Source: Vicinamibacteria bacterium (GTDB lineage: Bacteria; Acidobacteriota; Vicinamibacteria; Fen-336). Taken from it: a DNA stretch of 50,085 nt. Numbering within the stretch: the stretch's first letter is position 1; each line of letters starts with the position of its first letter. This document shows, one piece after another, positions 1-50,085 of the stretch. The notes under the pieces were generated by a model, which ran no database searches, was not told where the DNA came from, and saw only the letters and a list, made by a program, of their open reading frames with translations. The stretch is taken from positions 1 to 50,085 of the forward strand of contig DATBSL010000034.1 of NCBI GenBank assembly GCA_036559805.1, written 5' to 3'. The translations under genes were made by a program, and so were the position numbers.

Positions 1-1145
1 CGCATGTTGTAGTTCGAGGCCATCGCGAAGCCGTAGGCGCCGGCGTCGCGAACCAGCAGCAGCTCGCCCGGCTCGACGCGCTCGAGCTCGCGGGCGCGCG
101 CCAGGAAGTCGCTCGTCTCGCAGACCGGGCCGACCACGTCCACGAGCTCCAGCGGCCGCTCGCGCGTGCGCACCGGCTCGATCCGGTGGAACGCCTGGTA
201 CAGCGACGGACGCAAGAGGTCGTTCATCCCGGCGTCCACCACGACGAAGCGCTTGCCGTGGCCCTGCTTCACGTACAGCACGCGCGTCAGCAGCGCCCCT
301 GCCGGCGCGACCAGCGAGCGCCCCGGCTCGAGCAGCAGCGTGAGCGGCAGGCCCTGGAGCGCCGGCAGCACCGCGGCCGCCAGCCGCGACGCGTCGGGAA
401 CGCCGGCGCCGTCGTAGCTCACACCCAGGCCGCCGCCGATGTCGATCGTCTCGAGCTTGAAGCCCTCGTCGAGCAGGGTGCGGCTGAGATCCGCAAGGGC
501 GACGGCTGCGCCGGCGAGCGGTGCCGTGTCCACGATCTGCGAGCCGATGTGGCTCTGGACCCCGATCACCTCGATTCCCGTACGCTCGCGCGCGCGGCGC
601 AGGATCGGCAGCGCCGCAGCGATGTCCACGCCGAACTTGTTCTCGCGCAGACCGGTCGAGATGTACGGGTGCGAGCGCGCGTCGATGTCGGGGTTGACGC
701 GGAGCGACAGCCGCGCGCGCATCCTGCGAGCCGTCGCGGCGGCGGCGAGCCTCTCGATCTCGTCCTCGCTCTCCGCGTTCCACTCGCCGATCCCGTGCTC
801 GAGGCCGAGCGCCAGCTCGGCGTCGGTCTTCCCGACGCCCGCGAACACGATCCGCGACGGCGGGAAGCCCGCCCGCAGCGCGGCCAGCAGCTCGCCGCCC
901 GAGACGATGTCCGCACCCGCGCCGAGGCTCGCCAGCAGCTTGAGGATCGCCCCGTTGCCGTTGGCCTTGACCGCGTAGCAGATGCGGTGCGGCACCGCCG
1001 CGAAGGCGCGCGCGTATGCGGCGTAGGCCGCCTCGATCGCGGCCCGGCTGTAGACGTAGAGCGGCGTGCCGTGCTCGGCGGCGGCGGCCTCGAGGGACAC
1101 GCCGTCGCACAGCAGCTCCGCGCCGGCGCGGACGAATCCGGTCAC
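1..1145 (-). CDS. lysA: diaminopimelate decarboxylase (PLP-dependent); the 3' end runs off the left edge of the window
   Basis: Hand translation of the minus strand from GTG at 1145 gives VTGFVRAGAELLCDGVSLEAAAAEHGTPLYVYS...ICYAVKANGN...HIGSQI...DIGGGLGV...EPGRSLVAPAG. At the window edge it reads LLVRDAGAYGFAMASNYNMR. The frame is open all the way to position 1. It is absent from the ORF track because there is no stop in the window. The GTG overlaps the TGA of the upstream transporter (GTGA). Confidence 0.88.
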   Translation of the reverse strand, partial: MTGFVRAGAELLCDGVSLEAAAAEHGTPLYVYSRAAIEAAYAAYARAFAAVPHRICYAVKANGNGAILKLLASLGAGADIVSGGELLAALRAGFPPSRIVFAGVGKTDAELALGLEHGIGEWNAESEDEIERLAAAATARRMRARLSLRVNPDIDARSHPYISTGLRENKFGVDIAAALPILRRARERTGIEVIGVQSHIGSQIVDTAPLAGAAVALADLSRTLLDEGFKLETIDIGGGLGVSYDGAGVPDASRLAAAVLPALQGLPLTLLLEPGRSLVAPAGALLTRVLYVKQGHGKRFVVVDAGMNDLLRPSLYQAFHRIEPVRTRERPLELVDVVGPVCETSDFLARARELERVEPGELLLVRDAGAYGFAMASNYNM

Positions 1146-2524
1146 GATGCGGCCGCCCCCGCGCCGACCCGCGCGCGCTCTTCCTCGTCCTTCAGCAGTC
1201 GCGCGACGACGCCGCTCAGGCCGACGACACCCACGAGGTTCGGGAAGATCTGCAGCCCGTTCATCAGGTCGCCCCAGGCCCAGATCAGGTCGACGCGCCC
1301 CGTCGCGCCGAAGACCACGAGGCCGCTGTAGAGCCAGCGGTACGGCGTCACGACTCGCGGCCCGAAGATGTACTCGAGGAACTGCTCGCCGTAGTACGCC
1401 CAGCCGATCAGGGTCGTGTAGCCGAACATGAAGGAGCAGAACGCCACGACCCAGCCTCCCACGACCGGGATCGCCTGGTTGAAGGCCGCCGCGACGGCCG
1501 GCGTGCTGGTGAGGCCCGAGCGCCAGACGCCGGTCACCAGGATCGTGAGCGCGCTCATCGTGGAGGTGACGAACGAGATGATGAACACCTCGAGCACCGC
1601 GGCGTATCCCTGCAGCACCGGCCGCTCGCTCTGCGCGGTACCGTAGACGACTGCCGCCGTGCCGTAGCCGGCCTCGTTCGCGTACATGCCGCGCGCCAGC
1701 CCGTAGCGCATCGCGACCATGATGCCGATCCCCGCCGCGCTGCCGGCGGCCGCGCGGAAGGAGAAGGCCTCCGTCACGACGAGCGCGAGTGTCGCAGGGA
1801 GCCTTTCCGCGTGGAGCAGCAGCACCAGCATGCCCCCCGCGAAGTACAGGATCACCTTGGCGGGCGCCAGCTTCTCGGCGACGCGGCCGATCGACTTCAC
1901 CCCGCCGACGATCACGAGCCACGTGAGCAGCGCCACGCCGATCCCGGTCGCGAGCGGCGGCACGCCCAGCTCGCTCTCCAGCACCACAGCGATCGAGTTG
2001 GGCTGGGTGAACGGCGTCGTGGTGAGCGCCGCGATCCCGGCGATGAGCGCGTAGAGCCAGCCGAGCCGCGGCATCCCGAGCCCGTCGCGCAGGTAGTGCA
2101 TCGGCCCCGCCGAGAGCCGGCCCTCGCCGAGCTGGCGGTAGCGCACGCCGAGCACCGCCTCCGCGAACTTGATCGCGGTCGCCACGATGCCGTAGCACCA
2201 GATCCAGAACAGGGCTCCCGGCCCGCCCGAGACGATCGCCGTCGCGACGCCGGCGATGTTGCCGGTTCCGATCGAGGCCGCGAGAGCGGTCGTGAACGCC
2301 TGGAAGGGCGTGAGCGCCCCGCCGCCCCTGGCCGGCGCGCGCCGCATCGCCGCGAGCGCCTCGCGCCAGTGGACGAACTGCACCATGCGAAAGCGCAGCG
2401 TCAGAAAGATTCCGATCCCGAACAAGAGCGCGATCGTCCAGGGCCCGTAGACGAGGTCGCTCGCCGTGAACACGGCGCGCGAGAAGGCCGCGGCTGCCCT
2501 GTCGATCAAGCTGTGCTCGTCCAC
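1142..2524 (-). CDS. alanine/glycine:cation symporter (AGCS family)
   Basis: This is the C-terminal roughly 460 aa of ORF 1142..2857(-). It is polytopic and has AGCS-like motifs (FQAFTTALAASIGTGNIAGVATAI, GPGALFWIW). The first roughly 110 aa of the track ORF are Arg/Ala-rich junk. I chose GTG 2524 (VDEHSLIDRAAAAF...) as the start; TTG 2509 is an alternative. Confidence 0.85.
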   Translation of the reverse strand: MDEHSLIDRAAAAFSRAVFTASDLVYGPWTIALLFGIGIFLTLRFRMVQFVHWREALAAMRRAPARGGGALTPFQAFTTALAASIGTGNIAGVATAIVSGGPGALFWIWCYGIVATAIKFAEAVLGVRYRQLGEGRLSAGPMHYLRDGLGMPRLGWLYALIAGIAALTTTPFTQPNSIAVVLESELGVPPLATGIGVALLTWLVIVGGVKSIGRVAEKLAPAKVILYFAGGMLVLLLHAERLPATLALVVTEAFSFRAAAGSAAGIGIMVAMRYGLARGMYANEAGYGTAAVVYGTAQSERPVLQGYAAVLEVFIISFVTSTMSALTILVTGVWRSGLTSTPAVAAAFNQAIPVVGGWVVAFCSFMFGYTTLIGWAYYGEQFLEYIFGPRVVTPYRWLYSGLVVFGATGRVDLIWAWGDLMNGLQIFPNLVGVVGLSGVVARLLKDEEERARVGAGAAAS

Positions 2525-2659
2525 GCGGCGCGACCTCGCTCCCCCTCGTCGTCCGGCCGCGACATCATAGACCAGCGTGCCGGGGCGGTCTGGCAGCTCT
2601 TCATGCTTTTGCGCACCCTCCGGGGGCGGGGCGGGAGTACCATCCACACGGAGACGAAA

Positions 2660-3082
2660 ATGAAGAGCTGGATCGCGACTGGCATCGTGAGCGGCCTCGC
2701 CCTCGCGGCACCCGCCTGGGCCCAGCGGTCGGCCACGGCCCGAGAGACGAAAGCCGATGAGCTCAAGGCCAGGCTGGACAAGGGCGAGAAGCTGCTGGTG
2801 ATCGACGTGCGCAGCGACGAGGAGATCCAGAGCGGCTCCATCCCCGGCGCGCTCCATATCCCGATGGAGCAGCTCGAAGCCCGGATGAAGGACGTGCCGA
2901 AGGACGTGCAGCTCGTCTTCACCTGAAACGGCGGCGGCAGGAGCTCCCGTGCTGCGGAGCTCTTCGAGAAGAACGGCTACCAGACCGCGACGTTCTGCCC
3001 GCTCAACGACTGGAAGGCCAAGGGGTTCAAGACCGACTCGCCGAAGAAGGCTCCGCCGGGACCCATCAAACCCGATCCGTAG
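2660..3082 (+). CDS. exported single-domain rhodanese (PspE-like sulfurtransferase) with an in-frame TGA (2924-2926) at the catalytic Cys position; candidate selenoprotein, alternatively a pseudogene
   Basis: ATG 2660 is preceded by GGAGA. The signal peptide is MKSWIATGIVSGLALAAPAWA. The rhodanese core is LLVIDVRSDEEIQSGSIPGALHIP...DVQLVFT-[TGA]-NGGGRSSRAAELFEKNGYQTATFCP. The same frame is open from 2927 to TAG 3080-3082. The ORF track stops at 2926. Confidence 0.6.
2939..2964 (+). promoter_or_regulatory. candidate bacterial SECIS-like hairpin downstream of the in-frame TGA
   Basis: AGGAGCUCC (2939-2947) pairs with GGAGCUCUU (2956-2964) over 8-9 bp including one G-U pair. The 8-nt apical loop CGUGCUGC contains GU. 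The stem starts 15 nt after the U of UGA. Confidence 0.4.
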
Positions 3083-3143
3083 GCGGATAGCTTCAGGCGC
3101 CCGCCAGCGGGGGCCGACGAGAGTGCTCTGTTGACAGCGTCGG

Positions 3144-3171
3144 GCTCAACTCGGGGCGCCCCGAGTTGCAG
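3144..3171. repeat. 28-nt palindrome-containing repeat, copy 1 (GCTCAACTCGGGGCGCCCCGAGTTGCAG); probable terminator hairpin after the rhodanese gene
   Basis: Identical 28-mer to 30345-30372. The core CAACTCGGGGC/GCCCCGAGTTG is a perfect 22-nt palindrome. It is intergenic, between the rhodanese and epimerase genes. Confidence 0.8.
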
Positions 3172-3191
3172 GGGACTATACTCCGCCACCC

Positions 3192-4307
3192 ATGAATCGA
3201 AGAGAGTTGATCGGCGCGGCGGCAGCGCTGGCCGCGACCTCGGCGCTGCGACGCGAGACGGCACTTGCCGCCGACGCGGCGCGCGAGGGGCTCGAGGTCC
3301 GGACCGTGCGGCTGCACCTGCGCCACACCTGGACCACCACGATGTCGTCGAGCGAGTACCGCGACACGATCGAGGTGCGGCTCACCCGCGAAGGCGCGAC
3401 GGGCATCGGCGCCGGCGCACCGATCGTCCGCTACGACGAGAGCGCCGCCTCCGGAACGCGCGCGCTCGAGGCCGTGAAGCCGCTCGCGGCGACGGGCGAC
3501 CCGTGGCGCGCCGAGAGCTTCCTCGGTGAGGCCTTCAGGGCGCTCGACGGCCAGTACGCCGCGCGAGCCGCGCTCGACATCGCGCTCCACGACTGGCTGG
3601 GCAAGCGCCTTGGGATCCCCGTCTATCGGCTGCTCGGCCTCGACCCGGGGGAGGCGCCGCTCACCACGTTCTCGATCGGGATCGACACCCCCGAGCTGAC
3701 TCGGCAGAAGGTGCGCGAGGCCGCCGAGTTCCCCGTGCTCAAGGTCAAGGTGGGCCTCGAGAGCGACGAGGCGACGCTCGACGCCGTCCGCAGCGTGACC
3801 GGCAAGCCCCTGCGCGTGGACGCGAATGAGGGCTGGAAGGACAAGGAGACGGCGATCCGCAAGCTCGAGTGGCTGGCGAAGCGCGGCGTCGAGCTCGTCG
3901 AGCAGCCGATGCCGGCCGCGATGCTCGAGGAGGCCCGCTGGCTGAAGGCCCGCTCGCCGCTGCCGCTCTTCGCTGACGAAGCGTGCCTGCGCATCAAGGA
4001 CATCCCCGCGCTCGCCGAGGCCTTCCACGGGGTCAACATCAAGGTGGACAAGGCCGGCGGCCTGCGCGAGGCGCTGCGCATGATCCACACCGCGCGCGCG
4101 TGCGGGCTCCAGATCCTGCTCGGCTGCATGGTCTCGAGCTCGGCCAGCACGACGGCGGCCGCGCACCTCTCGCCGCTCGTGGACTTCGCCGACCTGGACG
4201 GCCATCTGCTGGTGAGCGACGACCCCTGGGAAGGAGTGCGCGTGAAGGACGGGCGGCTGATTCTGCCGGACCGGCCGGGACTCGGACTCCTCAAGCGAGC
4301 CTCGTGA
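3192..4307 (+). CDS. enolase-superfamily dipeptide epimerase (L-Ala-D/L-Glu epimerase-like) with an N-terminal twin-arginine (Tat) signal
   Basis: ORF 3192..4307. It carries MNRRELIGAAAALAATSALR (RR motif plus hydrophobic region), the KxK motif (VLKVKVG), DANEGW, VEQP, FADE, IKVDKAGG and DLDG, which are typical of the MR/MLE subgroup dipeptide epimerases. Confidence 0.85.
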   Translation: MNRRELIGAAAALAATSALRRETALAADAAREGLEVRTVRLHLRHTWTTTMSSSEYRDTIEVRLTREGATGIGAGAPIVRYDESAASGTRALEAVKPLAATGDPWRAESFLGEAFRALDGQYAARAALDIALHDWLGKRLGIPVYRLLGLDPGEAPLTTFSIGIDTPELTRQKVREAAEFPVLKVKVGLESDEATLDAVRSVTGKPLRVDANEGWKDKETAIRKLEWLAKRGVELVEQPMPAAMLEEARWLKARSPLPLFADEACLRIKDIPALAEAFHGVNIKVDKAGGLREALRMIHTARACGLQILLGCMVSSSASTTAAAHLSPLVDFADLDGHLLVSDDPWEGVRVKDGRLILPDRPGLGLLKRAS

Positions 4308-4390
4308 CTCTTCAAGGGGGATCTTGGAAGGGGAACGTCCACGCTTCCGTTCCTTGATCTAGGGGGGCTACCGCCCCCCTAGGACCCCCG
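4301..4390 (-). repeat. roughly 90-nt conserved intergenic element, copy 1 (inverted relative to copy 2 at 28041-28130)
   Basis: The reverse complement aligns without gaps to 28041-28130. In my hand count, the 50-nt core (4301-4350 vs 28081-28130) matches at 37/50 positions and includes ACGNAAGCGTGGACGNNCCCCTT. Both copies carry a G-run/G-run/C-run hairpin at the same end. Confidence 0.65.
4359..4382. terminator. GC hairpin between convergent genes (candidate bidirectional terminator)
   Basis: CTAGGGGGG (4359-4367), loop CTACCG, CCCCCCTAG (4374-4382), giving a 9-bp stem. It lies between the epimerase stop (4307) and the J-like/HTH gene stop (4415). There is no U-tract. Confidence 0.5.
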
Positions 4391-4414
4391 AAATGCGGGC
4401 CGGTTGCCTCTTGT

Positions 4415-4972
4415 TTACTTCTGGGCGAGCCGCGACATGTACGCGTCCATCGCGCGCCGCGGGTCGATGCCCACGAGCCGCGCGTACTCCTGCAGGAAGC
4501 CGCGCAGGTAGACCGGAGCGGGCAGCAGCGCGAAGCGGTCCTCCTCGAGGTACTCGAGGAAGCGCAGGCCGATCTTGGTCACCGACGCGATGTGGCGCAG
4601 CGAGATCCCGCGCGCCTCGCGGATGCGTCTGAGGTCGGCGCCGGCCAGGACGCTCGGCAGCTCGGCCTCGGCGCGGGCCAGATGCGGCGGCGGGAACGGC
4701 AGCACGGGCGCGTCGGGAGGCAGGAAGCCCTGCGCCGCGTCGTACGCCTGGCGCCTGGCCTCGTCGCTCAGCACATCGTAGGCCTCGCGCACCCGCACCC
4801 GCTCCTGCTCCGATTCGGCCGGCTCGAGCAGCGAGTAGGTGGCGAGGGCGCCTTCGTCGTAGAGCTCGACGCAGAAGCGGTACGCCCGCTCGACCTGCTC
4901 GGACGAGGCACGCGGCTCGAGTCCGAGAACGGCGTAGAGGTCCTGTCCCGGCGAGTGGATGTCAGTAGCCAT
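4415..4972 (-). CDS. J-like domain (no HPD motif) fused to a RodZ-type helix-turn-helix domain
   Basis: ORF 4415..4972(-). The N-terminus DLYAVLGLEPRASSEQVERAYRFCVELYDEG is J-domain-like, but the HPD tripeptide is missing. The C-terminus LRRIREARGISLRHIASVTKIGLRFLEYLEEDRFALLPAPVYLRGFLQEYARLVG matches the RodZ/HTH_25 pattern. Its start overlaps the upstream ATPase gene by 11 nt. Confidence 0.8.
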   Translation of the reverse strand: MATDIHSPGQDLYAVLGLEPRASSEQVERAYRFCVELYDEGALATYSLLEPAESEQERVRVREAYDVLSDEARRQAYDAAQGFLPPDAPVLPFPPPHLARAEAELPSVLAGADLRRIREARGISLRHIASVTKIGLRFLEYLEEDRFALLPAPVYLRGFLQEYARLVGIDPRRAMDAYMSRLAQK

Positions 4973-5924
4973 GGCCCAGGCTTTCTCCCTTGACGAGGCC
5001 GCGCGTCAGCTGTCGAATCTCTTCCGCGGCGCGCGAGGTGGGCGCGTCGGCCATGAAGAGCCGGCGCCGGCGCACCGCGCGCCAGACGGCGTCGTCGTGG
5101 TGCACGAAGCCCGCGTAGGTCGCTCGCAGGCCCAGGTGCCTCCCGCAGGCGGCGACCAGCTGGTGCCCGATCGCCACGTCGGCGACGTCGCGGATCTCGT
5201 TCACCACGAAGCGCGGCTGGAACGAGGACATCTCGCGGCGCAGCATGCGTCCGGTCTCGGGGTCCTCGGCCTCGACGCGGGACACGAGCTCGGCCGGCGT
5301 GCGGATGCCCTCCGGGTTCTTGGGATCGAGCGCCGAGTCCACGAGATCGCGCAGCGACTCCGTTTGAGCTACCGCGCGCAGCCGCCGGTAGAGCGCGCTC
5401 TTGATGAAGCGGTAGCCGTTCTCGATCGACGTCGGCTCCGGCACGACGGCCAGGATCGAGACGTCCGAGAGCAGGAAGAAGTCGAGGATGTTGAAGCTCG
5501 TCCCCGCCCCCAGGTCCAGCAACACGACGTCCACGTCCAGGGCACGGACCTGGTTCATCACCCGCACCTTCTGGAGGTGCTTGATGTTCGCGGCCGAGAG
5601 GAGATCGGCGGCGCCGCTGATCACGCGCAGGCCCGGCGCCTGCGTGTCGATCAGCACGTCGTCGATCGAGGGCACGCGCCTCTGGATGAAGTCCGAGAGC
5701 GTGCGCTCCGGCGGCGGAAGCCCGAGGCAGGTGTGCAGGTTGGCGCCGCCGAGGTCGGCGTCGACGAGCACCACGCGGCGGCCCATGCGCGCCAGCTGCC
5801 AGCCGATCGACGCGGCCAGGAGCGATTTGCCGATCCCGCCCTTGCCGCCGCCGATCGACCAGATCTGGCGGCGCGTGGTGGCGGCGCCTGCCCCTGGCAG
5901 GACTTCGGACACGCTCAAGGCCAT
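4962..5924 (-). CDS. MinD/ParA-family P-loop ATPase
   Basis: It has a deviant Walker A (GGGKGGIGKS), VVLVDADLGGANL and VVLLDLGAG. I chose ATG 5924 (MALSVSEVLPG...) rather than the track start at 6056, whose N-terminus is non-protein-like and overlaps the upstream gene. Confidence 0.85.
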   Translation of the reverse strand: MALSVSEVLPGAGAATTRRQIWSIGGGKGGIGKSLLAASIGWQLARMGRRVVLVDADLGGANLHTCLGLPPPERTLSDFIQRRVPSIDDVLIDTQAPGLRVISGAADLLSAANIKHLQKVRVMNQVRALDVDVVLLDLGAGTSFNILDFFLLSDVSILAVVPEPTSIENGYRFIKSALYRRLRAVAQTESLRDLVDSALDPKNPEGIRTPAELVSRVEAEDPETGRMLRREMSSFQPRFVVNEIRDVADVAIGHQLVAACGRHLGLRATYAGFVHHDDAVWRAVRRRRLFMADAPTSRAAEEIRQLTRGLVKGESLGHGY

Positions 5925-6469
5925 TTCACGCTCTCCGCGAGCGAAGTGAGCAATTTGCGTGCCGGTGTGGACTTCTTCCAGAGGCTGTTCCGGACGTAGG
6001 TCACGATGCAGACGGACTCGCCCTTCCCGACGATGGTCAGGTTGCGCTGCCGCCACTTCTTGTCGCCGTCGATGACCGCGTCGTACTCCACGACGAACGC
6101 CGAGTCGAGCACGCGACGCCCGTCGACCTCGCCGCCCACGAAGTCGTACTCGTAGCGGACGTCAAGGCTCGTCTCCATCGGGCCCGCCAGCCGCTGCAGC
6201 ATGCAGTCGATGTGGGTGCTGTCGAGGCCCATCTCGGCCGACCAGCGCAGCAGGCGCAGCCTCATCCCGTCGCCGCGGGCATCGGTCACCTCCACCTGTT
6301 GTCCTGACGTGTTGCTCACCAGCCAGCCTTCGGGAGTCTTGAAACGGAGCGTCTGGGACCCGTTCCAGTGGTCCTGGGCCAGCGGAGGCACCACGGGCTT
6401 GTCGCCCGCCAGGACAGCGGCGGGAAGCGCGAGGAGGGAGGCGAGGATGACCGCTCGGAGGTCCTTCAT
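5915..6469 (-). CDS. secreted hypothetical protein
   Basis: ORF 5915..6469(-). It has the signal peptide MKDLRAVILASLLALPAAVLA and a normal amino-acid composition. I recognise no domain. Confidence 0.7.
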   Translation of the reverse strand: MKDLRAVILASLLALPAAVLAGDKPVVPPLAQDHWNGSQTLRFKTPEGWLVSNTSGQQVEVTDARGDGMRLRLLRWSAEMGLDSTHIDCMLQRLAGPMETSLDVRYEYDFVGGEVDGRRVLDSAFVVEYDAVIDGDKKWRQRNLTIVGKGESVCIVTYVRNSLWKKSTPARKLLTSLAESVKWP

Positions 6470-6487
6470 TCAGACCTTTGGGCGGTT

Positions 6488-6516
6488 AGGGTACTGCAGC
6501 TAAAGTTTTACTTCAA
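6488..6516 (-). promoter_or_regulatory. candidate sigma70-type promoter for the secreted-protein/MinD-like/J-HTH genes
   Basis: On the minus strand: TTGAAG (6516-6511), a 17-nt spacer, then TACCCT (6493-6488), about 18 nt upstream of ATG 6469. It sits in an unusually AT-rich 40-nt patch. Confidence 0.35.
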
Positions 6517-7361
6517 GTAGTGTCTGAAGTCCTGCCAACTGACATCCGTCCGGGCAGCTCCATGCGCATCGAACGGACAGCGGCTGGGTCGAGGCCCCGA
6601 CGCACGGCGATCATCTCGGCCAGGATGCTGACCGCGATCTCGTCGGGAGTCTGGGCGCCGATCTCGAGCCCCATCGGGGCGTGGACGCGCGCGAGCCGCT
6701 CCCGGGCGACTCCCCGCTCCTCGAGCGCGCTGAAGATGTGAACGACCTTGGGCCGGCTGCCGAGGAGCCCCACGTAGCGCGAGCCGCGCGCGAGCGCGGC
6801 CTCGAGCGCCTCGGCGTCCCCCTTGTGCCCGCGCGTCACGACGACGGCGTACGAGCGGGGCCCGAGCGTCATCCGCTCCGCTGCGGCCGCGAAGCCGTCC
6901 ACCAGGATGAGATCGGCCTCCGGGAAGCGTTCGGCATTGGCGTACTTGACGCGGTCGTCGCACAGCTCGACGCGGAAGCCGCACGCCTTTGCCATCCGCG
7001 CGAGCGGCTGCGCCACGTGGCCGGCTCCGAAGAGGCACAGCACAGGAACGCCCTCGATCGGCTCGATGAACACCTGCATCTTCCCCCCGCAGACGAGCCC
7101 GTCCTCGCCCGCCTGCTCCGGCGTCAGGTCGTAGGCCGCGAGCCGCGGCCGGCCCGCCTCGATCGCCTCGCGGGCGCGCCAGCTCATCTCCGCCTCGAGG
7201 CAGCCGCCCCCGATCGTCCCGAAGATGCGCCCGTCCGCGTAGACCAGCATGCGGGCGCCCGCCCGCTGCGGCGTCGAGCCCTCGGTGGACACGACCGTGA
7301 CGAGGGCCGCGCGCTCGCCGCGCGCCTCGGCCTCGAGCGCCGCCGCCAGGACTTCACGCAC
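6513..7361 (-). CDS. XdhC/CoxI-family accessory protein
   Basis: ORF 6513..7361(-), GTG start. The N-terminal XdhC_CoxI pattern is ALVTVVSTEGSTPQRAGARMLV...GTIGGGCLE. The C-terminal Rossmann-like part is LCLFGAGHVAQPLARMA...VVVTRGHKGD. Confidence 0.85.
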   Translation of the reverse strand: MREVLAAALEAEARGERAALVTVVSTEGSTPQRAGARMLVYADGRIFGTIGGGCLEAEMSWRAREAIEAGRPRLAAYDLTPEQAGEDGLVCGGKMQVFIEPIEGVPVLCLFGAGHVAQPLARMAKACGFRVELCDDRVKYANAERFPEADLILVDGFAAAAERMTLGPRSYAVVVTRGHKGDAEALEAALARGSRYVGLLGSRPKVVHIFSALEERGVARERLARVHAPMGLEIGAQTPDEIAVSILAEMIAVRRGLDPAAVRSMRMELPGRMSVGRTSDTT

Positions 7362-7373
7362 CGCTCAGGAGCC

Positions 7374-10300
7374 TCAGTGAACCGGCGCGCCGAGCCGTTC
7401 GAGCGCCGCTTGCAGCATTCTACGGTCGAGCGGGTGCGGGAGGCACTCGCGGAAGCGCCCGACCGCGTCGTCGGCGGCGCCCAGCAGCAGGATCGGCACC
7501 TCGCGCGTCGTGGCCTGCTCGGAGAGCCGCTCGGCGACCTCGTCGGCCCGAAGCCGCGGCAGGATGCGCTCGAGCACGAGCGCCGCCGGCCGCAGCCGCG
7601 CCGCCGCCTCGACCGCCTCGACGCCGTCCTGGACCTCGTGCACCGCGAAGCCGAGCGGCTCGGCGGTGCGGCGCACGTCCCGGCGCGTCCCGGCGTCGGA
7701 GGTCGCGAGCACCAGCACCGGCATGCGCGACTGGGCCGACGCGCCGAACAGCGGCAGCGTGAAGCTGAAGGTCGAGCCCTCGCCGGGCCGGCTCTTGACC
7801 TCGAAGCGGCCGCCGTGGGCGCGCACGAAGCGCTCGCAGATCGACAGCCCCAGGCCGAAGCCCTCGATCCCGCTCGCCTTGCGGTCGCGCAGCCGCGAGA
7901 ACGGCCGGAACAGCTTGGCGAGGTCGTCCGAGGCGATCCCGATGCCGTGGTCGCTCACGCTCACGACCGCGGTCTCGCGCTCCCGCCTCACCGAGAGCCG
8001 CACCTCGCCACCGCCCGGCGAATACTTCATCGCGTTCTGGAGCAGGTTCTCGACCACCTCGGCGATGCGCTCGCCGTCCGCCCACGCCGGCAGCGGCTCG
8101 TCGGGCAGCTCCACGATCAGCGGGTGCTCCGGGTCGGAGCGGAACTGCGCCGCCGTCTCGCGCAGCCGCGAGCCGAGCTCGACGAGCCGGAAGTCGAAGG
8201 CGAACTGCCCGGTCTCGAGCCGCGTCGTCTCGAGCGTGCGGTCCATGAGCGCGGCCATGCGCGAGGCGGCGCCCACGATCGCCTGCGCCTTGGCGCGCTG
8301 GTCCTCGCGCGGCGCGGCGCCGTCCGCGGCCAGCTGCTCCGCCCAGCCCAGGATCGCGGCGAGCGGCGAGCGGAAGTCGTGCGCCACCACGTTCACGAGC
8401 TCGCTCTTGGTGCGGTCGAGCTCGACCAGGCGCGCATTCGTGTGCTCGAGCGTCCCGTACAGCTCTGCGTTGCGCAGCAGGATCCCGATCCCGTCGGCGA
8501 GCGTCTGCAGCGTGATCACCTGCCCGCGGTCGAAGGCCATCGAACGGTCGCCCTCGACGTACAGCACGGCGGCGACCTCGTCCGCCACCAGGATCGGAAC
8601 GGCGAGCGCGCTGGCGGCGTCCTTCGACTGCGGCGCAAAGCCGGGATCGCCCTCGCCCGCGACGACCGTGACGCGCTCGCGCAGCGCGCGCCCCTGCGGG
8701 CCTTCCGCGAGCGGCGAGCCCGCCCAGCCCTCGTCGCGGCCGCTGCGGCCCGCCGCCGCAGCGATCCGGAACACCTCGCCCTCCGGCACGAGCATGGCGA
8801 CGAGCCCCGGGCGAAACGCGTCCTGGATCCGCGCCACCGCCGTCCCGAGGATGCGCTCGCGCGACAGGAGCGCGGCCGACTCGCGCAGGACCCCGTTCAC
8901 GAGCGCGAGCTGATCGCTGCGCTCGCGCTCCGCGGCGAACGCCACGGAGTTGGCGACGGCGATCGAGAGCTGGCCCGCGAAGCGCGTCAGGTACTCGAGG
9001 TCGTCGTCGGTAAAGGGCTGCGAGCCCGGTCGCCGGGTCGCGTTCAGCACGCCGTAGAGCACGGTCGCCGAGCGATCGCGGTCGAAGTGCGTGAGCGGCA
9101 CGCACAGGATCCGCGTGACCGGGTTTTCGCGCGGCACGAAGTCCTCGTGCTTCTCGGCCTCGTTGACGAGCACGGGCAAGAGGTCGCGCGCCACGCGCCC
9201 GGCGATGCCCTCGCCCAGCTTGAAGCTCGGCCGAGGCTCAGGCGGGGGGGACGGCTCGCTCGCCCACACGGCGAACAGGCGCAGCAGCCGCTCGCGGTCG
9301 TCGTAGCGGAACACGGAGCTGTGGTCCGCGCGGATCAGCCGGCCGGCCTCCTCGGTGGCGCGCGCGAAGAGCGCCTGCAGATCGGTGAGCGCCGACGTCT
9401 CGAGGCCCAGGTCGTAGAGCGTCGCCATCTGCCGGGCCAGGTGCTCGGTCGCCGCCTCGCTCTCGGCGCGGCGCAGCGCGAGCGCGAGCTGGCCGCCGAG
9501 CGTCGAGAGCAGGCTCGTCTCCTCCTCGTCGAAGGCCCCGGGCCGGCCGCGCAGCACCGTCAGCACGCCGAGCGCGTGCTCGCCCGCGCGCACGGGCACC
9601 GCCAGCTCCGTGGCCGCCTCGCTGCGCGAAGCCTCGAGCGGCGCGGCGAGCCGCAGCGCCCAGCGCAGCGCCTCGGGGTCGAGTGTCCCCGGCTCGATCC
9701 CCGCCTCGGCCTCGACGAAGAGCGATCCGTCCGGCCGCGGCGCGTGGAACGCCGCGCGCTCGAAACCGAGGTCGCGCTGCACGCGCTTCACCGTCAGGTC
9801 GAGCAGCCGCGCGCGCCCCGAGACCGCGGCCATGTCGCCGACGAGCGCCGCCAGGCGCTCGAAGCGCGCCGCCTGGCGCCGCTTCTGGTCGAAGGTCTGG
9901 CGGCTGCGCAGGAAGGTCGCGACGGGGCCCGCGAAGGTGGACAGGATCTGGACGTCGCCCTCGCTGAAGCCGCCGGGCTTGTCCGCTGCGCCGAGGAGGC
10001 CGATCAGCTCGCCCTCGGCCAGGAGCGGCACCAGCACCACCGACTCGGCCTCGGCCATGAGGCCGATCTCCTGCGACAGCCGCGGGTCGAGCCCGGGCTG
10101 GTTGCTGACGTAGGGCCGGCCGCTGCGCGGGCTCCACAGGCTCCGGTACTCGGGCCGCGCGACGTAGCGGAACGCCCTGGCCCGCTCGTCGGAGAGCCCG
10201 TGCACCGGCAGCGCCGCCTCCATGGTCCGCGTCGCGGGGTCGTGGAGCGCGATCCCGACGATCGGCGCGCCGATCAGGCCGGAGAGCCGCTGCGTCAGCA

Positions 10301-10787
10301 TGCGGTTGAACTCGGCGGGCTCGGCGATCAGCGACCAGTCGCGGCCGATCTCGTGCAGCCGCGACAGGTCCCGGGCGCGCGACTGCGCCTGCTCGCGGCT
10401 GCGCGCGAGCTCGTCGTGGGTCGACTTGAGGCGCAGGAAGGCGCGCACCTTCAGGATCAGCGCCGGGGTGTCGATCGGCTTGTGCAGGAAATCGTCGGCC
10501 CCGGCCTCGTAGCCGCGCCGCACGGCCACCGGGTCCCCGAACGCCGTCATCATGATCACGGGCAGGTGCGGCCCGTGCAGCTCGCGGATGCGCGCGCAGG
10601 TCTCGAAGCCGCTCATTCCTGGCAGGCGCAGGTCGAGCAGCACCAGGTCGAAGACGCCGGCCGCGAGCTCCTCGATCCCGCGCTCGCCCGACTCGGCGCG
10701 CGTCGCCGCGTAGCCGTGCAAGCTGAGGAGGTCGAGAAGCGTCTTGCCGACGAGAGCGTCGTCGTCGACGACCAGCACCTGGGCCAT
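7374..10787 (-). CDS. hybrid sensor: N-terminal receiver (REC), multiple (about 4) GAF-like domains, HisKA/HATPase_c kinase, and a C-terminal degenerate receiver-like domain
   Basis: ATG 10787 (MAQVLVVDDDALVGK...DLVLLDLRLPGMSG...KPID) gives a canonical REC. This is followed by a long GAF-like region, the H-box VVAHDFRSPL, the N/G boxes NLLQNAMKYS and GFGLGLSICERFV, and a C-terminal REC-like fold with LVLER and HP replacing the phospho-Asp and Lys. The track ORF start (11366) adds 193 non-protein-like residues. Confidence 0.85.
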   Translation of the reverse strand: MAQVLVVDDDALVGKTLLDLLSLHGYAATRAESGERGIEELAAGVFDLVLLDLRLPGMSGFETCARIRELHGPHLPVIMMTAFGDPVAVRRGYEAGADDFLHKPIDTPALILKVRAFLRLKSTHDELARSREQAQSRARDLSRLHEIGRDWSLIAEPAEFNRMLTQRLSGLIGAPIVGIALHDPATRTMEAALPVHGLSDERARAFRYVARPEYRSLWSPRSGRPYVSNQPGLDPRLSQEIGLMAEAESVVLVPLLAEGELIGLLGAADKPGGFSEGDVQILSTFAGPVATFLRSRQTFDQKRRQAARFERLAALVGDMAAVSGRARLLDLTVKRVQRDLGFERAAFHAPRPDGSLFVEAEAGIEPGTLDPEALRWALRLAAPLEASRSEAATELAVPVRAGEHALGVLTVLRGRPGAFDEEETSLLSTLGGQLALALRRAESEAATEHLARQMATLYDLGLETSALTDLQALFARATEEAGRLIRADHSSVFRYDDRERLLRLFAVWASEPSPPPEPRPSFKLGEGIAGRVARDLLPVLVNEAEKHEDFVPRENPVTRILCVPLTHFDRDRSATVLYGVLNATRRPGSQPFTDDDLEYLTRFAGQLSIAVANSVAFAAERERSDQLALVNGVLRESAALLSRERILGTAVARIQDAFRPGLVAMLVPEGEVFRIAAAAGRSGRDEGWAGSPLAEGPQGRALRERVTVVAGEGDPGFAPQSKDAASALAVPILVADEVAAVLYVEGDRSMAFDRGQVITLQTLADGIGILLRNAELYGTLEHTNARLVELDRTKSELVNVVAHDFRSPLAAILGWAEQLAADGAAPREDQRAKAQAIVGAASRMAALMDRTLETTRLETGQFAFDFRLVELGSRLRETAAQFRSDPEHPLIVELPDEPLPAWADGERIAEVVENLLQNAMKYSPGGGEVRLSVRRERETAVVSVSDHGIGIASDDLAKLFRPFSRLRDRKASGIEGFGLGLSICERFVRAHGGRFEVKSRPGEGSTFSFTLPLFGASAQSRMPVLVLATSDAGTRRDVRRTAEPLGFAVHEVQDGVEAVEAAARLRPAALVLERILPRLRADEVAERLSEQATTREVPILLLGAADDAVGRFRECLPHPLDRRMLQAALERLGAPVH

Positions 10788-10863
10788 CGGAATCGGCAGT
10801 TTGGCCCCCGGGGCCTTGGGCGTCAAGGCGCCGGGTATACTAGCGGTCTCCAGGCGAAGCCAG

Positions 10864-12555
10864 ATGACCCAGGAAAAGCCGCCGCAAGGCGGCCTCGCCG
10901 TTCTCGCCGAGGCGTTCCGGTCCAGGCGGACGGGTGTGCTCGTGGTGGGCCAGGAACACGCGGCGATCCGCGTCCAGCTCGAGGCGGGGCAGATCGTCGC
11001 GCTCGGGCTTGCGGGCGGGGACGGCGGTAGCCTTCCGAGACCCAGCGATTCGGTGAGGCTGCGGCTCGAGCGCGTGCTCACCGAGATCGGGATGCGCAAG
11101 CCGAGCGTCCAGGCCCCGGCCTCGCCTGGAAGCCTGCGCGACAGGCTGGTCGAGCGCCTGGCCGACCTCGAGCACGAGTCGCGCTTCGACGACGGCGCCG
11201 AAGCGCCGCAGGGCCTGATGGAGATACCGGTGGCGACCGAGCCGCTGATCCTGGATGCCGTGCGCCAGGTGCGCCACGACGACGCCGTGCGCCAGGCGCT
11301 CGGCGACCTCGACCGGCGGCTCGTCGCGACGGCGGCGCTCGCGGACGAGCGCACGCTGACGCTCACCGAGGGCTACCTGCTGTCCCGCATCGACGGCATG
11401 GTGTCGGTGCGCGACGTGCTCGAGCTGGTGCCGCTCGACCCGCAGGAAGCCGAGCGGGCGCTGCTCGGACTCGTGCTCACGGGCCGCGTCGAGTTCCGCG
11501 CGGCAGGCCCCAGGCTCGCGGGGCCGGAACCGCTGGCCGAGGTCGCGGCCCCGACGGAGCCCTTCCGCCCCCTCGCGGCCACGGCGCCGGACGCCGCGGA
11601 CACGGAGCCTCACGACGCCCCGGACATCATCGCCGAGGCGGACGATGACGACCCGCTGCCCGTCGAGGCGGTGCCCGACGACGAGCCCCCCAGCTCGCCC
11701 GCCGAAGCTCCCGAGGCTCCGCTCCCGGTCCAGGCGGCGAAGGTGCCGCTCGACCCCGCCACGATCGAGAGGCGGCGCGAGATCCTCGAGTTCTTCCAGG
11801 CGCTGCCGCTCAAGAACCACTTCGAGGTGCTCGGCGTGGAGCCGGGCTGCACCGACGCCGACGTGCGACGCGCCTACGTCGCGCTCGTCAAGAGATTCCA
11901 CCCGGACGCCCAGCGCGACGCGCGCATCCAGGACATCAGCGACATCCTGGAGGCCATCTTCATCCGGGTGGGCGAGGCGTGGGAGGTGCTGGGTGAGGCG
12001 CGCAGCCGGGCCTCCTACGAGTCCCGCTCCGGCATCGTGCGTCGCACGAGCAGCGTGCCACGCCAGCCGGCGACGGCCGCCAGTACCCAGGTCACGCCCA
12101 CGCCGCCCGTGGCGCCGGCTCCCGAGGAGGAGCCGGGCGCCTACGTGCCCCCCGAAGAGATCCTGATGCGAGCGAAGCGGCTCCTGACGCAGGCTCGCTA
12201 CTGGGACGCGATCCAGATGCTCGAGTCGGCCCTGCCCCGGATGGAGCCGCGCAGCCAGCAGCACCGCGGCCGTCTGCTGCTCGCGCGCGCCTACTCCAAG
12301 AACCCCAACTGGCTGAGGCGCGCCGAGGAGACGCTCCACCAGCTGCTGCGGGAGGATCCCACGAACGCGGACGCGCACTACGAGCTGGGCCTCGTCTACA
12401 AGGCCAGCGGGCTCGACGCTCGAGCCCAGGGCATGTTCAAGCGCGCCGTGGAGCTGCGGCCCGGCCACAAGGACGCCTCGGCAGAGCTGGGCATCCTCCC
12501 CGGCGAGGGCGGCAGCCTCTTCAAGCGGCTGTTCAAGCGGGGCCAGGCTTCTTGA
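10864..12555 (+). CDS. DUF4388-like N-terminal region, acidic/Pro-rich linker, J-domain (HPD present) and C-terminal TPR protein
   Basis: ATG 10864 (MTQEKPP...). The J-domain is NHFEVLGVEPGCTDADVRRAYVALVKRFHPDAQRD. The TPR-like C-terminus is ARYWDAIQMLE...NADAHYELGLVYKASGLDARAQGMFKRAVELRP. Confidence 0.8.
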   Translation: MTQEKPPQGGLAVLAEAFRSRRTGVLVVGQEHAAIRVQLEAGQIVALGLAGGDGGSLPRPSDSVRLRLERVLTEIGMRKPSVQAPASPGSLRDRLVERLADLEHESRFDDGAEAPQGLMEIPVATEPLILDAVRQVRHDDAVRQALGDLDRRLVATAALADERTLTLTEGYLLSRIDGMVSVRDVLELVPLDPQEAERALLGLVLTGRVEFRAAGPRLAGPEPLAEVAAPTEPFRPLAATAPDAADTEPHDAPDIIAEADDDDPLPVEAVPDDEPPSSPAEAPEAPLPVQAAKVPLDPATIERRREILEFFQALPLKNHFEVLGVEPGCTDADVRRAYVALVKRFHPDAQRDARIQDISDILEAIFIRVGEAWEVLGEARSRASYESRSGIVRRTSSVPRQPATAASTQVTPTPPVAPAPEEEPGAYVPPEEILMRAKRLLTQARYWDAIQMLESALPRMEPRSQQHRGRLLLARAYSKNPNWLRRAEETLHQLLREDPTNADAHYELGLVYKASGLDARAQGMFKRAVELRPGHKDASAELGILPGEGGSLFKRLFKRGQAS

Positions 12556-13034
12556 CGGGGCGGAGCGCCCTCCGCCTCCTGCCGATCGTCGTCGCCCTTG
12601 CGCTGGCAGCCGTCGCCCTCGGCGCGCCGCGCTTCACCTGGGCCAACGAGGGCGTGATCGTCGACCACCCCTGGACCCACCCGGCGGCCGCCGTGGCCGG
12701 CGCGCTCGCGGCCGGCACTGCGGCGCTCCTGTCGCGGCCACGAGCGCTGGCGGCGACTCTGGGCTGCGGCGGCCTGCTGCTGCTGGCTCTCGCCGCCTCG
12801 CAGGTCCGCTACCGCATCGACGCGCTCGAAGCCGGCTTGCAGAAGCGCACCCTCACGGGTGCTATGCGCTTCGCGTGGGGCGAACTCGAGGCCGTCGAGC
12901 CCCGCGCGAACGCGATCAACCTGCGCTCCCGCGACGGCCGCTCGGTCGTGATCGAAACGAGCCGCTTCGCGCCCGAGGACCGCAACCGGCTGGAGCGCAC
13001 GATCGCCCGGCGCGTCAAGGAAGCAGCTAGATAA
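12552..13034 (+). CDS. membrane protein with a C-terminal PH-like (bPH) domain, hypothetical
   Basis: The TTG start overlaps the upstream TGA (TTGA). There are two or three hydrophobic helices followed by a soluble tail (FAWGELEAVEPRANAINLRSRDGRSVVIETSRF). The 3' end overlaps the convergent gene by 8 nt. Confidence 0.6.
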   Translation: MTGRSALRLLPIVVALALAAVALGAPRFTWANEGVIVDHPWTHPAAAVAGALAAGTAALLSRPRALAATLGCGGLLLLALAASQVRYRIDALEAGLQKRTLTGAMRFAWGELEAVEPRANAINLRSRDGRSVVIETSRFAPEDRNRLERTIARRVKEAAR

Positions 13035-13476
13035 ACAGGTGCTCGTCGTCCTCGTGGCTCTTGCGGCGCGGCACGGGGTGCACGCCCTGGGGCCGGCCTC
13101 CGAGCTGGAGGAAGACCTCCATTCCCTTCTGCACGCCCCTGATCATCGCCAGGATGCTGCCCACGGGCTTGAGCGGGCGCACCACGAACTGCTGGATCAC
13201 GCCGGTCGTCTCCTCGATCTTGTCGATCGTGTCCGCGAGCAGCAGGTCGAGCCTGCGCGCCTGCAGCGTGGCCAGGTCCGAGATCTCCGCGGCCGCGCGC
13301 GACACGCGCGTGAAGTTCTCGAGCGCCGGCGTGACCTCGCGATCGAGGCGCGTCTGGATCGCGTCCATGCGCCGGGCGAGCTTCAGCCCGGCCACCACGA
13401 GACCGATCAGGAATCCCGCCTGGACGAGCGAAGCGAGCGCTATGACACCAAGGAAGACGATCCCCCAGGGCTCCAT
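13027..13476 (-). CDS. DUF948-like single-pass membrane protein
   Basis: ORF 13027..13476(-). An N-terminal TM helix (GIVFLGVIALASLVQAGFLIGLVVAGL) is followed by a helical region (LENFTRVSRAAAEISDLATLQARRLD). Confidence 0.65.
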   Translation of the reverse strand: MEPWGIVFLGVIALASLVQAGFLIGLVVAGLKLARRMDAIQTRLDREVTPALENFTRVSRAAAEISDLATLQARRLDLLLADTIDKIEETTGVIQQFVVRPLKPVGSILAMIRGVQKGMEVFLQLGGRPQGVHPVPRRKSHEDDEHLFI

Positions 13477-13482
13477 GGAGCG

Positions 13483-13806
13483 TTACATCTTCTCCTTCTC
13501 GTCACGGTAGGCCTGCCTGCCAGCCTCGACCGCCGATGCGAGGCGGTCGCGCCGCTTCTCGAGCGCTTCGCGCTGCCGATCGACGTAACGGGCGGCGTCG
13601 TCGGCCACCTCGCGCCCTCGCTCGATCGCCCGCTCCCCCGCCTTGCGGCTGCGATCGCCGGTCTCGCGCAGCTTCTCGCTCAGCAGATCACGCGTCTCGC
13701 GTCCCGAGCGCGGCGCGAACAGGACGGCGAGCGCGGCGCCCGAAAGCGCCCCGACCAGGAAAGAAAGGACGACACCCGACGCCCCGTTCCGGTCTTCATG
13801 GCTCAT
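13483..13806 (-). CDS. YtxH-like general-stress/membrane-anchored protein
   Basis: ORF 13483..13806(-). VLSFLVGALSGAALAVLFAPRSGRETRDLL matches the YtxH signature. A GGGAGG Shine-Dalgarno lies upstream. Confidence 0.75.
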   Translation of the reverse strand: MSHEDRNGASGVVLSFLVGALSGAALAVLFAPRSGRETRDLLSEKLRETGDRSRKAGERAIERGREVADDAARYVDRQREALEKRRDRLASAVEAGRQAYRDEKEKM

Positions 13807-14821
13807 GGCTACCTCCCGCCCTCCCGGAGCTTAGTCCAGCCTCGCGGGCACCCGCAAGGACTTGAGGCGAACTCCAGCCCTCGAGAGCCGCCTCCGACCC
13901 GGGCTCCTGCTCGGCCTTCCAGGCCAGGATCCGGAGCGTCACGGAGGACACGAGCGCCAGGTAGTCCATCGCCATCTCGAAATTGTCCTCGAGCAGATCC
14001 ACGAGCACGTCGGGCTGAAGCTGCAGGGCCACGACCGGGGTGAGTGCGCGCGCCGCGTACCAGCGCGGCGTCTGCGCGAGCGCCTCGAGCGCGCCCAGCG
14101 GGAACCCCGGCCCCGCCTGGAAGGCCACCTCGCCCGAGCCCGAGGCCTGGACGCGGCCGCTCGAGATCATCACGATGCCCTGCGACGGCTCGCCTTCCTG
14201 CCACAGCTGCGTCCCGACCTCGTAGCGCACGTTGGCCATCGTGCGCGCGAGCTCGGCCAGTGCCGTGATCGAGGTGCGCCCGAAGACGGGCATACGGCGC
14301 AGCAGCAACAACCGGTCCACGAGGTCGAGCCCGCCGTCTTCCTGCAGCGACACCGGAAGCTCGGGGGCGAACAGATTCGGGTCGAGCCGGTTCCGCCTCA
14401 GCAACTCGAGCGCCTGCCGGCTCAGCTCGCGGAGCAGGTACTGGACGATCTGGAAGCGATCCTCGAGCACCTCGGCGACCGCGTCCGCGTCGATCTCGAG
14501 CGTGAGCGTGTCGCTCTCCGCGACGGCCCGCGACGCCATGGCGGCCCGTGCCAAGAGCGGCAGGGCCCCGAGCCCGCCGCCCGGGCCCACGAGGCCGACA
14601 CGGCGGCCCTGCCGCTCGTGCGCCAGCGCGCCCTCCACCACGAAGTGCATCGAGCTCGCCCTGTCGCCCTCGTGGAACACCACGCTGCCCTTGGGGAAGA
14701 AGCGCTCGCTCGCCGCGTCGGCGATCGTCAGCAGCTCGGAGGCGGGCAGCCCGGCGAGGATCGGGATGCGCTTCAAGTACAAGAGCCGCTCGAGGGGCGG
14801 CATCGTGCGCGCCTCAGGCAT
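13796..14821 (-). CDS. protein with two cyclic-nucleotide-binding (cNMP/CAP-effector-like) domains
   Basis: ORF 13796..14821(-). LKRIPILAGLPASELLTIADAASERFFPKGSVVFHEGD is followed by a second copy, LRRMPVFGRTSITALAELARTMANVRYEVGTQLWQEGE. No DNA-binding HTH is recognisable. The alternative start is ATG 14803. Confidence 0.8.
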   Translation of the reverse strand: MPEARTMPPLERLLYLKRIPILAGLPASELLTIADAASERFFPKGSVVFHEGDRASSMHFVVEGALAHERQGRRVGLVGPGGGLGALPLLARAAMASRAVAESDTLTLEIDADAVAEVLEDRFQIVQYLLRELSRQALELLRRNRLDPNLFAPELPVSLQEDGGLDLVDRLLLLRRMPVFGRTSITALAELARTMANVRYEVGTQLWQEGEPSQGIVMISSGRVQASGSGEVAFQAGPGFPLGALEALAQTPRWYAARALTPVVALQLQPDVLVDLLEDNFEMAMDYLALVSSVTLRILAWKAEQEPGSEAALEGWSSPQVLAGAREAGLSSGRAGGSHEP

Positions 14822-17591
14822 GGGCCGTCCCCGGCACGCTCGAGAGCCGCGCGAGCGTTCGCTCGAGCACCCGCGACAGGAAGAACCCGGGGTGGCCCGC
14901 GGAAAGCGCCTCGAGCCGCGGCCGCAGCGCGACGAGGCCCAGCTCGCCGACGAGGTGAGCGGCGATGCAGCGCAGCGACTCCCCGCCCTCGGCGAGGATC
15001 CGCCCGAGCGCCGCGTCGTAGTCGAGCGCCGTCAGCGCGTAGAGCTCGCCGGCGCCCGCGAGGCGCGTCGCGTCCGAGTCCTCGCTCACGATCGCCAGGA
15101 TCGGGGCGCGCAGCGGCGGCCGCAGCAGGTTCTCGAGCAGCTCGCGGCTGCTCGAGCGCTGGCGCGCGTCGCTCGAGCGCAGGCCGCGGTAGATGTCGCG
15201 GAAGTCCTCGCTCCGGTGCTGCAGCGCCAGCAGCCGCAGCAGCCGCTCCTGCGCCTGGGCCTCCTTGTCCTTCAGCAGCTGCACCAGCAGTCCGTGCCCC
15301 TCCGTGCGCCGCGCCGGCTGCGCGGCCGCCCCCGCCTCGAGCACGCCGCGCCAGTGCAGGACGCGGAAGACGCCCTCCGCGGTCGCGCGCGTCGCCTGGC
15401 CCAGGAGCCCCCCGTCCAGCGCGACCTCGGGCGAGGCCGCGACGATGCGGTTGAGCCCGCGCAGCATCCGGTAGCGCAGCGCGCCCACGCGCTCCTGGAT
15501 CAGCCGTCGTTCCAGGACCTGCGCGGCCGCGGCCGGCTCGAAGAGCGCGATCGTTCGCGGCAGGTGCCGGCGCAGCTCCAGCGGGAGCGCCTCGTCCGAG
15601 AGCGCCTGCTCGAGGAACGCCAGCCCCTCGCCCTCGTACGCCAAAAGCGCGGCGCGTGCGTCGCTCCTCACCTCGCGCTGGGCGAGCAGCTCCAGCAGCA
15701 CGTGCTGGAAGCCGGGGCTGCGCGCGGCCCCCATCGCCCGAGCGACCTGGACGAGCGTCTGCGACGTGCCGCGCTCCGCGAGACGCAGCAGCACGCCCTC
15801 GAAGGCGGGCGACGGCTGCGCGGCGATCGCGCGCGCGAGCGCCACCTGCGTCTCGTCGCCGGCGGAGTCGACCAGGCCGTCGAGCGCCCGTCGCGCCGTC
15901 TCGACCTCGAAGCCCCCCGCCACGCAGCCCGCCACGGCCGTCGCCCGCACGAGCGGGCTCGGGTCGGCGAGCGAGCGCAGCAGCAGCTCGCCGTCGGGAC
16001 GCACGCTGGTGCGCGCGCGCAGCGCCGCGGCGCGGATCTCGGGGTCGGAGTGCTGCAGCAGCCGGTCTGCGGCCGGCAGGAAGTCGGTCCGGCCCTCGCG
16101 CGCGAAGAGCTGCAGCGCCTTCAGCACGACTGCCTGCGACGGATGGTACAGGATGAGCGCCGGCACCAGCCGCGCGCGGCCCTCCACCTGCAAGAGCTCG
16201 ATCGCCGCCAGCACCTCGTGGTCGTCCGAGCTGTTGAGCGCGCCGATCAGCGCCTCGAGCGAGGCGAGGTCCACGGGCGGCAGGTCGATCGCCGGCCGCA
16301 GCGTGCCCTCGCGCAGCGCGACGCGGAAGACGTCGAGGTAGAGCGCCTTGAGGTCGGCCACGAGCGCCACCCAGACGAGCGCCGTCGCCGCGGCCGCGCC
16401 CGCAAGCACCACATCTCCGCGCGCCAGCATGCTCTCGGAGAGGATCAGGATCGACGCGACCGCCTGTCCGCCTCGCTGGCCGACGATGTCGACGAGCGGC
16501 TTGGCTCGGTTGCGCACCCCGGGCTTCAGCGGAACGAACAAGAGCTCGGTGCCGGTGCGGTGCAGCGAGTTGCGCAGCGACCCGTCGACGCCCTTGAGCA
16601 GCAGGGCGGCGACGAGGCCGCCCCCGAGCGCCAGGCCGGCGGCGCCCAGGAAGAGGAGCGACGGCAGCACCCAGAGCGCCCGGTGCAGGCCGATCGCCTG
16701 GAAGAGCCAGCCTCCCAGCACGAGCTGCGCGACGAGCGCGATCAGGTTGAGCACGGCGTAGAAGCCGCCAAAGAAGGCCCCGAGCTCCTCGGGCGGGACC
16801 GCGCGCGCCACCGCGCTCTTGAACACGTAGTCCGCGAGCGTGAGCGCGATCGTGGACACCAGCATCAGCACCGCCAGCGCTCGCAGGTACGCGTCGCCAC
16901 GCAGCAGCTTGAGGCCGTCGACGAGCGACGCGGACACACGCGGGCGCGAGCTCACGCGCGCGGCGGCGCGGCCGAGCGCCATGGCGGGGCCCATCGCGGT
17001 CACGCCCAGCACGAGGGCGGCGGCGAGCACCAGCGCGCTCGCCGGCGCGTTCTGCGCCAGCATGCGGGCGCACGCTGCGCCCGTCGTCGCTCCGAGCAGG
17101 CTCCCCAGCCACACTCGGCTGTAGAGCCGCTTCGCCTCGCCGAGCGTGTACAGGTCGCCCAGCACCATCCAGAACTGCAGCACCGCCAGGCTGCCGAGCA
17201 GCCCCGTCCACACGTAGAGCGCGTAGATCTCGGCCGGGTGCTGGCCGCGCAGCAGCAGCCAGAAGCCGAATGTCACGAGCGCGCCGCCTCCGAGCAGCCG
17301 GCTGAGCCCGAAAGGCCCGCTCGCCCGCCGCCGTCCCCACGGCGACTGGCTGGCCGCGACCGCGACGATGGCGATCGCGAAGTAGACGAAGGCGAGGTGC
17401 GAGGCTGGCAGCCGCGCGAGGAACAGCGCGTCGCGTGCGGTCTCGAGCAGCGTGTGCCCGGCGAGCGTGCCGAAGATCGTGAGGAACGCAGCGCGCGTGC
17501 TGCGGCGCTGCTCCGGGTGCAGCTCCGAGAGGCCCATCAGCGGCTCATTGCTCCTCGCTTCGGCATGCGGCTTCGGTTCCGGAGCATCCAT
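14814..17591 (-). CDS. nucleotide-translocase-like (TLC/Npt-type MFS) membrane domain fused to a long HEAT/armadillo-type repeat domain
   Basis: ORF 14814..17591(-). The N-terminal roughly 430 aa are polytopic, with FLTIFGTLAGHTLLETARDALFL, which resembles the ADP/ATP carrier family N-terminus. The C-terminal roughly 480 aa contain repeated helical units (DPEIRAAALRA, DPSPLVRATAVAG). The start is uncertain; ATG 17537 is the alternative. Confidence 0.75.
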   Translation of the reverse strand: MDAPEPKPHAEARSNEPLMGLSELHPEQRRSTRAAFLTIFGTLAGHTLLETARDALFLARLPASHLAFVYFAIAIVAVAASQSPWGRRRASGPFGLSRLLGGGALVTFGFWLLLRGQHPAEIYALYVWTGLLGSLAVLQFWMVLGDLYTLGEAKRLYSRVWLGSLLGATTGAACARMLAQNAPASALVLAAALVLGVTAMGPAMALGRAAARVSSRPRVSASLVDGLKLLRGDAYLRALAVLMLVSTIALTLADYVFKSAVARAVPPEELGAFFGGFYAVLNLIALVAQLVLGGWLFQAIGLHRALWVLPSLLFLGAAGLALGGGLVAALLLKGVDGSLRNSLHRTGTELLFVPLKPGVRNRAKPLVDIVGQRGGQAVASILILSESMLARGDVVLAGAAAATALVWVALVADLKALYLDVFRVALREGTLRPAIDLPPVDLASLEALIGALNSSDDHEVLAAIELLQVEGRARLVPALILYHPSQAVVLKALQLFAREGRTDFLPAADRLLQHSDPEIRAAALRARTSVRPDGELLLRSLADPSPLVRATAVAGCVAGGFEVETARRALDGLVDSAGDETQVALARAIAAQPSPAFEGVLLRLAERGTSQTLVQVARAMGAARSPGFQHVLLELLAQREVRSDARAALLAYEGEGLAFLEQALSDEALPLELRRHLPRTIALFEPAAAAQVLERRLIQERVGALRYRMLRGLNRIVAASPEVALDGGLLGQATRATAEGVFRVLHWRGVLEAGAAAQPARRTEGHGLLVQLLKDKEAQAQERLLRLLALQHRSEDFRDIYRGLRSSDARQRSSSRELLENLLRPPLRAPILAIVSEDSDATRLAGAGELYALTALDYDAALGRILAEGGESLRCIAAHLVGELGLVALRPRLEALSAGHPGFFLSRVLERTLARLSSVPGTAHA

Positions 17592-17611
17592 TATGGCTAT
17601 ACTGGCGGCGG

Positions 17612-17992
17612 ATGCCGAAGCTGGTCGCGCTCGTCGACGACCTCTTGTTCCTGAGCCGGATCCGCGAGGCGGGCCGCGCGGCGGGCGTCACGGTGGCCTC
17701 CGCGCGATGCGCTACGGACCTCGTCGCCGCCGCCACGAACGGCGCCAGCCTCGTGCTGGTGGACGCCGACAGCGAGCGACTGCCGTGGCGCGAGGCCGTC
17801 GCCGCGCTGCGAGCGCTCCCCGGGCTCGAAACGCTTCCGGTGGTGGCCTTCGTGAGCCATGTCCGCGCGGACCACGCCCAGGCGGCGCGCGCCGCGGGAG
17901 CGAGTCAGGTGCTCGCGCGCTCGGCCTTCGTCGAGGAGCTGCCACGGCTGGTTTCCGAGGCCGGCGCGTCGTCTGCGAGCGATCGCTCCTGA
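17612..17992 (+). CDS. stand-alone receiver-like (CheY-fold) protein, atypical
   Basis: ORF 17612..17992. It has KLVALVDD, SLVLVDAD and PVVAFVSH, but the conserved Lys is absent. There is no Shine-Dalgarno. A TATACT hexamer lies 8 nt upstream of the ATG. Confidence 0.65.
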   Translation: MPKLVALVDDLLFLSRIREAGRAAGVTVASARCATDLVAAATNGASLVLVDADSERLPWREAVAALRALPGLETLPVVAFVSHVRADHAQAARAAGASQVLARSAFVEELPRLVSEAGASSASDRS

Positions 17993-18070
17993 GGCCTTTG
18001 GGGGCGCGTCGCACGGGGCGACGTTTGGCCCGAAGCATGAGGGACTGTCATCACCGAGGCCCCAGGCACA

Positions 18071-18096
18071 AAAGCCTGTCAGTATTGACAGGCTTT
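18071..18096. terminator. perfect 11-bp hairpin flanked by A and T runs (candidate intrinsic terminator or operator)
   Basis: AAAGCCTGTCA (18071-18081), loop GTAT, TGACAGGCTTT (18086-18096). It lies 79 nt after the stop of the REC-like gene, in a locally AT-rich region. Confidence 0.5.
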
Positions 18097-18237
18097 CAGG
18101 GATATGTATCCGTGTGATAGCCTCCCGAAAGAGGGTCGGGTGCTTCCGTCCCTTGTTCGCTTTTTCCTGTTTTGACGACGGACGGGCGGGACCTTGAGCC
18201 CGTGGTACCGGCGTCGCCGTGCAACGGAGGACGAGAC

Positions 18238-19764
18238 ATGAGCAGGAAGTTCACGGCCAGCATCGCCGCTGCCCTCACCCTGGGCGCCTTCGCGATCAGC
18301 GAGGCCCAGCAGCACAAAGCGACCCGGCTGGGGAACCCGGCCACGCGGTTCGCGAAACCGCTGAAGAAGCCCGACGATCTGCGCGTGCTGCTGCGCGCCG
18401 AGAAGTTGAAGGCGGACGTCGCAGCCGTCCTCGCCGAGGTGGGTTGGGCAGGCGACGTCGCCGACCTCGATCGCGCCGCGGCCAGCACGGAAATCACCGC
18501 GATCCAGGTCCCCTCGGGGACGCGGCTGCCGTTCATGGCCGCGCGCAAGAAGGGCAAGGCCTACGCGATGCGGGACGTGCTCTGGGCCGGCAAGCAGCCG
18601 ATCGACGCCTTCGGCTTCGAGTTCTCCTCGAAGTGCCGGCGCTATCGGCTCGTCACGCCCAAGGCGTGCAGCAACTTCTGGGTTGAGGACATCGGCGCGG
18701 ACACGGTCGACCCGGCGTGCGTCAAGAAGCCCGAGCTGCCGCCCGTCGTCAGCCTGAGCGGCGCGCGCGAGACCTGCGTCACGCAGCCCGTCGACTACGC
18801 GATCACGGTCCAGAACCCGCCCGCGGACAACGACATCAAGCTCTTCGTGAACGGCAAGGAGGCGGTTTCCGACAAGCTCACGAACGGGAGCTTCCGCTTC
18901 ACGTTCACGGGCGCGGCCACTCCGGGCACCTACGAGGTGAAGGCGGTTTCCGGCAGCCAGCAGGCGACGACGACCGTCGTGGTGAAGCCCTGCGTGCCGA
19001 CCTGCGGCATCACGGCGAGCCCGCTTCCGGCCAAGGCCGGCAAGCCCCTCACAGTGGACGTCAGCGGCTCGCGCATCGCAGCCGGCGTCAAGGGCGGCGT
19101 GAAGTCCGCCAAGATCGAGGTCCTCAACTCCAAGGGAGAGGTCGTCGACACCTTCGAGCTGCCCGGCACCGCGCTCAGCCGCAACGACGTGGTGATCAAG
19201 AAGGGCGGCATCCACACGCTGCGTGCCGTGGTGACCGACGACGCCAACCAGGTCTCGACCAACGAGTGCACGGCGCAGGTCGACGTCAAGGGCGGCCTCC
19301 CGATCTTCGTTAGCGGCTACTTCGGCAAGGAGCGGATGACTCACGACGACGCGGAGGACCACGAGGACGTCTTCCTGGCCGGCGCCGCCTTCTCGCGCTG
19401 CGCGCCGCTCGTCGGGTTCGACATCGGCTTCCAGCCGATGATCGGGGACAAGACTCAGCTCGAGCTCGCGCTCGGCGTGAAGTTCCCGATCGACGAGGAC
19501 GACGCCCACACCGCGATGTTCGGCAACGTTGCGGTCAACCGCGTGCTCGGCGGCGGCTTCTTCGGCGCCGGCATCTCCTGGTGGGAGTTCGGCCAGGACT
19601 CGGGCGGGCTCGGGCCGCTCTTCCAGGGCGGCTTCGACCTCGACAAGGACGGCAAGTGGCAGCTCGTCGGCCAGGGCCGCCTGATCTTCTCGGAGCTCGA
19701 CAACATCGACAACAACTACCAGCTCTGGGGCGGCGTGCGGTTCCGTCCGAACGCCTGGAAGTAG
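18238..19764 (+). CDS. secreted protein with central Ig-like/Cys-containing domains and a C-terminal beta-barrel-like region, hypothetical
   Basis: ATG 18238 has a GGAGG Shine-Dalgarno. The signal peptide is MSRKFTASIAAALTLGAFAISEA. The middle is beta-rich (TYEVKAVSGSQQATTTVVVKPC). The Gly/aromatic-rich C-terminus ends ...WGGVRFRPNAWK. Confidence 0.7.
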   Translation: MSRKFTASIAAALTLGAFAISEAQQHKATRLGNPATRFAKPLKKPDDLRVLLRAEKLKADVAAVLAEVGWAGDVADLDRAAASTEITAIQVPSGTRLPFMAARKKGKAYAMRDVLWAGKQPIDAFGFEFSSKCRRYRLVTPKACSNFWVEDIGADTVDPACVKKPELPPVVSLSGARETCVTQPVDYAITVQNPPADNDIKLFVNGKEAVSDKLTNGSFRFTFTGAATPGTYEVKAVSGSQQATTTVVVKPCVPTCGITASPLPAKAGKPLTVDVSGSRIAAGVKGGVKSAKIEVLNSKGEVVDTFELPGTALSRNDVVIKKGGIHTLRAVVTDDANQVSTNECTAQVDVKGGLPIFVSGYFGKERMTHDDAEDHEDVFLAGAAFSRCAPLVGFDIGFQPMIGDKTQLELALGVKFPIDEDDAHTAMFGNVAVNRVLGGGFFGAGISWWEFGQDSGGLGPLFQGGFDLDKDGKWQLVGQGRLIFSELDNIDNNYQLWGGVRFRPNAWK

Positions 19765-19786
19765 TCGGCTAAGCCAGCCGTTCCCG

Positions 19787-19828
19787 AAAACGCCCTCGCC
19801 GGCTCGTCCGGCGGGGGCGTTTTCTTTT
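19787..19828 (+). terminator. rho-independent terminator
   Basis: AAAACGCCCTCGCCGG (19787-19802), loop CTCGT, CCGGCGGGGGCGTTTT (19808-19823). This is a 17-bp stem with one G-U pair, followed by CTTTT. It starts 23 nt after stop 19764. Confidence 0.8.
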
Positions 19829-19987
19829 GGGGGCTCGGCTGGCCGTTCGAGCTCCCACGCGAACCTCGGCCGCCGCGTCCGTCCAAGAGGTGGGGATCCG
19901 CGCGGGGCGAGCCATCGATGATCCGCCCGAGCCCGGGCCCGAGCTTCGATGATCGAGGAGACACGTGCGGTGGCCGGCGGGCCGCGG

Positions 19988-23638
<3,651 letters not shown>

Positions 23639-23662
23639 AGAGGATGGGTGGGGTCAGGTCCC

Positions 23663-24025
23663 CTATTCGTCTCGGTGCACCGTCCCCGGCGCGAAAGCCG
23701 GGACGCAGACGGCCACGTACTCGGCTCCGTCCGCACCGGGCGTGCTGTAGCGCACCCACTCCCCGCGCGGCGCCACAATGGCCTGGCCGGCCCGCACGTC
23801 GAGCGTGCCGTTGCGCGTCTCGACCCGGAGCGTCCCGCGCAGGACCAGCGTGAACTCGTCGAACTCGGGCGTCTGGCCCGGCTCGACCCAGCCCGACGGG
23901 CTGGTCATGCGCGCGACGCTTGCCTCCGCGGTGCCCGAGTTGACGAGCCCGACGAACTCCTCGATCCGCTTCGGCTTGTTGCCGGCGGCCTGGACGATCG
24001 TCGGCGTCTCGATCAGCCGGGCCAC
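23663..24025 (-). CDS. cupin-domain protein
   Basis: The cupin beta-barrel pattern is present (FDEFTLVLRGTLRVETRNGTLDVRAGQAIVAPRGEWVRY). I chose GTG 24025 just downstream of the SSS stop. The track start at 24088 would overlap the SSS gene by 58 nt. Confidence 0.7.
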   Translation of the reverse strand: MARLIETPTIVQAAGNKPKRIEEFVGLVNSGTAEASVARMTSPSGWVEPGQTPEFDEFTLVLRGTLRVETRNGTLDVRAGQAIVAPRGEWVRYSTPGADGAEYVAVCVPAFAPGTVHRDE

Positions 24026-24030
24026 GAGCT

Positions 24031-25797
24031 CTAGCCGTTGAAGTAGAGGTACGCCACCAGGATCAGCACCAGCGTCAAGCCCGACCACGCCACCTCGGCC
24101 ATGCCCCAGCTCGCGCGCGACTCGCGCTTGTGCTCCTCGCTGAGCGTCGCGAACGTGAGGTCCTTGAGCTGCGCTTCCGGCGGCGCCTCGGTCATGTGGC
24201 TCACGATCACCATCGCGGCCGCCGAGACCAGGAAGATCAGCACGCTGTAGTACTGGAAGTAGATGTTGTTGACGATCCAGAGCAGCGAGCCCTCGGCGTA
24301 GCCGTCAGCGTAGCCCGCCATCCCGAGCGTCACGGGCGTGTCGACCGCGAGACGAAAGAGGCCCATCAGGAAGCCGGTGCCGAGCGCGGCGAGCGCGCCC
24401 TTGGCGTTCAGGCGCTTGAAGAAGACGCCCAGGAAGAAGACCGTGAAGATCGGCGGCGCCAGGTAGCCCTGGACGCCCTGCAGGTAATCGTAGAGGCCGC
24501 GGGCGCCCTGGATCACGGGGATCCAGACGATCGCGACCAGCACCATCACGGTCGTCGCGACGCGCCCGATCCAAACGAGCTGGGCCTGCGTCGCTCCCGG
24601 CCGCAGCCGGTTGTAGAAGTCCATCGTGAACAGCGTCGAGCAGGCGTTGAAGGCGCCCGCGAGCGAGCTCATCAGCGCGGCGAGCAGGCCCGCTACCACC
24701 AGCCCGCGGATGCCCACGGGCAGGATGTGCTGGACCATCAGCGGGAACGCCGCCTGGGCCCGGGCGTTGACGACCTGGCCGTTCGCGTCGAGGAGCGTCT
24801 GCTGCAGCGCCGGGATCGCCCCGGTAGAAGCCAGCGCCACGGCCAGCATGCCCGGGATGATGAAGATGAAGACCGGCAGCAGCTTCAGCAGCGACGCGAA
24901 GATCGTGCCGCGGCGCGCCTCCCGCTCGTCGGGCGCGGCGAGCGTGCGCTGGACGATGTACTGGTCGGTGCACCAGTACCAGAGGCCGATGATCGGCGCG
25001 CAGAACAGCATGCCCAGCCACGGGTAGTTGCCGTTGAAATACCAGGCGATCCGGCCGGCTTCCTTGACCGGCGCCCAGGTGCCTTCCATGCCCGCGGGCA
25101 CGAGCGGCTTCCAGAGGTTGAACATGTCGGAGGGCAGCGCCGCGCGGAACGCGCCCCAGCCCCCGATCGCCTCGAGCCCGTACCAGGTGAGCACGGCCGA
25201 GCCGAGCACGAGGATCGCCGTCTGCACCGCCTCGGTGTACGCGACCGCGCGCATGCCGCCGAGCACGGTGTAGATGCCGGTCAGGATCACGACCGCCAGA
25301 GAGCCGATCCAGAAGCTGTCGAGCTCGAGGCCTCCGAGCGACAGCCGCCACTCGGGGATGAGCGTGCCCGACACGACGCCGCCCGCGTAGATCCCGACGG
25401 CGATCTTGGTCAGCACGTACGCGACGAGCGAGATCACCGAGAGCACCGTGCGCGCGGTGCCCGAGAAGCGCCGCTCGAGGAACTCGGGCATGGTGTAGAC
25501 GCGCGAGCGCATGTAGAAGGGCACCATCACCCAGCCGAGCACCAGCAGGCACCAGGCGTGCAGCTCGTAGTGCGCGAGCGCGACGCCGCTGGTCGCCCCG
25601 GCGCCCGCGAGCCCCACCAGGTGCTCCGAGCCGATGTTCGAGGCGAAGATCGACGCGCCGACGACCAGCCAGCCCAAGCTGCGGCCGGAGAGGAAGTAGT
25701 CCTCCGCGGTCGCCTTGTTGCGCAGGATCACCCACCAGGTGATGCCGAGCAGCAGCAGGAAGTAGCCGGTGACGACGATCCAGTCGAGTGTTGCCAT
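24031..25797 (-). CDS. sodium:solute symporter (SSS family, SGLT-like sugar transporter)
   Basis: ORF 24031..25797(-), 588 aa, polytopic. Motifs include DYFLSGRSLGWLVVGASIFASNIGSEHLVGLAG and YTMPEFLERRF. Confidence 0.9.
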   Translation of the reverse strand: MATLDWIVVTGYFLLLLGITWWVILRNKATAEDYFLSGRSLGWLVVGASIFASNIGSEHLVGLAGAGATSGVALAHYELHAWCLLVLGWVMVPFYMRSRVYTMPEFLERRFSGTARTVLSVISLVAYVLTKIAVGIYAGGVVSGTLIPEWRLSLGGLELDSFWIGSLAVVILTGIYTVLGGMRAVAYTEAVQTAILVLGSAVLTWYGLEAIGGWGAFRAALPSDMFNLWKPLVPAGMEGTWAPVKEAGRIAWYFNGNYPWLGMLFCAPIIGLWYWCTDQYIVQRTLAAPDEREARRGTIFASLLKLLPVFIFIIPGMLAVALASTGAIPALQQTLLDANGQVVNARAQAAFPLMVQHILPVGIRGLVVAGLLAALMSSLAGAFNACSTLFTMDFYNRLRPGATQAQLVWIGRVATTVMVLVAIVWIPVIQGARGLYDYLQGVQGYLAPPIFTVFFLGVFFKRLNAKGALAALGTGFLMGLFRLAVDTPVTLGMAGYADGYAEGSLLWIVNNIYFQYYSVLIFLVSAAAMVIVSHMTEAPPEAQLKDLTFATLSEEHKRESRASWGMAEVAWSGLTLVLILVAYLYFNG

Positions 25798-25809
25798 GTC
25801 AGCGCCCCC

Positions 25810-27048
25810 TCAAGCCGCGGTCTTCTGTTCGGCCTTCCCCCCGTCGAAGAAGAAGGCGAACAGCAGGATGATCACGAACGCCATCGATGCCGGCCACAGC
25901 CAGATCGCCGTCCAGTCGTGGCTCACCAGGCCGCCGCCCTCGGCCGCCCGCGCATAGCGGTCCACCACCGGCCCGGAGACCCAGGACCCGATCAGCATCC
26001 CGACCCCGTACGTGACGAGGGTGATGAAGCCCTGAGCGCTCGCCTGGATCGACTTGGGCGCGGCCTTGTCCACGTAGATCTGGCCCGTGACGAAGAAGAA
26101 GTCGTAGCAGACGCCGTGGAGCAGGATCCCGCCGTAGAACATCCAGACGAGCTCCTGCGCATTGCCGTAGGCGAACAGCAGGTAGCGCCCGGCCCACGCC
26201 GCCATCCCGACGATCAGCATCCACTTCACGCCGAGACGCCGGAAGAAGAACGGCATCACGAGCATGAACAGGACCTCGGACACCTGGCCCAGGCTCTGCT
26301 TCGCCGCCGCGTTCTCGAGCCCCATCTCGTTCAAGAACGGGTTCGTGAAGTTGTAGTAGAACGCCAGCGGAATGCAGATCAGCAGCGAGCCGAGCACGAA
26401 GATGGCGAACGAGCGGTCCTTCATGAGCGAGAGGGCGTCGAGCCCCAGCACGTCGCGGACGGTGACTTTGCGCCCGAGCGACTTGGGGGGTGTGTGCGGC
26501 AGCGCGAAGGCGAACAGGCCGAAGACGACCGAGGCCACCGTCGCGATCAGCAACGGGGTCGCGGTCGCCTCGACGCCCAGCGAGCCGACGATCAGGCCCG
26601 CTACGATCCAGCCGATCGTGCCGAAGAGGCGCACGCCCGGGAACTGCTTCTCGGGGCTCGCCATCTGGTTGAAGGCGATCGCGTTGACGAGCGCGAGCGT
26701 CGGGTTGTAGCAGAGCGCGTAGAGCAGCAGCACCCAGAAAAACGCGGTGGGCGTCGTGACGGTCGAGACCCAGTAGAGCAGGGCCGCTCCCACCAGGTGA
26801 AGCACGCCGAGCAGCTTCTCGGCGGCGAAGAAGCGGTCGGCGATCATGCCGATCACGAACGGCGCCACGATCGCGCCCCAGGGCATCGTGCTGTAGGCGA
26901 GCGCCGTCTCGGTTCCCGTGAAGCGCAGGCCCTGCAAGAGGTAGGTGCCCATCGTCACGAAGTAGGCGCCCCAGACGAAGAACTGCAGGAACATCATCGC
27001 GGACAGCTTGACGCGCACGGCGGGCGCCAGGGTGAGCTCAGGGGTCAT
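25810..27048 (-). CDS. MFS transporter, nucleoside:H+ symporter (NHS) family-like
   Basis: ATG 27048 has an AAGGAGG Shine-Dalgarno. Motifs LSAMMFLQFFVWGAYFVTMGTYL, GMIADRFF and LFGTIGWIVAG are typical of the NupG/XapB/YegT family. Confidence 0.85.
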   Translation of the reverse strand: MTPELTLAPAVRVKLSAMMFLQFFVWGAYFVTMGTYLLQGLRFTGTETALAYSTMPWGAIVAPFVIGMIADRFFAAEKLLGVLHLVGAALLYWVSTVTTPTAFFWVLLLYALCYNPTLALVNAIAFNQMASPEKQFPGVRLFGTIGWIVAGLIVGSLGVEATATPLLIATVASVVFGLFAFALPHTPPKSLGRKVTVRDVLGLDALSLMKDRSFAIFVLGSLLICIPLAFYYNFTNPFLNEMGLENAAAKQSLGQVSEVLFMLVMPFFFRRLGVKWMLIVGMAAWAGRYLLFAYGNAQELVWMFYGGILLHGVCYDFFFVTGQIYVDKAAPKSIQASAQGFITLVTYGVGMLIGSWVSGPVVDRYARAAEGGGLVSHDWTAIWLWPASMAFVIILLFAFFFDGGKAEQKTAA

Positions 27049-27233
27049 GCCGGAACCGCCTCCTTCCACGCCTGTAATGGCTGCTGAGATGCCGTGGCCG
27101 TACCGGCCGGGCGGCGACCGGGCGAGACCTTACCACAAGCCGGGAGCCCGCCGCGCGGCCGCTCTTGCCGAGGCCCGCCCTCCGGCACTAGCATCCGGAG
27201 TCGAGCCAGCGCATCGTCTCCAGGGAGGCCATC

Positions 27234-27980
27234 ATGCCGAAGCGTTCTGCCGTGTGGAGCGCGACGTTCGCCGTCGCGGGCCTGGTCGTCGCCGGCACCG
27301 CCCGTTCCGCAGAAACCGGCTCCGTTCCGATCTTCAACGGCCGGGATCTCTCGGGCTGGGAGGTCCCCGCCGGCGACAACGGTCATTGGAAGGTCGTCGA
27401 CGGCGTGATCGACTACGACGCGGCCAGCGAGGCGACCGGAGACAAGAGCCTCTGGACCCAGAAAGAGTACGGCGACTTCGTGCTGCGGCTCGAGTGGCGC
27501 ATCAAGGAGACGCCCTACGTCAACCCCAACGTCCCGATCATCCGCCAGGACGGGAGCCACAAGAAGGGTCCGGACGGCAAGGAGATCAAGCTCCAGGTGC
27601 CCGACTCCGACTCCGGCGTCTACCTGCGCGGCTCGAGCAAGTCGCAGGTCAACATCTGGTGCTGGCCGACGGGCTCGGGCGAGGTCTACGGCTACCGGAT
27701 GGACACGAAGCTGCCAGCCGCGGTGCGCGCCGGCGTCACGCCGCGAGCCAACGCCGACAAGGACGTGGGCGAGTGGAACACGTTCGAGATCACGATGAAG
27801 GGCGACCGGCTCACGGTCGTCCTGAACGGGATCACGGTGCTCGACAATGCCCAGCTCCCCGAAGTGCCAGCCAAGGGCCCGATCGGCCTGCAGCACCACG
27901 GAGACAAGAAGAACGGCGTCTGGACCAGCCCGCCGGCACTCGTTCAGTTCAGGAACATCTCGGTGCAGGAACTGAAATAG
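27234..27980 (+). CDS. DUF1080 (3-keto-disaccharide hydrolase-like, concanavalin-type) secreted protein
   Basis: It has a signal peptide. Motifs are PIFNGRDLSGWEV, HWKVVDGVI, YGDFVLRLEWR, WNTFEI and GPIGLQHHG. Confidence 0.88.
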   Translation: MPKRSAVWSATFAVAGLVVAGTARSAETGSVPIFNGRDLSGWEVPAGDNGHWKVVDGVIDYDAASEATGDKSLWTQKEYGDFVLRLEWRIKETPYVNPNVPIIRQDGSHKKGPDGKEIKLQVPDSDSGVYLRGSSKSQVNIWCWPTGSGEVYGYRMDTKLPAAVRAGVTPRANADKDVGEWNTFEITMKGDRLTVVLNGITVLDNAQLPEVPAKGPIGLQHHGDKKNGVWTSPPALVQFRNISVQELK

Positions 27981-28040
27981 GCAACGGATCGACAACCAAC
28001 AACACCCGCCGTCCGGACCGCCCCGACAAGCCACAACAAC

Positions 28041-28130
28041 TCAGGGGGGCATGGGGGGACGAAGTCCCCCCATCTCAAGAACGCAAGCGTGGACGCGCCC
28101 CTTCGAGAGCCCCTATTGAGGAGTGACGGG
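28041..28130 (+). repeat. roughly 90-nt conserved intergenic element, copy 2
   Basis: See 4301-4390. It contains the hairpin GGGGGGAC (28053-28060), loop GAA, GTCCCCCC (28064-28071), preceded by a second G6 run. It lies in the 254-nt gap between DUF1080 and the small lipoprotein gene. Confidence 0.65.
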
Positions 28131-28197
28131 CCGACCAGGCCTGGGACCGACGAGCCGAAGTAAGCGAACAGACCGACCACGCAAGCCGACGAACCAT

Positions 28198-28230
28198 GCG
28201 GGGGGTTTCAGCACCCCCCGCACCCCCCGC
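28198..28230. terminator. GC hairpin with a duplicated 3' arm, immediately after the lipoprotein gene stop on the minus strand
   Basis: GCGGGGGGT (28198-28206), loop TTCAGC, ACCCCCCGC (28213-28221), then a tandem second ACCCCCCGC (28222-28230). The stem is 9 bp, and there are two alternative pairings. Confidence 0.5.
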
Positions 28231-28234
28231 TAGC

Positions 28235-28525
28235 CTAGGGGCACAGCTGCGCCACGCGGTCGACCTGGGTCTTGAGCGTGTCGAGGATCTGGTGGCTCGC
28301 CTGGGCTTTCGCGTTCTGGCGCGCCTCGTCGATCTGGCGGTAGGCCTCGGGGACGAGCGGCTTGGCGACCGCGCAGTCCGTCGCGTTGCGGATCACCTCG
28401 TTCGCCGCGGCCGAGGCGGCCTTGACGACCTCGTTGTCGGCGGCGAGGTTTTCCATCTTCGCCTGCTTCTCCTCGCAGCCGAGGCAGCTGATCGACAGGA
28501 GCGTCGCTACGAGAGCTCGCTTCAT
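28235..28525 (-). CDS. small secreted or lipoprotein-like protein, hypothetical
   Basis: ORF 28235..28525(-). It has a GGAGGG Shine-Dalgarno and the signal MKRALVATLLSISCLGC followed by a helical Ala/Gln-rich body. Confidence 0.65.
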   Translation of the reverse strand: MKRALVATLLSISCLGCEEKQAKMENLAADNEVVKAASAAANEVIRNATDCAVAKPLVPEAYRQIDEARQNAKAQASHQILDTLKTQVDRVAQLCP

Positions 28526-28608
28526 GGGTTTCCCTCCGATCTCATGAGACGCTGAAGATAACCCGCCGCCTTGACCCGCGGCCAGCCCATCGCGACACTC
28601 TCCCCCGC

Positions 28609-30336
28609 TTGAGAATCCTGCTCCCCGCTGCGTTCGCCCTTCTCTGCCTGGCCAATGGCGGCACGCCCCAGGCCACGACTCCGCCCCGGGTGGCCACCCC
28701 GGCGCAGCCGCGGTTCCGCCTGACCGACGCGACCGCCGGGTCGGGCCTCGACTTCGTTCACTTCAGCGGCGCGCGGGACCGCAAGGACTACATCTTCGAG
28801 GCCAAGGGCGGGGGCGCCGCGGCCCTCGACATCGACAACGACGGCTGGCTGGACGTCGTGTTCGCGCAGGGCTCGACGCTCGAGCGGCACCGCTCGGGCT
28901 CGAGCCCCGGGCCCGCCGTCTACCGCAACCGGGGGGATGGAAGCTTCGAGAACGTGAGCGCGCGCGCCGGCCTCGCGGCGCGCGGCTGGGGCATGGGCGT
29001 CGCCGCCGCGGACTACGACAACGACGGCTTCACGGACCTCTACCTCACGAACCTGGGGCCCGACGTCCTCTACCGCAACAACGGCGACGGCAGCTTCAGC
29101 GACGTCACGGCGCGCACGGGCCTGAGCGTTCCCGGCTGGAGCGCGTCGGCAGCCTTCTTCGACGCCGACCGCGACGGCTTCCTCGACCTCTACGTCGCGC
29201 GCTACCTCGACGTCGGCCCCGACGCGCTGCCCCAGGAGCGCGGCGGCGGCAGCTGCAGCTACCTCGGCGTGAGTGTCCTCTGCGGTCCGCGCGGCCTGCC
29301 GGGCGCCCCGGACGCGTTCTTCAGGAACCACGCCGGCGGGCGCTTCGAGGAGCAGAGCGAGGCCTCGGGCCTCGTGGACCGCGAGCGCTACTTCGGCCTC
29401 GGTGTCGTGGCGAGCGACCTCGACGGCGACGGCGACACGGACCTGTACGTGGGCAACGACGCGACGCCGAGCCTGCTGTTCGTGAACCGGGGCGACGGCC
29501 GCTTCGACGAGCGCGGGCTCTCGAGCGGGCTCGCGCTCTCCGGCGACGGCAACGAGCAGGCGAGCATGGGTGTCGACGCCGCGGACTACGACAACGACGG
29601 CCGCCCCGACGTCTACGCCACCCACTTCGCGAGCGACTACTCGACGCTCTACCGCAACACGGGCGGCCTGCAGTTCGACGACGTGACGCTGCGCGCCCGT
29701 ATCCGCGACACCGCCTACGTCAGCTGGGGCACCCGCTTCGTCGACCTCGACCACGACGGCTGGAAGGACCTGGTCAAGGTCAACGGGCACGTCTACCCGC
29801 ACCTGCGCGGCGCCGCGAGCGGAGAGCGCTACGAGCAGCCGGCGCTCACCGTGTACCTCAACGAGCGCGACGGCACGTTCCGGACGGCGAGCGGGGAGAT
29901 CGGAAAGGACGCCTCGAAGCCGGTCGTCGGCCGCGGCGCCGCATTCGCCGACTTCGACAACGACGGCGACGTGGACGTGCTGGTGGCGTGCCTCGACTCG
30001 CCGCCGCTCTTGCTGCGCAACGACCAGGCCGCGAAGCGGCACTGGCTGATGCTGCGCACCGTCGGCCGGCGCAGCAACCGTGACGGCATGGGCGCCCGCG
30101 TCAGCGTCCGCACGGGCGCGCTCGAGCAGACCTGGGAGATCAAGCGCACGGTCGGGATCTTCTCGGCCAGCGACCCGCGCGCCCACTTCGGCCTCGGGGA
30201 CGCGACGAAGGTCGACCTGCTGCGCATCGCCTGGCCGAGCGGGAAGCTGGACGAGTTCAGGGACGTGGCCGCCGACGCCCACTACCTGGTGGACGAGGAG
30301 AAGGGCCTCTCGCGCGAGCCGATGCGCGGCCGCTGA
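28609..30336 (+). CDS. CRTAC1/ASPIC-UnbV family protein with FG-GAP/VCBS repeats
   Basis: It has repeated DxDxDGxxD calcium-type loops (DIDNDGWLDV, DYDNDGFTDL, DADRDGFLDL, DLDGDGDTDL, DYDNDGRPDV, DFDNDGDVDV). The UnbV_ASPIC-like C-terminus is NRDGMGARVSVRTG...SASDPRAHFGLG. The start is TTG with no Shine-Dalgarno, so it is uncertain. Confidence 0.85.
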   Translation: MRILLPAAFALLCLANGGTPQATTPPRVATPAQPRFRLTDATAGSGLDFVHFSGARDRKDYIFEAKGGGAAALDIDNDGWLDVVFAQGSTLERHRSGSSPGPAVYRNRGDGSFENVSARAGLAARGWGMGVAAADYDNDGFTDLYLTNLGPDVLYRNNGDGSFSDVTARTGLSVPGWSASAAFFDADRDGFLDLYVARYLDVGPDALPQERGGGSCSYLGVSVLCGPRGLPGAPDAFFRNHAGGRFEEQSEASGLVDRERYFGLGVVASDLDGDGDTDLYVGNDATPSLLFVNRGDGRFDERGLSSGLALSGDGNEQASMGVDAADYDNDGRPDVYATHFASDYSTLYRNTGGLQFDDVTLRARIRDTAYVSWGTRFVDLDHDGWKDLVKVNGHVYPHLRGAASGERYEQPALTVYLNERDGTFRTASGEIGKDASKPVVGRGAAFADFDNDGDVDVLVACLDSPPLLLRNDQAAKRHWLMLRTVGRRSNRDGMGARVSVRTGALEQTWEIKRTVGIFSASDPRAHFGLGDATKVDLLRIAWPSGKLDEFRDVAADAHYLVDEEKGLSREPMRGR

Positions 30337-30344
30337 GCTCCGCC

Positions 30345-30372
30345 GCTCAACTCGGGGCGCCCCGAGTTGCAG
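30345..30372. repeat. 28-nt palindrome-containing repeat, copy 2; overlaps the stop codon and last codons of the SSS gene between convergent genes
   Basis: Identical to 3144-3171. On the minus strand it encodes ...ATRGAPS* of the 30347..32062 gene. It starts 9 nt after the CRTAC1 stop. Confidence 0.8.
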
Positions 30373-32062
30373 CAGGCGTTACCGGCGCCACCAGGCTCAA
30401 GCCCCAGCCGACGACGAGGACGACCGTGGCGCCGACCACGTTGTGCCAGAGGAACGAGATCTCCGGCCGGCCGAGGGCCACGCCCGCGACCGCGGCCATC
30501 CCCGCCAGCAGGCCGACGAAGGCGGCCGTACCGCTCGCGCGCCGGACGAGGACCGCGAGCGCGAAGACGCCCAGGATCGAGCCGTAGAAGAAGGACCCGA
30601 AGCGGTTCACGACCTCGATCAGCGACCCCAGCGTGCTGGCGTAGACCGCAACGAAGCAGGCCAGTACTCCCCAGAGCGCCGTCGCCACCCGCGCGGCTGT
30701 CAGGTAGTGTGCATCGTCCGCGGCGGGCCGGAAGTGCCGCTTGTAGAAGTCCACCACCGTGGCTGTCGCGAGCGAGTTGAGCTCGGCGGCGATGCTGTCC
30801 ATCGCCGCGGTGATGATCGCCACGATCCAGAGCCCCACCAGCCCCACCGGCATGGCGGTCAGGATGAACGTGGGAAAGATGTAATTGACGTCGGTGAAGC
30901 TGCCCGACCCGCTCGAGCGTCTCGCCAGCTCGAGCGCCCGCCCGCGCGCCGCCACGACCTCGGCCTCGCACCGCCGCAGCTCGTCGGCCGCCTGGCGTAA
31001 GCGCTCGGGTGCTCCCTCCGCCCGCGCCCGCTCGAACTCCCGCGCCGCGGCTCGCCGCATGTCGTGGGCGGCCCGGTGCTCCGCCTCGATCGCGAGGTAC
31101 CGCGGAGCCTCGGCACCCGCCCGCAGCCGCGCGTCGGCCGCCGGGTGGAACAGCACGGGCGGCCGGTGAAAGACGTAGTACGCGAAGGTGAGCACGCCGA
31201 CCGCGAGCACGAGCGCCTGCAGCGGGATCTTCCAGTAGGCGCTCATCAGCAGCGACGAGCGCGCCTCGCCGAGCGAGCGCGCGGTCAGGTAGCGCTGCAC
31301 CTGGCTCTGGTCGCAGCCGAAGTAGGACAGCATCAGGAAGAAGCCCCCGAGCATGCCCGACCAGAAGGTGTAGGTTTCGTCGAGACGGAAGCTGAAGTCG
31401 AAGGCGTCGAGCCGCCCGGTGGTGCCGGCGACGTGGAGCGCTCCGAGCGCGCCCACGCCGTCCGGCAGCCCCAGCAGCAGCACCACCACGGCGGCGACCA
31501 GGACGAACACGGTGAGGCCCATCACCTTCACGTCCGTCCACGTCACGGCCTGGACCCCGCCGAGCATCGTGTACACGACGGCCGGCGCACCGATGGCGAG
31601 AGCCGTGAGCGTGACGTTCCAGCCCAGCATCACGGCCAGCACCACCGCGGGAGCCGCCACGATCACGCTGCAGGAGAGCCCCCGCGAGAGCAGGAACAGC
31701 AGGCTGGTGAGCGCGCGCGTCTTCGCGTCGAAGCGCCGCTCCAGATACTCGTAGGCGGTGTAGACGCGAGCCTTGTAGAAGAAGGGCACGAGCGTCACGG
31801 ACAGAACGATCATCGCCAGCGGCAGCCCGAAGTAGAACTGCAGAAAGCGCACGCCGTCCGAGTAGCCCTGCCCGGTGGTCCCGACGAGCGTGATGGCGCT
31901 GAGCTGGGTCGCCATCACCGAGAGCCCCACGGCCCACCACGGCAGGCTGCGGTTGGCGAGGAAGAAGCTCTCGGTAGTGCGCTCGAGGCGGGTGCGCTTC
32001 GCGCCGTCCCAGACGAGCCACGCGATGTAGCCGACGACGATCGCCCAGTCGATCGGGTGCAC
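30347..32062 (-). CDS. sodium:solute symporter (SSS family)
   Basis: ORF 30347..32062(-), GTG start, polytopic. Motifs are FFLANRSLPWWAVGLSVMATQLSAITLVGTTGQGY and YTAYEYLERRFD. A roughly 90-aa helical Arg/Ala/Glu-rich loop is inserted mid-protein. Confidence 0.88.
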   Translation of the reverse strand: MHPIDWAIVVGYIAWLVWDGAKRTRLERTTESFFLANRSLPWWAVGLSVMATQLSAITLVGTTGQGYSDGVRFLQFYFGLPLAMIVLSVTLVPFFYKARVYTAYEYLERRFDAKTRALTSLLFLLSRGLSCSVIVAAPAVVLAVMLGWNVTLTALAIGAPAVVYTMLGGVQAVTWTDVKVMGLTVFVLVAAVVVLLLGLPDGVGALGALHVAGTTGRLDAFDFSFRLDETYTFWSGMLGGFFLMLSYFGCDQSQVQRYLTARSLGEARSSLLMSAYWKIPLQALVLAVGVLTFAYYVFHRPPVLFHPAADARLRAGAEAPRYLAIEAEHRAAHDMRRAAAREFERARAEGAPERLRQAADELRRCEAEVVAARGRALELARRSSGSGSFTDVNYIFPTFILTAMPVGLVGLWIVAIITAAMDSIAAELNSLATATVVDFYKRHFRPAADDAHYLTAARVATALWGVLACFVAVYASTLGSLIEVVNRFGSFFYGSILGVFALAVLVRRASGTAAFVGLLAGMAAVAGVALGRPEISFLWHNVVGATVVLVVGWGLSLVAPVTPAATRGAPS

Positions 32063-32194
32063 GGGGCCGAGCCGCCGTCAGGCCGAGCCGAAGTAGCGGC
32101 CGGCGGCCCAGAGCGCCAGCAGCACGAGGATCTCCAGCGCGAGAACCTTCGCGACCGTCCGAGTCAGGAACGCGCTCCCGCTTCGACCCGCTCG

Positions 32195-32716
32195 CTACTG
32201 GACCTGGACCCAGTGGCGGCCGGCGTAGAGCCGGCTCGCAGCGTCCTTGGTGACCACCTGCAGCGGCACCGGCCGCTCGATCGCGGCGTCGTGGGCTGCG
32301 GCCGTCTCGCCCACCTTGGCCCCGCCGACGTCGTAGACGAGAAGCGTGGCTGCGCTCTCGGGCGTCTGCCCCTTCCTGAGGCCGAAGCCGTAGGCGCCCG
32401 CCGGGATCCTGGCGTCTCCGAGCGTCACCGGCCGCTCGAAGATCAGCATGCCGATGTACTTCGCCTGGATCTCGGCGCTGTAGCCGGTCGTGTCGAGCAG
32501 CGAGAACACGAGCCGCTTGCCGGCCTGGTCCTTGAGCATCACGGTGTTCCGCTTCTGGGTCGGAATCGAGTTGCCTTCCAGGTAGAAGTCACGGACGTAC
32601 GCGCTGTCGAACGGCTTGCCAGCGAGCTTCTCGAACTGCGCCGCTGCCGGCGTAGCGAGCGCCAGCGCCGCCACAGCGGCCAGCGTCACGGCGCCTGCCG
32701 ACGGGAGTCTCTTCAT
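32195..32716 (-). CDS. secreted hypothetical protein
   Basis: ATG 32716 has an AGGAG Shine-Dalgarno. The signal peptide is MKRLPSAGAVTLAAVAALALATPAAA. The body is beta-rich. Confidence 0.65.
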   Translation of the reverse strand: MKRLPSAGAVTLAAVAALALATPAAAQFEKLAGKPFDSAYVRDFYLEGNSIPTQKRNTVMLKDQAGKRLVFSLLDTTGYSAEIQAKYIGMLIFERPVTLGDARIPAGAYGFGLRKGQTPESAATLLVYDVGGAKVGETAAAHDAAIERPVPLQVVTKDAASRLYAGRHWVQVQ

Positions 32717-32753
32717 TTGTCTCTCCTTGGTTGCGCGGACCACGAGGATACCT

Positions 32754-35700
32754 CTATCGCTCGACCACCGTGACGCTCAGCCGCTTCTCCGCTCCGCCCC
32801 GGCTCAGCACGACGGCGACGGTCTGACCCGGAGACAGCGCGCGCAGGATCGCCGAGTAGCCCGGGAGATCGGCGACGTCCTGGCCGTCGAGCTGCAGGAT
32901 CACGTCGTTCTCCAAGACGCCGGCCTTCTCCGCGGGAGAGCCGGGCACGACGCTCGCCACTCTCACGCCCGGGCCCGGGAACGCGAAGTCGGGCATGGTG
33001 CCGAAGCTCACGCGGCGGCCCTGGCTCGCCCCCGGGGGCACCGCGGGTGCCGTGCTTTTCGAGCTCGCGGCTTCCGGCGCCTGCGGCGATGCGCCTTTCA
33101 TCGAGCCGATCGTGTTCGTGAGCGGCTGTGGCCGCTCTCCCAGATAGGCGATGCCTTCCTTCACGTAGGTCGCGACCTTCACAAGCCCGGGGCCGTCGAT
33201 CCTGTCGGCGCTGTCGCCGGGGCGGTGGTAGTCGGTGTGCGGCTCGGTGAAGATCTGAACCGCCGGCACGCCCTTGTCGATGAAGCTCTTCTGGTCGGAG
33301 GAGTCGAGCCCGTCCGGGATCATCCGGCCGTCGACGCCGGTGACGAAGCCGGCCCCGCGGAAGATGTGCTGCCACTCGGACGCGCTGCCCGTCGCCAGCA
33401 CCGAGACCTTGCCGCTGCCCAGCCGCCCCACCGTGTCGAGGTTGATCACGCCGATCGTCTTGTCGAGCGGGAAGGGCGGCTTCTCGACGTAGCGGCGCGA
33501 TCCCAGCATGCCGGCCTCCTCGCCCGCGAACGCCACGAACACGAGCGTGCGCTGCGGCCGCTCGCCCGCCGCGAGCGTCTTCGCGAGCTCGAGCATCACC
33601 GCGACGCCGCTGGCGTTGTCGTCGGCGCCCGGGTGCAGCCGGCCCTCGTCGCCCTTGTGCACGTCGGGCCAGCCGGAGCCCAGGTGGTCGTAGTGAGCCG
33701 TGAGCAGCGCCGACTGCCCTGCCCACTCCGGCTTCGACCCTGGTAGCACCCCGATCACGTTGCGCAGACGAACCGGCGCACCCGACGGCGAGCGGCTCGA
33801 CTCGAACGATTGGAAGTACGTGCCGGAGTCCCCGCTCGGCTGCAGCCCGATCGCCTGGAACCGGGACGCGACGTACTCGGCCGCCGCCTCGAGGCCCTTC
33901 GTCCCGAGGCCGCGGCCCTCGCGCTCCGGCGCCGCGAGCCAGGCCACGTGCTCGAGAAGCGCCTTCTGCGAGAAGACGGGCGGCAGCTCCGCGAGCGCCT
34001 TGCGGGGCTCGGGCGCGAGTGCTGCGAGTGCTGCGACGCGTGCGGCTTGCGGCCGCAGGTCCACGCGCAGCGGCGAGTCGGTGGCCGTCCACTGTCCCTT
34101 CAGGTCGTTCGCCGGCTCGTCGCCCTCGAACGCCAGGTACGAGTACTTGCCGTAGTGCGGCAGCTTGCGGCCGAGGCCCGGCAGGGCGGCGAGGCGGTCG
34201 GCGAAGACGAAGCCTACGGCCTTCTCGAGGTTCGACGGGTGACGGCGGACGAGGACAAGGGCGTGATCCGCGAGCGGCACGCTCTCGCGGTCGGCCGTGA
34301 GCCTCGTCTCGTCCAGCGTGTAGTCGGCGCCGGAGGCGAAAAGGCGCGAGGCGAAGGCGTTGCGGCTGCCGAGGATCCAGACGGCGCGGTCCTTCGGCAG
34401 CTCGCGAACCTCGGCGTCGGTGCGGATCTCCGGCTGGTGGCTGTCGCTGCGCCAGCCCTCGACCAGTGCGCGCCACGCGGCCTGCTCGGCGGCTGTTGCC
34501 TTGGCCGGCAGCAGGGCCAGGACCTTCGGCTCTCCGAAGATCTGCCCGATCGAGGCCGGGGTCTCGCGCGGGTCGAGCAGGCGAAAGACGTCGAAGCTGG
34601 GGTCGACGTGCAGCGCGAGCGGCGCCGCTTCCGCCGGAATGCGGAAGTCCAGCTTCGCTCCCTCGAGCCGTAGCGTCGTCCGCGCGGGGGCGCCCGCCGT
34701 CTGCACCACGAGCGGCACGTCGAGCGCGAGCGGCGGTCCCGGCTGCGTCTGCTCGAGCGTGCCGGCCACCTCGTGGCCGCCCGCGCTCGTCCCGGCCACC
34801 CGAGCCGAAACGCGCAGGACGGCCGCCCCGGCCCGCGTGACGTGATCGGCGAAGAGCCGGCCGAGGTCCTGCTTCGAGACGCTCTCCATCCCCTTGCGGA
34901 CGTCGCTCCACGAGGCCTGCCGGCCGCGGTTCTCGCGGTAGAAGCGGGCGGCCCACTGCCGGAAGCCGTCGTCGCCGAGGCGCTGGCGCAGCATGTGGAA
35001 GAGCATGAGCGTCTTGCCGTAGCCGACCGCCTCGGTGGCGGCGCTCTCGCGCGAGCGGAACTCCGCGAGCGGGAAGTCGCGGCCCTCTTTCACGTAGCTC
35101 CGGTACTTCGCGAGCGTGTCGCGGCGGTACTCGTCGCCGCGCCCGCGCTGCTCCTGGATCAGGTAGTCCGCCAGGTAGGCCGTGAGCCCCTCGGACCAGT
35201 TCCCGCTCGCGTAGTCGACGAAGACGCCGCTGCCCCACCAGTTGTGCAGGATCTCGTGGGGATAGGAGGACGTCAGGATGAACGGGAAGCGGATCACCTG
35301 GGGGCCGAGCAGCGTGTAGGAGGGCATGCCGTAGCCCGTCTCCCAGAAGTTCTCGACGAGCGCGAACTTGCCGTAGGGATACGGACCGACGAGGCCGCGG
35401 TACATCTCGAGGTACTGCGCCGTCGCCTCGAGGTACTTCGCGGCGAGCGAGTCGTCCTTCTGGCGCAGGTAGGCGAGCGTCTCGACGGCCCCGGCCGACT
35501 CGCGGTACACGACGAGCGGGCCGCCGACGAGCGTGATCTCGTCGACGGGTCCCTGCGAGTCCCAGCGCGCGCGGCCGTCCGCGTCGCGCGAGCGGCCCTT
35601 GCCCGGAGCGATCAGGTGCCAGCCCTCGGGCTGTGAGGCGACGATCTCGAACTCGACGAGCTCCCGACTCAGGTACGGGTACCAGAACCCGCTCCCGGCC

Positions 35701-37433
35701 AGGTACAGGCCGTCCTTCGAGACCATGCCCGAAGTCTCGCGGAAGCCGCGCGTGTACTCCTCCTTCTTGTCCGAGAGCCCGAAGTGGAACGGGCCCTCGT
35801 AGGCGAGGCGCACCGAGCCTCCGGCCGCGGGCAGGGCCAGCCGATAGCGCTTCAGCTTCCCCTTCCTGTAGAGATCCTCGTCTCCGCCGCCAATGCCGAA
35901 GAAGCGCTCGGCGGCGGCTGCCTCGAACGGCAGCTCCACCGCGGCGGGATCGGAGGACGTGAGCTTCAGCGCGCCGTGCAGCAGGAACTGCAGCTCGCCC
36001 TTCGCGACGGCGGCGGCCGGAACGCTGATCACGTCCGTCGCGGACAGCCAGCCGCGCGCGGTGTCGAACTTCACGTCGAGCGCGTGTCTCGCGCGCGATC
36101 CGGCGCCGGGACCGGGCACGGGCGGCTCGTGCGCAACGCTTGCGGGAGCCGGCGCCGCGGGGAGAGCGCTCCCGGAAGCTGCGGCAGCCGGGCCCGGCTT
36201 CGGTCGGTGCCTCCGCAGCAGCACCGTGAGGTCCAGCGCCTTGCCTCCGCGGACGACCTGATACGCGACGCGGTCGCCCCAGCGCTTCTCCGCCATCAGG
36301 CGATTGGCCGTTTCCTTGTCGGCGTAGGGCACGCCGTCGATCGAGACGAGCTCGTCGCCTTTCTGGAATCCCGCCGCGGCCGCAGGCGAGTCCTCGGCGA
36401 CGGCGATCACCCTGTACCGCTCGCCGGTCTTCTGCTCCGGCGTCGAGAGGCCGACTACCGGGTAGAGCGGCTCGGTCGAGGGTGGCAGGCCCCAGACGAA
36501 GTCGGCGTACGAAGCCTGCACCGCGTCCACGAGCGGCTCTCCCTCCTCCTCGCGGATCGGGATCGGGACGACCGAGGCCGTCTTGCCGGAGAACCAGAGC
36601 CGCGCCTGGCGCTCGGCGCCGAGGCCGTAGGCGACGTGGCCCGAGCCGACGAGGACGACCACGATCGCCTTCTCTCCGCCGTGCGTCTTCAGGGCCTGGA
36701 GCGCGTTCCACCCCATCGCCGCGTCCCACGCGCACTGGGCGCGATAGATCCCCTGGAAGAGCGCCTCGGGCAGGTTGCCGTGGAGCGCGTCCGAAGCGCC
36801 GAAGAAGGCGCGGAAGAGGCGCTGGTGCTCGGCGCTCTCCGTGTCGATGCGCTCGGGCATGAGCGCCTTCTGCTCGGCAGTCAGCGCCTCGAAGCCCTTC
36901 GTGCGCACGGTCTGCACCACGTCGCGCGGCACGTTCACCCCGAACATCCGGATCCCCTGCTCGCGCGCGAACAGGAAGATGTCCCGGTAGTAGTTCCAGT
37001 GGTAGCCCCAGCTCCGATACCAGCGCGACTCGGCGAGAAACGTCGCCTCCGAGAGCTCCTTGTCGGAGCTCCAGCGCTCGAGCCACGCCTGCTCCGCCGC
37101 GGTCGCGGGGTACATCTCGAGCCCCACCAGCACCTGGCGGCCGCGCGCGTGCAGCTCCTGGATCACCCGAAGCTGCACGCGGTGGAACTCCATGTCGGTG
37201 TGGCTTTCGCCGACGAAGACGAGCGACACGCCGTCGAGACGCGCGGCGAGCTCCGCCGGCGTGATGGCGTCGCCGCGCGCGGTGTCGGTGATGCCGTCGA
37301 CGACGAGCGGCGCCTCCCGGTCCCGGCGCGCGGGATCACCGATCGGAAGGCGCAGCGCGCGCTCGTCGGCGCGCACGACGGCGCTCGTCAGCAGGAGCGC
37401 CGCCCACGTGCCGAGCCGGGTCGAGGAAGACAC
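32754..37433 (-). CDS. 1559-aa secreted multidomain fusion: ChaN/Tiki-like (haem-binding uptake) domain, PDZ, M1-family gluzincin peptidase, M28-family aminopeptidase, PDZ
   Basis: GTG start and a signal peptide. The ChaN-like part has LVFVGESHTD and LVGSGHVAYG. The first PDZ has GFQKGDELVSIDG. The M1 part has FALVENFWETG plus HEILHNWWG-x17-E. The M28 part has AHYDHLG, GADDNASGVAVMLELA, FAGEEAGMLGS, INLD and HTDYHRPGD. The C-terminal PDZ has GSPAEKAGVLENDVILQLDG. Confidence 0.88.
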   Translation of the reverse strand: MSSSTRLGTWAALLLTSAVVRADERALRLPIGDPARRDREAPLVVDGITDTARGDAITPAELAARLDGVSLVFVGESHTDMEFHRVQLRVIQELHARGRQVLVGLEMYPATAAEQAWLERWSSDKELSEATFLAESRWYRSWGYHWNYYRDIFLFAREQGIRMFGVNVPRDVVQTVRTKGFEALTAEQKALMPERIDTESAEHQRLFRAFFGASDALHGNLPEALFQGIYRAQCAWDAAMGWNALQALKTHGGEKAIVVVLVGSGHVAYGLGAERQARLWFSGKTASVVPIPIREEEGEPLVDAVQASYADFVWGLPPSTEPLYPVVGLSTPEQKTGERYRVIAVAEDSPAAAAGFQKGDELVSIDGVPYADKETANRLMAEKRWGDRVAYQVVRGGKALDLTVLLRRHRPKPGPAAAASGSALPAAPAPASVAHEPPVPGPGAGSRARHALDVKFDTARGWLSATDVISVPAAAVAKGELQFLLHGALKLTSSDPAAVELPFEAAAAERFFGIGGGDEDLYRKGKLKRYRLALPAAGGSVRLAYEGPFHFGLSDKKEEYTRGFRETSGMVSKDGLYLAGSGFWYPYLSRELVEFEIVASQPEGWHLIAPGKGRSRDADGRARWDSQGPVDEITLVGGPLVVYRESAGAVETLAYLRQKDDSLAAKYLEATAQYLEMYRGLVGPYPYGKFALVENFWETGYGMPSYTLLGPQVIRFPFILTSSYPHEILHNWWGSGVFVDYASGNWSEGLTAYLADYLIQEQRGRGDEYRRDTLAKYRSYVKEGRDFPLAEFRSRESAATEAVGYGKTLMLFHMLRQRLGDDGFRQWAARFYRENRGRQASWSDVRKGMESVSKQDLGRLFADHVTRAGAAVLRVSARVAGTSAGGHEVAGTLEQTQPGPPLALDVPLVVQTAGAPARTTLRLEGAKLDFRIPAEAAPLALHVDPSFDVFRLLDPRETPASIGQIFGEPKVLALLPAKATAAEQAAWRALVEGWRSDSHQPEIRTDAEVRELPKDRAVWILGSRNAFASRLFASGADYTLDETRLTADRESVPLADHALVLVRRHPSNLEKAVGFVFADRLAALPGLGRKLPHYGKYSYLAFEGDEPANDLKGQWTATDSPLRVDLRPQAARVAALAALAPEPRKALAELPPVFSQKALLEHVAWLAAPEREGRGLGTKGLEAAAEYVASRFQAIGLQPSGDSGTYFQSFESSRSPSGAPVRLRNVIGVLPGSKPEWAGQSALLTAHYDHLGSGWPDVHKGDEGRLHPGADDNASGVAVMLELAKTLAAGERPQRTLVFVAFAGEEAGMLGSRRYVEKPPFPLDKTIGVINLDTVGRLGSGKVSVLATGSASEWQHIFRGAGFVTGVDGRMIPDGLDSSDQKSFIDKGVPAVQIFTEPHTDYHRPGDSADRIDGPGLVKVATYVKEGIAYLGERPQPLTNTIGSMKGASPQAPEAASSKSTAPAVPPGASQGRRVSFGTMPDFAFPGPGVRVASVVPGSPAEKAGVLENDVILQLDGQDVADLPGYSAILRALSPGQTVAVVLSRGGAEKRLSVTVVER

Positions 37434-37504
37434 TGCGATCAGAATGTTAGGCGAAGACGGGCTGGGATAAGATCCGGCGCGCCGCTCGACATCACGGAGG
37501 CACG

Positions 37505-40500
37505 ATGGCTCGTTCGCGATCTCTCCTGGCGCTCCTCGGAGCCGCGCTCGTTTTCACGACGGCCGGCGCGCCCGGCGCCGACAAGCCTAAAGCGCCGGCC
37601 GCCACGCCTGCGCCGGCTACCCCGGAGGCGAAGCTCATCGAGGGTTTCTCCTGGCGCGAGATCGGGCCGTTCCGCGGCGGGCGCGTCACCGCCGTGGCCG
37701 GCGTCCCGGGCCAGCCGCTCGTCTACTACATGGGCGCGACCGGCGGCGGCGTGTGGAAGACGACCAACGCCGGCGCGAGCTGGTCGCCCCTGACCGACGG
37801 GCAGGTCAAGACGGGCTCGGTCGGCGCCGTCGCGGTGGCTCCGTCGGACCCGAACGTCGTCTACGCGGGCATGGGCGAGAGCTGCATCCGCGGCAACGTC
37901 TCGCACGGTGACGGCGTCTACCGCACGACCGACGCGGGCAAGACCTGGTCGCACGTGGGGCTGCGCGAGACGATGCAGATCGGCCGCATCCAGGTCCACC
38001 CGAAGGACGCCGACCTCGTGTACGTCGCCGCGCTCGGGCACACCTGGGGTCCGAGCACCGAGCGCGGCGTCTTCCGCTCGAAGGACGGCGGCAAGAGCTG
38101 GTCGAAGCTCCTCTTCGTCGACGACAAGACGGGCGCCGTGGACCTCGCGATGGACGCCGCCAATCCCCGTGTGCTCTATGCCGCGACTTGGCAGGTGCAG
38201 CGCACTCCGTGGAGCCTCGAAAGCGGCGGGCCCGGCAGCGCCCTCCACAAGACGACCGACGGCGGCGACAGCTGGAAGAAGCTCGACGGGAAGGGCCTGC
38301 CGAAGGGCCCCTGGGGACGGATCGGCGTGAGCGTCTCCCCCGCCCGGCCGGAGCGCGTCTACGCCGTGATCGAGGCCGAGGAGGGCGGCGTCTTCCGCTC
38401 CGACGACGCGGGCGCCACCTGGCAGCGCACCAACGACGACCGGCGGCTGCGCCAGCGTGCCTGGTACTACACGCACGTCTACGCCGACCCGAAGGACGCC
38501 GACACGCTTTACGTGCTCAACGTCGGGTTCTTCCGCTCGAAAGACGGTGGCAAGACGTTCCAGTCGATCCGCACGCCGCACGGCGACAACCACGACCTGT
38601 GGATCGCTCCCGAGGATCCGCGGCGGATGGTCGAGGGCAACGACGGCGGCGCCAACGTCAGCCTCGACGGCGGCGAGAGCTGGTCGTCGATCGACAACCA
38701 GCCGACGGCGCAGTTCTACCACGTGATCGCCGACGACCAGTTCCCGTACCACGTGTACGGCGCGCAGCAGGACAACTCTACCGTCGCGATCGCGAGCCGG
38801 ACCGGCGGCCCGGGCATCGGCGCGGGCGACTGGCACGAGGTCGCGGGCTGCGAGAGCGGCTACATCGCGCCGAAGCCGGGCGATCCCGAGGTGACGTACG
38901 CCGGCTGCTACGGCGGCTACATCGGCCGGCTCGACCGCCGCACGGGACAGGAGCGCGCGATCACGGTCTGGCCCGAGAACCCGATGGGCTGGGGCGCCGA
39001 AGGCATGAAGTACCGCTTCCAGTGGACGTTCCCGATCGTGGCCTCGCGCCACGACAAGGAGCTGCTCTACGCCGCCGGCAACGTGCTCTTCCGCACGCGC
39101 AACGAGGGCTCGAGCTGGGAGGCGATCTCGCCCGACCTCACGCGAAACGACAAGGCGAAGCTCGGCCCGTCCGGAGGACCGATCACCAAGGACAACACCA
39201 GCGTCGAGTACTACGGCACGATCTTCGCGCTCGCCGAATCGCCGCGCGACGGCAAGCTGCTGTGGGCGGGCTCGGACGACGGGCTCGTGCACGTCACGCG
39301 CGACGGCGGCCAGACCTGGACGGGCGTCACGCCCAAGGGCCTGCCGGAGTGGTCGCGGATCAGCCAGATCGACGCCTCGGCGCACGATCCGGGCACGGCG
39401 TGGCTCGCGGTCAACCGCTACCAGCTCGACGACTACAAGCCGTACGCGTACGTGACCACCGACTACGGCGCGAGCTGGCGCGCGGTTGCCGCGGGCCTCC
39501 CGGCGGACTCGTTCGTGCGCGTGGTCCGCGAGGACCCGCTGCGCCGCGGCCTCGTCTTCGCCGGCACCGAGACGGGCGTCCACGTGTCGTTCGACGCGGC
39601 CGCTTCGTGGCAGCCGCTCCAGCGCAACCTTCCCGTCGTCCCGATCACCGACCTCGTGATCAAGGACGACGACCTGGTGGTCGCGACCCAGGGCCGTTCG
39701 TTCTGGATCCTCGACGACATCGCGGCCTTGCGCCAGGCGAAGCCCGAGCTCGCGTCGGCCGCGGTGCACCTGTTCCCGCCTTCGCCCGCCTTCCGATTCG
39801 GCGGGGGCGAGGGCCGTGGCGCCGTCGGCAAGAACCCACCCTACGGCGCGCGGCTGCGCTACCTGCTGAAGGACGCTCCGAAGGAGGGCGAGGAGATCAA
39901 GCTGGAGATCCTCGACGCGAAGGGCGCGGTCGTCCGCTCGTACTCCTCTAAAGAGGAAAAGAAGGAGGACGGCGCAGGCGGTGGGGATGAAGACGGCTTC
40001 GGGCCTTCGCCTGCCAAGCCGCTCCCGGCGAAGGCCGGCCTCAACACGTTCTCGTGGGACCTGCGCTCCAAGGAAGCGACGCGCTTCAAGGGGCTCATCC
40101 TCTGGGCCGGGCAGACGGCCGGACCGCGCGTCCCGCCCGGGCGCTACGAAGCGCGGCTCACGGCGGCGGGCCAGACGGTCAGCCAGCCGTTCGAGGTGCG
40201 CAAGGACCCGCGCCTTTCGACGAGCGACGCCGACTTCGCGAAGCAGCAGGAGCTGCTGCTGAAGATCCGCGACAAGCTGACGGCGTCTCACGACGCGATC
40301 GAGCGCCTGCGCGGCGTGCGCGAGCAGGCGAAGACGGCCGCGGAGCGCGCGAAGGGCGCCGAGCCGGAAAAAGCGATCCGCGACGCTGCCGACGCCCTCT
40401 CGAAGAAGCTGACAGCCGTCGAGGAGGCGCTCTACCAGACGAAGAACCGCTCGAGCCAGGACCCGCTCAACTACCCGATCCGGCTCAACAACAAGCTCGC

Positions 40501-40693
40501 CGCGCTCGGGGGTACCGTGGCGAGCGCGGATGTCGCGCCGACCGCGCAGTCGTACGCGGTCTACGACGAGCTCGCCGCGAAGATCGACGCCGAGCTCCAG
40601 ACGCTCGAGCGCGTGCTGGCCGAGGACATCCCGGCCTTCAACCGCCTGGTGCACGAGCAGGACGTGCCCGCGATCCGGGTCGCCAAGCCCTGA
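37505..40693 (+). CDS. BNR/Asp-box repeat, sortilin/VPS10-like beta-propeller protein (secreted)
   Basis: It has a signal peptide and repeated Asp-box-like motifs (TTNAGASW, TTDAGKTW, SKDGGKSW, TTDGGDSW, SDDAGATW, SKDGGKTF, SLDGGESW, TRDGGQTW, TTDYGASW). The C-terminus is helical. Confidence 0.88.
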   Translation: MARSRSLLALLGAALVFTTAGAPGADKPKAPAATPAPATPEAKLIEGFSWREIGPFRGGRVTAVAGVPGQPLVYYMGATGGGVWKTTNAGASWSPLTDGQVKTGSVGAVAVAPSDPNVVYAGMGESCIRGNVSHGDGVYRTTDAGKTWSHVGLRETMQIGRIQVHPKDADLVYVAALGHTWGPSTERGVFRSKDGGKSWSKLLFVDDKTGAVDLAMDAANPRVLYAATWQVQRTPWSLESGGPGSALHKTTDGGDSWKKLDGKGLPKGPWGRIGVSVSPARPERVYAVIEAEEGGVFRSDDAGATWQRTNDDRRLRQRAWYYTHVYADPKDADTLYVLNVGFFRSKDGGKTFQSIRTPHGDNHDLWIAPEDPRRMVEGNDGGANVSLDGGESWSSIDNQPTAQFYHVIADDQFPYHVYGAQQDNSTVAIASRTGGPGIGAGDWHEVAGCESGYIAPKPGDPEVTYAGCYGGYIGRLDRRTGQERAITVWPENPMGWGAEGMKYRFQWTFPIVASRHDKELLYAAGNVLFRTRNEGSSWEAISPDLTRNDKAKLGPSGGPITKDNTSVEYYGTIFALAESPRDGKLLWAGSDDGLVHVTRDGGQTWTGVTPKGLPEWSRISQIDASAHDPGTAWLAVNRYQLDDYKPYAYVTTDYGASWRAVAAGLPADSFVRVVREDPLRRGLVFAGTETGVHVSFDAAASWQPLQRNLPVVPITDLVIKDDDLVVATQGRSFWILDDIAALRQAKPELASAAVHLFPPSPAFRFGGGEGRGAVGKNPPYGARLRYLLKDAPKEGEEIKLEILDAKGAVVRSYSSKEEKKEDGAGGGDEDGFGPSPAKPLPAKAGLNTFSWDLRSKEATRFKGLILWAGQTAGPRVPPGRYEARLTAAGQTVSQPFEVRKDPRLSTSDADFAKQQELLLKIRDKLTASHDAIERLRGVREQAKTAAERAKGAEPEKAIRDAADALSKKLTAVEEALYQTKNRSSQDPLNYPIRLNNKLAALGGTVASADVAPTAQSYAVYDELAAKIDAELQTLERVLAEDIPAFNRLVHEQDVPAIRVAKP

Positions 40694-40713
40694 GCGCGAG
40701 CGGAACCTCCCGA

Positions 40714-41709
40714 GTGCTGCTGCGCCGACGCGACTTCCTGGGCCAGGCCGCTGCCGCCGCGGGCGGCGCCGCCGCCTGCCGCGGGCGCGCCAGCGGGAAG
40801 ATCGTGCTCCGCCTCTCGCACTCGATGGCCTCCGGGCCGACGGCGCTGCACTCGTTCGCCGAAGCCTTCCGCGAGCTGGCCGAGGCGGCGACCGCCGGCG
40901 CCATCGAGGTGCGCGTGTTCGCGAGCGGCACGCTCGGCCACGAGCGCGAGGTCGTCCAGCAGCTCCAGGAGGGCCTCGTCGACTTCATGATCTCGGGCAC
41001 GGCGATCTGGGGCAGCGTCGCCCCGAAGCTGCAGCTCTTCGATTTCCCTTTCCTGTGGCGCGACGTCGGACACCTGCACGGCGTCGTAGACGGCGGCGTT
41101 GGCCGCGAGGCGGCCGACTACATGCAGGCCAGCGTCCACGTCAGGCCGCTCGCGTGGGGCGACTCGTTCGGCTTCCGGCAGGTGATCACGCGCTCGCGCG
41201 AGGTGACCGAGCCGGCGGACCTGCGCGGCCTGAAGATCCGCACGATCCAGTCGCCGATCTACGTCAAGGCGGTCGAGCTGATGGGCGCGAGCCCCACGCC
41301 GATGGCATTCGGCGAGGTCTACACCTCGATGCAGACTGGGGTGATCGACGGCTACGAGCACGACGCCAGCACCACGCTGCAGCAGCGCTTCTTCGAGGTC
41401 GCGCGCTACATGGCGCGCACGCAGCACATCGCCGGCCTGCTGGGCCTCTTCGGCTCGGCCGCGGGCCTGAGCCGGCTGCCGGCCGAGCTGCGGCCGAAGC
41501 TCGAGGCCGCGGCGCTCGAAGCCGCGGCTCGCCAGCGAGCCATGGGCGCGCGCGAGGACACGGAGGCGACGCGGCAGCTCGCCGAGCATGGAATGACGAT
41601 CCACGAGATCGACCGGAGCGCGTTCCGCGGCCCGGCCGAGGCGCTCTGGCAGGAGCAGTCGCGCGCGCTCGGAGCCGAGGCATGGCTGCGCGAGGCACTC
41701 GCCTCGTGA
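40714..41709 (+). CDS. TRAP transporter solute-binding protein (DctP family) with a Tat-type signal
   Basis: GTG 40714 gives VLLRRRDFLGQAAAAAGG. Motifs are IEVRVFASGTLGHEREVVQQLQEGLVDF, LKIRTIQSPIYV and GVIDGYE. Confidence 0.85.
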   Translation: MLLRRRDFLGQAAAAAGGAAACRGRASGKIVLRLSHSMASGPTALHSFAEAFRELAEAATAGAIEVRVFASGTLGHEREVVQQLQEGLVDFMISGTAIWGSVAPKLQLFDFPFLWRDVGHLHGVVDGGVGREAADYMQASVHVRPLAWGDSFGFRQVITRSREVTEPADLRGLKIRTIQSPIYVKAVELMGASPTPMAFGEVYTSMQTGVIDGYEHDASTTLQQRFFEVARYMARTQHIAGLLGLFGSAAGLSRLPAELRPKLEAAALEAAARQRAMGAREDTEATRQLAEHGMTIHEIDRSAFRGPAEALWQEQSRALGAEAWLREALAS

Positions 41710-43553
41710 GCGCGCACGACGCCGCGCACGAGCCCGCGCGAAACCGCTCGGCCGCCGGCCGCGTTCTGGACTGGACGACCGGCTTGCTGGTGGCGGCGCT
41801 CGCCGCAGTCGTCGGCCTGCAGGTCGTCGGCCGCCACCTGCTCCACACCCCCTGGCCGTGGACCGAGGAGATCGCCCGCCTGCTGCTCGTGTGGCTGATG
41901 TGCTTCGGCGGCATCCGGGCGCTCCAGGACGCGGAGCATCCGCGCGTGACGGCGCTCGTGCGCCGGCTCGCGCCCGGGCGGCGCGCAGCTGTCGACCGCG
42001 GCCTTCGCCTGGTGCTGCTGGCCTTCTTCGGCTGCCTGCTGGTTCCTGCGTGGCGCCTCACGCGCTCGAGTGCTTCGGAGACGCTGCCGGCGAGCGGGGT
42101 CTCGGGAGCGGCGCTCACGGCGGTCCTGCCGCTCGCGCTCCTGGCGATGTGCCTCGTGCTCGTGCTGCAGCTCCGGCGCGGCCAAGAAGGGGCGAGCGTC
42201 GCCTGGTCGCTCGGCACGGCCGGGCTGGTGATGGCGTCGGTCCTGGCGCCGCTCCTCGCCGGCGCCGCGCCGCTGCTGGTGCTCGTGATCGGCTTCCTGG
42301 TCACGGCCGGGCTCGGCCTGCCGCTCGCCTTCACGCTCGCGCTCACGGCCGCGACCTACCTCGCCGGCATCGGCGGCGTGAGCCTCACGATCCTGCCGAT
42401 CAAGCTCCTGGGCGGAGTCGACTCGTTCGTGCTGCTCGCGATCCCGCTCTTCATCCTGGCCGGCGCGCTCATGGAGTCGGGCGCCATCTCCGAGCGCATC
42501 GTGGACCTGGCGATGGCGATCGTGGGGCGCGTGAAGGGCGGCCTGGCGATGGTCGTGGTCGTCGCCGAGGTGCTCTTCTCCGGCATCTCGGGCTCGACGG
42601 CCGCCGACGTGTCGGCGATCAGCTCGCTGCTGATCCCCTCGCTGCGCAAGGCCGGCTACTCCGGGCCCGAGGCCGTGAGCGTCGTCTCGGCCTCCTCGGC
42701 GATGGGAATCCTGGTGCCGCCGTGCCTGACGATGGTGGTGCTCGGCTCGCTCGTGAACCTGTCGATCGTGACCCTCTTCCTGGCCGGCTTCCTGCCGGCC
42801 TTCCTGCTGGCCGGAATGCTGCTGCTGCTGATCGCGGCGCGCGCGCGCCGGCAGGGTTGGCCCGTCGCGGAAAAGGCCTCGCGCGCGGACCTCGGCCGCG
42901 CCGCCCGCCGCGCGATCGTCCCGCTCGGACTGCCGCTGCTGCTGTTCGGCGGCATCTTCAGCGGCATCACGACCGTCACCGAGGCGGCGCTCATCGCCGT
43001 CGTCTACGCGCTCGTCGTCGGGATCGCGACCGGAGGCCTCACCCGCGCCAACCTGCCGCACCTCTTCGAGCGCAGCGGCGTCGTCACCGCCACGACGCTC
43101 TGGGTGCTGGCGGCCGCCTCGGCCTTCGCCTGGATCCTGGTCCGCGAGTGGGTGCCGCAGACGCTCGGCGAGTGGATCGCCGGCATTGGCGCCAGCAAGG
43201 CGCTGTTCCTCGCGCTCACGCTCTTCGTCTTCGTCGTGATCGGGGCGCTCCTCGAGGGGCTGCCGGCGCTCTTGATCTTCGGGCCGATCCTGTTCCCGAT
43301 CAGCCGGGCGCTGCACGTGGACCCGGTCCACTACGGCATCGTGATCGTCGCGGCGATGGGGATCGCGTTCTTCCTCCCGCCGGTGGGTGTCGGCCTCTCG
43401 ATCGCGAGCGCCATCGCGCGCCTCGACGTGGACGAGGTGACGCACAGCTACTGGCCCTACCTGCTGGTGCTGCTCGCCGGCCTCGCCCTGATCGCGGCCT
43501 GGCCCGGCCTCACGTTGGCGCTGCCCCGGCTGTTGCTGGGCTACAAAGGATAG
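41706..43553 (+). CDS. TRAP transporter fused small/large permease (DctQ-DctM fusion)
   Basis: GTG 41706 overlaps the DctP stop (GTGA). The N-terminal 4-TM DctQ-like part (WTEEIARLLLVWLMCFG) is followed by a DctM-like part (LAIPLFILAGALMESGAISERIVD, FSGISGSTAADV). Confidence 0.85.
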   Translation: MSAHDAAHEPARNRSAAGRVLDWTTGLLVAALAAVVGLQVVGRHLLHTPWPWTEEIARLLLVWLMCFGGIRALQDAEHPRVTALVRRLAPGRRAAVDRGLRLVLLAFFGCLLVPAWRLTRSSASETLPASGVSGAALTAVLPLALLAMCLVLVLQLRRGQEGASVAWSLGTAGLVMASVLAPLLAGAAPLLVLVIGFLVTAGLGLPLAFTLALTAATYLAGIGGVSLTILPIKLLGGVDSFVLLAIPLFILAGALMESGAISERIVDLAMAIVGRVKGGLAMVVVVAEVLFSGISGSTAADVSAISSLLIPSLRKAGYSGPEAVSVVSASSAMGILVPPCLTMVVLGSLVNLSIVTLFLAGFLPAFLLAGMLLLLIAARARRQGWPVAEKASRADLGRAARRAIVPLGLPLLLFGGIFSGITTVTEAALIAVVYALVVGIATGGLTRANLPHLFERSGVVTATTLWVLAAASAFAWILVREWVPQTLGEWIAGIGASKALFLALTLFVFVVIGALLEGLPALLIFGPILFPISRALHVDPVHYGIVIVAAMGIAFFLPPVGVGLSIASAIARLDVDEVTHSYWPYLLVLLAGLALIAAWPGLTLALPRLLLGYKG

Positions 43554-43556
43554 AAG

Positions 43557-44408
43557 ATGACCCGGATCTGCCGCCTCACCGTCGGTGTCCTCGCCGTGTC
43601 GCTCGTCGCCCGAGCCCAGGAGCCATCCGCACCCGTCGTCCGGCTCTGGCCAACCGGCGCGCCAGGCTCCGAAGGCAAGACCGCGCCGGAGAAGGTCGAG
43701 AACGGCCGCGTGACGAGCGTGCACCAGCCGTCGCTCACGGTGTACCTGCCGCCGAAGGAGAAGGCCACGGGCGCCGGCGTCGTCGTGATCCCCGGGGGCG
43801 GGCACCGGATGCTCGCGATCGATCACGAGGGCTATGCCGTCGCAAGCTGGCTCCGCGACCGCGGAATCGCGGGCTTCGTCCTCAAGTACCGTCTGGCACG
43901 CGAGGAGGGATCGACCTACACGATCGTGGACCACGCCCTGCGCGACACGCAGCGCGCCCTGCGGCTCGTCCGCAGCCGCGCCGCCGAATGGGGCGTGGAT
44001 CCCGCGCGAGTCGGCGTCGTCGGCTTTTCGGCCGGCGGCGAGCTGGCGCAGCTCGTGAGCCAGCGCCCCGCTGACGGAACCGCGGACGACGAGGACGCGG
44101 TCGAGCGCCAGAACCCGCGCCCGGCGTTCCAGGCGCTGATCTACCCGGGACGCTCGCAGGACATCGTTCCCATGCCCGACTCGCCGCCGGTGTTCCTCGC
44201 GTGCGGCTACAAGGACCGGCCCGACATCTCCGAGGGGCTGGCGAACGTCTACCTGGCATTCAAGAAGGCTGGCGTGCCCGCGGAGCTGCACGTCTACGCG
44301 GGCGCCGGCCACGGCTTCGGCATCCGCGAGACCGACAAGACGCCGGCCGCATCGTGGCCCGATCGGTTCCGGGAGTGGCTCGTCGACCGCGGCTTCGTGG
44401 CGTCCTAA
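43557..44408 (+). CDS. secreted alpha/beta-hydrolase (esterase/lipase-like)
   Basis: It has a signal peptide, an oxyanion-type IPGGGH, the nucleophile elbow GFSAGG, and a C-terminal GAGHGF. Confidence 0.85.
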   Translation: MTRICRLTVGVLAVSLVARAQEPSAPVVRLWPTGAPGSEGKTAPEKVENGRVTSVHQPSLTVYLPPKEKATGAGVVVIPGGGHRMLAIDHEGYAVASWLRDRGIAGFVLKYRLAREEGSTYTIVDHALRDTQRALRLVRSRAAEWGVDPARVGVVGFSAGGELAQLVSQRPADGTADDEDAVERQNPRPAFQALIYPGRSQDIVPMPDSPPVFLACGYKDRPDISEGLANVYLAFKKAGVPAELHVYAGAGHGFGIRETDKTPAASWPDRFREWLVDRGFVAS

Positions 44409-44413
44409 CAGCC

Positions 44414-44435
44414 CCTGACAATCGCCTGACATTCG
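44414..44435 (+). promoter_or_regulatory. tandem 11-mer direct repeat upstream of the HK/RR operon (candidate OmpR-type response-regulator binding site)
   Basis: CCTGACAATCG (44414-44424) and CCTGACATTCG (44425-44435) are 10/11 identical with an 11-nt period. They lie 18 nt upstream of ATG 44453. Confidence 0.35.
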
Positions 44436-44452
44436 GGCGACCGTTCGAGGCG

Positions 44453-46042
44453 ATGATGGGCGCGATGACCCGCCTGACCGAGCCGCTGCTGGCCGGGCTC
44501 GCGCTCACGCTCCTGGCATTCGGCGTCATCTCCGACCGTGCGCTCGCCGAGCGGGCGCGCCGCGAGCGCGATACGGCTCAGGCGGCGGCGGTCGAGTCGG
44601 CACGGCTCACGGCGCTTTCCGTTCGCGCGGCGCTCGCGCAAGTCGAGCAGGCCGTAACGGTCGAGCGGCCTCCGGTGGGCGTCGCGGTCGATCGCCTGGC
44701 CGGGATGCCCCCCCTCGCCGCCCAGGCCACGACGGTTCCCTACTCACGGCGCTCGCGCCCGGAGCTGGCGCGCCTGCTCTCGTCGACGCGGGCGACACCG
44801 AACGGCCTTCCCGAGGCCGTCGTGGCCCGCATCGCCCTCGGCGACTCGCCCGTGAGCCTCGGCAGCGAGGCGCCGCCCGACGTCGGGGAGCGCCTGCTGT
44901 CGGGACGCCTTCCCGTCCGACCCAACGACCTCCCCTACCTCGCGGCGCAGCTCGGACTCGGAGCCGACCCTCGAGTCGCGAGCCTGCTCGAGCGCCTGCG
45001 TCGAGCGCCCGCGGGCGGGCTCCCGTCGCTTCCTGCGTTCCGCAGAACCCGGACGGCGCAAGACCGGGTCGAAGGCTGGTCGCAGGCGGCAGACGACCGC
45101 CTCTTCTACTCGATTCCGGTCGCGACGCTCGTCGCGCGCGCCGGCGTCGCGCAGCGGCTGCTCGCGCCCGGCGCGGCCGTCGGCCTGGCAGCCGAGGTGC
45201 CCGACGTGGCTGGACTGACCCTGCGCGTCGCTGCCGACGCGCACGCGGGCACGGGCGGCGAGCGCCTGCGGCTCGCGCTGTGGGTTGCCGTCGTGGCGGG
45301 AGCCCTCGGCCTCGTGGCGGTGCGGCGCGCGCTCGTCCGCGAGGCGAAGGCGACCGCGCGCGAGAAAGCGTTCCTCGCCGGGGTCACACACGAGCTGCGC
45401 ACGCCGCTCTCCGCGATCCGCCTCTTCGGCGAGACGCTCGCCGGCGGCCGCGGCGATCCCAGGGAGTACGGCGCGCTCGTGGCTCGCGAGAGCGAGCGGC
45501 TCGAGAGCCTGGTCGAGCGCGTGCTGGCCGTCACCCGCGTGGACGAGGCGCCGACGTTCGCGCCGGTGACTCCCACGGCCCTCGTGGCCTCGGCCGTCGC
45601 CCTGATCCGCCCGCGGGCCGAGCGGCGCGAGGTGACGCTCGAGACCCGGCTCGGCCCGGGCCTGCCCCAGGCGCAGTGGGACGAGGAGGCCGTCAGGCGC
45701 GCGCTGCTGAGCCTCCTCGACAACGCGGTGACGCACGGCCGCGAGCGCGGCCACGTGACGGTCGTGGCGGTCGAAGACTCGGGCGTCGTCAAGGTCTCCG
45801 TCAGCGACGACGGTCCCGGCATCGCGCGGCGCGACCGCGGGCGCGTTTTCGGGCGCTTCGTGCGCGGCGCGAACTCCGCTTCGGGGACCGGACTCGGCCT
45901 GCACCTCGCAGAGCAGGTAGCGCGCGCGCACGGCGGCCGCATCGACCTCGCGACGGAAGCGGGGCGCGGCACCACCTTCACGCTCGTCCTGCCGCTCGTG
46001 CCCGCCGCCGCGCGCGCCGGCCAGCCGGGAGCCAGCTCGTGA
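44453..46042 (+). CDS. sensor histidine kinase (two TM segments, periplasmic domain, HisKA, HATPase_c)
   Basis: The H-box is FLAGVTHELRTPLSAI, the N box LLDNAVTHG, and the G boxes DDGPGI and GTGLGLHLAEQVARAHGG. The start is ATG 44453, with 44465 as the alternative. Confidence 0.88.
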   Translation: MMGAMTRLTEPLLAGLALTLLAFGVISDRALAERARRERDTAQAAAVESARLTALSVRAALAQVEQAVTVERPPVGVAVDRLAGMPPLAAQATTVPYSRRSRPELARLLSSTRATPNGLPEAVVARIALGDSPVSLGSEAPPDVGERLLSGRLPVRPNDLPYLAAQLGLGADPRVASLLERLRRAPAGGLPSLPAFRRTRTAQDRVEGWSQAADDRLFYSIPVATLVARAGVAQRLLAPGAAVGLAAEVPDVAGLTLRVAADAHAGTGGERLRLALWVAVVAGALGLVAVRRALVREAKATAREKAFLAGVTHELRTPLSAIRLFGETLAGGRGDPREYGALVARESERLESLVERVLAVTRVDEAPTFAPVTPTALVASAVALIRPRAERREVTLETRLGPGLPQAQWDEEAVRRALLSLLDNAVTHGRERGHVTVVAVEDSGVVKVSVSDDGPGIARRDRGRVFGRFVRGANSASGTGLGLHLAEQVARAHGGRIDLATEAGRGTTFTLVLPLVPAAARAGQPGASS

Positions 46043-46737
46043 GCGCGCGGCTGCTGCTCGTGGAGGACGAGCTGTCGCTCGCGCGCGGCCTCGTCGACAA
46101 CTTCCGGGCGGAAGGCTACGACGTTCGCCACGTCGCGCGCGGCGACCTCGCGATGGACGCCCTCCGCGAGTTCGATCCCGAGGTCGTGCTGCTCGACATC
46201 ATGTTGCCGGGGCGCTCGGGGCTCGATCTGCTCGTGGAGCTCCGCCAGGCGGGTGAGCGCGTGCCGGTGCTGATGCTCACGGCCAAGGGCGAGGTGGTCG
46301 ACCGCGTCGTGGGCCTCGAGTTGGGCGCCGACGACTACCTGGCCAAGCCTTTCGCGCTGCGCGAGCTCCTGGCCAGGGTGCGGGCCCTCCTCCGGCGTGC
46401 CACGGCCCCGGCCCGCGAAGTCGTCGCCGAGCTGGAGCTGGGCGGCGTGCGCTTCGACTTCCGCGGGCTCACGGCCACGGGCGCCCGCGAGCCGGTCGTA
46501 CTCACCACCCACGACATCCTGGTGCTCAAGGTGCTCGCCGAGCGCCGCGGCGAGGTCGTGCCGCGCATCGACATCGTCGAGGAGGTCTCCGGCCTCGACT
46601 CCGAGACCACGCTGCGCAAGGTGGACAACCACGTGGTGGCGCTGCGGCGCGCGATCGGCGACGACCCGCGCCGGCCGCGCCTGATCCACACCGTGCGCGG
46701 CAGCGGCTACCGCCTCGCGCGCGCCGACAATGGCTGA
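46039..46737 (+). CDS. OmpR/PhoB-family response regulator
   Basis: The GTG overlaps the HK stop (GTGA). The receiver has LLLVEDE, VVLLDIMLPG, LMLTAKG and KPF. The winged-helix part has VVLTTHDILVLKVLAERRGEVVPR...VRGSGYRL. Confidence 0.9.
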   Translation: MSARLLLVEDELSLARGLVDNFRAEGYDVRHVARGDLAMDALREFDPEVVLLDIMLPGRSGLDLLVELRQAGERVPVLMLTAKGEVVDRVVGLELGADDYLAKPFALRELLARVRALLRRATAPAREVVAELELGGVRFDFRGLTATGAREPVVLTTHDILVLKVLAERRGEVVPRIDIVEEVSGLDSETTLRKVDNHVVALRRAIGDDPRRPRLIHTVRGSGYRLARADNG

Positions 46738-46784
46738 CACGCGGCAGACGTGCGCAAGACGCGAATGCTTCAGATTCCTCCCGT

Positions 46785-46803
46785 GGCGTCCGGCACGGAC
46801 GCC
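46785..46803 (+). terminator. GC hairpin after the response-regulator gene (candidate terminator)
   Basis: GGCGTCCG (46785-46792), loop GCA, CGGACGCC (46796-46803). It lies 48 nt after the stop. There is no U-tract. Confidence 0.4.
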
Positions 46804-46826
46804 CGCGAACGGATAGGAGGAACGAA

Positions 46827-47792
46827 ATGCACGTACGACGGTGCACGACGCTCGCGGCCGCCCTGGCGCTCGCCGCCAGCCTGGCGGCGGCACAGGCGAC
46901 CGATCCCGGCGACCGGATGGCTCAAGGCAAGCTCCAGGCCGACCTCGGCCACATGAGCGAGGCCGCGGCGGCGTTCGACGCCGTGGCCCAGGATCCCCGC
47001 GCCAGCGACGCACAGAGGTGGGAGGCGCTCGTGCGCCTCGGCGTCGCCCGGCGGGCGACGGGAGACGATGCGGGGAGCGTCGCGGTGTTCCAGAAGGTGA
47101 TGGCCGACTTCGCTGACGACCCGGAGGCCGTCCGGTTCCTGGTTCTGTCGGTGGGTGGCGCCTTGCCGGGCCGCGACCGCTGGGACGCGATCTGGCGCGA
47201 CGTGCGAATCGAAGTCGAGGGCGCGCGCAGCGGCCGGCCGCAGGCCGTCGTGGTCTGGCCGGGCGTGGCTCGGGCGCTCCCTTCGACCACCGGCAAGACG
47301 ATGGACGTCGACTTCGAGCAAGCCGAGCTCCGCGAGCTTTATCGCTTTTTCGCGGACTTCACCGGCCTGAACGTCGTCGTCCAGCCGGGCGCGCTCGGGC
47401 AGGCTACGATCCGCGCGCGGAAGGAGCCGTGGGAGCGCGTGCTCGAGAGGATCCTGGCTCCCAACGGCCTCGCGTATCGCCTCGAGGGCAACGTGCTGTG
47501 GATCGCCCAGGCCTCGGTCGTGGCCGGATGGCCGGCGCGGGCTTTCACGGGAGAGGCCGTCGACGTCCTCTTCCAGAACGAGGACTTGCGCGACGCGTTC
47601 GGCTGGTTCGCCCGCCAGGGCGGGCTCGAGCTGTCACTGTCGCCGGAGGTCGCCGGGCACGTGACGCTCCGGCTCGAGCGGGTGCCATGGGACCAGGCGC
47701 TCGACGTCGTGCTCCGCGTCAACGGCCTGGAGCAGCGCCGCCAGGGCTCACGAGTGGAGATCGCACCCCGACGAGCGGCTCCGCGAAGCTGA
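46827..47792 (+). CDS. secreted protein with a TPR-like N-terminus and two PilQ/secretin N-terminal-type domains but no secretin pore domain
   Basis: It has a signal peptide. The two repeats are MDVDFEQAELRELYRFFADFTGLNVVVQPGALGQATIRARKEPWERVLERILAPNGLAYRLEGNVLWI and VDVLFQNEDLRDAFGWFARQGGLELSLSPEVAGHVTLRLERVPWDQALDVVLRVNGL. Both resemble the PilQ N-terminal repeat pattern. Confidence 0.75.
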   Translation: MHVRRCTTLAAALALAASLAAAQATDPGDRMAQGKLQADLGHMSEAAAAFDAVAQDPRASDAQRWEALVRLGVARRATGDDAGSVAVFQKVMADFADDPEAVRFLVLSVGGALPGRDRWDAIWRDVRIEVEGARSGRPQAVVVWPGVARALPSTTGKTMDVDFEQAELRELYRFFADFTGLNVVVQPGALGQATIRARKEPWERVLERILAPNGLAYRLEGNVLWIAQASVVAGWPARAFTGEAVDVLFQNEDLRDAFGWFARQGGLELSLSPEVAGHVTLRLERVPWDQALDVVLRVNGLEQRRQGSRVEIAPRRAAPRS

Positions 47793-47809
47793 GGCTGCGC
47801 GCGAACGAA

Positions 47810-47837
47810 GGCCACGGGGACAAGTGTCCCCGTGGCC
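47810..47837. terminator. 12-bp GC hairpin between convergent genes (bidirectional terminator candidate)
   Basis: GGCCACGGGGAC (47810-47821), loop AAGT, GTCCCCGTGGCC (47826-47837). It lies between stops 47792(+) and 47845(-). Confidence 0.6.
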
Positions 47838-47844
47838 CCGTCGT

Positions 47845-48516
47845 CTACGGGGTCGCTTCGATGGTGTACGTCGCGCAGATGTCGTCGTGCAGCGGCGTCC
47901 GGGCGGCGTTGCGGTCGTGGACGCAGATGACCGGCTTCCAGGTCCCGACCGCATAGGTGCGGTCCGCGCGGCAGTGAAATCCCGTGATGCCCCCGAAGTC
48001 GAACTTCTCGTCGCCGTCGAAGTCCATCAGGAAGTAGAGCTCGTCGTCCTCCGGGTCGCTCGTCGCACACATGGTGAAGTGCACGGTGAAGGGCGCCGTC
48101 CCCGTGATCCTGCCACCGACCTCGCCGGGTGTCGTCCTGAAGACGGCGACGGGCGGCTTGTTTCCGCCTCCCGAAGGCGTCGCGGTTCCGGTGACGGTCA
48201 CCGCGGCCGAGCAGCGCGCGGTCTGGGTCGCCGTGCGCACGTCGAACGACGCCGTGTAGCTGCCGCCGGCCGCGTAGGTGTGCGGCGCGTCCGGATTCGT
48301 TCCCGATTGCCCGTCGCCGTAGGTGATCGCCACCGTGGGGGCGCCCTCGGCGCCGGCGATGTTGAGCAGGAAGGTCACGGCGAGCGGCGCCGGCCCGGAG
48401 GCTGGCCGGGCCTCGCACGTCGCGGTCAACGCCGGGGACACCGGCGTCTCGTCCTGACAGGCCGACAGCGTCAGCGCCAACAGGCACACGAGGGTCGTCG
48501 AAAGCGCGCGTTTCAT
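47845..48516 (-). CDS. lipoprotein with two PKD-like domains
   Basis: ATG 48516 has a GGAGGAGGGGG Shine-Dalgarno. The lipobox is LALTLSAC. The PKD patterns are PLAVTFLLN...ITYGDGQSGTNPDAPHTYAAGGSYTASFDV and APFTVHFTMC...DFDGDEKFD. Confidence 0.8.
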   Translation of the reverse strand: MKRALSTTLVCLLALTLSACQDETPVSPALTATCEARPASGPAPLAVTFLLNIAGAEGAPTVAITYGDGQSGTNPDAPHTYAAGGSYTASFDVRTATQTARCSAAVTVTGTATPSGGGNKPPVAVFRTTPGEVGGRITGTAPFTVHFTMCATSDPEDDELYFLMDFDGDEKFDFGGITGFHCRADRTYAVGTWKPVICVHDRNAARTPLHDDICATYTIEATP

Positions 48517-48576
48517 CGTTCCCCCTCCTCCACCTAGCATGCCACGCCGCTTGACCCCGCGGATAGCGGCGGCTAC

Positions 48577-48594
48577 CCTCCGGCCTTCCGGAGG
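48577..48594 (+). promoter_or_regulatory. hairpin that sequesters the Shine-Dalgarno of the oxidoreductase gene
   Basis: CCTCCGG (48577-48583), loop CCTT, CCGGAGG (48588-48594). The 3' arm contains the GGAGG Shine-Dalgarno 5 nt upstream of ATG 48600. Confidence 0.4.
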
Positions 48595-48599
48595 CCCTG

Positions 48600-49733
48600 A
48601 TGCGCGAGGTGAACGTCGCTCTCGTCGGCTACGCCTTCATGGGGCGGGCCCACAGCAACGCCTGGCGCCAGGTGAGCCGCTTCCTGTCGCCCAAGCTCAC
48701 GCCGCGGCTCAAGGTGATCTGCGGGCGCGACCCGGCGAACGTAAAGCGCGCCGCCGCGCAGCTCGGCTGGGACGAGTGGGCGACCGACTGGCGCGAGGTG
48801 ATCGCGCGCCCCGACATCGACATCGTGGACGTCTCGACGCCCGGCGACAGCCACGCGGAGATCGCGATCGCGGCGGCGCAGGCGGGCAAGGCGATCCTGT
48901 GCGAGAAGCCGCTCGCCAACGACGTGCGCGAGGCGAAGGCGATGTGGAAGGCCGTGAAGAAGGCCGGCGTGCCGAACATGCTCTGCCACAACTACCGTCG
49001 GATCCCGGCCGTGATGCTGGCGCGCGACCTCGTGGCCTCGGGCAAGCTCGGCCGCATCTTCCACTACCGCGGCACCTACCTTCAGGACTGGTGCATCGAC
49101 CCGGCGCTGCCGCTTCTCTGGCGCTTTCGCAAGGAGAAGTCGGGCTCGGGATCGCTCGGCGACATCCTGTCTCACTCGCTCGACCTCGGCCGCTACGTCA
49201 CGGGCTCCGAGGTCACCGAGGTGTCGGGCGCGCTCGAGACCTTCGTCAAGCAGCGTCCGCTGCCGGAGAACCCGAAGAAGAAGGGCAAGGTCACGGTGGA
49301 CGACGCGGCGCTCACGCTCGTGCGCTTCGCGAACGGGGCATTGGGCTCGATCGAGGGCACGCGCTTCGCCGCCGGCCGCAAGAACTACAACCGCTTCGAA
49401 GTGAACGGCTCGAAAGGCAGCGTGGCCTTCGACCTCGAGCGAATGAACGAGCTCGAGTACTACTCGCGCGAGGACGCCCTTCCCGAGCAGGGCTTCCGTC
49501 GCATCATGGTCACCGAGCCCAGCCACGCGTTCACGGGCTCGTGGTGGCCGCCGGGCCACATCATCGGCTACGAGCACACCTTCACGCACACCGTCCACGA
49601 CTTCCTGAACGCGGTCGCGACCGGCAAGCGCGTGCGGCCGGACTTCGAGGACGGCGTGCGGAACCAGCTCGTGCTCGAGGCGATCGAGAAGTCGGCGCGC
49701 GTGAAGCGCTGGGTGGCGGTGCCCGCTCTGTAG
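48600..49733 (+). CDS. Gfo/Idh/MocA-family NAD(P)-dependent oxidoreductase
   Basis: It has the N-terminal Rossmann VALVGYAFMGRAHSNAW and the EKP motif AILCEKPLA. The C-terminal alpha/beta domain is typical of the family. Confidence 0.88.
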   Translation: MREVNVALVGYAFMGRAHSNAWRQVSRFLSPKLTPRLKVICGRDPANVKRAAAQLGWDEWATDWREVIARPDIDIVDVSTPGDSHAEIAIAAAQAGKAILCEKPLANDVREAKAMWKAVKKAGVPNMLCHNYRRIPAVMLARDLVASGKLGRIFHYRGTYLQDWCIDPALPLLWRFRKEKSGSGSLGDILSHSLDLGRYVTGSEVTEVSGALETFVKQRPLPENPKKKGKVTVDDAALTLVRFANGALGSIEGTRFAAGRKNYNRFEVNGSKGSVAFDLERMNELEYYSREDALPEQGFRRIMVTEPSHAFTGSWWPPGHIIGYEHTFTHTVHDFLNAVATGKRVRPDFEDGVRNQLVLEAIEKSARVKRWVAVPAL

Positions 49734-49773
49734 CCTTGACCCACACCGCCCGTCCAACACCTGGAGGTCGCCC

Positions 49774-50085
49774 TTGAGCGCAGCGGGCCCGTCGTCGAGC
49801 CTGACTCCTTCGAGCCGGCTGGGTCCTTACGAGATCATGGCTCCGCTCGGCGCGGGCGGGATGGGCGAGGTCTACCGCGCCCGCGACACGCGGCTCGATC
49901 GCGACGTGGCGCTCAAGCTGCTGCCGCCGCTGCTCGCGTCCGACCCGCAGTTCCGCGCGCGCTTCGAGCGCGAGGCGAAGAGCGTCTCGGCGCTCAACCA
50001 CCCGCACATCTGCGCGATCCACGACGTCGGCAGTGCGACCGTCCAGGGCACCGAGCTGCACTACATGGTGCTCGAGCTCGTCGAG
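49774..50085 (+). CDS. Ser/Thr protein kinase, N-terminal part (runs off the right edge)
   Basis: TTG 49774 lies 6 nt after GGAGG. The sequence reads LGPYEIMAPLGAGGMGEVYRARDTRLDRDVALKLL...LNHPHICAIHDVG. Confidence 0.8.
   Translation, partial: MSAAGPSSSLTPSSRLGPYEIMAPLGAGGMGEVYRARDTRLDRDVALKLLPPLLASDPQFRARFEREAKSVSALNHPHICAIHDVGSATVQGTELHYMVLELVE

Follow-up and report, generated by a model that had tools for sequence, protein, structure and literature searches.

A TGA-interrupted rhodanese gene of Vicinamibacteria probably encodes a secreted selenoprotein

Introduction

Rhodanese-related sulfurtransferases with selenocysteine (Sec, U) have been predicted, in 2005 and in the selenoproteomes of the Sargasso Sea, of GOS and of an Olavius symbiont (PMC1088965, PMC2398784, PMC1976440). 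A review from 2026 distinguishes five rhodanese selenoprotein forms, among which forms 2 and 4 belong to PF00581 and carry a UxxG motif (PMC13188914). A Sec/Cys pair at the catalytic nucleophile is the standard signature for calling a selenoprotein, and the bSECIS model allows a loop of 3-9 nt and a stem of 4-16 bp, with a G within the first two loop positions, a spacing of 16-37 nt and an MFE <= -7.5 kcal/mol (PMC13188914). Sec decoding is known in some Acidobacteriota (PMC1794560, PMC12013277, PMC13582414), while a literature search on selenocysteine in Vicinamibacteria returned nothing relevant.

Here, we describe a gene on a 50,085-nt stretch of DNA from a Vicinamibacteria bacterium (contig DATBSL010000034.1); the whole of this stretch is called the window in the following. 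A sequence-only reading of the window had taken an in-frame TGA for the Sec codon of an exported rhodanese, and it had stated that metagenome surveys had predicted Sec-containing rhodaneses, which is correct (PMC1088965, PMC2398784, PMC13188914). Overall, its Sec interpretation is supported by the analyses reported here.

Data and Methods

The DNA of related loci was taken from one scan of a genome collection and one scan of metagenomes. Loci with the conserved TGA come from MAGs of Acidobacteriota/Vicinamibacteria and from soil or sediment metagenomes. Values of dN/dS were calculated according to Nei-Gojobori from 30 unique sequences, which span codons -45 to +36 around the TGA and share 76-99% pairwise nucleotide identity. 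The query of the protein search was the joined sequence with U written as C.

Results

A reading frame that runs on behind a TGA

The frame that opens with the ATG at 2660 stays open up to an in-frame TGA at codon 89. Past this TGA, 51 stop-free codons follow in the same frame before a TAG is reached (Table 1). The joined translation consists of MKSWIATGIVSGLALAAPAWAQRS...KDVQLVFT, the TGA codon, and NGGGRSSRAAELFEKNGYQTATFCPLNDWKAKGFKTDSPKKAPPGPIKPDP up to the terminal stop, and thus reads LVFT-U-NGGGRS across the TGA. The continuation to the TAG had already been pointed out, and our translation is identical to the earlier one. Reading the sequence 3' of the TGA, we found neither an in-frame start codon nor a ribosome-binding site.

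A scan of the 50-kb window for similar cases left this TGA as the sole one that lies within one gene and has a GC3 of the coding type before and behind it. Two further candidates of the scan were rejected, since one marks the border of adjacent genes and one lies in an antisense frame. As a stop, TGA ends 14 of the 24 other confidently called genes in the window and is the commonest genuine stop there, just as the sequence-only reading had held for TGA elsewhere in the window; the codon is therefore not reassigned genome-wide.

Table 1. Features of the candidate Sec-rhodanese gene, in window coordinates.
Feature	Position	Strand	Description
Shine-Dalgarno-like GGAG	2650..2653	+	6 nt 5' of the ATG; read from the sequence
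Full CDS of the putative Sec-rhodanese	2660..3082	+	140 residues including U89, then TAG; from translation, PF00581 and homologue alignment over residues 1-140
Predicted Sec-type signal peptide MKSWIATGIVSGLALAAPAWA	2660..2722	+	Cut after A-W-A, before the conserved QRS; inferred from sequence
UGA presumably read as selenocysteine, residue 89	2924..2926	+	Catalytic position of the CX4R loop (U-N-G-G-G-R); from conservation, Cys/Ser homologues and structure alignments
C-terminal part after the UGA	2927..3079	+	Remainder of the loop, then a helix, the last strand and a further helix of the rhodanese domain, Pro/Lys-rich tail; from dN/dS, extension length and the P0004 model
Candidate bacterial SECIS hairpin	2939..2964	+	5' arm 2939-2947 AGGAGCUCC, loop 2948-2955 CGUGCUGC, 3' arm 2956-2964 GGAGCUCUU
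Conserved Cys113 (TGC)	2996..2998	+	24 residues past the Sec; possible resolving or partner thiol
True stop TAG	3080..3082	+	Corresponding stop of the relatives: TGA, TAG or TAA

Homologues and their annotation

The protein search matched more than 100 entries of 84-90 residues, all of which end with ...DVQLVFT and show 72-91% identity; where an organism is named for these short entries, it is an Acidobacteriota or Vicinamibacteria member. In the databases, the product of the window itself is an 88-aa 'rhodanese-like domain-containing protein' (HEY8231392.1, MFI4943716.1) under the label '[Burkholderiales bacterium]'. This bears out the expectation that gene callers would give a truncated product here. 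The same presumably false stop recurs in more than 100 database clusters, with NCBI and IMG annotating the 88-residue product.

Only seven matches are full-length. At the position of the TGA, three of them have Cys with the codon TGC (P0001, P0003, P0004) and four have Ser with the codon TCG (P0002, P0005, P0006, P0042), while a full-length, Sec-annotated close relative was not among the top matches of the NCBI protein search. Thus, a Sec/Cys pair exists at this site, on the one hand with the three TGC-bearing homologues and on the other hand with distant rhodaneses that carry the catalytic Cys.

Selection on both sides of the TGA

At the DNA level, the internal codon is TGA in each of the 39 related loci with coverage of the site, and likewise in all 30 unique sequences. 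The terminal stops of the same 39 genes are distributed over TGA (25), TAG (12) and TAA (2). Behind the internal TGA, the frame remains open for 48-54 codons in the 39 loci. The dN/dS is 0.19 over the 45 codons preceding the TGA and 0.22 over the 36 codons following it, and it is 0.26 for the part past the hairpin described below. Synonymous changes are plentiful at conserved downstream residues: G+3 is encoded by four codons, C+24 by TGC and TGT, and L+26 by four codons. The TGA is also found in two distant clades with 50-60% protein identity, one reading LVFF(TGA)NGG (L107/L108) and the other L[IV]FY(TGA)[AG]GG (L111/L115).

Frameshifts were seen in two short metagenome contigs, just after the loop in L105 and upstream of it in L117, and are most simply explained as assembly errors or rare decay.

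Purifying selection of matched strength on both sides, together with the abundant synonymous change downstream, argues that the part behind the TGA is translated and selected as a protein. On these grounds, decay of the gene, termination at this TGA and an error of sequencing are excluded. In good agreement with these data, the sequence-only reading had judged the 51 downstream codons not to be the outcome of random drift, and its expectations about homologues came out in its favour: apart from a few full-length forms with Cys or Ser, relatives align across the site with TGA (39/39), their frames show no scattered decay beyond the two contigs named above, and the TGA, for which it had considered a miscalled TGC or TGT, recurs in dozens of assemblies made independently in different projects.

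The TGA lies at the catalytic position of a rhodanese domain

The joined protein matches the Pfam family Rhodanese (PF00581) with 58.9 bits against a gathering score of 22.2, covering profile positions 2-88 of 102. The 88-aa product reaches 36.1 bits and covers positions 2-66 only. In phmmer alignments with PDB entries, the catalytic Cys of rhodanese domains with a solved structure stands in the column of the TGA, e.g., 'YFYCGGGFRS' in 6mxv and 'VYCRTGGRS' in 3tp9, as would follow from the earlier claim that the TGA replaces the nucleophilic Cys of the active-site loop. U-N-G-G-G-R-S is a six-residue loop of the C-X4-R sulfurtransferase type with U at the Cys position, and not of the CX5R type known from phosphatases and arsenate reductases. 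The loop is conserved in 27 of the 30 sequences, the other three showing an exchange of G+4 to D.

For the fold, we refer to an AF2 model of the Cys homologue P0004, which is 61% identical to the window protein and whose mature domain is modelled with a pLDDT of about 94. A helix (97-108), a strand (114-118) and a second helix (119-124) all lie beyond the catalytic residue in this model. A Foldseek search with it retrieved single-domain as well as fused rhodaneses (3tp9, 6mxv, 3gk5 and others), the top matches at an rmsd of 1.4-2.3 A. Since the modelled fold is completed by the helices and the strand encoded after the TGA, the 88-residue product, devoid of the active-site loop and of these three secondary structure elements, would not be able to adopt a rhodanese fold. 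It had been claimed before that this product lacks the active site and the end of the fold, and the coverage of PF00581, which stops at profile position 66, is in line with it.

A second cysteine, Cys113, occurs in all 30 unique sequences with both codons, TGC and TGT, and is also found in the distant TGA clades and in most of the Cys and Ser forms. In the structure-sequence alignment, it takes the place of the first of the two Gly that usually follow the last strand as a GG motif. Judging from strand topology, Cys113 should be near the active-site loop and could form a selenenylsulfide with Sec89.

The N-terminus resembles a Sec-type signal peptide, as the sequence-only reading had noted in calling it cleavable. 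Residues 1-21 (MKSWIATGIVSGLALAAPAWA) comprise K2 in a basic N-region, a hydrophobic core and an AxA at -3/-1, and they contain neither a twin-Arg motif nor a lipobox Cys. The relatives show the same N-terminal layout including the conserved QRS, and in the model of the homologue P0004 this region is disordered, with a pLDDT below 50 for the first 28 residues. This layout suggests export via the Sec pathway.

A candidate SECIS hairpin 3' of the TGA

The region 3' of the TGA had been proposed as the place of a SECIS element, and a SECIS-type hairpin is indeed found there. A perfect inverted repeat begins 13 nt past the UGA, and its core was also recovered by an independent repeat search. The hairpin has 9 bp and an 8-nt loop with G followed by U at loop positions 2-3, the distance from the UGA to the loop amounts to 21 nt, and the folding energy is -13.5 kcal/mol. 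With these values, the hairpin at 2939-2964 lies within all constraints of the bSECIS model.

In a window of 71% GC, the same loose model is passed by 17% of the 806 TGA trinucleotides, so that the structure alone proves little. An equally stable perfect stem occurs at 2.9% of these 806 TGAs. The hairpin region is no more stable than its dinucleotide shuffles (MFE z-score 0.53), and neither does its stability exceed that of sequences obtained by resampling synonymous codons for this peptide with the codon usage of the window. A scan of the whole window against Rfam gave no match and no SECIS family.

The informative signal of the hairpin is not its stability but the conservation of its synonymous sites. 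The arm codons AGC (+6), TCC (+7), GCG (+10), GAG (+11) and CTC (+12) are unchanged among the 30 unique sequences. Both loop codons vary freely (CGT/CGG and GCT/GCG/GCC), and other Ser, Ala and Leu codons of the gene vary, too. Of the 5 arm codons, 4 show no third-position diversity at all, versus 1 of 33 other four- or sixfold degenerate codons (Fisher p = 3e-4, Mann-Whitney p = 5e-4), values that are indicative only as the sequences are related. The hairpin is present in all 36 sequences of the main clade, and no two-sided compensatory change of the stem was found within this clade. Only two arm substitutions were seen, both from G-C to G-U and with the pairing kept.

Outside the main clade, the picture depends on the residue at the site. 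In L107/L108, the main hairpin is retained with a single bulge, whereas L111/L115, which have a different peptide at this place, exhibit a different 7-bp hairpin located 17 nt from the UGA with the loops GGA and GGC. In the Cys form L162, the residues R-S-S...A-A-E-L are encoded by AGT TCT...GCA GAG TTG without a hairpin, and the Ser form L163 has likewise no hairpin and largely retains the RSS..AAEL peptide. Since the hairpin is absent from these two forms, it tracks the TGA in the sequences compared, as a SECIS would be expected to do. A further Cys form, L160/L161, is nested in a Sec subclade and has kept the hairpin, while the Arg of the loop is lost; by its position and sequence it looks like a recent Sec-to-Cys convert.

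Gene neighbourhood and Sec machinery

The neighbours in the window, i.e., a Na/Ala symporter, an enolase-superfamily protein and XdhC, are not conserved beside the gene in other loci. There, the neighbours differ and comprise ChrA, hemerythrin, GH127, DUF2961, PfkB and cytochrome c. These variable neighbourhoods allow no operon-based inference of function. A chromate transporter adjoins the gene in L002 and in L160/L161 and is fused to it in the gene call P0034.

Neither the window nor the flanks of the relatives, about 0.3 Mb of the lineage, yielded genes for selA, selB, selD or tRNA-Sec or a match to any Rfam family, which says nothing for or against the presence of the machinery. A tblastn search of 160 sequences (1.7 Mb) with approximate SelA, SelB and SelD queries from E. 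coli gave no match in the relevant lineage, the sole matches being GTPase-type ones in the unrelated loci L031 and L146. Scanning the window and the flanks of the relatives, we detected no tRNA of any kind near the gene and no second TGA-interrupted gene, hence no further selenoprotein that would vouch for the machinery.

Discussion

Weighing the explanations

Implementing all facts, we consider the region 2660-3082 to be most probably one gene for a 140-residue secreted single-domain rhodanese with selenocysteine as catalytic nucleophile, a reading to which we assign a probability of roughly 0.85. The other ways to account for the TGA differ in what they leave unexplained. In MAG data, a sequencing or assembly error that hides a true TGC or TGT, or a lineage-wide reassignment of TGA to sense, has to be considered a priori, which is all that speaks for either. 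The identical TGA in dozens of independent assemblies and its use as the terminator of 14/24 window genes and of 25/39 of the rhodanese genes themselves refute both, and the chance left to them is negligible. It is also very improbable that the TGA is a real stop, with an 88-residue product and behind it a recent pseudogene remnant or a separately made C-terminal part, although all public annotations end the product there and the frameshifted contigs L105 (after the loop) and L117 (upstream) would fit decay. Against this stand the 39/39 loci that keep the TGA with 48-54 open codons behind it at a dN/dS of 0.22, the absence of the active-site loop and three fold elements from an 88-aa product, and, for a separate C-terminal product, the lack of an in-frame start or ribosome-binding site past the TGA. 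Moreover, true stops interchange between TGA, TAG and TAA in the same genes, and the internal TGA never does.

Harder to separate from Sec insertion is a read-through that needs neither SelB nor a SECIS and places a standard amino acid (Cys, Ser or Trp) at position 89, be it via an opal suppressor, a tRNA-Sec-like 'allo-tRNA' or near-cognate decoding. It predicts a conserved TGA with a conserved frame behind it equally well, and acidobacterial allo-tRNAs with 8/4 and 9/3 structures can suppress nonsense codons in E. coli tests (PMC5389517). We nevertheless regard it as unlikely, because it explains neither the conserved hairpin at SECIS distance nor why TGA serves so often as a genuine terminator. 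Where TGA is the commonest true stop (14/24 in the window), general suppression would come at a high cost. The scans revealed no tRNA of any kind near the gene. A suppressor accounts neither for the frozen synonymous sites of the hairpin nor for the loss of the hairpin along with the change from TGA to TGC or TCG. Finally, the site is that of the catalytic Cys, the classic position of Sec/Cys pairs, which argues against a standard residue as well.

Proposed function

If the UGA encodes Sec, the hairpin at 2939-2964 would recruit SelB and Sec-tRNA(Sec) during translation, and the UGA at 2924-2926 would be decoded as Sec instead of causing termination. The pre-protein would leave via the Sec translocon, with removal of the 21-residue signal peptide. 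In the mature enzyme, the selenolate of the U-N-G-G-G-R loop would accept sulfane sulfur from donors, e.g., thiosulfate or persulfides, under formation of a Se-S intermediate that hands the sulfur on, and the invariant Cys 24 residues downstream may act as the partner thiol. What the data show is a conserved in-frame UGA at the position of the catalytic Cys, translation of the part behind it and a conserved hairpin, whereas the roles of SelB and tRNA-Sec, export, substrate and chemistry are inferred. By analogy, the most likely function is that of a PspE-like envelope sulfurtransferase with a selenolate nucleophile.

A different, rather doubtful view would be that the protein is not a classical sulfurtransferase but belongs to so far unrecognised, Acidobacteriota-wide secreted selenoenzymes, in which Sec89 and Cys113 would form a selenenylsulfide couple in the cell envelope. 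Exemplary roles could involve persulfide/polysulfide or oxyanions (chromate, selenite), to which the recurrent chromate transporters beside the gene in some loci would fit. If such a family existed, it would imply that aerobic bacteria abundant in soil, which are currently thought to be selenoprotein-poor, make wider use of selenium than is known.

Under the preferred reading of a selenolate sulfurtransferase, a corrected annotation would enlarge the selenoproteome of Vicinamibacteria-type Acidobacteria, a group widespread in soil and sediment, by a secreted selenoenzyme. A sizeable clade is systematically mis-annotated as truncated, and its correction would justify a dedicated annotation model. 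Besides annotation, its use lies in Sec/Cys enzymology: the Sec form, a recent Cys convert with the hairpin, an older Cys form without it and a Ser form make up a natural series for the question why a rhodanese active site keeps Sec.

Comparison with known systems

The candidate hairpin resembles the SECIS of the E. coli fdhF/fdnG type in being a stem-loop inside the CDS just 3' of the UGA, with a G followed by U/G early in the apical loop and a spacing within 16-37 nt. It differs in having no sequence similarity and in its 8-nt loop, which may also be drawn as 3 nt with a C-G/G-U mini-stem and a bulge.

Among the rhodaneses with an ordinary active-site Cys, E. coli PspE, which is a periplasmic single-domain thiosulfate:cyanide sulfurtransferase (NF007627 / TIGR02981; PDB 2jtq), is likely the functional analogue of the present protein. 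Both are small and have a signal peptide, a single rhodanese domain and a CX4R-type loop, but PspE carries Cys where our protein is predicted to have Sec, and a psp operon context does not exist here. The PspE models stay below their cut-offs, with 29 bits vs 102 for NF007627 and 24.4 vs 126.3 for TIGR02981, and the protein is thus not a PspE equivalog.

Two rhodanese-domain selenoproteins have curated NCBI models, rhodanese_LYCAU (NF041203, form 3) and TsoB (NF045694, form 5). Their motifs, CxU in rhodanese_LYCAU and UxxxxU in TsoB, are unlike the UxxG of the present protein, which scores 39.1 bits against a cut-off of 115 with the former and 23.7 against 805 with the latter; no NCBIfam selenoprotein model reaches its cut-off with it.

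Judged by motif and Pfam domain, the closest resemblance is to forms 2 and 4 (PF00581/COG0607, UxxG; type entries MBM9537886.1 and MCY3690685.1; Zhang & Gladyshev 2005). They share the single rhodanese domain with Sec in place of the catalytic Cys, U-N-G-G fits UxxG, and both they and the present clade are known from sequence prediction alone. Most of the published examples stem from Deltaproteobacteria and from metagenomes of marine origin, whereas the present clade belongs to Acidobacteriota/Vicinamibacteria of soils and sediments and differs from them by its signal peptide, its Pro/Lys-rich tail and its invariant second Cys. As Sec-rhodaneses have been predicted since 2005, the range of selenoprotein kinds is unchanged; the clade would be an added member, and possibly a new subfamily, of this already predicted class.

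Variation at the catalytic position

The locus scans returned, besides loci with TGA at the rhodanese catalytic position (Sec form), two further forms (Table). A Cys form, with the protein P0001 and the loci L160 and L161, is placed inside a Sec subclade and still carries the SECIS-like hairpin 3' of the catalytic codon, and its loop, C-N-G-G-E-L, has lost the arginine. This form appears to be a recent convert from Sec to Cys whose active site is relaxed. In a sister group, serine replaces Sec/Cys within F-I-S-N-R-G-G-R; the loop is otherwise retained, as is the signal peptide, and the hairpin is gone. This Ser-form group is either catalytically dead or repurposed.

Frameshifts were found in 2 of approximately 41 rhodanese loci, just past NGGGR in L105 and upstream of the TGA in L117; they are assembly errors or occasional decay.

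Table. Features of the window and of homologous loci (L) and proteins (P).
Feature	Location	Remark
Cys-form rhodanese, P0001	L160 2424-2846; L161 1077-1499	TGC
Ser-form rhodaneses	P0002, P0005, P0006, P0042; L163 1989-2405; L165 1486-1902	TCG at catalytic position
Frameshifted rhodanese copies	L105 around 1376; L117 2553-2785	short metagenome contigs
Chromate-transporter gene (PF02417)	L002 8206-9357; L160 3148-3740; L161 1801-2393; P0034	beside rhodanese
Perfect 22-nt palindrome CAACTCGGGGCGCCCCGAGTTG	window 3147-3168	between rhodanese stop and next gene
XdhC/CoxI-family accessory protein (PF02625 + PF13478)	window 6513-7361 (-)	

Genomic context

A chromate-transporter gene directly adjoins the rhodanese gene in several loci, accompanied in L002 by a PadR regulator, and in L008, L093 and L101 a gene for a Tat-signal hemerythrin-domain protein takes this place; no neighbour common to all rhodanese loci was found. 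In the window, 109 nt separate the rhodanese stop from the next gene (3192/3207 +). The palindrome within this gap was left unscored by the terminator scan because it lacks a T-run. Possible roles for it are a T-less terminator or a binding site for a protein.

Elsewhere in the window, no molybdenum hydroxylase gene adjoins the XdhC/CoxI gene, and relatives of its product occur in unrelated archaeal and bacterial loci. Owing to the GC content of 71%, non-coding frames and antisense strands contain very long spurious ORFs, e.g., 1016-2926 (+) and 6681-11030 (+). The former, a mechanical ORF, contains the rhodanese start and extends 1.6 kb further upstream through the antisense of a Na/Ala symporter gene. 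No reading frame passed the GC3-based coding filter in 40700-43550 (2.9 kb) and 44410-48560 (4.2 kb).

Public records

The window's 88-aa product (2660-2926), which ends at the in-frame TGA, is present at NCBI as HEY8231392.1 and MFI4943716.1, both labelled '[Burkholderiales bacterium]'. All close relatives bearing a taxon label come from Acidobacteriota/Vicinamibacteria MAGs, and the taxonomic label of the bin behind these entries therefore looks doubtful.
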